Positions 1 through 64,000 of a DNA stretch of 64,000 bases are shown one piece after another (the first letter of the stretch is position 1; each line of letters begins with the position of its first letter). The position numbers and the translations under genes were made by a program. The DNA lies in assembly GCA_030390025.1 (NCBI GenBank), contig JASTWF010000180.1:744001-808000 (forward strand), given 5' to 3'. This stretch comes from Squalus acanthias. Taxonomy: Eukaryota. A model generated the notes under the pieces. The model searched no databases. It worked only from the letters and a program-made list of their open reading frames with translations, and was not told the origin of the DNA.

Positions 1-4
1 AGGG

Positions 5-32
5 AGTTTTTGTTAAAGGGGGCAATGCTGTG
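5..32 (+). promoter_or_regulatory. 12-bp-spacer recombination signal sequence (representative; one precedes each J)
   Basis: Nonamer AGTTTTTGT (5-13), 12-bp spacer, heptamer TGCTGTG (26-32). Consensus is GGTTTTTGT-12-CACTGTG. Confidence 0.95.
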
Positions 33-92
33 TGAACTATGGAGCTAACAAGCCTATCTTTGGAAAAGGGACAAAGTTAACTGTGCAGCCAA
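33..92 (+). CDS. TRAJ: TCR alpha J segment J1: NYGANKPIFGKGTKLTVQP
   Basis: RSS 5-32, FGKG motif, donor GTAGGT at 93. Confidence 0.95.
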
Positions 93-1001
93 GTAGGTAT
101 TCATTAATAACTACAGACTGTCTATTTACTGACATATATGTGTGTGTTCTCTGCACTGCCTACAATGTATCAAATCATTTCTCTATATGTTCAATTAATC
201 CTGAATATTGGAACATTTAAGCCGCTTCTTATTGGAGTATGGATATGATAATTCAAGGATTAAGAGTGATGATTCTGATCAGTGCAGTTAATTGTCTACC
301 ATTATGCACCTTATTAACCTAAAATGATGATCTGAATTTAACACGATTACCTGGATCCAAATAAAGTGCTGTATTAACCAACAACAACAACTTGTATTAT
401 CAAACAAAATTTCACACCGAGCCACAAAAGAAATATTAGAATGGCTGATCCAGAGCTTACTCCAGCACGTAGGTTTTATGGAGAATATTAAAAGAGGAGA
501 GAGAAATAAAGAGGTGGAGAGGTTTAGGGAGAGAATGACAGCCCTTGGTGCCTAGGTCGGTGGACCAACCGACTGAAGTTGGGAGAGAAAAGTGTCAGAA
601 ATCATAACTTGGCTCAATTGCTGGCCGCCCATCCTGTGTGTTGGAAAGTTGTGAGATGGATCCCCACTCTAGAGATGAAACATATAATCCAAGATGATAA
701 TCCAGGGAAGTACTGAGGGAGGGTTCCACTTTCAGAGATAATTGATAATCTATTGGAGGTTTCTGATGAAATTATATATAAATGGTAGCCCAACATTTTT
801 AATGAAAAAAAAGAAATATGTCGTGGCTAGGCTACAAACAGGATACAAAATAGTCATGTGTGCATAATAATTATCAATCGTCATTTAAAATGCTTCCATA
901 ATAATGGGATTCGGTGATCCCAAGTATTCAAATATAACCGCCAGACAGAATGTACTAAAGTTAGTCTGAAGGGAGTTTTTGTTAAAGGCCGCAATGCTGT
1001 G

Positions 1002-1064
1002 TGAACTATGGAGGTACCGAAAAGCTTACCTTTGGAAAAGGGACAAAGTTAACTGTGGAGCCAA
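1002..1064 (+). CDS. TRAJ: TCR alpha J segment J2: NYGGTEKLTFGKGTKLTVEP
   Basis: RSS 974-1001, FGKG, donor GTAGGT. Confidence 0.95.
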
Positions 1065-2021
1065 GTAGGTATTCATTAATAACTGTAGACTGTCTATTTA
1101 CTTATATATATGTGTGTGTGTGTGTTCTCTGCACTGCCTGCAATGTACGAAATAATTCGAAATAATTACTTTATATGTTACTTAACTCCTGAATATTGGA
1201 ACATTTATGTCGCTTCTTATTGGAGTAAGCATATGAAAATTCAGTTATTTTGTGATGGTTATGGGAAGTGCAGTTAATTGTCTGCCATTGTGCCACTTAT
1301 TAACCGAAAATGATTATTTGAATTGAACATGATAACCTGCATCCATTTTCCTTTGCGAAAATGCCAAGTAATGTTGTGTATTAAACAACAACAACATCTT
1401 GTATTATCAAACAAAATTTCACACCGAGCCACATAAAGAAATATTAGAATGGCTGATCGAAAGCTTGCTCCAGCACGTAGGTTTTAAGGAGATTATTAAA
1501 GAAGGAGAGATAAATAAAGAGGTGGAGAGGTTTAGGGAGAGAATGCCTGTCCTTGGAGCCTCGGTAGCTGAACCAACCGACTGATGTTTGGAGAGAAAAG
1601 TGTCAGAAATCATAACTTTGCTCAATTGCTGGCAGCTCAACATTTGCGTTGGAAAGTTGTGAGATGTATCCACACTCTAGAGAAATATATAATCCAAGAT
1701 GATAGTGCAGGGAAGTACTGAGAGACTGGAGCATTATCAGAGGTACTTGGCAAGCTTTCAGAGAGTTCTGATGAACTGATATATAAATGGTAGCCCAACA
1801 TTTTTAATGAACAATTAATAAGTTACTCTTGGTCTATAAACAGGCTTAAAAAAGTCATGTGTGCCCAATAATTCGCAATGTTCATTTAAAGCGATTTGTA
1901 CAGATAGTTCCAAAATAATGCATTTCAGTGATACCAAGTATTCAAATATAACCGCCAGACAGAGCAGCAATGTACTAAAGTTAGTCTGAAGGGAGTTTTT
2001 GTTAAAGGGGGCAATGCTGTG

Positions 2022-2081
2022 TGAATGTTGGAGCTAACAAGCCTATCTTTGGAAAAGGGACAAAGTTAACTGTGGAGCCAA
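2022..2081 (+). CDS. TRAJ: TCR alpha J segment J3: NVGANKPIFGKGTKLTVEP
   Basis: RSS 1994-2021, FGKG, donor GTAGGT. Confidence 0.95.
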
Positions 2082-2660
2082 GTAGGTATTCATTAATAAC
2101 TATAGACTGTCTATTTACTTACATATATGTGTGTGTTCTCTGCACTGCCCACAATGTATCAAATCATTTCTCTATATGTCCAATTAATCCTGAATATTGG
2201 AACATTTATGCCGCTTCTTATTGGAATATGGATATGATAATTCAATTATTTTGTGATGGTTATGGGAAGTGCAGTTAATTGTCTGCCATTATGCACCTCA
2301 TTAAATTAAAATGATGATCTGAATTGAACATGATTACCTGGATCCATTTTCCTTTGGGGAAAATGCCAAATAATGTTGTGTATTAAACAACAACAACAAC
2401 TGAATTCTGATGAACTGATATATAAATGGTTGCCCTACATTTTTAATGAACAACTAATAAGTTATTCTTGGGCTATTAACAGACTTAAAAATGTCATCTG
2501 TGCCCAATAATTATCAATGGTCATTTAAAACGATTTGTAAAGATAGTTTCAAAATAGTGGCATTGAGTGATCCCAAGTATTCAATTATAACCGCCAGACA
2601 GAGCAGCAATGTACTAAAGTTAGTCTGAAGGGAGTTTTTGTTAAAGGCCGCAATGCTGTG

Positions 2661-2720
2661 TGAATACTGGAGCTGATAAGCTTATCTTTGGAAAAGGGAC
2701 AAAGTTAACTGTGTTGCCAA
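2661..2720 (+). CDS. TRAJ: TCR alpha J segment J4: NTGADKLIFGKGTKLTVLP
   Basis: RSS 2633-2660, FGKG, donor GTAGGT. Confidence 0.95.
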
Positions 2721-3297
2721 GTAGGTATTCATTAATAACTATAGACTGTCTAGTTACTTACATATGTGTGTGTGTTCTCTGCACTGCTGACAATGTAGCA
2801 AATCATTTCTCTATATGTTCAATTAATCCTGAATATTGGAATATTTATGTCGCTTCTTATTGGAGTAAGCATATGGTAATTCAATTATTTTGTGATGGTT
2901 ATGGAAGTGCAGTTAAATGTCTGCCATTATGCACCTCATTAATTCAAAATGATGATCTGAATTGAACATGATTACCTGGGTCCATTTTCCTTTGGGGAAA
3001 ATGCCAAATAATGTTGGATATTAAACAACAGCAACAACTGAATTCTGATGAACTGATATATAAATGGTTGGCCTACACTTTTAATGAACAATTAATAAGT
3101 TATTCTTGGGCTATAAACAGGTTAAAAATGTCATCTGTGCCCAATAATTATCAATGGTCATTTAAAACGATTTGTACAGATAGTTTCACGATAATAGGAT
3201 TGAGTGATACCAAGTATTCAAATATAACCGCCAGACAGAGCAGCAATGAACTAAAGTTAGTCTGAAGGGAGTTTTTGTTAAAGGCCGCAGTGCTGTG

Positions 3298-3357
3298 TGA
3301 ATGATGGAACTTACAAGCTTATCTTTGGAAAAGGGACAAAGTTAACTGTGTTACCAA
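3298..3357 (+). CDS. TRAJ: TCR alpha J segment J5: NDGTYKLIFGKGTKLTVLP
   Basis: RSS 3270-3297, FGKG, donor GTAGGT. Confidence 0.95.
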
Positions 3358-3714
3358 GTAGGTATTCATTTATGACTATAGACTGTCTAGTTACATACAT
3401 ATATGTGTGTGTTCTCTGCACTGCCTACAATGTACCAAATCATTTCTCTAAATGTTCAATTAATCCTGAATAGTGGAACATTTATGCCGCTTCTTATTGG
3501 AGTATTGATATGATAATTCAAGTATTATGAGTGATGGTTCTGATCAGTCCAGTTAATTTTCTGCAATTATGCATCGTCTTAATCTAAAATGATGATCAAA
3601 ATTGAACACGATTACCTCCATCCATTTCCCTTTGGAAAAACGCCAAATAATGTTGTGTATTAAACAACAACAATAACTTGCATTATCAAACAAAATTTCA
3701 AACCGAGCCACATA

Positions 3715-3947
3715 CAGATATCTTAGAAATACTCAGCAGATCAGGCAGCATCTGTAGAGAGAGAAACAGAGTTAGCGTTTCAGGTCGATGACCCTTCGTC
3801 AGAACTGGCGAAATTATGACGAAGGTTCATCCACCTGAAACGTTAACTCTGTTTCTCTCTCTACAGATGCTGCCTGACCTGCTGAGGATTTCCAGGATTT
3901 TCTGTTTTTATTTCAGATTTCCAGCTTCCGCAGTATTTTGCTTTTGT
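3715..3947. mobile_element. Penelope-like element terminal (pLTR) fragment inserted as an inverted pair
   Basis: Absent from the other array units. Same sequence as the tail next to the GIY-YIG-coding fragment at 15837-16468. Arms 3726-3801 and 3817-3892 are reverse complements. Confidence 0.85.
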
Positions 3948-4543
3948 AAAGAAATATTAGAATGGCTGATCAAAAGCTTGCTCCTCCAACACGTAGATCT
4001 TAAGGAGCGTCTTAAAGGAGGAGAGTGAGATACAGAGGTGGAGAGGTTTAGGGAGAGAATGACAGCCCTTGGTGCCTCGGTAGCTGAACCAACCGACTGA
4101 AATTGGGAGAGAAAAGTATCAGAAATCATAACTTGGCTCAATTGCTGGCCGCCCATCCTGTGTGTTGGAAAGTTGTGAGATGGATCCCCACTCTGGAGAT
4201 CAAACGTATAATCCAAGATGATAATCCGGGGAAGTACTGAGGGAGGGTTCCACTTTCAGAGATACTTGGAAATCTATTGGAGAGTTCTGATAAACTGATA
4301 TATAAATGGTAGCACAACATTGTTAATGAAAAAATTAAATAATTCATGCTTAGGTTATAAACAGGCTAAAAATAGTCATGTGTACATAATAATTATCAAT
4401 GGTCATTTGAAATGGTTTCTACAGATAGTTTCACAATAATGGGATTGAGTGAGAACAAGTATTCAAATATAAACCGCCAGACAGAGCAGGAATGTACTAA
4501 AGTTAGTCTGAAGGGAGTTTTTGTTAAAGCCCGCAATGCTGTG

Positions 4544-4603
4544 TGAATGATGGAACGAACAAGCTTACCTTTGGAAAAGGGACAAAGTTAACTGTGGAGC
4601 CAA
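4544..4603 (+). CDS. TRAJ: TCR alpha J segment J6: NDGTNKLTFGKGTKLTVEP
   Basis: RSS 4516-4543, FGKG, donor GTAGGT. Confidence 0.95.
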
Positions 4604-5178
4604 GTAGGTATTTATTAATAACTACAGACTGTCTATTTACTTACATATATGTGTATGTTCTCTGTACTGCCTACAATGTATCAAATCATTTCTCTATATG
4701 TTCAATTAACCCTGAATATTGGAACATTTATATCGCTTCTTATTGCAGTATGGATATGATAATTCAGTTATTTCGTGATGGTTCTGATCAGTGCAGTTAA
4801 TTGTCTGCCATTGTGAACCCATTAACTTAAAATGATGATCTGAATAGAACATGATTACCTGGATCCATTTTCCTTTGGGGAAAATGCAAAATAATGTTGT
4901 GTATTAAACAACAACAACAACTGAATTCTGATGAACTGATATACGAATGGTTGGCCTACATTTTTAATGAACAATTAATAATTATTCTTGGGCTATAAAC
5001 AGGTTAAAAAGTCACTTGTGCCCAATAATTCTCAATGGTCATTTAAAATGGTTTGTACAGATAGTTTCACAATACTGGGATTGAGTGATACCAAGTATTC
5101 AAATATAACCGCCAGACAGAGCAGTAATGAACTAAAGTTAGTCTGAAGGGAGTTTTTGTTAAAGGCCGCAGTGCTGTG

Positions 5179-5241
5179 TGAATGATGGAGCTACAGATAA
5201 ACTTATCTTTGGAAAAGGGACCAAGTTAACTGTGGAGCCAA
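5179..5241 (+). CDS. TRAJ: TCR alpha J segment J7: NDGATDKLIFGKGTKLTVEP
   Basis: RSS 5151-5178, FGKG, donor GTAGGT. Confidence 0.95.
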
Positions 5242-6184
5242 GTAGGTATTAATTAATAACTATAGACTGTCTATTTAATTACATATCTGTGTGTGTTCTC
5301 TGTACTGCTGACAATGTATCAAATCATTTCTCTAAATGTTCAATTAATCCTGAATATTTAAACATTTATGTCGCTTCTTATTGGAATATGGATATGATAA
5401 TTCAGTTATTTTGTGATGGTTATGGGAAGTGCAGTTAATTGTCTGCTACTGTGCATCTTATTAACCTAAAATGATGATCTGAATTGAGCACGATTGCTTG
5501 GATCCATTTCCCTTTGGGAAAATGCCAAACAATTTAGTGTATTAAACAACAACAACAACTTGAATTATCAATTAAAATTTCACACCGAGCCACATAAAGA
5601 AATATTAGGACAAGTGACCAAAAAACTTGGTGCAGAACCTAGGTCTTAAGGAGCGTCTTAACAGAGAAGAGAGGCATAGAAGTGGAGAGGTTTAGGGAGA
5701 GAATGACAGCCCTTGGTGCCGAGGTAGGGTGGATCAACCGACTGACATTGGGAGAGAAAAGTGTGAGAAATCATAACTTGGCTCAATTGCTGGCCACCCA
5801 TCCTGTGCGTTGGAAAGTTGTGAGATGGATCCCCACTCTAGAGATGAAACATCTAATCCAAGATGATAATCCAGGGAAGTACTGAGGGAGGGTTCCACTT
5901 TCAGAGGTTCTTAGAAATCTATTGGAGAGTTCTGATGAACTGATATATAAATGGTAGCCCTACATTTTTAATGAACAATGTATAAGTTATCCTTGGGCTA
6001 TCAACGGGCTTAAAAAGTCATGTGTGCCTAATAATTCTCAATGGTCATTTATAATGATTTGTGCAGATAGTTTCACAATAAAGGGAATGAGTGATAGCAA
6101 GTATTCAAATATAACCGCCAGACAGAGCAGCAATGAAGTAAAGTTAGTCTGAAGGGAGTTTTTGTTAAAGCCCGCAATGCTGTG

Positions 6185-6244
6185 TGAATGATGGAACTCA
6201 GAAGCTTATCTTTGGAAAAGGGACAAAGTTAACTGTTGAGCCAA
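6185..6244 (+). CDS. TRAJ: TCR alpha J segment J8: NDGTQKLIFGKGTKLTVEP
   Basis: RSS 6157-6184, FGKG, donor GTAGGT. Confidence 0.95.
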
Positions 6245-7151
6245 GTAGGTATTCATTAATAACTACAGACTGTCTATTTAGTTATATATGTGTGTGTGTT
6301 CTCTGTACTGCTGACAATGTACCAAATCATTTCTCTATATGTTAATTTATTCCTGACTATTGGAACATTTATGCTGCTTCTTATTGCTGTATGGATATGA
6401 TAATTCAGATATTATGAGTGATGGTTCTGATCAGTGCAGTTAATTGTCTGCCATTGTGACCTTATTAACCTAAAATGATGGTCTGAATTGAACATGATTA
6501 CTTGCATCAATTTTTCTTTGGGAAAACGCCAAATAATGTTGTGAATGAAACAACATCAGCAATTTGCATTATCAAACTAAATTTCACACCGAACCACATA
6601 AAGAAATATTAGGACAGGTGACCAAAAGCTTGGTGCAGCACGTATGTTTTAAGGAGCGTCTTAAAGGAGAAGAGAGACATAAAGAGGTGGAGAGACTTAG
6701 GGAGAGAATCAACTTTTGGAGGGAAAAATGTCAGAAATCATAACTTGGCTCAATTGCTGGCCGCCCATCCTGTGTGTTGGAAAGTTGTGAGATGGATCCA
6801 CACTCTAGAGATGAAACATATAATTCAAGATGATAATCCAGGGAAGTACAGAGAGACTGGAGCACTATCAGATGTACTTGGCAATCTTACAGAGAGTTCT
6901 GGTGAAAGATACATAAATGGTAGCCCAACATTTTAAATGAACAACTAATAAATTATACTTGGGCTATAAGCAGGTTTAAGATAGTCATGTGTGTTTAATA
7001 ATTCTCAATTATCGTTTAAAATGGTTTATACAGATAGTTTCACAATAATGGGATTGAGGGATCCCAAGTATTCAGATATAACCGCCAGACAGAGCAGGAA
7101 TGTACTAAAGTTAGTCTGAAGGGACTTTTTGTTAAAGGCCACAATGCTGTG

Positions 7152-7214
7152 TGAATGTTGGAGCTGGCCGCAAGCTTATCTTTGGAAAAGGGACAAAGTT
7201 AACTGTGGAACCAA
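7152..7214 (+). CDS. TRAJ: TCR alpha J segment J9: NVGAGRKLIFGKGTKLTVEP
   Basis: RSS 7124-7151 with variant nonamer ACTTTTTGT, FGKG, donor GTAGGT. Confidence 0.93.
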
Positions 7215-7647
7215 GTAGGTATTCATTAATAACTATAGACTATCTATTTACTGATATATATGGGTGTGTTCTCTGTACTGCTGACAAGGTATTAAATCAT
7301 TTCTCTAAATGTTCAATTAATCCTGACTATTGGAACATTTATGCCGCTTCTTATTGGAATATGGATATGATAATTCAGGTATTATGTGATGGTTATGGGA
7401 AGTGCAGTTAATTGTCTGCCATTGTGAACCTCATTAAGTTAAAATGATGATCTGAATTGAACACGATTACCTGGATCCATTTTCTTTTGGGGAAAACGCC
7501 AAACAATGTTGTGTATTAAACAACAACAACAACTTGCATTATCAAACAACATTTCACACCGTGTCACATAAAGTAATCTTAGGACAGGTGACCAAAGGAT
7601 TGGCGTAGAACATAGGTTTTAAGGAGCGTCTTAAAGGAGGAGAGATA

Positions 7648-8023
7648 CATAGAATCATAGAATCGTAGAAAGTTACAGCACGGAAGGAGGCCATTTCGGC
7701 CCTTCGTGTCCGCGCCGGCCAACAAAGAGCTATCCTGCCTAATCCCACTTCCCAGCTCTTGGTCCGTAGCCCTGCAGGTTGGAGCATCCCAAGTGCAAAA
7801 CCAAGTACTATTTAAATGTGGTTAGGGTTCCTGCCTCTACCACCCTTTCAGGCAGCGAGTTCCAGACCCCCACAACCCTCTGGGTGAAGAAATTTCCCCT
7901 GAAATCCTCTCTAAACCTTCCCCCAATTATTTTAAATCTGTGCCCCCTGGTTTTTGACCCCTCTGCTAAGGGAAATAGGTCCTTTCTATCCACTTTATCT
8001 ATGCCCCTTATAATTTTATACAC
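7648..8023 (-). mobile_element. CR1 LINE 3' fragment
   Basis: Minus-strand ORF YKIIRGIDKVDRKDLFP…TRGH…FFTQRVVGVWNSLP (CR1 ORF2 C-terminus), plus a (CATAGAAT)n tail. Confidence 0.9.
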
Positions 8024-8539
8024 TAGATAAAGAGGTGGAGAGGTTTAGGGAGAGAATGCCAGACCTTGGTGCCGAGGTCGGTGGACCAACCGACTGACAT
8101 TCGGAGAGAAAAGTGTCAGAAATAATAACTTTGCTCAATTGCTGGCCGCCCATCCTGTGCGCTGGAAAGTTGTGAAATGGCTCCCCACTCGAGAGATGAA
8201 ACATATAATCCAAGATGATAATCCAGGGCAGTACTGAGGGAGGGTTCCACTTTCAGAGATACTTGGAAATCTATTGGAGAGTTCTGATGAACTGATATAT
8301 AAATGGCAGCCCAACAGTGTTAATGAAAAAGAAATAAGTCATGTTTAGGCTATAAACAGGCTAAAAAAATGTGCATGTTAGTATCATAATTATCAATGAT
8401 CATTTTAAACGGTTTGTACAGATAGTTTCACAATAATGGGATTCAGTGAGACCAAATATTCAAATATAACCGCCTGACAGAGCAGCAATGAACTACAGTT
8501 AGCCTGAAGGGAGTTTTTGTTAAAGCCCGCAATGCTGTG

Positions 8540-8599
8540 TGAATGATGGAACTAAGAAGCTTACCTTTGGAAAAGGGACAAAGTTAACTGTGGAGCCAA
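8540..8599 (+). CDS. TRAJ: TCR alpha J segment J10: NDGTKKLTFGKGTKLTVEP
   Basis: RSS 8512-8539, FGKG, donor GTAGGT. Confidence 0.95.
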
Positions 8600-9539
8600 G
8601 TAGGTATTCATTAATGATTATAGACTGTCTATTTACTTACATATATGTGTGTGTTCTCTGCACTGCCCATAATGTACCAAATAATTTCTCTATATGTCCA
8701 ATTAATCCTGAATAGTGGAACATTTATGCCGCTTCTCATTGGAGTAAGCATACGATAATTCAGATATTTTGTGATGGTGATGGGAAGTGCAGTTAATTTT
8801 CTGTCATGGTGCACCTCTTAACTTAAAATGATGATCTGAATAGAACACGATTACCTGGATACATTTTCCTTCGGGAAAATGCAAAATAATGTTGTGTATT
8901 AAACAACAACAACTTGTATTATCAAACAAAATTTCTCACCGAACCACTTAAAGAAATATTAGGACAGGTGACCAAATGCTTGGTCCAGAACCTAGGTTTT
9001 AAGCAGCGTCTTAAAGGAGGGGAGAGAAATAAAGAGGTGGAGAGGCTTAGGGAGAGAATGACAGCCCTTGGTGCCGAGGTAGGGTGGACCAACCGACTGA
9101 CACTGGGAGAGAAAAGTGTGAGAAATCATAACTTGGCTCAATTGTTGGCCGCCCATCCTGTGTGTTGGAAAGTTGTGAGATGGATCCCCACTCTAGAGAT
9201 GAACCATATAATCCAAGATGATAATCCAGGGAAGCACTGAGGGAGGGTTCCAATTTCAGAGATAATTGGAAATCTATTGGAGGGTTCTGATGAACTGATA
9301 TATAAATGGTAGCCCTACATTTTTAATGAACAATTAATAAGTTAATCTTGGGCTATTAACAGGCTTAAAAAGTTATGTGTGCCTAATAATTATCAATGGT
9401 CATTTAAAATGATTTGTACAGATAGTTTCACAATAAAGGGAATGAGTGATACCAAGTATTCAAATATAACCGCCAGACAGAGCAGGGATGAAGTAAAGTT
9501 AGTCTGAAGGGAGTTTTTGTTAAAGCCCGCAATGCTGTG

Positions 9540-9599
9540 TGAATGCTGGAACTCAGAAGCTTATCTTTGGAAAAGGGACAAAGTTAACTGTGGAGCCAA
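9540..9599 (+). CDS. TRAJ: TCR alpha J segment J11: NAGTQKLIFGKGTKLTVEP
   Basis: RSS 9512-9539, FGKG, donor GTAGGT. Confidence 0.95.
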
Positions 9600-10507
9600 G
9601 TAGGTATTCATTAATAACTACAGACTGTCTATTTAGTTATATATGTGTGTGTGTGTTCTCTGTACTGCTGACAATGTACCAAATCATTTCTCTATATGTT
9701 AATTTATTCCTGACTATTGGAACATTTATGCTGCTTCTTATTGCTGTATGGATATGATAATTCAGATATTATGAGTGATGGTACTGATCAGTGCAGTTAA
9801 TTGTCTGCCATTGTGACCTTATTAACCTAAAATGATGGTCTGAATTGAACATGATTACTTGCATCAATTTTTCTTTGGGAAAACGCCAAATATTGTTGTG
9901 AATGAAACAACATCAGCAATTTGCATTATCAAACTAAATTTCACACCGAACCACATAAAGAAATATTAGGACAGTGACTAAAAGCTTGGTGCAGAACGTA
10001 TGTTTTAAGGAGCGTCTTAAAGGAGAAGAGAGACATAAAGAGGTGGAGAGACTTAGGGAGAGAATCAACTTTTGGAGGGAAAAATGTCAGAAATCATAAC
10101 TTGGCTCAATTGCTGGCCGCCCATCCTGTGTGTTGGAAAGTTGTGAGATGGATCCACACTCTAGAGATGAAACATATAATTCAAGATGATAATCCAGGGA
10201 AGTACAGAGAGACTGGAGCACTATCAGATGTACTTGGCAATCTTACAGAGAGTTCTGGTGAAAGATACATAAATGGTAGCCCAACATTTTAAATGAACAA
10301 CTAATAAATTATACTTGGGCTATAAGCAGGTTTAAGATAGTCATGTGTGTTTAATAATTCTCAATTATCGTTTAAAATGGTTTATACAGATAGTTTCACA
10401 ATAATGGGATTGAGGGATCCCAAGTATTCAGATATAACCGCCAGACAGAGCAGGAATGTACTAAAGTTAGTCTGAAGGGAGTTTTTGTTAAAGGCCACAA
10501 TGCTGTG

Positions 10508-10570
10508 TGAATGTTGGAGCTGGCCGCAAGCTTATCTTTGGAAAAGGGACAAAGTTAACTGTGGAACCAA
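10508..10570 (+). CDS. TRAJ: TCR alpha J segment J12: NVGAGRKLIFGKGTKLTVEP (same coding sequence as J9)
   Basis: RSS 10480-10507, FGKG, donor GTAGGT. Confidence 0.95.
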
Positions 10571-11476
10571 GTAGGTATTCATTAATAACTATAGACTATC
10601 TATTTACTGATATATATGGGTGTGTTCTCTGTACTGCTGACAAGGTATTAAATCATTTCTCTAAATGTTCAATTAATCCTGACTATTGGAACATTTATGC
10701 CGCTTCTTATTGGAATATGGATATGATAATTCAGGTATTATGTGATGGTTATGGGAAGTGCAGTTAATTGTCTGCCATTGTGAACCTCATTAAGTTAAAA
10801 TGATGATCTGAATTGAACATGATTACTTGCATCAATTTTTCTTTGGGAAAACGCCAAATAATGTTGTGAATGAAACAACATCAGCAATTTGCATTATCAA
10901 ACTAAATTTCACACCGAACCACATAAAGAAATATTAGGACAGGTGACCAAAAGCTTGGTGCAGAACGTATGTTTTAAGGAGTGTCTTAAAGGAGAAGAGA
11001 GACATAAAGAGGTGGAGAGACTTAGGGAGAGAATCAACTTTTGGAGGGAAAAATGTCAGAAATCATAACTTGGCTCAATTGCTGGCCGCCCATCCTGTGT
11101 GTTGGAAAGTTGTGAGATGGATCCACACTCTAGAGATGAAACATATAATTCAAGATGATAATCCAGGGAAGTACTGAGAGACTGGAGCACTATCAGATGT
11201 ACTTGACAATCTTTCAGAGAGTTCTGGTGAAAGATACATAAATGGTAGCCCAACATTTTAGATGAACAATTAATAAGTTATACTTGGGCTATAAGCAGGT
11301 TTAAGATAGTCATGTGTGTTTAATAATTCTCAATTATCGTTTAAAATGGTTTGTACAGATAGTTTCACAATAACGGGATTGAGGGATCCCAAGTATTCAG
11401 ATATAACCGCCAGACAGAGCAGGAATGTACTAAAGTTAGTCTGAAGGGAGTTTTTGTTAAAGGCCGCAATGCTGTG

Positions 11477-11539
11477 TGAATGTTGGAGCTGGCAACAAGC
11501 TTATCTTTGGAAAAGGGACAAAGTTAACTGTGGAGCCAA
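11477..11539 (+). CDS. TRAJ: TCR alpha J segment J13: NVGAGNKLIFGKGTKLTVEP
   Basis: RSS 11449-11476, FGKG, donor GTAGGT. Confidence 0.95.
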
Positions 11540-11971
11540 GTAGGTATTCATTAATAACTATAGACTGTCTATTTACTGACATATCTGAGTGTGTTCTCTG
11601 TACTGCTGACAAGGTATCAAATCATTTCTCTAAATGTTCAATTAATCCTGACTATTGGAACATTTATGCCGCTTCTTATTGGAATATGGATATGATAATT
11701 CAGGTATTATGTGATGGTTATGGGAAGTGCAGTTAATTGTCTGCCATTGTGAACCTCATTAAGTTAAAATGATGATCTGAATTGAACACGATTACCTGGA
11801 TCCATTTCCCTTTGGGAAAATGCCAAACAATGTTGTGTATTAAACAACAACAACAACTTGCAATATCAAACAACATTTCACACCGTGTCACATAAAGTAA
11901 TCTTAGGACAGGTGACCAAAGGATTGGCGTAGAACATCGGTTTTAAGGAGCATCTTAAAGGAGGAGAGATA

Positions 11972-12346
11972 CATAGAATCATAGAATCGTACAAAGTTAC
12001 AGCACGGAAGGAGGCCATTTCGGCCCATCGTGTCCGCGCCGGCCAACAAAGAGCTATCCTGCCTAATCCCACTTCCCAGCTCTTGGTCCGCAGCCCTGCA
12101 GGTTGGAGCATCCCAAGTGCACATCCAAATACTTTTTAAATGTGGTTAGGGTTCCTGCCTCTACCACCCTTTCAGGCAGCGAGTTCCAGACCCCCACAAC
12201 CCTCTGGGTGAAGAAATTTCCCCTGAAATCCTCTCTAAACCTTCCACCAATTATTTTAAATCTGTGCCCCCTGGTTTTTGACCCCTCTGCTAGGGAAATA
12301 GGTCCTTTATATCCACTTTACCTATGCCCCTCATAATTTTATACAC
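11972..12346 (-). mobile_element. CR1 LINE 3' fragment (duplicate of 7648-8023)
   Basis: Same sequence and same insertion point within the J unit as 7648-8023. Confidence 0.9.
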
Positions 12347-12862
12347 TAGATAAAGAGGTGGAGAGGTTTAGGGAGAGAATGCCAGAACTTGGTGCCGAGG
12401 TCGGTGGACCAACCGACTGACATTCGGAGAGAAAAGTGTCAGAAATAATAACTTTGCTCAATTGCTGGCCGCCCATCCTGTGCGCTGGAAAGTTGTGAAA
12501 TGGCTCCCCATTCGAGAGATGAAACATATAATCCAAGATGATAATCCAGGGCAGTACTGAGGGAGGGTTCCACTTTCAGAGATACTTGGAAATCTATTGG
12601 AGAGTTCTGATGAACTGATATATAAATGGTAGCCCTACATTGTTAATGAAAAAGAAATAAGTCATGTTTAGGCTATAAACAGGCTAAAAAAGTGTGCATG
12701 TTAGTATCATAATTATCAATGATCATTTTAAACGGTTTGTACAGATAGTTTCACAATAATGGGATTCAGTGAGACCAAATATTCAAATATAACCGCCTGA
12801 CAGAGCAGTAATGAACTAAAGTTAGCCTGAAGGGAGTTTTTGTTAAAGGACGCAATGCTGTG

Positions 12863-12922
12863 TGAATGATGGAACTAAGAAGCTTACCTTTGGAAAAGGG
12901 ACAAAGTTAACTGTGGAGCCAA
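12863..12922 (+). CDS. TRAJ: TCR alpha J segment J14: NDGTKKLTFGKGTKLTVEP (same coding sequence as J10)
   Basis: RSS 12835-12862, FGKG, donor GTAGGT. Confidence 0.95.
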
Positions 12923-13850
12923 GTAGGTATTCATTAATAACTACAGACTGTCTATTTACTGACATATATGTTCTCTGAACTGCCGACAATGTATCAAATC
13001 ATTTCTCTATACGATCAATTAATCCTGACAATTGAAACATTTATACCGCATCTTATTGCAGTATGGATATGATAATTCAAGTATTTTGTGATGGTTATGG
13101 GAAGTGCAGTTAATTGTCTGCCATTGTGAACCTCATTAAGTTAAAATGATGATCTGAATTGATCATGATTACCTGGATCCATTTTCCTTTGGGGAAATGC
13201 CAAACAACATTAAACAACAACAACTTGAATTATCAAACAAAATTTCACACCGAGCCACATAAAGAAATATTAGGACAGGTGACCAAATGCTTGGTCCAGA
13301 ACGTAGGTCTTAAGGAGCGTCTTAAAGGAGGGGAGAGAAATAAAGAGGTGGAGAGGCTTAGGGAGAGAATGACAGCCCTTGGTGCCGAGGTAGGGTGGAC
13401 CAACCGACTGACACTGGGAGAGAAAAGTGTGAGAAATCATAACTTGGCTCAATTGTTGGCCGCCCATCCTGTGTTGGAAAGTTGTGAGATGGATCCCCAC
13501 TCTAGAGATGAAACATATAATCCAAGATGATAATCCAGGGATGCACTGAGGGAGGGTTCCAATCTCAGAGATAATTGGAAATCTATTGGAGGGTTCTGAT
13601 GAACTGATATATAAATGGTAGCCCTACATTTTTAATGAACAATTAATAAGTTATTCTTGGGCTATAAACAGGCTTAAAAACGTCACGTGTGCCTAATAAT
13701 TATCAATGGTCATTTAAAATGGTTTGTACAGATCGTTTCACAATAATGGGATTGAGTGAGACCAAGTATTCAAATATAACCTGCCAGAAAGAGCAGCAAT
13801 GTTCTGAAATTAGTCTGAAGGGAGTTTTTGTTCAAGGCCGCAATGCTGTG

Positions 13851-13904
13851 TGAACTATGACAAGCTTATCTTTGGAAAAGGGACAAAGTTAACTGTGTTG
13901 CCAA
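13851..13904 (+). CDS. TRAJ: TCR alpha J segment J15: NYDKLIFGKGTKLTVLP
   Basis: RSS 13823-13850, FGKG, donor GTAGGT. Shortest family member (54 nt). Confidence 0.95.
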
Positions 13905-14845
13905 GTAGGTATTCATTAATAACTATAGACTGTCTATTTCCTTACATATATGTGTGTGTTCTCTGTACTGCCCACAATGTACCAAATCATTTCTCTGATA
14001 TGTTCAATTAATCCTGAATATTGAAACATTTATGTCGCTTCTTATTGGAGTAAGCATATGATAATTCAATTATTTTGAGATGGTGATGGGAAGTGCATTT
14101 AATTGTCTGCCATTGTGCCACTTATTAACCTAAAATGATGATCTGAATAGAACATGATTACCTGCATCCATTTTCTTTGGGAAAATGCCAAATAATGTTG
14201 TGTATTAAACAACAACAACAACTTGTATTATCAATCAAAATTTCACACCGAGCCACAAAAAAAAATATTAGAATGGCTGATCGAAAGCTTGCTCCAGCAC
14301 GTAGGTTTTAAGCAGAGTAGTAAATGAGGAGAGAGAAATAAAGAGGTGGAGAGGTTTGGGGAGAGAATGATGGACCTTGGTGCCTCGGTAGCTGAACCAA
14401 CCAACTGAAGTTTAGAGAGAAAAGTGTCAGAACTAATAACTTTGCTCAATTGCTGACAGCCCATCCTGTGCGTTAGAAGGTTGTGAGATGTATCCGCACT
14501 CTAGAGAAATATATAATCCAAGATGATAATCCAGGGAAGTACAGAGACACTGTAGCACTTTCAGAGGTACTTGATAATCTTTCATAGAGCTCTGATGAAA
14601 GATATATAAATGGTTGCCCTACATTTTTAATGAACAATTAATAAGTTATTCTTGGGCTATTAGCAAGCTTTAAAAAGTCTTGTGCGCCTAATAATTATCA
14701 ATAGTCATTTAAAATGGTTTGTCCAGATAGTTTCAAAATACTGGGATTGAGTGATACCAAGTATTCAAATATAACCGCCAGACAGAGCAGGAATGTACTA
14801 AAGTTAGTCTGAAGGGAGTTTTTGTTAAAGGCCGGCAATGCTGTG

Positions 14846-14908
14846 TGAATGCTGGAGCTACCAATAAGCTAACCTTTGGAAAAGGGACAAAGTTAACTGT
14901 GTTGCCAA
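14846..14908 (+). CDS. TRAJ: TCR alpha J segment J16: NAGATNKLTFGKGTKLTVLP
   Basis: RSS 14817-14845 with 13-bp spacer, FGKG, donor GTAGGT. Confidence 0.92.
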
Positions 14909-15214
14909 GTAGGTATTCATTAATAACTATAGACTGTCTATTTACTTACATATATGTGTGTGTTCTCTGCACTGCCTGCAATGTATCAAATCGTTTCTCT
15001 ATATGTCGAATTAATCTGCAATATTGGAACATTTATGCCGCTTCTTATTGGGGTAGGGATATGATAATTCAGATATTATGAGTGATGGTTCTGATCAGTG
15101 CAGTTAATTGTCTGCCATTGTGCACCTTAGTAACATAAAATTATTATCTGAATTGAACACGATTACCTGAATCCATTTCCCTTTTGCAAAATGCCAAACA
15201 ATGTGGGGTAAAAA

Positions 15215-15530
15215 AAACAACATTTCGCGCCTTTACCTTAGTAAAACTTCCCGAGGCGTTTCACAGGAGTGTTACCAGCAAAATTTCACACCGAGCCACA
15301 TAAGGAAATATTAGGATAGGTGCTTGGTCAAGGATGTAGGCTTCAAGGAGTGTCTTAAAGGAGGAGAGAGAGGGTTGGAGAGGCGGAGAGGTTTAGGGAG
15401 GGAATTCCAGACTTTGGGGCCTAGGCTGCCCTAGGTGGACCGGTGGAAATCTGGGATTCGCAAGAAGCCAGAATTGGAGGAGTGCAGATATCTCAGAGTG
15501 GTGTAGGGCTGGAGGGATTTGAACAATAAA
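15215..15530 (-). mobile_element. L2-like LINE 3' fragment (paralogous copy at ~21165-21535; shorter copies in most array units)
   Basis: CAACAACTTG…GCGCCTT…CACCGAGCCACATAAGGA…GGAGAGGTTTAGGGAGGGAATTCCAG motif, also at 58305-59400. Its tail resembles that of the Deu-SINE copies. Family assigned from memory. Confidence 0.65.
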
Positions 15531-15836
15531 GTTGAACTGTGAAGGATTACTATGATTCTGTGGTTAACAACATTGTTTTCAGGTAGTGCAAGTTTCAGAA
15601 GGATTTAGCTAAATGTCAATCTTTGCAAGATCTATGCGAACAATACAATGACAACAGAAAGTAATATAACTGGGCAAGCATTATACCTCTGTAATGTGGG
15701 ATCACTACTGCATTGCTCACTAATAAAATGCCAATATTATTAATTGTACGATCTAACTTTCGACCAATATGTATTTACGACATCTTATTCCTAAAAGATT
15801 TAATGACATGTAACATTTAAGCATCTTGAACTTCCA

Positions 15837-16468
15837 CACGCAGATTGGGTGACCGCTTTGCGGAACACCTCCGTTCAGTCCGTAAGGGTGACCCCGAGCT
15901 TCCGGTCGCCTGTCACTTTAATTCTCCGCTCCACTCCCACTCTGACCTCTCCATCCTCGGCCTCTTACACTGTTCCAATGAAGCTCAACGTAAGCTCGAG
16001 GAACAGCTCCTCATCTTTCGATTAGGCACTTTACAGCCCTCTGGACTCAACACTGAGTTCAACAATTTCAGACCATAACCTCGGCTCCTATCCTTTTTCT
16101 CTCTCACATGGCAGCTGTCGATCATTCTGTCATTGCCATTTACACTTCATCTAGAGTCATCTTTTGTTTCTTAACTTGTCCCATTACCATCTCCCTTTGC
16201 CTCGCACCATCGTCCCTTTTGTCTCTTAATCTCTCCTGCCTTCCATCCTATCACAGACCTTCCCTTTTGTTCTTTCCTCCCCCCTCTCCCTGCCCCTACA
16301 CTTGCTTTAAAACCTGTTACATCTCCAACTTTTTCCAGTTCTGACGAAGGGTCGTCGACCTGAAACGTTAACTCTGTTTCTCTCTCCACAGATGCTGCCT
16401 GACCTGCTGAGTATTTCCAGCATTTTCTGTTTTTATTTCAGATTTCCAGCATCCGCAGTATTTTGCTT
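15837..16468 (+). mobile_element. Penelope-like retroelement 3' fragment (GIY-YIG C-terminus + pLTR)
   Basis: ORF GDRFAEHLRSVRKGDPELPVACHFN…RKLEEQLLIFRLGTLQPSGLN. 11-bp TSD TTGAACTTCCA at 15826-15836 and 16469-16479. Confidence 0.9.
16337..16373 (+). ncRNA. Minimal type I hammerhead ribozyme motif in the Penelope pLTR
   Basis: AGTT-CTGACGA-AGGGTC-GTC-GACCT-GAAAC-GTT-AACT: CUGANGA core, stem II, GAAA, palindromic ACGU stem III, stem I AGTT/AACT. Confidence 0.7.
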
Positions 16469-16558
16469 TTGAACTTCCATACTCCTGACTGGGGGGATTG
16501 GGGAGTGGCGAGTACAAGTAGGGATGCATCGGGTTTGTCCTGGAAGGATAACATTGTG

Positions 16559-16618
16559 TGAGTAACGGACCACCCAAGATTGTATTTGGAAATGGCACAA
16601 AAATAACTCAGGGGCTTA
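16559..16618 (+). CDS. TRAJ: TCR alpha J segment J17 (atypical): SNGPPKIVFGNGTKITQGL
   Basis: Heptamer CATTGTG 16552-16558, weak nonamer GGGTTTGTC 16531-16539, FGNG, donor GTAAGT. Confidence 0.8.
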
Positions 16619-16900
16619 GTAAGTATCAGCCCTTTAAACCACAAAAGAAGATATTTTTCAGGGCCATTCATTTTTCTTGCAAATTGGAGTATAGCCATCA
16701 ATTACATTATTTTGGGACTATAATATGCCCCACTGGAAGGGTGATTTGGAAGCAGAATTATACTTATGACAAATTGACAATAAATGTATAAGGAATGCAT
16801 TCTAATTGGAGCTCAATACAGTTAGTGACATAATAAACTGAGGTGCAAATGGAGTTCCTTGTTATTACCATGGGGTTTTTGAAAGTGGCGCATTGCTATG

Positions 16901-16963
16901 AGACCCCTTGAACCAAAACTAAACTCACCTTTGGAAGTGGGATCACAATCTTTGTAGAATCCA
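16901..16963 (+). pseudogene. TRAJ: Pseudo J-alpha J18: TP*TKTKLTFGSGITIFVES
   Basis: Heptamer TGCTATG has lost the essential GTG, and there is an in-frame TGA near the 5' end. FGSG and the GTAAGT donor remain. Confidence 0.85.
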
Positions 16964-17086
16964 GTAAGTATTTATTTTAATTTATATGCTGCGGTAAGTT
17001 AAGTTGTATATAAGCAAGTGATAGGCATAAATATATACATGACCAACATGATTAGAGTCGACATGGAGAAAGATGGAGAAATCTTC

Positions 17087-17285
17087 AAAAGTAAAATACT
17101 GCGGATGCTGGAAATCTGAAATGAAAACAGAAAATGCTGGAAATACTCAGCGGGTCAGGCAGCATCTGTGGAGAGAGAAACAGAGTTAACGTTTCAGGTC
17201 GATGACCTGTCATCAGTACTGGAAGAAGTTAGAGATTTAACAGATTATTAGCAAGTACAAAGCCGGACAAAAGGGAGTTGGAGGT
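17087..17285 (-). mobile_element. Penelope-like pLTR fragment (paralogue at ~21933-22112)
   Basis: AAATACTGCGGATGCTGGAAATCTGAAA…GTTTCAGGTCGATGACC…CATCAG, the reverse complement of the 16340-16468 tail. Confidence 0.85.
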
Positions 17286-17458
17286 GTTACTAAATATTAA
17301 TTAAAAGGGAAGACGAGTAACACAATTCTCTCTATGCTACACGGTATTATAACAAGATTAGAATTCTCTATTCGGTAACCTGGACAGATCTGTATTCTGG
17401 TGAGCATTAGACCCGAGAATTAGGAGAATAGGTTTTTGCACTGGCATATAATACTGTG

Positions 17459-17515
17459 CGGGTTATGGCAATGAGCTCACATTCGGACCTGGAACCAAGT
17501 TAACAGTAATACCAA
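17459..17515 (+). CDS. TRAJ: TCR alpha J segment J19: GYGNELTFGPGTKLTVIP
   Basis: RSS GGTTTTTGC-12-TACTGTG 17431-17458, FGPG, donor GTAAGT. Confidence 0.93.
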
Positions 17516-17846
17516 GTAAGTTAAGTATTGTAATATGTAGACTCAGTAAAATAATAGTTATTAGATGACGACTTAGAATGTTAGTTACAAAATCCGAACT
17601 GCAGCTATCTGCTTTGTCCCATTGAAACGCTTAGCCAAGTCATGTAATACAGTTCTCGAGCTTGCTGCGTGTTCATTGCCATTGGTCATCTGCAACTAAA
17701 TAGGTTGGGAATAATTACAGATATCGGGTGGAATGACGATACACACTCAATACAATATTATTATAATGGTGGGATGAGTTAACCAACATTAAACAAATAA
17801 AACTGTCAAGGAATGTCTTTTGATAATTTACATTGATGCCTCTGTA

Positions 17847-18056
17847 NNNNNNNNNNNNNNNNNNNNNNNNNNNNNNNNNNNNNNNNNNNNNNNNNNNNNN
17901 NNNNNNNNNNNNNNNNNNNNNNNNNNNNNNNNNNNNNNNNNNNNNNNNNNNNNNNNNNNNNNNNNNNNNNNNNNNNNNNNNNNNNNNNNNNNNNNNNNNN
18001 NNNNNNNNNNNNNNNNNNNNNNNNNNNNNNNNNNNNNNNNNNNNNNNNNNNNNNNN
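17847..18056. other. N-run (masked or unresolved simple repeat). Others at 23275-23541, 29475-29744, 31437-31682, 33417-33648, 38973-39114, 39213-39347.
   Basis: Runs of N flanked by (TAGA)/(TACA)/(TG) microsatellite-like sequence; the J-region runs sit at homologous positions in duplicated units. Confidence 0.85.
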
Positions 18057-18207
18057 AGACAGAAACATAGATAGACAGACAGATGCAAAGATATATGTAA
18101 ATTAACCTCAGGTAAAATAGTTGGCTGTTACTTTAAATTTAATCGGTAAGATAGACAAAGAAGAAGAATTAACTCAGAAGGCTTTTGTTAGTCAGTGTAG
18201 GACCTTG

Positions 18208-18261
18208 TGAATGATTGGAACTACAAGCTCATTTCTGGGACTAGACTAATCGTGGGACCCA
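18208..18261 (+). pseudogene. TRAJ: J-alpha-like ORF J20 lacking FG: NDWNYKLISGTRLIVGP
   Basis: Nonamer GGCTTTTGT 18180-18188, defective heptamer GACCTTG, 6-nt loss of Phe-Gly, donor GTGAGT intact. Confidence 0.8.
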
Positions 18262-18466
18262 GTGAGTATTGTGCTAGGAAAGAATAATGACAGAAATCTG
18301 ATTGAAAGAAATTAAAGAATTATCATGAGTAATCCAACAAAGATAACAATTAGATTGTTTACTTATTTCAATTCTTTGAAATAAAAATGAGAATGAATGT
18401 GTAGTGACGGTGGTACATCGGGAAGCAGCACTATCCTGAGTTCTTGTGAAGGGATAAATTACTGTG

Positions 18467-18529
18467 TGAAATCGGGAGGATATGAAAAAATGGTATTTGG
18501 AGGTGGCACCAAGCTCATTGTTAATCCCG
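18467..18529 (+). CDS. TRAJ: TCR alpha J segment J21: KSGGYEKMVFGGGTKLIVNP
   Basis: RSS AGTTCTTGT-12-TACTGTG 18439-18466, FGGG, donor GTAAGA. Confidence 0.93.
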
Positions 18530-18871
18530 GTAAGATCTCAATAATAGTTACTCAAAATTACCCTGTAAATTAGTTTGCAAGCAAGTCAAAATTCTGGTCA
18601 AAATAACGTACAGGTGGCCAATGGACACCAAGTAGATCTAGCCAAAATTAAACTATAGTTTTACATTCTGTAACGTGGTAGCGTTAATGTCTGAGACCGA
18701 CTGCACCTATATTGATTTGAATGAGCTGGGAATAATGCAAGATTAGCCACTTGTTAATATTTTAACTTGGAATATTGATAATCCATAACTATAACATACA
18801 GTTGATTCCGTATCTAGTCAATATGCTTGGCATCAGATAAAAGGGTTTATGCACTGGTATGTAATGCTGTG

Positions 18872-18928
18872 TGAGTAATCTCAATAAGCTAATATTTGGA
18901 TCTGGGACCAAACTAATCGTGCAACCTA
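18872..18928 (+). CDS. TRAJ: TCR alpha J segment J22: SNLNKLIFGSGTKLIVQP
   Basis: RSS GGTTTATGC-12-TGCTGTG 18844-18871, FGSG, donor GTAAGT. Confidence 0.93.
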
Positions 18929-19029
18929 GTAAGTGAAGTTTAATTCTGTACTTTTTGTCATGATGATGATAGTCAAAATATCGTTTTGTTAATAAGTATC
19001 ATCAGTTCGTTAAATTAACAGTAAATGAT

Positions 19030-20028
19030 AACTATCAGGAAAGACTGAACAGGCTGGGGGTAATTTCATCATTTCTCAAGAACAGAGAAGGCCGAGAGGT
19101 GGCCTGACAGGGGTCTTTAAAATTATGAAGGGGTTTGATAGAGTAGGCGTAGAGAAGATGTTTCAATTTGTGGGGGACATCAAAACTAGGGGACATCCAT
19201 ATTAGATTGTCACTAACAAATGCAGTAAAAATTCAGGGGAAACTTTTTTACCCAGAGAGTGTTGAGAGTGTGGAACTCGCTACCACATGGAGTAGTTGAT
19301 GGGAATAGCATAGATGAATTTAACATAAGCACATGAGGAAGAAAGGATTAGAAGGATATGCATAAAGGGTTCGATAAAGTAGGGAGGGAGGAGGCACAGG
19401 CCAGTTGGGCTGAATGGCCTGTTTCTGTGCTTGAAATTAGATGTAATTTATAAAGCGCTGGTTAGGTCACAACTGAGTATTGCGTCCAGTTCTGGTCACC
19501 ACACTTTAGGAAGGATGTGAAGGCCCTTTGAGTGGGTGCAGAGGAGATTTACCAGAATGGTTCCGGGGATGGGGAACCTTAGCTACAAGGACAGGTTGGA
19601 GAAGCTGGATTTGTTTTCATTAGAGCAAAGGTGGTTGAGGGGTGATTTGATAGAGGTGTATAAGATTATGACAGGTTTGGATAGGCTAGACGGGGAAAGG
19701 CTGTTCCCACTAGTTGATGGTACAAGGACTAGGGGACACAGATTTAAGGTTTTGGGCAAGAGATACAGGGGGGATGTGAGGAAAAACTTTTTTATGCAGC
19801 GAGTGGTGATGACCTGGAACTCGCTGCCGACGGTAGTGGTGGAAGCGGAGACACTCAATGTTTTCAAGGGGAGACTGGATAGGCACTTGAGGGAAATAAA
19901 CTTGCAGGGCTACGGGGATAGAGCGGAGGAATGGGACTGACTGGATTGCTCTACAGAGAGCTGGCACGGACTCATTGGGCCGAATGCCCTCCTGCTGTGC
20001 CATATGACTCTATGACTCTATGACTCTA
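19030..20028 (+). mobile_element. Two tandem CR1 LINE 3' fragments (older ~19030-19445; younger ~19449-20028)
   Basis: ORF QRRFTRMVPG…LRGDLIEVYKIM…RVVMTWNSLP, with a (CTATGACT)n tail. Confidence 0.9.
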
Positions 20029-20205
20029 ATTGTATGTACAAGTTATTTGGTATGGAGATATTAACTGTTTGCCCATCATAAATTCAAAGGTAATCGTTCT
20101 AAAACTTAACTCAAAAAACGGATGGTTCCTTAAGAAATAACAAGTGATGTAATGTCTGGGAATGTCTGGCTGGGGAAGGTTTTAGTATCAGTATATCAGG
20201 CTGTG

Positions 20206-20265
20206 TGAATGTTGCTAATAATAAGCTGATCTTTGGAACTGGGACCAGGCTCAATGTTATACCAA
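20206..20265 (+). CDS. TRAJ: TCR alpha J segment J23: NVANNKLIFGTGTRLNVIP
   Basis: RSS GGTTTTAGT-12-GGCTGTG 20178-20205, FGTG, donor GTAAGT. Confidence 0.93.
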
Positions 20266-20798
20266 GTAAGTGAGATGTTTAAGGATGTCTGTTTTATGTC
20301 TTAGAACATAAAAGAGAAGCATGCCATCAAATTAATTGAAATGTGGATCAAATTAAGTTTTACATCATTTGTCAAAAATCATAACTTTGCTCGGTTGCTG
20401 TCAGCCCCTCCTGTGCGTTAGAAAGTTGTGAGATGGATCCTCGCTCTATACCTAAAACATGTCATCCAAATAGATAGTTCAGGGAAGTACTGAGGGAGGG
20501 TTCCACCTTCAGAACTACTTGGGAAGCATTTGGGGAGTTCTGGTGACCTGATAGATAAATGGTAGCCTTAGCTTTTTAATGAACAAGAAACAAGTTATGC
20601 TTGGGTTAGACACAGAATAAATAAAGAAAATAGTCATGTGAGCCCAATAATTATCAATTATCATTTAAAATGGTTTCTGCACAGAGTTTCACAGTAATGG
20701 ATTGAGTGATTCCAAGTATCAAATATAACCGCCAGACAGAGCAGCAATGTACTACAGTTAGTCTGAAGGGAGTTATTGCAAAAGGCCGCAATGCTGTG

Positions 20799-20861
20799 TG
20801 ACTGCTGGAGCTGACTATAAGCTTATCTTTGGAAAAGGGACAAAGTTAACTGTGGAGCCAA
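20799..20861 (+). CDS. TRAJ: TCR alpha J segment J24 (orphan member of the amplified family): TAGADYKLIFGKGTKLTVEP
   Basis: RSS AGTTATTGC-12-TGCTGTG 20771-20798, FGKG, donor GTAGGT. Flanks match the 1-kb unit. Confidence 0.92.
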
Positions 20862-21745
20862 GTAGGTATTCATTAATAACTATAGACTGTCTATTTACTG
20901 ACATATATGTGTGTGTTCTCTGTACTGCTGACAATGTATCAAATCATTTCTCTCTACGTTCAATTAATCCTGAATATTGAAACATGTATGCCGCTTATTA
21001 TTGGAGTATGGATATGCTAATTCAGTTATTTTGTGATGGTTCTGATCAGTGCAGTTAATTGTCTGCCATTGTGCCCCTTATTAACCTAAAATTATTGTCA
21101 GAATTAAACATGATTACCTGGATCCATTTCCCTTTGGGTAAATGACAAATAATGTGGTACACTAAACAACAACAACTTGGATTTATATAGCGCCTTCAAC
21201 CTAGTAAAGCATCTCAAGGCGTTCCACATGAGCGTTACCAAACAAAATTTCACACCGAGCCATATGTGGAAATATTAGGATAGGCGCTTGGTCAAGGACG
21301 TAGGCTTTCGGGAGCCTCTTAAAGGAGGAGAGAGAGGGTCGGAGAGGTGGAGGGGTTTAGGGAGGGAATTCCAGACCTTGGGATCTGAAGGCATGGCCGC
21401 CAAAGGTGGACCGGTGGGAATCTGGGATGCGCAAGAGGCTAGAATTGGAGGAGTGCAGATATCTCAGCGTGGTGAAGGGCTGGAGGAGGGTGTGGAGATG
21501 GGGAGGGGCGAGGGCATGGAGGGACCTGAACAATAAAGTCATTTTCAGGAACCTTCAGTTTTCTTTGCAAACTGGAGTATAGCCATCAATTGCATTATTT
21601 TGGGGCACTCTAATATGTCCTATTGGAAGGGTGATCTGGCAGCAGCATTATACTTATGACAACTTGGATTTGAGCTCAGTACAGTTAGTGACAAAATGGA
21701 GTTCCTTGCTATTACCATGGGGTTTTAATAAGGGGCGCATTGCTG

Positions 21746-21808
21746 AGACTCTTTGAAGGAAGACTAAGCTCACCATTGGAAGTGGGATCAAAACCTTTGT
21801 AGAATCCA
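21746..21808 (+). pseudogene. TRAJ: Pseudo J-alpha J25 (paralogue of J18)
   Basis: Heptamer disrupted, in-frame TGA, FGSG changed to IGSG, donor GT changed to AT. Confidence 0.8.
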
Positions 21809-22278
21809 ATAAGTAGTTCTTTAACTTTCTACGATATGGTAAGTTAAAGTTGTATATAAACATGTGGTGGGCATCAACATATATATAACCAACATGTTTA
21901 AAGTTGATATGAAGAAAGGATTATTACATATTCAAATACTGCGGATGCTGGAAATCTGAAATAAGAGCAGAAAATGCTGGAAACACTCAGCAGGTCTGTG
22001 GGGAGAGAAGCAGTCAACGTTTCAGGTCGATGACCTTTCATCAGCACTGGAAGAAGTTAGTGATGGAACAGTTTATAAGCAAGTACAAAGCCAGAGAAAA
22101 AAGGGGGTGGATGAGTTGCTAAATATTAATTGAAAGGGAAGGCGAGTAAAACAATTCTCTTTATGCTACACAGTACTATAACAAGAGCTATTCCATAAAG
22201 TGGCCAGATCTATTTTCTGATGAGAATTAGGCACCAGGATTAGGAGAATAGGTTTTTGCACTGGCATATCATACTGTG

Positions 22279-22335
22279 CGGACTATGACAAAAAGCTTAC
22301 ATTCGGACCTGGAAGCAAGTTAACAGTAGTACCAA
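22279..22335 (+). CDS. TRAJ: TCR alpha J segment J26: DYDKKLTFGPGSKLTVVP
   Basis: RSS GGTTTTTGC-12-TACTGTG 22251-22278, FGPG, donor GTAGGT. Paralogue of J19. Confidence 0.92.
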
Positions 22336-22574
22336 GTAGGTTAAGTATTTTACATGTAGACTAATTAAAATAAGGGTTCTTAGGTGACGATTTAGAATGT
22401 TAGTTGCAAAGTCCGAACTCCAGTTATATACTTTGTCCCAATAGAAAGCCCTAGGCAACTCATGTAATACAATTCTAGAGCTTGTGTGTGTGTCACCACT
22501 GGTCATCTGTATCTAGGATAAAAGATTTGGAAAACTTATAGATATGAGGTGGAATTACGATATGCATTCAATGT

Positions 22575-44024: not shown

Positions 44025-46190
44025 GAATCATAGAAATTTACAGCACAGAAGGAGGCCATTCAGTCCATCGTGTCCGCGCTGGCCGTAAAAGAGCTCTCCA
44101 GCCTAATCCCACTTTCCAGCTCTTGGTCCGTAGCCCTGCAGTTTACGACACCACAAGTGCATATCCAAGTACTTTTTAAATGTGATGAGGGTCTCTGCCT
44201 CTACCACCCTTTCAGGCAGTGAGTTCCAGACCCTCACCACCAACATTTAATGTGTATTCCCTTTCCTTGTTAGCCCTCCCCAAATGCAACACCTCACACT
44301 TCTCCGGATTGAATTCTATTTGCCACTTTTCTGCCCACCTGGCTAGTCCATTGAAAAAAGTTCCCCTCAACTCTCCACTAATCCTTCCACCAATTACTGT
44401 AAATCTTTGCCCCCTGGTTATTGACCGCTCTGGTAGGGGAAATAGGTCCTTCCTATCCACTCTATCTAGGTCCCTCATAATTTTATACACCTCAATTAGG
44501 TCTCCCCTCAGCCTCCTTACTTAAGGAAAGACATCCTTGCTCTCGAGGCAGTGCAAAAAAGGTTCACTCGGTTAATCCCGGGGATGAGGGGGTGGTCATA
44601 TGAGGAGAGGTTGGGTAGATTGGGATTCTACTCATTGGAGTTCAGAAGAATGAGAGGCGATCTTATTGAAACATATAAGATTGTGAAGGGGTTGGATCGG
44701 GTGGATGTGGGGAGGATGTTCCCGATGACGGGTGAGACTAGAACTAGGGGACATAGTCTTAGAATAAGGGGCTGCTCTTTCAAAACTGAGATGAGGAGGA
44801 ACTACTTCACTCAGAGGGTGGTAGGTCCATGGAATATGCTGCCACAAAAAGCTGTAGAAGCTACATCATTAAATAAATTTAAAACAGAAATAGACAGTTT
44901 CCTAGAAGTAAAGGGCATTAAGGGTTACGGGGAGCGGGCAGGAATTTGGACATGAGTCTAGGTTCGGATCGGTCATGGCCCTGTGGGTAGTGGAGCGGGC
45001 CCAGGGACCGTGTAGCCTGATTCTGCTCCTATTTCGTGTGTGCAATTCTGTTAGATGCAGGAGATGGTTCTGTGATAGATAGTAGATTGGCGGTTAGGAT
45101 CAGATCAGCCATGATCTTATTGAATGGCGGAGCAGGCTCGAGGGGCCGATTGGCCTACTCCTGCTCCTATTTCTTATGTTCTTATGTTCTTATGTTCTCC
45201 TCTGTTCCTAAGAAAACAACCCCAGCCTATCCAGTCTTTCCTCATAGCTAAAATTCCCCAGCCCAGGCAACATCCTGGTAAATCTCCTCTGTACCCCCTC
45301 TAGTGCAATCACATCCTTTCTATAATGTGGTGACCAGAACTGTATGCAGTATTCTAGCTGAGGCCTAACTAGTGTTTTACATAGTTCTGGCATAACCCCT
45401 CTGCTCTCATATTCTATGACTCAGCTAATAAAGGAAAGTATCCTGTATGCTTTCTTAACTGCCTTATCTACCTGTCCTGCTACCTTCAGGGATCTGTGGA
45501 TATGCACTCCAAGGTCCCTCTGTTTCACTACATTTTTCAGAATCCTACATTTATTGTGTATTGTGCCTTGTTAGCCAACCCCAAATGCAGTACCTCCCGC
45601 TTCTCCAGATTGAATTCCATTTGCCACTTTTCTGCCCACCTGACCAGTCCATTGATATCTTCCTGCAGTCTACAGCCATCTTCCTCACTATCAACCACAC
45701 TGCCAATTTTTGTATCATCTGCAAAATTCTTACTTACCCCCTACATTGAAGTCTAAATCACTGATACCACGAAAAGCAAGGGACCTAGTACTGAGCCCTG
45801 TGGAACCCCACTGGAAACAGCCTTCCAGTTACTAAATCACCCATCGACCATTACCCTCTGCTTCCTGCCACTGAGTCAATTTTGGATCCAACTTGCCACT
45901 TTCCTTTGGATCCCATGGGCTTTTACTTTTTTGCCCAGTCTGCCATTTGGGACCTTGTCAAAGACCTTGCTAAAATCCATGTAGACTACATCAAACACAC
46001 TACCCTCATTGACCCTCCTCGTTACCTCCTCAAAAAATTCAATCAAGTTAGTCAGACACGACCTTCCCTCAACAAATCCATGCTGACTGTCCTTGATTAA
46101 TCTGTGTCTTTCTAATGACGATTAATACTGTCCCGCAGAATTTTTCCAATAATTTGCCCACCACCGAAGTTAGGCTGACTGACCTGTAAA
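44025..46190. mobile_element. Nested CR1s: minus-strand CR1 interrupted by a plus-strand CR1 (~44515-45195)
   Basis: Minus ORFs WQIEFNPEKC and LVRPQLEYCIQFWSP. Plus ORF 44551-44955 with a (TTCTTATG)n tail. Confidence 0.85.
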
Positions 46191-46384
46191 ATGACCGGTA
46201 ATGGATCGGACGCCCGTTATACGCAGGGCCTGATATTCAGTTGCATTGATCCGATAACGCCCATTAAGCGCCGCCATCCGAGATGAATGTCTAGCCCAGT
46301 GACTATTAAAGAAGGCCTGATTAAGTCTGTTCACTGTACGATTATTTTCGATGCTAATTGATGAAGCAGTCCATGCCCGCATGA

Positions 46385-46820
46385 AAAAAAAGAAAGACTT
46401 GCATTTATATAGCGCCTTTCACGACCACCGGACGTCTCAAAGTACTTTTGAAGTGGAGTCACTGTTGTAATGTGGGAAACACGGCAGCCAATTTGCGCAC
46501 AGCAAGCTCCCACAAACAGCAATGTGATGATGACCAGATAATCTACTTTTATTATGATGCTTGAGGGATAAATATTGGCCGGGACACCAGGGATAACTCC
46601 CCTGCTCCTCTTCGAAATAGTGCCATGGGATCTTTTACATCCACCTGAGAGAGCAGACAGGGCCTCGGTTTAACGTCTCATCCAAAAGACGGCACACTCC
46701 GACAGTGCAGCACTGGTGTGTCAACTTAGCTTTATGTGCTAAAGTTTCTGGAGTGGGACTTGAACCCACAACCTTCTGACTCAGAGGCAGGCGTGCTACC
46801 AACTGAGCCACAGCTGACAC
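46385..46820 (-). mobile_element. Deu-domain SINE (SacSINE1/AmnSINE1-like)
   Basis: tRNA-like head (…GGTTCAAGTCCCACTCCAG), Deu-like core (GATGAGACGTTAAACCGAGGCCC…AAAAGATCCCATGGCACTATTT) and tail AAAGGCGCTATATAAATGCAAG. Family recognised from memory. Confidence 0.8.
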
Positions 46821-46824
46821 CTCG

Positions 46825-47640
46825 ACGATGTCAGGCTTGGGCTGATAAGCGGCAGGTAACATTCGCACCACACAAGTGCCAGGCAATGACTATCTCCAAC
46901 AAGCGAGTGTCTAACCACCTGCCCCTTGATATTAAACGGCATTACCATTGCCGAATCCCCCACCAGCAACATCCTGGGGGTCACCATTGACCAGAAACTT
47001 AACTGGACCAGCCACATAAATACTGTGGCTACAAGAGCAGGTCAGAGGCTGGGTATTCTGCGGCGAGTGTCTCACCTCCTGACTGCCCAAAGCCTTTCCA
47101 CCATCTACAAGTCACAAATAAGGAGTGTGATGGAATACTCTCCACTTGCCTGGATGAGTGCAGCTCCAACAACACTCAAGAAGCTCAACACCATCAGGAC
47201 AAAGCAGCCCGCTTGATTGGCACCCCATCCACCACCTTAAACATTCACTCCCTCCACCACCGGCGCACCGTGGCTGCAGTGTGTACCATCTACAAGATGC
47301 ACTGCAGCAACTCACCAAGGCTTCTTCGGCAGCACCTCCCAAACCCGCGACCTCTTCCACCTAGAAGGACAAGGGCAGCAGGCGCATGGGAACACCACCA
47401 CCTCCAAGTTCCCCTCCAAGTCACACACCATCCTGACTTGGAAATATATCGCCGTTCCTTCATCGTCGCTGGGTCAAAATCCTGGAACACCCTCCCTAAC
47501 AGTACTGTGGGAGTACCATCACCACACGGACTGCAGCGGTTCAAGAAGGCGGCTCACCACCACCTTCTCAAGGGCAATTAGGGATGGGCAATAAATGCTG
47601 GCCTTGCCAGCGACGCCCACATCCCAGGAACAAATTTTTA
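46825..47640 (+). mobile_element. Second LINE family, longer 3' fragment
   Basis: ORFs ILGVTIDQKLNWTSHI…IYKSQIRSVMEYSPLAW…KSWNTLP. Confidence 0.88.
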
Positions 47641-47824
47641 AAAACTGCTGACTCTGGACTGTACGTGTGCAACGTCACAGGAGGTTGACTATTTTGGACA
47701 AGTTTTGAAAAATTGGACGCATGTTTAATTCATTTAGGCAGATCCAGGTCTCATCCCACTCTCCTGCCGCTTCCCGCGCATGAGCCCACGACACTATGTT
47801 GCCCTTAATTAGGAACATAGGACC

Positions 47825-48350
47825 ATCTAAGGAAGGATATACTTGCCTTGGAGGCGGTGCAACGAAGGTTCACTGGATTGATTCCTGGGATGAGAGGGCT
47901 ATCCTATGATGAGAGATTGTGTAGAATGGGCCTACACTCTCTGGAGTTTAGAAGAATGAGAGGTGATCTCATTGAAACATATAAGATTCTGAGGGGGATT
48001 GACAGGGTGATGCTGAGAGGTTGTTTGCCCTGGATGGAGAGTCTAGAACCAGGGGGCATAGTCTCAGGATAAGGGGTCGGCCATTTAAGACTGAGATGAG
48101 GAGGAATTTCTTCACTCAGAGGGTTGTGAATCTTTGGAATTGTCTACCCCAGAGGGCTGTGGATGTTGAATCGTTGAGTATATTCAAGGCTGAGATAGAT
48201 AGATTGTTGGACTCTAGGGGAAACAAGGGATATGGCGATCGGGCGGGACAGTGGAGTTAAGGTCGAAGATCAGCCATGATCTTATTGAATGGCGGAGCAG
48301 GCTCGAGGGGCAGTATGGCCCACTCCTGCTCCTAATTCTTATGTTCTTAT
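47825..48350 (+). mobile_element. CR1 3' fragment
   Basis: VQRRFTGLIPG…RTRGHSLRIRG…FFTQRVVNLWN. Confidence 0.88.
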
Positions 48351-48489
48351 AGGAACAGGAGTAGGCCATTCATCCCCTAGAGCCTGTTCCGCCATTCAAT
48401 TAGACCATGGCTGATCTGTATCTTAACTCCATCTGCCCGCCTTGGTTCCATAACCCTTAATACCATTACCCAAGAAACATCTATCAATG

Positions 48490-49055
48490 CAAAGGGAAAA
48501 TAATGCGGATGCTGGCAATCTGAAATGTCAACAGGAAGTGCGAGAAACACCCAGCAAGTCAGGCAGCATCTGCGGAGAGAGAAACAGGTCCGTCACCTTT
48601 GATCAGAACTAGAAAATGTTACAGACATAACAGGTTTTAAGCAAGTACAGAGGCAGGGAAAAGGGGGAGGGCAGGAAAGAACAAAGAAGGTCTGTGATAG
48701 GATGGAAGGCAGGAGAGATTAAATGACAAAAGGGACGATGGTGCGAGGCAAAAAGGGGATGGTAACGGGACAAGTAAAGAACCAAAAGATGGGTGTAGAG
48801 GAGGTGTAAATGGCAACAGCAGCATCATTACCAGGTTTCCAAAAAAAGTGGAGCAGTGGTTATGATCTGAAATTGTTGAACTCGATGTTGAGGCTGTAAA
48901 GTGCCACATCGAAAGATGAGGTGCTGTTCCTCGAGCTTACATTGAGCTTCATTGGAACACTGTAAGAGGCCGAGGACAGAGAGGTCAGGATGGGAGTGGG
49001 GCGGAGAATTAACATGGCAAGCGACCGGAAGCTCAGGGCCACACTTGCGGATTGA
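48490..49055 (-). mobile_element. Penelope-like 3' fragment
   Basis: pLTR tail plus …NIEFNNFRS coding end, as at 27966-28700. Confidence 0.82.
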
Positions 49056-49479
49056 ATCTCAGTTTTGAAATTTTCAGTTGACCGCCAGCTAGTCCGGTAC
49101 CATGACCACTCGGCTGCCATTACCCTGGTACGTACCATTTTGGTGAATTGCACAAGCATTCAAGATATTAATTTCCGGGTCCAATTGTAACTCGTGGATA
49201 CATTTTCCTTTTAATCGTTGTCCAAACGTTGATCTGTACATTTCTTATTTACGTAACTTGATTTGACTCATGCAATTGGCATATATTAAAAAATACACCC
49301 GGGCTACTAGATTAACACTCGTGTATCTGCTACAGTCACCCAGACACACTTCTTCAACATGCATATTTTATTGCCTTTCAATCGAGAACTAGAACTAAAA
49401 ATGTTTATTTTTTCATGGCTCACCCCCTGCGTTTCTCAGTCGCATACACCTTGGGGGAGAGGATGTGATTGGTCATTTG

Positions 49480-50500
49480 GCAGCCATGGCTCAGTCAGTG
49501 TCACACTCGCCTCTGACTCCCAAAGCCTTTCCACCATCTACAAGGCACAAGTCAGGAGTGTGATGGAATACTCTCCACTTGCCTGGATGAGTGCAGCTCC
49601 AACAACACTCAAAAAGCTCGACACCATCCAGGACAAAGCAGCCCGCTTGATCAGCACCCCATCCACCACCTTAAACATTCACTCCCTCCACCACCGGCGT
49701 ACCGTGGCTGCAGTGTGTACCATCTACAAGATGCACTGCAGCAACTCACCAAGGCTTCTTCGGCAGCACCTCCCAAACCCGCGACCTCTTCCACCTAGAA
49801 GGACAAGGGCAGCAGGCGCATGGGAACACCACCACCTCCAAGTTCCCCTCCAAGTCACACACCATCCTGACTTAGAAGTATATCGCCGTTCCTTCATCGT
49901 CGCTGGGTCAAAATCCTGGAACTCCCTCCCTAACAGCACAGTGGGAGTACCTTCACCACACGGACTGCAGCGGTTCAAGAAGGCGGCTCACCACCACCTT
50001 CTCAAGGGCAACTGGGGATGGGCAATAAATGTTGGCATTACCAGCGACGCCCAGATCCCATAAACGAATTAAAAAAAAGGTTGTGGGTTCATACTCCCAC
50101 TCCAGAGACTTGAGCACAAAAATCTAGGCTGACACTCCAGTGCAGTGCTGAGGGAGTGCTGCGCTGTCGGAGGTGCCGTCTTTCGGATGAGACGTTAAAC
50201 CGAGGCCCCGTCTGCTTCCTCAGGTGGGACGTAAAAGATCCCATGGCCACTATTTTGAAGAAGAACAGAGGGAGTTATCCCCGGTGTCCCGGCCAATATT
50301 TATCCCTCAACCAACATAAACAAAACAGACTATCTGGTCATTATCACATTGCTGTTAGTGGGAGCTTGCTGTGCGCAAACTGGCTGCCGTGTTTCCTACA
50401 TTACAACAGTGACTCCACTTCAAAAAATCTTAATTGCCTGTAAAGCGCTTTGAGACGTCCTGAGGTCATGAAAGGCGCTATATAAATGCAAATCTTTCTT
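49480..50500 (+). mobile_element. Deu-domain SINE interrupted by a second-family LINE fragment (~49515-50077)
   Basis: SINE head GGCTCAG…CACTCGCCTCTGA breaks at ~49515 and resumes at AAGGTTGTGGGTTC after the LINE A-tail. Confidence 0.82.
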
Positions 50501-51029
50501 TTTTTAATTTCTGGGTCAAATTGAAGGAATGAATAAACCCAGGTAGGAGTCTACGGCCACACACAACCAGAAAGATCTGCAATAGTCTAAGGCGCAGTTG
50601 GCGATTGACCAATCGCTCTGGCTCATTAATAAAGCCTAGCAGGTTAGGCCTATTTTAGGCCGCTCCAGATGTGATCTGACCAAGGTGTTACATAAATTCA
50701 GCAATATCTGCTGCATCTGCATTCTATCCATCTAGAAGTAAACCCCAGTACCTTGATCTCAGTCTGTCTCGCCTTATCAACTTTTATTGCTCCTTTTACT
50801 GATTTCTGCACTCCAGATCTCTTTGCACCTCTGTCCGCTTCAGGTCCTTATCTTAAGAGGCTTCCTTATTCCTCCTACCAGAATACAATAAAAATGTCCT
50901 GTCTCTCGTCCCTTCATATTCTTACTTTTCTATTTTATCTTAGAATTTTTCTAATTTGAAAGGGGGTGCAAGAACAGAGAGAACTGATGGTGTACGTACG
51001 CAAGCCTTTGAATCTGACAGGACAAGTTG

Positions 51030-53890
51030 AAACATAGAAACATAGAGAAATAGGAGCAGGAGTTGGCCATTCGGCCCTTCGAGCCTGCTCTGCCATTCAA
51101 TATGATCATGGCTGATCCTCTATCTCAATACCACATTGCCGCTCTCTCCCCATACCCCTTGATACCTTTTGTGTCTAGAAATCTAACTCTCTCCTTCTTA
51201 AATATATTCAGTGACTTGGCCTCCACAGCCTTCTGTGGTAGAGAATTCACAGGTTCACCACCCTCTGAGTGAAGAAATTTCTCCTCATCTCAGTCCTAAA
51301 TGTCCTACCCCGTATCCTGAGACTGGGACCCCTCATTCTGGACCCCCTCAGCCAGGGGAAACATCCTCCCTGCATCCAGTCTGTCTAGTCCTGTCAGAAT
51401 TGTATACGTTTCAATGAGATCCCCTCTCATTCTTCTAAACTCTAGTGAATACAGGCCTAGTCGACCCAATCTCTCCTCATACGACAGTCCTGCCATCCCA
51501 GGAATCAGTCTGGTGAACCTTCGCTGCACTCCCTCTACGGCAAGTACATCCTTTCTTAGGTAAGGAGACCAAAACTGCACACAGTACTCCAGGTGTGGTC
51601 TCACCAAGGCCCTGTATAACTGTAGTAAGACATCCTTGCTCCTGCACTCAAATCCTCTTGCAATGAAGGCCAACATATCATTTGCCTTCCTTGAGAAGGT
51701 TGTTACAAAGGCATACGGGATCCTTGGCTTTATAAATCAAGGCATAGAGTGCAAAAGCAAGGAATTTATGCTAAACATTTATAAGACACTGGTTAGGCCC
51801 CAGCTGGAGTATTGTATCCAATTCTGCGCACTACACTTTAGGAAGGATGTCAAGGCCTTGGAGAGGTTTTTTATTTATTCGTTCCTGGGATGTGGGCATC
51901 GCTGGCAAGGCCAGCATTTATTGCCCATTCCTAGTTGCCCTTGAGAAGGTGGTGGTGAGCTGCCTTCTTGAACCGCTGCAGTCCGTGTGGTGAAGGTGCT
52001 CCCACAGTGCTGTTAGGGAGGGAGTTCCAGGATTTTGACCCAGCGACGATGAAGGATCGGCGATATACTTCCAAGTCAGGATGGTGTGTGTGACTTGGAG
52101 GGGAACTTGGAGGTGGTGGTTTTCCCATGCACCTGCTGCCCTTGTCCTTCTAGGTGGAAGAGGTCGAGGGTTTGGGAGGTGCTGTCGAAGAAACCTTGGC
52201 GAGTTGCTGCAGTGCATCTTGTAGATGGTACACACTGCAGCCACGGTACGCCGGTGGTGGAGGGAGTGAATGTTTAAGGTGGTGGATGAGGTGCCAATCA
52301 AGCGGGTTGCTTTGTCCTGGATGGTGTCGAGCTTCTTGAGTGTTGTTGGAGCTGCACTCATCTAAACAAGTGGAGAGTATTCCATCACACTCCTGACTTG
52401 TGCCTTGTAGATGGTGGAAAGGCTTTGGCCAGTCAGGAGGTGAGACACTCGCCGCAGAATAACTAGCCTCTGATGCAGAAGAGACTTGCTAGAATGGTAC
52501 CAGGGATGAAGGACTTCAGTTATGTGGAGAGACTAGAGAAGCTGGGTGTGTTCTCCTTAGAGCAGAGAAAGTTTAGCGAGATTTGATAGAGGTGTTCAAT
52601 ATCATGAATGGTTCTGATAGACTAAATAAGGAAAAAAAATTCCACTGTCAAAAGGGTTGATAAGCAGAAGACACAGATTAATGTGATTGGCAAAAGAACC
52701 AGAGGCGACATGAGGAAACTTTATTTTACGCAGCGAGTTGTTGTGATCTGGAATGCGCTGCCTGAAAGGGCGATGGAAGCAGATTCAATAATAACTTTCA
52801 AAAGAGAATTGGATAACTACCTGAAGTGGAATTATTTGCAGAGCTATGGGGAAAGAGCAGTGGAGAGTGGGACTAATCGGATCGCTCTTTCAAAGAGCCG
52901 GCACAGGCACGATGGGCCGAATGGCCTCCTTCTGTGCTGTATCATTCAATGATTCTATGATTCTATGATCATCATAACCATCATCATCACCGTCACATCA
53001 TCATCACCATCAGCATCCTCAAATAAATGAGGATTATCCAACTATTACATAACTAATAAACCCGCGACCTCTACCAGCTAGAAGGACAAGGGCAGCAGGC
53101 GCACGACAACAACACCACCTCCAAGTTCCCCATCAATCACACACCATCCTGACGTGGAAACATACACAGGATTACATCGGATATATGGCACAGAAACAGG
53201 CCATTCGGCCCAACCAGTCCATGCTGGCGTTTATGCTCCACTCGAGCCTCCTCCCGTCTTTCCTCATCTAAATCTATCAGCATAACCCTCGATTCCCTTC
53301 TCCCTCATATGCTTGTCTAGCCTCCCCTTAAACACTATTCGCTTCAACCACTCCCTGTGGTAGCGAGTTCCACATTCTCACCACTCTCTGGGTAAAGAAG
53401 TTTCTTCTGAATTCCCTATTGGATTTCTTGGTGACTATCTTATCTTGAAGGCCTCTAGTTATGCTCTTCCCCACAAGTGGAAACATTCTCTCTGTATCCA
53501 CTCTATCAAAACCTTTCATAATTTTAAAGACCTCTATTAGGTCACCCCTCAGCCTTCTTTTTTCAAGAGAAAAGAGTCCCAGCCTGTTCATGCTTTCCTG
53601 ATATGTATACCCTCGCATTTCTGGTATCATCCTTGTAAATCTTCTCTGCACCCTCTCCAGTGCCTCTATATTCTTTTTATAATATGGCGACCAGAACTGG
53701 ACGCAGTTGTATCAGCCGTTTCTTCATCGTCGCTGGGTCAGAATCCTGGAACTCCCTCCCTAACAGCACTGTGGGAGGACCTTCACCACACGGACTGCAG
53801 TGGTTCAAGGAGGCAGCTCACCACCACCTTCTCAAGGGCAATTAGGGATGGCCAATAAATGCTGGCCCTGCCAGCAATGCCCACACTTCA
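51030..53890. mobile_element. LINE cluster: CR1 (-) 51030-51690; CR1 (+) 51690-52970 split by a second-family LINE (-) 51867-52472; CR1 (-) 53160-53705; LINE tail to ~53890
   Basis: ORF-track motifs [27 protein letters not shown] and FFTQRVVRMWNSLP. Confidence 0.85.
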
Positions 53891-54117
53891 AATAAATCAA
53901 TTAAAAAATCAGTAAGGAAACAAAACTGACAACTCCACAACCCCTTCTGCACATTTCATGCCAGGCCCGCCATAGAGTTGCGTTTCTTGAAAATACCAGG
54001 GCAAAGGGGAATCTGATGTCCATTAATTGATACTTGGTTCTTCAATTACTTAACAGAGTAAATCGGCGGCAGCCTACAGACTCTGGAGGTGTTGGCCTTG
54101 GTATTATTATTACTGCA

Positions 54118-55490
54118 GTGTCAGCTGTGACTCAGTGGGCAGTACACTCGCCTCTGAGTCAGAAGGTTGTGGGTTCAAGTCGCACTCCAGGGGCTTGCGC
54201 ACATAAAGCTCGGCTGACACTCCGGGGGAGTGCTGCACTGTTGGAGGTGCCGTCTTTCGGATGAGACGCTAAACGAGGCCTCGTCTGCTCTCTCGGATGG
54301 ACGCAAAAGATCCCATGGCCACTATTTCGAAGAAGAGTAGGGGAGTTATCCCCGGGGCCAATATTTATCCCTCAACCAACATAACAGAAACAGATTATCT
54401 GGTCATTATCACATTGCTGTTTGTGGGAGCTTGCTGTGCACAAATTGGCTTCCGTGTTTCCTACATTACAACAGTGACAACACTTCAAAAGTACTTAATT
54501 GGCTGTAAAGTGCTTTGAGTCACTGAAAGGGACCTGGGTGTCCTTGTCCATGAGTCACTGAAAGGGACCTGGGTGTCCTTGTCCATGAGTCACTGAAAGG
54601 GACCTGGGTGTCCTTGTACTTGAGGGTGTCCTTGTCCATGAGTCACTGAAAGGGACCTGGGTGTCCTTGTACATGAGTCACTGAAAGGGACCTGGGTGTC
54701 CTTGTACATGAGGGTGTCCTTGTCCATGAGTCACTGAAAGGGACCTGGGTGTCCTTGTACATGAGTCACTGAAAGTGAATGTGCAGGTGCAGCAAGCCAT
54801 TAGGAAGGCAAATGGTATGCTGGCCTTCATTACAAGAGGATTTAAGTACAGGAGTAAAGAAGTCTTACTCCAATTATATAGGGCCTTGGTGAGACCACAC
54901 CTGGAGTACTGTGTACAATTTTGGTCTCCTTACCTGAGGAAGGATATACTTGCCATAGAGGGAGTGTAACAAAGGTTCATGAGATTGATTCCTGGGATGG
55001 CGGGACTGTCGTATGAGAAGAGATTGAGTAAACTAGACCTGTATTCTCATGAATTCAGAAGAATGAGAGGGGATCTCATTGAAGCATACAAAATTATTAC
55101 AGGGCTTGATAGGATGGACGCTGGGAGAATGTTTCCCTTGGCTGGGGAGTCTCGAACCAGAGGCCACAGCCTCAGGATAAAGGGTAGGACATTCAGGACT
55201 GAGATGAGAAGAAATTTCTTCACACAGAGGGTGGTGAATCTTCGGAATTCTCTACCCCAGAGGGCTGTGGAGGCTCAGTCATTGGGTATATTCAAAACAG
55301 AAGTCGATAGATTTCTGACTAGTAAGGGCATCAAGGGATATGGCGATAGGGCCGGTGAATGGCGTTGAGGCAGAAGATCAGCCATGATCTCATTGAATGG
55401 CGGAGCAGGCTGGAAGGGCCGAATGGCCTACTCCTGCTCCTATTTCTTAGACGTCCGGTGGTCGTGAAAGGCGCTATATAAATGCAAGAC
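54118..55490 (+). mobile_element. Deu-domain SINE (54118-54518; tail resumes 55449-55490) interrupted by a CR1 fragment (to ~55448)
   Basis: SINE tail …GCTTTGAG|ACGTCC… is split. CR1 ORFs at 54775-55368. Confidence 0.82.
54516..54775 (+). repeat. 35-bp tandem repeat derived from the CR1 5' truncation end
   Basis: Unit GAGTCACTGAAAGGGACCTGGGTGTCCTTGTCCAT, ~6 full copies plus two partial ones. Confidence 0.92.
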
Positions 55491-55639
55491 TTCCTTCTCT
55501 TTTTTACCATTAAATTAGGTGATGGATTGTTTCAGAAAAACGTGGTGATAAAAAATGTTTCCATTATTATCTATTTGCTGTTGGTGAACCGGATTCGCTG
55601 CAAGCCCAGTGATCTCTGTTGCTTCTGCTGATGTTTGCG

Positions 55640-55980
55640 AATCTATTGTTCTCTCAAGTAGGTCAGGCAATCTGCAACTTGCTGCTCGGCGATGGATGCG
55701 ACTTTGACCCATTTAGACATGTGTTTGCAGGATGTGGGAGGAGGAAGCGGGGCCGGAGGACAATGGAAACTTAAACGCAATTGTGTGTGTGTGTGTTTTT
55801 TCCGACGGTAAAAGTAGGTCAGGGAGAGAAGAAGGCGGAGTCACAGGTGTTATTGACACTCGCGCGGAAATGGAAACTCTGAAGCAATACCTCCCCCTCC
55901 AAGACAGTATTTGATGTGGGGGGGGATTTTTTTTTCCGACGGGTTGCAAAGGCTGAGATCTCCTCAGCTGCGAATACGCA
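55640..55980. promoter_or_regulatory. Candidate TCR alpha 3' enhancer
   Basis: Non-repetitive island with ETS-RUNX composite CAGGATGTGG (55728-55737), three RORE-like sites, GAGGAAG, E-boxes and GGAAA pairs. Motif-based inference only. Confidence 0.5.
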
Positions 55981-56149
55981 AACGGAATTCAGTTACACCG
56001 CAAGAAGGCGGCTTGCAACTTGCAAAAGGTGCAAAAACGCCCCAATTCAACATCAAGTGCATCTCTCAGAACTCTTCTCTTTCATGAAGTTTTAAATCAT
56101 TAAGTTGCAGCCAATAACTATTCCATTGAACACTGCACAACAACTTGCA

Positions 56150-58700
56150 TTTGTTGTTCCCCAAGATTCAGTGCTGGGGCCACTGCTTTTTTTTGATATA
56201 TATAAATGACCTGGATATTGGATACAGAGTAGAATTTCTAAATTTGCCGATGACACCAAACTTGGGGGTGTGGCAAACAGTGAGTATGATACCAGTCGAC
56301 CGCAACAGGACATAGAAAGGCTAGCAGAATGGACACTTAATATACAATTTACACTTAATGGCACAGTTTTAAAGAGTGTGCAGGGACAGAGGGACCTGGG
56401 GTTAATGTGCATAGGTCCCTGAAGGTGGCAGGACATATTGAGAGAGTGGTTAGCAAAGCATATGGCTTCATAAATAGAGGTATTGAGTACAAAAGTGGTG
56501 AAGATATGCTGAATCTTTATAAAGCGCTGGTTAGGCCACAACTGGAGTATTGCGTCCAGTTCTGGTCACCACACTTTAGGAAGGATGTGAAGGCCCTTGA
56601 GAGGGTGCAGAGGAGATTTACCAGAATGGTTCCGGGGATGAGGGATCTTAGCTACAAGGACAGCTACAAGTCACACACCATCCTGACTTAGAAGTATATC
56701 GCCGATCCTTCATCGTCACTGGGTCAAAATCCTGGAACTCCCTAACGAACAACACTGTGGGAGTAACATCACCACACGCACTGCAGCGTATCAAGAAGGT
56801 GGCTCACCACCACCTTCTCAAGGGCAACTAGTGATGGGCAATAAATGCTGGCATTGCCAGTGACGCCCTGATCCCATAAACGAATAAAAAAAAGTTTGGA
56901 GAAGCACATGCAAATGATTTGGATGAGGGAACCAAATGTAATGTTGCCCAGTTTGCTGACGACACGAAACTAGGTGGGATTGTGAGTTGTGAGGAGGATG
57001 CAAAGAGGCTTCAAGGCGATTTAGACAAGTTGAGTGAGTGGGCAAATACATGGCAGATGCAGTATAACGTGGATAAATGTGAAGTTATCCACTTCAGTAG
57101 GAAAAACAGAAAGGCAGAGTATTATTTAAATGGCGATAGATTGGGAAATGTTGATGTACAGAGGGACCTGGGTGTCCTTGTACACCAGTCACTGAAAGCA
57201 AACATGCAGGTGCAGCAAGCAGTTAGGAAGGCAAATGGTATGTTGACCTTCATTGCAAGAGGATTTGAGTACAGGAGTAAGGATGTCTTACTACAGTTAT
57301 ACAGGGCCTTGGTGAGACCACACCTGGAGTACTGTGTGCAGTTTTGGTCTCCTTACTTAAGAAAGGTTATACTTGCCATAGAGGGAGTGCAGCGAAGGTT
57401 CACCAGACTAATTCCTGGGATGGCAGGACTGTCGTATGAGGAGAGATTGGTCAACTAGGCCTGTATTCACTAGAGTTTAGAAGAATGAGAGGGGATCTCA
57501 TTGAAACGCATAAAATTTTGACAGGGCTAGACAGACTGGATGCAGGGAGGATGTTTCCCCTGGTTGGGGGGGTCTAGAACGAGGGGTCACAGTCTCAGGA
57601 TACGGGGTAGGACATTTAGGACTGAGATGAGGAGAAATTTCTTCACTCAGAGGATGGTGAACCTGTGGAATTCTCTACCACAGAAGGCTGTGGAGGCCAA
57701 GTCACTGAATATATTTAAGAAGGAGACAGATAGATTTCTAGACACAGAAGGCATCAAGGGGTATGGGGAGAGAGCGGGAATATGGTATTGAGATAGAGGA
57801 TCAGCCATGATCATATTGAATGGCGGAGCAGGCTCGAAGGGCCGAATGGCCTACTCCTGCTCCTATTTTTCTATGTTTCTTCTATGTTTCTAAGCTGGAT
57901 TTGTTTTCATTGGAGCAAAGGAGGTTGAGGGGTGATTTGATAGAGGTGTACAAGATTATGACGGGTTTGGATAGGCTAGACGGGGAAATGCTGTTCCCAC
58001 TAGTTGATGGTACAAGGACTAGGGGACACAGATTTAAGGTTTTGGGCAAGAGGTACAGGGGGGGACGTGAGGGAAAACTTTTTTACGCCGCGAGTGGTGA
58101 TGACCTGGAATTCGCTGCCGATGGAAGTGGTGGAAGCGGAGACACTCAATGTTTTCAAGGGGAGACTGGATCGGCACTTGAGGGAAATAAATCTGCAGGG
58201 GATAGAGCGAGGGAATGGGACTGACTGGATTTCTCTACAGAGAGCCGGCACGGACTCGATGGGCCGAATGGCCTCCTTCTGTGCCGTTATGACTCTATGA
58301 CTCTATAGAGCATCTTAGTAAAACATCCCGAGGAATGTTAGAAAGCAAAATTTGACACTTAAGAAACAGGAGCAGGAGTGGGCCATTCGGCCCCTCGAGT
58401 CTGCTCCACCATTCAATAAGATCATGGCTGATCGGATCTTGGCCTCAACTCCACTTCCCTGCCCGCTCCCCATAACCCTTGACTCCCTTATCGTTCAAAA
58501 ATCTGTCTATCTCCACCTTCAATATATTCAATGACTCAGCCTCCACAGCTCTCTGGGGAAGAGAATTCCAAAGATTCATGACCCTCTGAGAGAAGAAATT
58601 CCTCCTCATCTCCCTCTTAAATGGGCGACCCCTTATTCTGAAACTATGGCCCCTAGTCCTAGATTCCCCCACGAGGGGAAACATCCTCTCAGCATCTAAA
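56150..58700. mobile_element. CR1 cluster (+ 56150-56660, + 56915-57890, + 57890-58305, - 58360-58697) with a second-family LINE tail at ~56665-56892
   Basis: RT motifs FADDTKLGG, WQMQYNVDKC and QRDLGVLV. Confidence 0.88.
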
Positions 58701-58965
58701 CACCGAGCCACATAAGGAGATATTAGGACAGATGACCAAAACCTCAGCCAAAGAGGCAGGTTTTAAGGAGTGTCTTAAAAGAGGAGAGAGAGGCACAGAG
58801 AGGTTTTAGAAGGGAATTTCAGAGCTCAGGGCTCTGGCAACTGAAGGCACGGCCGCCAATGGTGAAGCAAATGGAATGGGGGATGCGCAAGAGGAGAGAA
58901 TTGGAGGAGCGCAGAGATCTTGGAGGGTTGTAGGGCTGGAGTAGGTTACAGAGATAGGGAGGGGC

Positions 58966-59275
58966 ATTTCAGAGGGCAGTTAAGAGTCACCCACATTGCT
59001 GTGGGTCTGGAGTCACATATAGGCCAGACCAGGTAAGGACGGCAGATTTCCTTCCCTAAAGGACATTAGTGAACCAGATGGGTTTTTACGACAATCCGAT
59101 AGTTTCATGGTCACCATTACTGATACTAGCGTTTTATTCCAGATTTATTTCATTAACTTGATTTAAATTGACAAACTGCCATGGTGGGATTTAAACTCAC
59201 GTCTCCAGATTTTTAGTCCAGGCTTGCTAGGATTACTAGTCCAGTAACAGATCCAATGTACTACCGAACCCCCAA
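58966..59275 (-). mobile_element. tRNA-derived SINE-like element (family not assigned) inside L2-like sequence
   Basis: The minus strand starts GGTAGTACATTG…GTTACTGGACTAGTAATC…GAGTTTAAATCCCACC (A/B-box-like). It resembles a shark interspersed repeat. Confidence 0.55.
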
Positions 59276-59380
59276 ATCCCACAGTTTAGGGCCCAGGCAG
59301 CAGAAAGCATGGCCGCCAATGGTGGAGCGATTAAAATCGTGGATGCACAAGAGGCCCGAATTGGAGGAGCACGGAGATCT

Positions 59381-59928
59381 CGGAGGGTTGTAGGGCTGGA
59401 GGAGGTTACAGAGATAGGGAGGGTTGTGGGGCTGGAGGAGGTTACAGAGATAGGGAGGGTTGTGGGGCTGGAGGAGGTTACAGAGATAGGGAGGGTGGTG
59501 GGGCTGGAGGAGGTTACAGAAATAGGGAGGGTTGTGGGGCTGGAGGAGGTTACAGAACTAGGGAGGGTTGTGGGGCTGGAGGAGGTTACAGAGATAGGGA
59601 GGGTTGTAGGGGCTGGAGGAGGTTACAGAGATAGGGAGGGTTGTAGGGGCTGGAGGAGGTTACAGAAATAGGGAGGGTTGTGGGGCTGGAGGAGGTTGCA
59701 GAGATAGGGAGGGTTGTGGGGCTGGAGGAGGTTGCAGAGATAGGGAGGGTTGTAGGGCTGGAGGAGGTTACAGAGATAGGGAGGGTTGTAGGGCTGGAGG
59801 AGGTTACAGAGATAGGGATGGTTGTAGGGCTGGAGGAGGTTACAGAGATAGGGAGGGTTGTAGGGCTGGAGGAGGTTACAAAGATAGGGAGGGTGGTGGG
59901 GCTGGAGGAGGTTACAGAGATAGGGAGG
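59381..59928 (+). repeat. 36-bp G-rich minisatellite expanded inside an L2-like fragment (~15 copies)
   Basis: Unit GGGAGGGTTGTRGGGCTGGAGGAGGTTACAGAGATA. A single copy is present in the L2-like fragment at ~58922-58965. Confidence 0.95.
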
Positions 59929-60954
59929 GGGCGAGGCCAAGGAGCGATTTAAAAACAAGGATGGAGAATGTTAAAATTGAAATTATAGGACTTCCATTTC
60001 CTCCCTCGGGAAAGTGTAACCGTCCTCCAATATCTGCCTCTTCCTTCATTTGATAAATGTCAGGAATTTGCATTTTGAGACCATTTCTTTCTGGTTCAGC
60101 TTTTCAACCACATGGCCTATTATTTAATCGGACCTATTTTTCTCCCTCCTGTTCCTCAGTCCCATCACGTATACGTTGGGATGTGACTCACTAGGGCTGA
60201 ATCTGTTGTTCACAGAAGTGTGTTGCACAGATTTCAAGTTAAGTTTTAATCGTAATATTAATGTTACTACAGTGAGCATTTTCAGTCTGTTTAACATCAT
60301 AAACAGAGATCCCTATTGAGGACCATTGACTGGAAGGAAATTCACTGACTGGAATCATAGAACGATACAGCACAGAAAGAGGTCATTCGGCCCATGGTGC
60401 CTGTGCTGGCTCTTTGGTAGAGCGATCCAATTAATCCCACTCCCCGGCTCTTTCCCCACAGCCCTGCAAATGTTTCCGCTTCCCGTATTTAGCCAATTCC
60501 CTTTTGAAAGGTATTATTGAATCTGCTTCCACCAGCCTTTCAGGCCATGCATTCCAGATCACAACAACTCGCTGCGTAAAATTGAAATAAAAACAGAAAC
60601 TGCTGGAAATACTCAGCAGGTCCGGCAGCATCTGTGGAGAGAGAAACAGATTTAACGTTTCAGGGCGATGACCTTTCGTCAGAACTGGAAAAAGTTAGAG
60701 ATGTAACAGGTTTTAAGCAAGTACAGAGGCAGGGAAAGTGGGGAGGGGAGGAAAGAACAAAAGGGAAGATCTGTGATAGGGTGGAAGGCAGGAGAGATTA
60801 AATAACAAAAGGGATGGTTGTACAAAGCAAAAGAAGATGGTAATGGGACAAGTAAAGAAACAAAAGATGGGTCTAGAAAGAGGTGTAAATGGGAATAGCA
60901 GAATCATCAACAGCTACCATCTGAAAAAATAGGGGCTGAGGTTATGGTCTGAAA

Positions 60955-62577
60955 CATAGAAACATGGAAGATAGGAGCAGGAGTAGGCCATTCGGCCCCT
61001 CGAGCCTGCTCCGCCATTTAATGAGATCATGGCTGATCATCCAAACTCAGTACCCTGTCCCTGCTTTCTCCCCATAGCCCTTGATCCCTTTAGCCTCAAG
61101 AAATATATCTAACTCCTTCTTGAATATATTTAATGAATTGGCCTCAACTGCCTTCTGTGGTAGAGAATTCCACAGGTTCACCACTCTCTGGGTGAAGAAA
61201 TTCCTCCTCATCTCAGTCCTAAATGGCTTACCCCTTATCCTTAGACTGTGACCCCTGATTCTGGACTCCCCGGCCATCGGGAACATCCTTCCTGCATCTA
61301 GTCTGTCTAGTCCTGTTAGAATTTTATAAGTTTCAATGAGATCCCCTCTCATTCTTCTAAACTCTAGCGAATACAAGCCCAATCGTCCCAATCTCTCTTC
61401 ATACGTCATTCCTGCCATCCCAGGTATCAGTCTGATGAATCTTCGCTGCACTCCCTCCATGGCAAGAACATCCCTCCTCAGATAAGGCGACCAAAACTGC
61501 ACACAATACTCAAGGTGTGGTCTCACCAAGGCCCTGTACAACTGCAGCAAGACATCCTTGCTCCTGTACTCGAATCCTCTCGCTATGAAGGCCAACATAC
61601 CATTTGTCTTCCTAACCGCCTGCTGCACCTGCATGCTTACCTTCAATGACTGGTGCACAAGGACTCCCAGGTCTCGTTGCACTAACCCTTTTCCCAATCT
61701 ATTGCCGTTCAGATAATAATCTGCCTTCCTGTTTTTGCCGCCAAAGTGGATAACCTCGCATTTATCCAGATTATACTGCAACTGCCATGCATCTGCCCAA
61801 TCACCCAACTTGTCCAAATCATACTGGAGTTTCTCTGCATCCTCCTCACAACACGCAAGCCCACCCAGCTTTGTGTCGTCTGCAAACCTGGAGATATTAC
61901 ATCTAGTTCCCTTGTCTAGATCATTAATATATATTGAGAATAACTGGGGTCCTAGCACCGATCCCTGCGGTACCCCACTAGTCACTGCCTGCCACTCGGA
62001 AAAAGACCCGTTTATTCCAACTCTTTGCTTCCTGTCTGCCAACCAGTTCTCTATCCAAGTCAGTACCTTACCCCCAATCCCATGTGCTTTAACTTTGCAT
62101 GCCAACCTCTTATGCGGGACCTTATCGAAAGCCTTCTGAAAGTCCAAATACACCACATCCACTGATTCTCCCTTATCTATTCTGCCAGTTACATCCTCAA
62201 AAAATTCCAGTAGATTAGTCAAGCATGATTTCCCTTTAGTAAATCCATGTTGACTTTGTCCGATCCTGTCACTGTTTTCCAAGTGCTCTGCTATTACATC
62301 TTTTATGATGGACTCTCGCATTTTCCCCACTACCAATGTCAGGCTTACCGGTCTATAATTCCCTGTTTTCTCTCTCCCACCTTTTTTAAATAGTGGGGTT
62401 ACATTAGCTACCTTCCAATCCATGGGAACTGTTCCAGAGTCTATAGAATTTTGGAAGATGACCAGCAATGCATCTTTTATTTCTAGGGCCACTTTCTTAA
62501 GTACCCTAGGATGTAGATTATCAGGCCTTGGGGATTTATCGGCCTTCAATCCCGTCAATTTCCCTAACACCATTTCC
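60955..62577 (-). mobile_element. 5'-truncated CR1 LINE nested in the Penelope element
   Basis: 6-bp TSD CTGAAA at 60949-60954 and 62578-62583. (CATAGAAA)-type tail. Confidence 0.92.
61047..62573 (-). CDS. CR1 ORF2 reverse transcriptase domain and C-terminus (508 aa, N-terminally truncated)
   Basis: GNYRPVSLT, QHGF, YLDFQKAFDKV, GVPQGSVLGP and FADD motifs. Confidence 0.93.
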   Translation of the reverse strand: MVLGKLTGLKADKSPRPDNLHPRVLKKVALEIKDALLVIFQNSIDSGTVPMDWKVANVTPLFKKGGREKTGNYRPVSLTLVVGKMRESIIKDVIAEHLENSDRIGQSQHGFTKGKSCLTNLLEFFEDVTGRIDKGESVDVVYLDFQKAFDKVPHKRLACKVKAHGIGGKVLTWIENWLADRKQRVGINGSFSEWQAVTSGVPQGSVLGPQLFSIYINDLDKGTRCNISRFADDTKLGGLACCEEDAEKLQYDLDKLGDWADAWQLQYNLDKCEVIHFGGKNRKADYYLNGNRLGKGLVQRDLGVLVHQSLKVSMQVQQAVRKTNGMLAFIARGFEYRSKDVLLQLYRALVRPHLEYCVQFWSPYLRRDVLAMEGVQRRFIRLIPGMAGMTYEERLGRLGLYSLEFRRMRGDLIETYKILTGLDRLDAGRMFPMAGESRIRGHSLRIRGKPFRTEMRRNFFTQRVVNLWNSLPQKAVEANSLNIFKKELDIFLEAKGIKGYGEKAGTGY

Positions 62578-64000
62578 CTGAAATTGTTGAACTCGATGTT
62601 GAGTCCAGAGGCTGTAAAGTGCCTAATCGAAAGATGAGGTGTTGTTCCTCGAGCTTACGTTGACCTTCATTCGAACAGTGTAAGAGGCCGAGGATGGAGA
62701 GGTGGGAGTGGAGCGGAGAATTAAAGTGACAGGCAACCGGGAGCTCGGGGTCACCCTTACGGACTGAATGGAGGTGTTCCGCAAAGCGGTCACCCAATCT
62801 GTGTTTGGTCTCCCCAATGTAGAGGAGACCGCATCGTGAGCAGCGAATACAGTATACTAAATTGCAGGAAGTACAAGTAAATCGCTGTTTCACCTGGAAG
62901 GGGTGTTTGAGGCCCTGGACAGTGGGAAGGGCGAAGGTAAAAGGGCATGTGTTGCATCTCCTGCACTTGCACGTGAAGGTGTCGGGCGAAGGGGATGAGG
63001 TGTTGGGGGTGATAGAGGAGTGGACCAGGGTGTCGCGGAGGGAGCGGTCCCTGCAGAATGCTGAAAGGGGAGGTGAGGGGAAGATGTGTTTGGTGGTGGG
63101 ATCACGCTGGAGGTGGTGGAGGATGATCCGTTGAATGTGGAGGCTGGTGGGGTGAAAGGTGAGGACAAGGGAACCCTATCGTGGTTCCGGAAGGGAGGGG
63201 AAGGGGTGAGAGCAGTAGTGCGGGAAATGGAACGGACACGGTCGAGGGCCATGTCAACCACAGTAGAGGGGAATCCTCAGTTGAGGAAAAAGGAAGACAT
63301 GTCGGAAGCACTAGTATGGAAGGTGGCATCGTCAGAACAGATGCGGCAGAGACGGAGAAACTGGGAGAATGGAATAGATTCCTTACAGGAAGCGGGGTGG
63401 GAGGAAGTGTCGTCCAGGTAGCTGTGGGAGTCAGTGGGCTTGTAGTGAATGTTTGTCAATAGCCTATCCCCAGAGATGGAGATAGAGAAGTCAAGGAAGC
63501 TGAGGGAAGAGTCAGAGATAGACCCAGTGAAGGTGAGGGAAGGGTGGAAATTGGAAGCAAAATGAATGAAATTTTCTAGTTCAGGGCGAGAGCAGGAAAC
63601 AGCACTGATACAGTCATCAATGTACCGGAAAAAGAGGTGAGGGAGGGGACCTCAGTAGGACTGTAACAAAGAATGTTCCACAGATCCCACGAAAAGGCAG
63701 GCATAGCTCGGACCCATGCGGGTTCCCATAGCAACACCTTAAATTTGGAGGAAGTGAGTGGAGTCAAAGGAGAAGTTGTTCAATGTGAGAACAAGTTCAG
63801 CCAGGCGGAGGAGGTTGGCGGTGGATGGGGACTGGTTGGGCCTCAGGCCGTCCTGGTGGGGGATGGGGGTGTAGAGGGATTGGATGTCCATAGTGAAAAG
63901 GAGATGGTTAGGCCCAGGAAACTGGAAACTGTTAAAGTGGCGGAGGGCGTCGGAAGAGTGGCAGATGTAGGTGGGAAGAGACTGGACAAGGGGAGAAAAA

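Follow-up and report, generated by a model that had tools for sequence, protein, structure and literature searches.

A nested, mosaic tandem array of J-alpha segments in Squalus acanthias whose copies differ most in CDR3-forming codons

A large part of the CDR3-alpha loop comes from J-alpha segments, and arrays of old, mutually divergent J segments cannot show how its inherited residues arise. Expanded TRAJ subgroups in fish are already known. For instance, the channel catfish is described as having 125 TRAJ, among them subgroups of 12, 7 and 6, and a TRA diversity that relies on minimally trimmed J segments (PMC8656973), and many TRAJ of the Atlantic salmon are duplicated (PMC8559430). In the passages of these two reports on which we draw, there is no head-to-tail array of single-J units and no test of divergence within the J, in contrast to the locus described here. 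The TRAJ of cartilaginous, basal and teleost fishes share a fixed RSS phase and a TG microhomology (Giorgetti et al. 2023, PMC10322711), and the shark J counts of 63-156 in the supplement of that study already imply lineage-specific expansion; its relevant sections deal with RSS phase and joining rather than with the divergence of J paralogues. Human TRAJ alleles (TRAJ37) indicate that germline J residues in CDR3-alpha can be under selection and thus offer a precedent for selection on J residues, although these are alleles of single genes under balancing selection, as presented in the portion of that work used here (PMC12393570), whereas the shark case involves tandem paralogues. We found no prior report of CDR3-biased divergence of TRAJ paralogues in a literature search that was thin on subscription journals. 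A 17-copy family of nested ages provides a natural experiment on the origin of new inherited CDR3 residues.

The array, its signals and its constant gene

The window (the whole 64,000-nucleotide stretch analysed) opens inside a forward-strand tandem array of 16 RSS-J units (1-15190; spacing 635-1388 bp), the start of which lies before the window start. Each unit carries a 12-spacer RSS, an open J and a GT donor, and one orphan member lies apart from the array. The heptamers of the 16 tandem units are at 26, 995, 2015, 2654, 3291, 4537, 5172, 6178, 7145, 8533, 9533, 10501, 11470, 12856, 13844 and 14839, and that of the orphan, which is the 24th J-like element when pseudo-Js are included in the count, is at 20792. 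In order, and all on the forward strand, the units are J1 with its 12-RSS (5-92, J 33-92; NYGAN..KPI..VQP), J2 (974-1064, J 1002-1064; NYGGTE..KLT..VEP), J3 (1994-2081, J 2022-2081; NVGAN..KPI..VEP), J4 (2633-2720, J 2661-2720; NTGAD..KLI..VLP), J5 (3270-3357, J 3298-3357; NDGTY..KLI..VLP), J6 (4516-4603, J 4544-4603; NDGTN..KLT..VEP), J7 (5151-5241, J 5179-5241; NDGATD..KLI..VEP), J8 (6157-6244, J 6185-6244; NDGTQ..KLI..VEP), J9 (7124-7214, J 7152-7214; NVGAGR), J10 (8512-8599, J 8540-8599; NDGTK..KLT), J11 (9512-9599, J 9540-9599; NAGTQ..KLI..VEP), J12 (10480-10570, J 10508-10570; NVGAGR), J13 (11449-11539, J 11477-11539; NVGAGN), J14 (12835-12922, J 12863-12922; NDGTK..KLT), J15 (13823-13904, J 13851-13904; NYD..KLI..VLP; 54 nt) and J16 (14817-14908, J 14846-14908; NAGATN..KLT..VLP). 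The orphan (20771-20861, J 20799-20861; TAGADY..KLI..VEP) belongs to a unit that shares about 82% identity with the array. Within J2, window position 1017 is A in sample X1, which changes Thr to Asn in a CDR3 codon.

An earlier note on this DNA had read the family as 16 tandem copies plus an orphan, all open and with intact donors, and this was borne out, with an FGXG motif, an open frame and a GT donor in 17/17. Its count of 15 distinct peptides is likewise correct, 14 coming from the 16 tandem Js (J9 is identical to J12, and J10 to J14) and the fifteenth from the orphan. The family also makes up half of the usable Js, as had been stated (17 of 34 intact Js), a proportion that applies to the window only because the window begins within the array. 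With a period limit of 500, Tandem Repeats Finder fails to detect the array. The family Js are 54, 60 or 63 nt long. The RSS spacer is 12 bp in 16/17 (13 bp in J16), and the heptamer has two mismatches relative to what we take to be the consensus, with the three J-adjoining bases kept. The signals are not uniform, that is, the nonamer of J9 is changed and that of the orphan has three mismatches to consensus. A TG start is present in 17/17 family Js and in 14 of the 17 non-family intact Js (the other three start with CG), and each of the 34 intact Js is free of stops and has a length that is a multiple of three; the TG at J positions 1-2 and the fixed RSS phase of the family Js, as well as the lengths, match the primordial fish-type J-alpha of PMC10322711. 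The 17 non-family Js and four broken J-like elements (near 16900, 18210, 21745 and 23648) occupy 16559-33948 on the forward strand, and the former include five duplicate families (29186/31145/33120, 29988/31971/33885, 17452/22272, 18460/23898 and 18865/24293).

The identification of the segments as TRAJ is upheld by the 12-spacer RSS, the FGXG motif, the GT donor and the position of a long J array before a constant gene. The 34 intact Js lie upstream of this TCR-alpha-type gene, also on the forward strand, which comprises constant exon 1 (38345-38644), a C1-set Ig domain recognized from Pfam PF07654 (E=1.3e-9), its exon ends and a splice from a family-type J end; a probable connecting-peptide exon (38736-38783), as read from sequence; and a transmembrane exon of TCR alpha/delta type (39791-39897) that aligns to the C-terminal end of alpha chains and has 22 PDB matches, all named TCR alpha, TCR delta or TCR chains. 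That the gene is alpha rather than delta is suggested by the many-J layout and by an alignment that reaches the final residue of alpha chains. Protein searches with constant exon 1 in both length classes returned no match and no named shark homologue, an Atlas search with the same exon returned generic C1-set clusters only, and Rfam returned 0 matches.

Duplication, recombination and soundness of the assembly

Expansion from one ancestral unit, as the earlier note proposed, is supported, but its description as one young expansion is not, since the copies are nested and range from blocks 97-98% identical to about 20% divergence. Specifically, a higher-order block at 6433-8648 (forward strand) is 97.4% identical to 10757-12971, both sharing a repeat insert of about 370 bp that starts at 7649 and 11973, respectively, and a further forward-strand block at 5914-7470 is 98.4% identical to 9269-10826. 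Three short units, those of J4, J5 and J7, share a deletion with junctions at 2397, 3035 and 4918. Pairwise flank distances between copies extend from 0-3% up to 21%, and, together with the nesting, indicate that duplication was repeated rather than a single burst. Recombination has made mosaics of the units (PHI-type p=1e-4). Distances in the upstream flank show no correlation with those in the downstream flank (r=0.15, p=0.19), and 81 of 246 site pairs within spacer plus J are incompatible. Recombination between units is therefore clear, as had been suggested, but discrete conversion tracts are barely shown, with a global p<0.05 in 2/120 pairs and neither tract covering the J.

The nearly identical blocks also raise the question of an assembly artefact, in which too many copies would be counted because haplotypes or mis-joined reads had been placed one after another. 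Identity in three blocks is as high as 97-98%, including stretches of 485 and 338 bp without any difference, samples X1 and X5 agree against the window in one-base differences at 805, 13780 and 13999, and none of the contigs listed spans units. On the other hand, most units differ by 5-20%, compared with 0.6% between samples outside the array (17/2664), the blocks are nested and carry the insert and the deletion in differing combinations, and unit-specific contigs occur along the array in two other DNA samples (at least 9 pieces; 24 differences in 1738 nt). We consequently regard such an artefact as very improbable, and it could touch J11-J14 at most.

In addition, tandem substitutions are present in the copies, a point of likeness to the hot-spot enzymes discussed below, but tandem differences are also enriched over whole duplicated blocks (2/5 blocks, p<=0.001).

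Distribution of differences within the J and its flanks

Among the family copies, pi reaches 0.288 from J nucleotide 6 to the codon preceding K, compared with 0.131 in the upstream and 0.109 in the downstream flank; thus, the diversity of the CDR3-forming codons is about twofold above the flanks, as the earlier note would lead one to expect. Within this variable stretch, codons 1 and 3 are nearly fixed. At the 5' end, change is lowest in the first five J nucleotides, which adjoin the cut site (pi 0.065). The K-L-I/T codons (pi 0.105) and the last two J codons (pi 0.174) vary as well. The claims that FGKGTKLTV is invariant and that the family diversified almost only in CDR3 codons hold for the protein but not for the DNA, where FR4 (pi 0.009) has two singleton silent changes and flank pi is 0.11-0.13. 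Gene conversion is not needed to account for the uniform framework because the fourfold sites of family K-L-I plus FR4 changed at 3/7, near the overall flank rate of 0.54 changes per site. Allele counts, for which the orphan and J1 (which lacks an upstream flank) were excluded, show 19 changes over the 18 CDR3 columns, whereas the flanks average 9.9 (random-column p=0.002). J1 was also excluded from the flank-distance and PHI-type analyses, the codon models, the null simulations and the tract test.

CDR3-biased divergence is not peculiar to the 17-copy family; the five other J duplicate families behave alike: their own flanks predict 9.8 CDR3 changes where 20 are seen (p=0.003), and 18.9 framework changes would be expected where there are 3 (7/9 pairs used; one flank was also left out as non-homologous, and the Fisher tests took rounded values of fractional counts). 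Within the CDR3 of these families, pN is 17.5/78 and pS is 2.5/24 (0.10, flank level). These values speak for selection, but the difference between them is not significant (p=0.39), which counts against it. The pseudo-J controls contradict each other: a broken pair with a poor heptamer has 0/15 changes at the 5' end, and a second pair has 5/21 there versus 4/43 further along.

Selection, local rate and relaxed constraint

The copies, the nested blocks, the mosaic structure, the uneven diversity and its recurrence in five other families are directly shown. From these we favor, as a somewhat probable account, that repeated unequal crossing-over is the likely means by which one TRAJ unit grew into a mosaic tandem array, and that the roughly doubled change in codons 2 and 4-6 relative to the flanks probably reflects selection for copies with new CDR3-alpha residues. 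The near-identical RSS-J-donor core and the unit of about 1 kb would promote misalignment and exchange, exchange would recombine existing modules into new peptides, the TG start and multiple-of-three lengths would be kept as favoring in-frame microhomology joining (consistent with the relevant parts of PMC10322711), and new 5' residues would be retained as they widen the inherited repertoire in the roughly half of joints without added nucleotides. The nested homology blocks, mosaic units and excess of antigen-facing change resemble V-gene birth-and-death by unequal crossing-over, for which selection on CDR1/2 is described in PMC12393570 and homology units in PMC8656973; the array differs from V-gene homology units in that the unit holds a 60-nt J whose variable codons are also trimmed somatically.

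Consistent with selection, pN in the CDR3 codons is 0.28-0.31 and pS over the whole J is 0.10-0.125, i.e., flank level, and the positive-selection model M2a is preferred over M1a with likelihood-ratio statistics (LRT) of 22.3 and 22.7 on two trees, omega of about 7 and posteriors of 0.79-1.0 for codons 2, 4, 5 and 6. These models are our own small implementation, applied to 16 sequences of 20 codons with an ambiguous indel codon alignment. Counting against selection, pN/pS inside the CDR3 codons is only 1.1-1.6, and identical Js are kept in two pairs of copies. Setting omega to 1 and letting about a quarter of the codons evolve 7-11-fold faster gives a fit equal to or better than that of M2a (higher lnL on 3/4 trees, 0.04 lower on the fourth). 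Of the pooled fourfold third positions, 3/7 changed, which is the rate also found at first and second positions (27/60). Diversifying selection, as advanced in the earlier note, stands as the leading cause, but it is equalled in fit by the neutral high-rate model, and neither the codon models nor the fourfold sites separate it from a locally raised mutation or exchange rate.

Relaxed constraint under birth-and-death, whereby CDR3 codons drift, the framework is purified and recombination shuffles a few variants into the look of a library, might in principle suffice. The most variable 12-column flank window nearly equals the J (pi 0.284 vs. 0.285), 12/491 flank windows match the CDR3 allele count, pN/pS within CDR3 is near 1, some constraint may act on the proximal flanks as well (0.30-0.42 changes per site vs. 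0.54 overall), and the second broken J pair also changed preferentially at its 5' end. However, 46 null simulations (omega=1, three-block recombination) gave a largest LRT of 3.7 against the observed 22, and 0/46 attained the observed diversity of 0.274 (simulated maximum 0.270); the twofold excess recurs in the five other families; and the doubled allele counts are a quantity that recombination cannot inflate. We therefore consider this account improbable.

Slightly less improbable, although still unlikely in our view, is a local germline hot spot, in which the 6-20 nt that follow a functional RSS would mutate or be exchanged at a higher rate than the flanks, for example through germ-cell RAG nicking or repair or through errors at crossovers, with relaxed constraint rather than positive selection preserving the changes. 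The fit of the neutral high-rate model favors it, as do the CDR3 fourfold sites (3/7 changed vs. 5/48 in the rest of the J, p=0.07) and the variable RSS spacer (pi 0.13), and the unchanged 5' end of the poor-heptamer pair is what RSS dependence predicts, although selection predicts the same. Candidate enzymes come from the RAG-like activity at Ig light chains in shark germ cells, as described in the part of PMC2193156 used here, and from somatic hypermutation of shark TCR alpha (PMC5931798); however, the former produces genes that are already joined, but the RSSs of these Js are intact, and the latter is somatic and was studied in V regions. A hot spot is further at odds with the low change in J nucleotides 1-5 beside the cut site, with the flank-level silent CDR3 change of the other families, and with the possibility that recombination, by counting one silent change repeatedly on a tree, could itself favor the neutral high-rate model. 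Flank WRC/GYW sites show no enrichment (30/51 vs. 59/110, p=0.61), and hence no AID-motif bias was found in the flanks, the J being too short for such a test. Open-and-shut RAG joints are disfavored because J nucleotides 1-5 are conserved. More doubtful still is a targeted germline process, in which functional RSSs would draw germ-cell nicking or recombination that both multiplies J units and alters or reshuffles the 6-20 nt after the signal, building a heritable CDR3 library faster than neutral mutation. If it were true, shark germline RAG activity would extend from joining genes to diversifying unjoined segments; if selection is true, the "somatic" CDR3 loop has a germline part evolving like CDR1/2. 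On present evidence, the array clearly illustrates a familiar kind of evolution in a class of segments that has received little study.

Finally, the view of the family as a germline CDR3 library holds only in part, because shark TRA joints carry inserted nucleotides, i.e., a mean of 2.5 in the bamboo shark repertoire, with only 45.7% of joints free of additions (supplement of PMC10322711). Among the contig matches listed, which are assembled contigs only, there was no V-joined piece. Runs X6 and X7 gave no match over 9470-9635, and X6 showed zero depth in many bins that contain a J, blanks that carry no weight as to expression. One contig of run X8 passes from the donor at 9599 into 38345, joining a family-type J end to constant exon 1, and, by our guess, probably derives from RNA; its J end type does not pinpoint an individual copy, being common to 8/17 copies.

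The J array, its constant gene and the growth of one family

The window contains the 3' part of a TCR J array plus its constant gene. Six-frame and recombination signal (RSS) scans revealed 34 intact Js and four broken J-like elements within 1-33,948, and the constant gene comprises an exon encoding a C1-set domain (38345-38644, E=1.3e-9) and a TCR alpha/delta-type exon (39791-39897), whose 22 PDB matches all carry the designation TCR alpha, TCR delta or TCR chain, the alignment extending to the final residue of alpha chains. Given these matches and the many-J layout, we take the constant gene to be TRAC. Inspection of ORFs in 40000-64000 identified no neighbouring gene 3' of it; the ORFs there resemble retroelement fragments (the longest of 535 aa, 61047-62654), and a 36-bp minisatellite lies at 59382-59929. 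Seven N runs of 135-270 bases each fall within 17847-39347, several at corresponding places of duplicated units.

One framework, FGKGTKLTV, is common to 17 Js, 16 of them in tandem (J1-J16, 1..15190) and one an orphan at 20799. All 17 are open, start with TG, measure 54, 60 or 63 nt and end at a GT, and together they encode 15 distinct peptides; the TG start and fixed phase of J-alpha are accounted for in PMC10322711. The RSS spacer is 12 bp throughout except in J16 (14846-14908), where it is 13 bp, and the nonamer is altered in J9 (7152-7214) and the orphan. Since contigs of two other DNA samples (X1 and X5) share one-base deletions relative to the window at 805, 13780 and 13999, the 13-bp spacer (14817-14845) could represent either an allele or a fault of the assembly.

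Units are spaced 635-1388 bp apart, one deletion junction is common to three short units, one insert is common to two long units, and blocks of 1.0-2.2 kb at 97.4-98.4% identity exist alongside inter-unit flank distances of up to 21%; therefore, growth of the array was repeated and nested. The description in the earlier note of a "recent" array from "one young expansion" is not borne out as worded, as the ages are nested and recent applies only in a relative sense. Taking 7e-10 per generation, the rate of the epaulette shark (CI 1.4-14.1e-10, PMC10587355), we infer that 2% divergence would correspond to about 14 million generations, which the upper limit of the rate would shorten to 7 million, on a clock distorted by exchange between copies.

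Recombination was detected by a PHI-type test (p=1e-4, 128 informative sites), and the distances between units in the upstream flank did not correlate with those in the downstream flank (r=0.15, p=0.19). Among 246 site pairs of the spacer and J, 81 were incompatible; hence, the shuffling of modules that had been described is real. Recombination between units is supported, but the suggested tract test, significant for only 2/120 pairs, does not separate the proposed gene conversion from unequal crossing-over. Adjacent (tandem) differences are enriched between 5914-7470 and 9269-10826 (6 vs 0.6 expected) and between 29745-31436 and 31721-33412 (11 vs 2.2 expected); this enrichment is mostly non-coding, and the other three of five duplicated blocks were not significant.

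Distribution of diversity along the J units

The family is a real, nested and recombinant expansion of one TRAJ unit, in which change in the CDR3-forming codons exceeds that of the flanks about twofold. Across 16 copies, pi was 0.131 in the upstream and 0.109 in the downstream flank. Within J it was 0.065 over nt 1-5, 0.288 between nt 6 and the codon preceding K, 0.105 in K-L-I/T, 0.009 in FGKGTKLTV and 0.174 in the last two codons; from nt 6 on, the 5' J codons are more diverse than the flanks, as anticipated. Allele counts for J2-J16 gave 19 changes in the 18 columns of the CDR3 stretch vs a flank mean of 9.9 (random-column p=0.002), a count reached by 12 of 491 contiguous flank windows. The five unrelated J families of the window (16559..33948) showed 20 CDR3 changes vs 9.8 expected (p=0.003, 7/9 pairs) and 3 framework changes vs 18.9 expected (7/9 pairs), pairs that share a member being not fully independent. 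In our literature search, largely confined to journals outside subscription, no paper describing a CDR3 bias in the divergence of TRAJ paralogues was found.

A three-copy unit of ~2 kb with two Js each occupies 29186-33948, one pair being 96% identical; its 63-nt J family carries six changes, all replacements and none in the framework. An older segmental duplication (16655-19446 / 21542-24904, 78-83% identical) accounts for five J pairs, three of them intact and two broken, and the family orphan is located between its two copies. The broken pair 18210/23648 has no FG of FGXG and a poor heptamer, is still in frame, and differs at 2 of 52 nt.

Selection, hot spot or drift

In the CDR3 codons, pN was 0.28-0.31 and pS 0.19-0.25, with pS of the whole J at 0.10-0.125. 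Site models in our own implementation favored M2a over M1a (LRT 22.3 and 22.7), with codons 2, 4, 5 and 6 in a class of omega~7; the highest LRT among 46 null simulations including recombination was 3.7. Alternatively, the excess might be driven by a local hot spot, given that an omega=1 class with a faster rate fits as well as the selection model on all four trees tried, and that changes were seen at 3/7 of the pooled fourfold sites of CDR3 codons, beside 27/60 at first and second positions. However, silent CDR3 change in the other families stays at flank level (2.5/24), with replacement change at 17.5/78, counts that lean toward selection and are not significant alone (p=0.39). Hence, we moderately favor selection on inherited CDR3 residues as the likeliest cause, ahead of a hot spot, which appears unlikely; relaxed drift seems slightly less probable still, its simple form being disfavored. 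The two broken J pairs gave contrary outcomes on 5' change. The diversifying selection previously invoked is accordingly retained as the leading candidate cause of the CDR3 excess, one that the equal fit of the omega=1 class does not set apart from a locally raised rate.

Published repertoires and other samples

J-alpha counts range from 63 to 156 across five sharks, and 45.7% of bamboo shark joints lack additions, with a mean of 2.5 inserted nucleotides (PMC10322711); N and P nucleotides are frequent in alpha joints of nurse shark (PMC5931798). Therefore, the influence of the germline CDR3-alpha library envisaged in the earlier note would be confined to a portion of the repertoire. Other sources view high J number as compensating for stereotyped joining (PMC13433984), describe teleost TRAJ subgroups and duplicates (PMC8656973 and PMC8559430) and report human TRAJ alleles under selection (PMC12393570); the available text of PMC12227049 holds nothing on J.

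Contigs of a further run, X8 (guessed to be RNA and labelled organism B), were compared with J11 (9540-9599) only. One of them extends beyond the donor at 9599 to join constant exon 1 and, judging from depth steps, appears to match 9570-9599, an end common to 8 of the 17 copies; none of the contigs listed showed a V-J joint. Another covers RSS and J (9494-9599), its match ending at the donor with two extra letters, and could represent an unrearranged J transcript spliced onward, two letters being no proof. X8 also contains two RSS-attached family-type Js with 5' codons apparently unlike every window copy, and X8 and X1 contain further Js of similar flank or framework with no counterpart found among the window Js; thus, the family and its variation likely extend beyond the window.

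Contigs of X1 and X5 provided depth in 30/30 bins of 1-17800, unit-specific pieces included, which is no proof of unit order or copy number. They differ from the window at 24/1738 nt (1.4%) in the array (1-15190, nine listed pieces) vs 17/2664 (0.6%) just outside (15470-17800; p=0.015), and additional paralogues or copy-number variation might account for the higher value. Of 81 differences, 40 are listed, and the only one of these to affect a family J is at 1017, where Thr becomes Asn in the CDR3 part of J2 (1002-1064).
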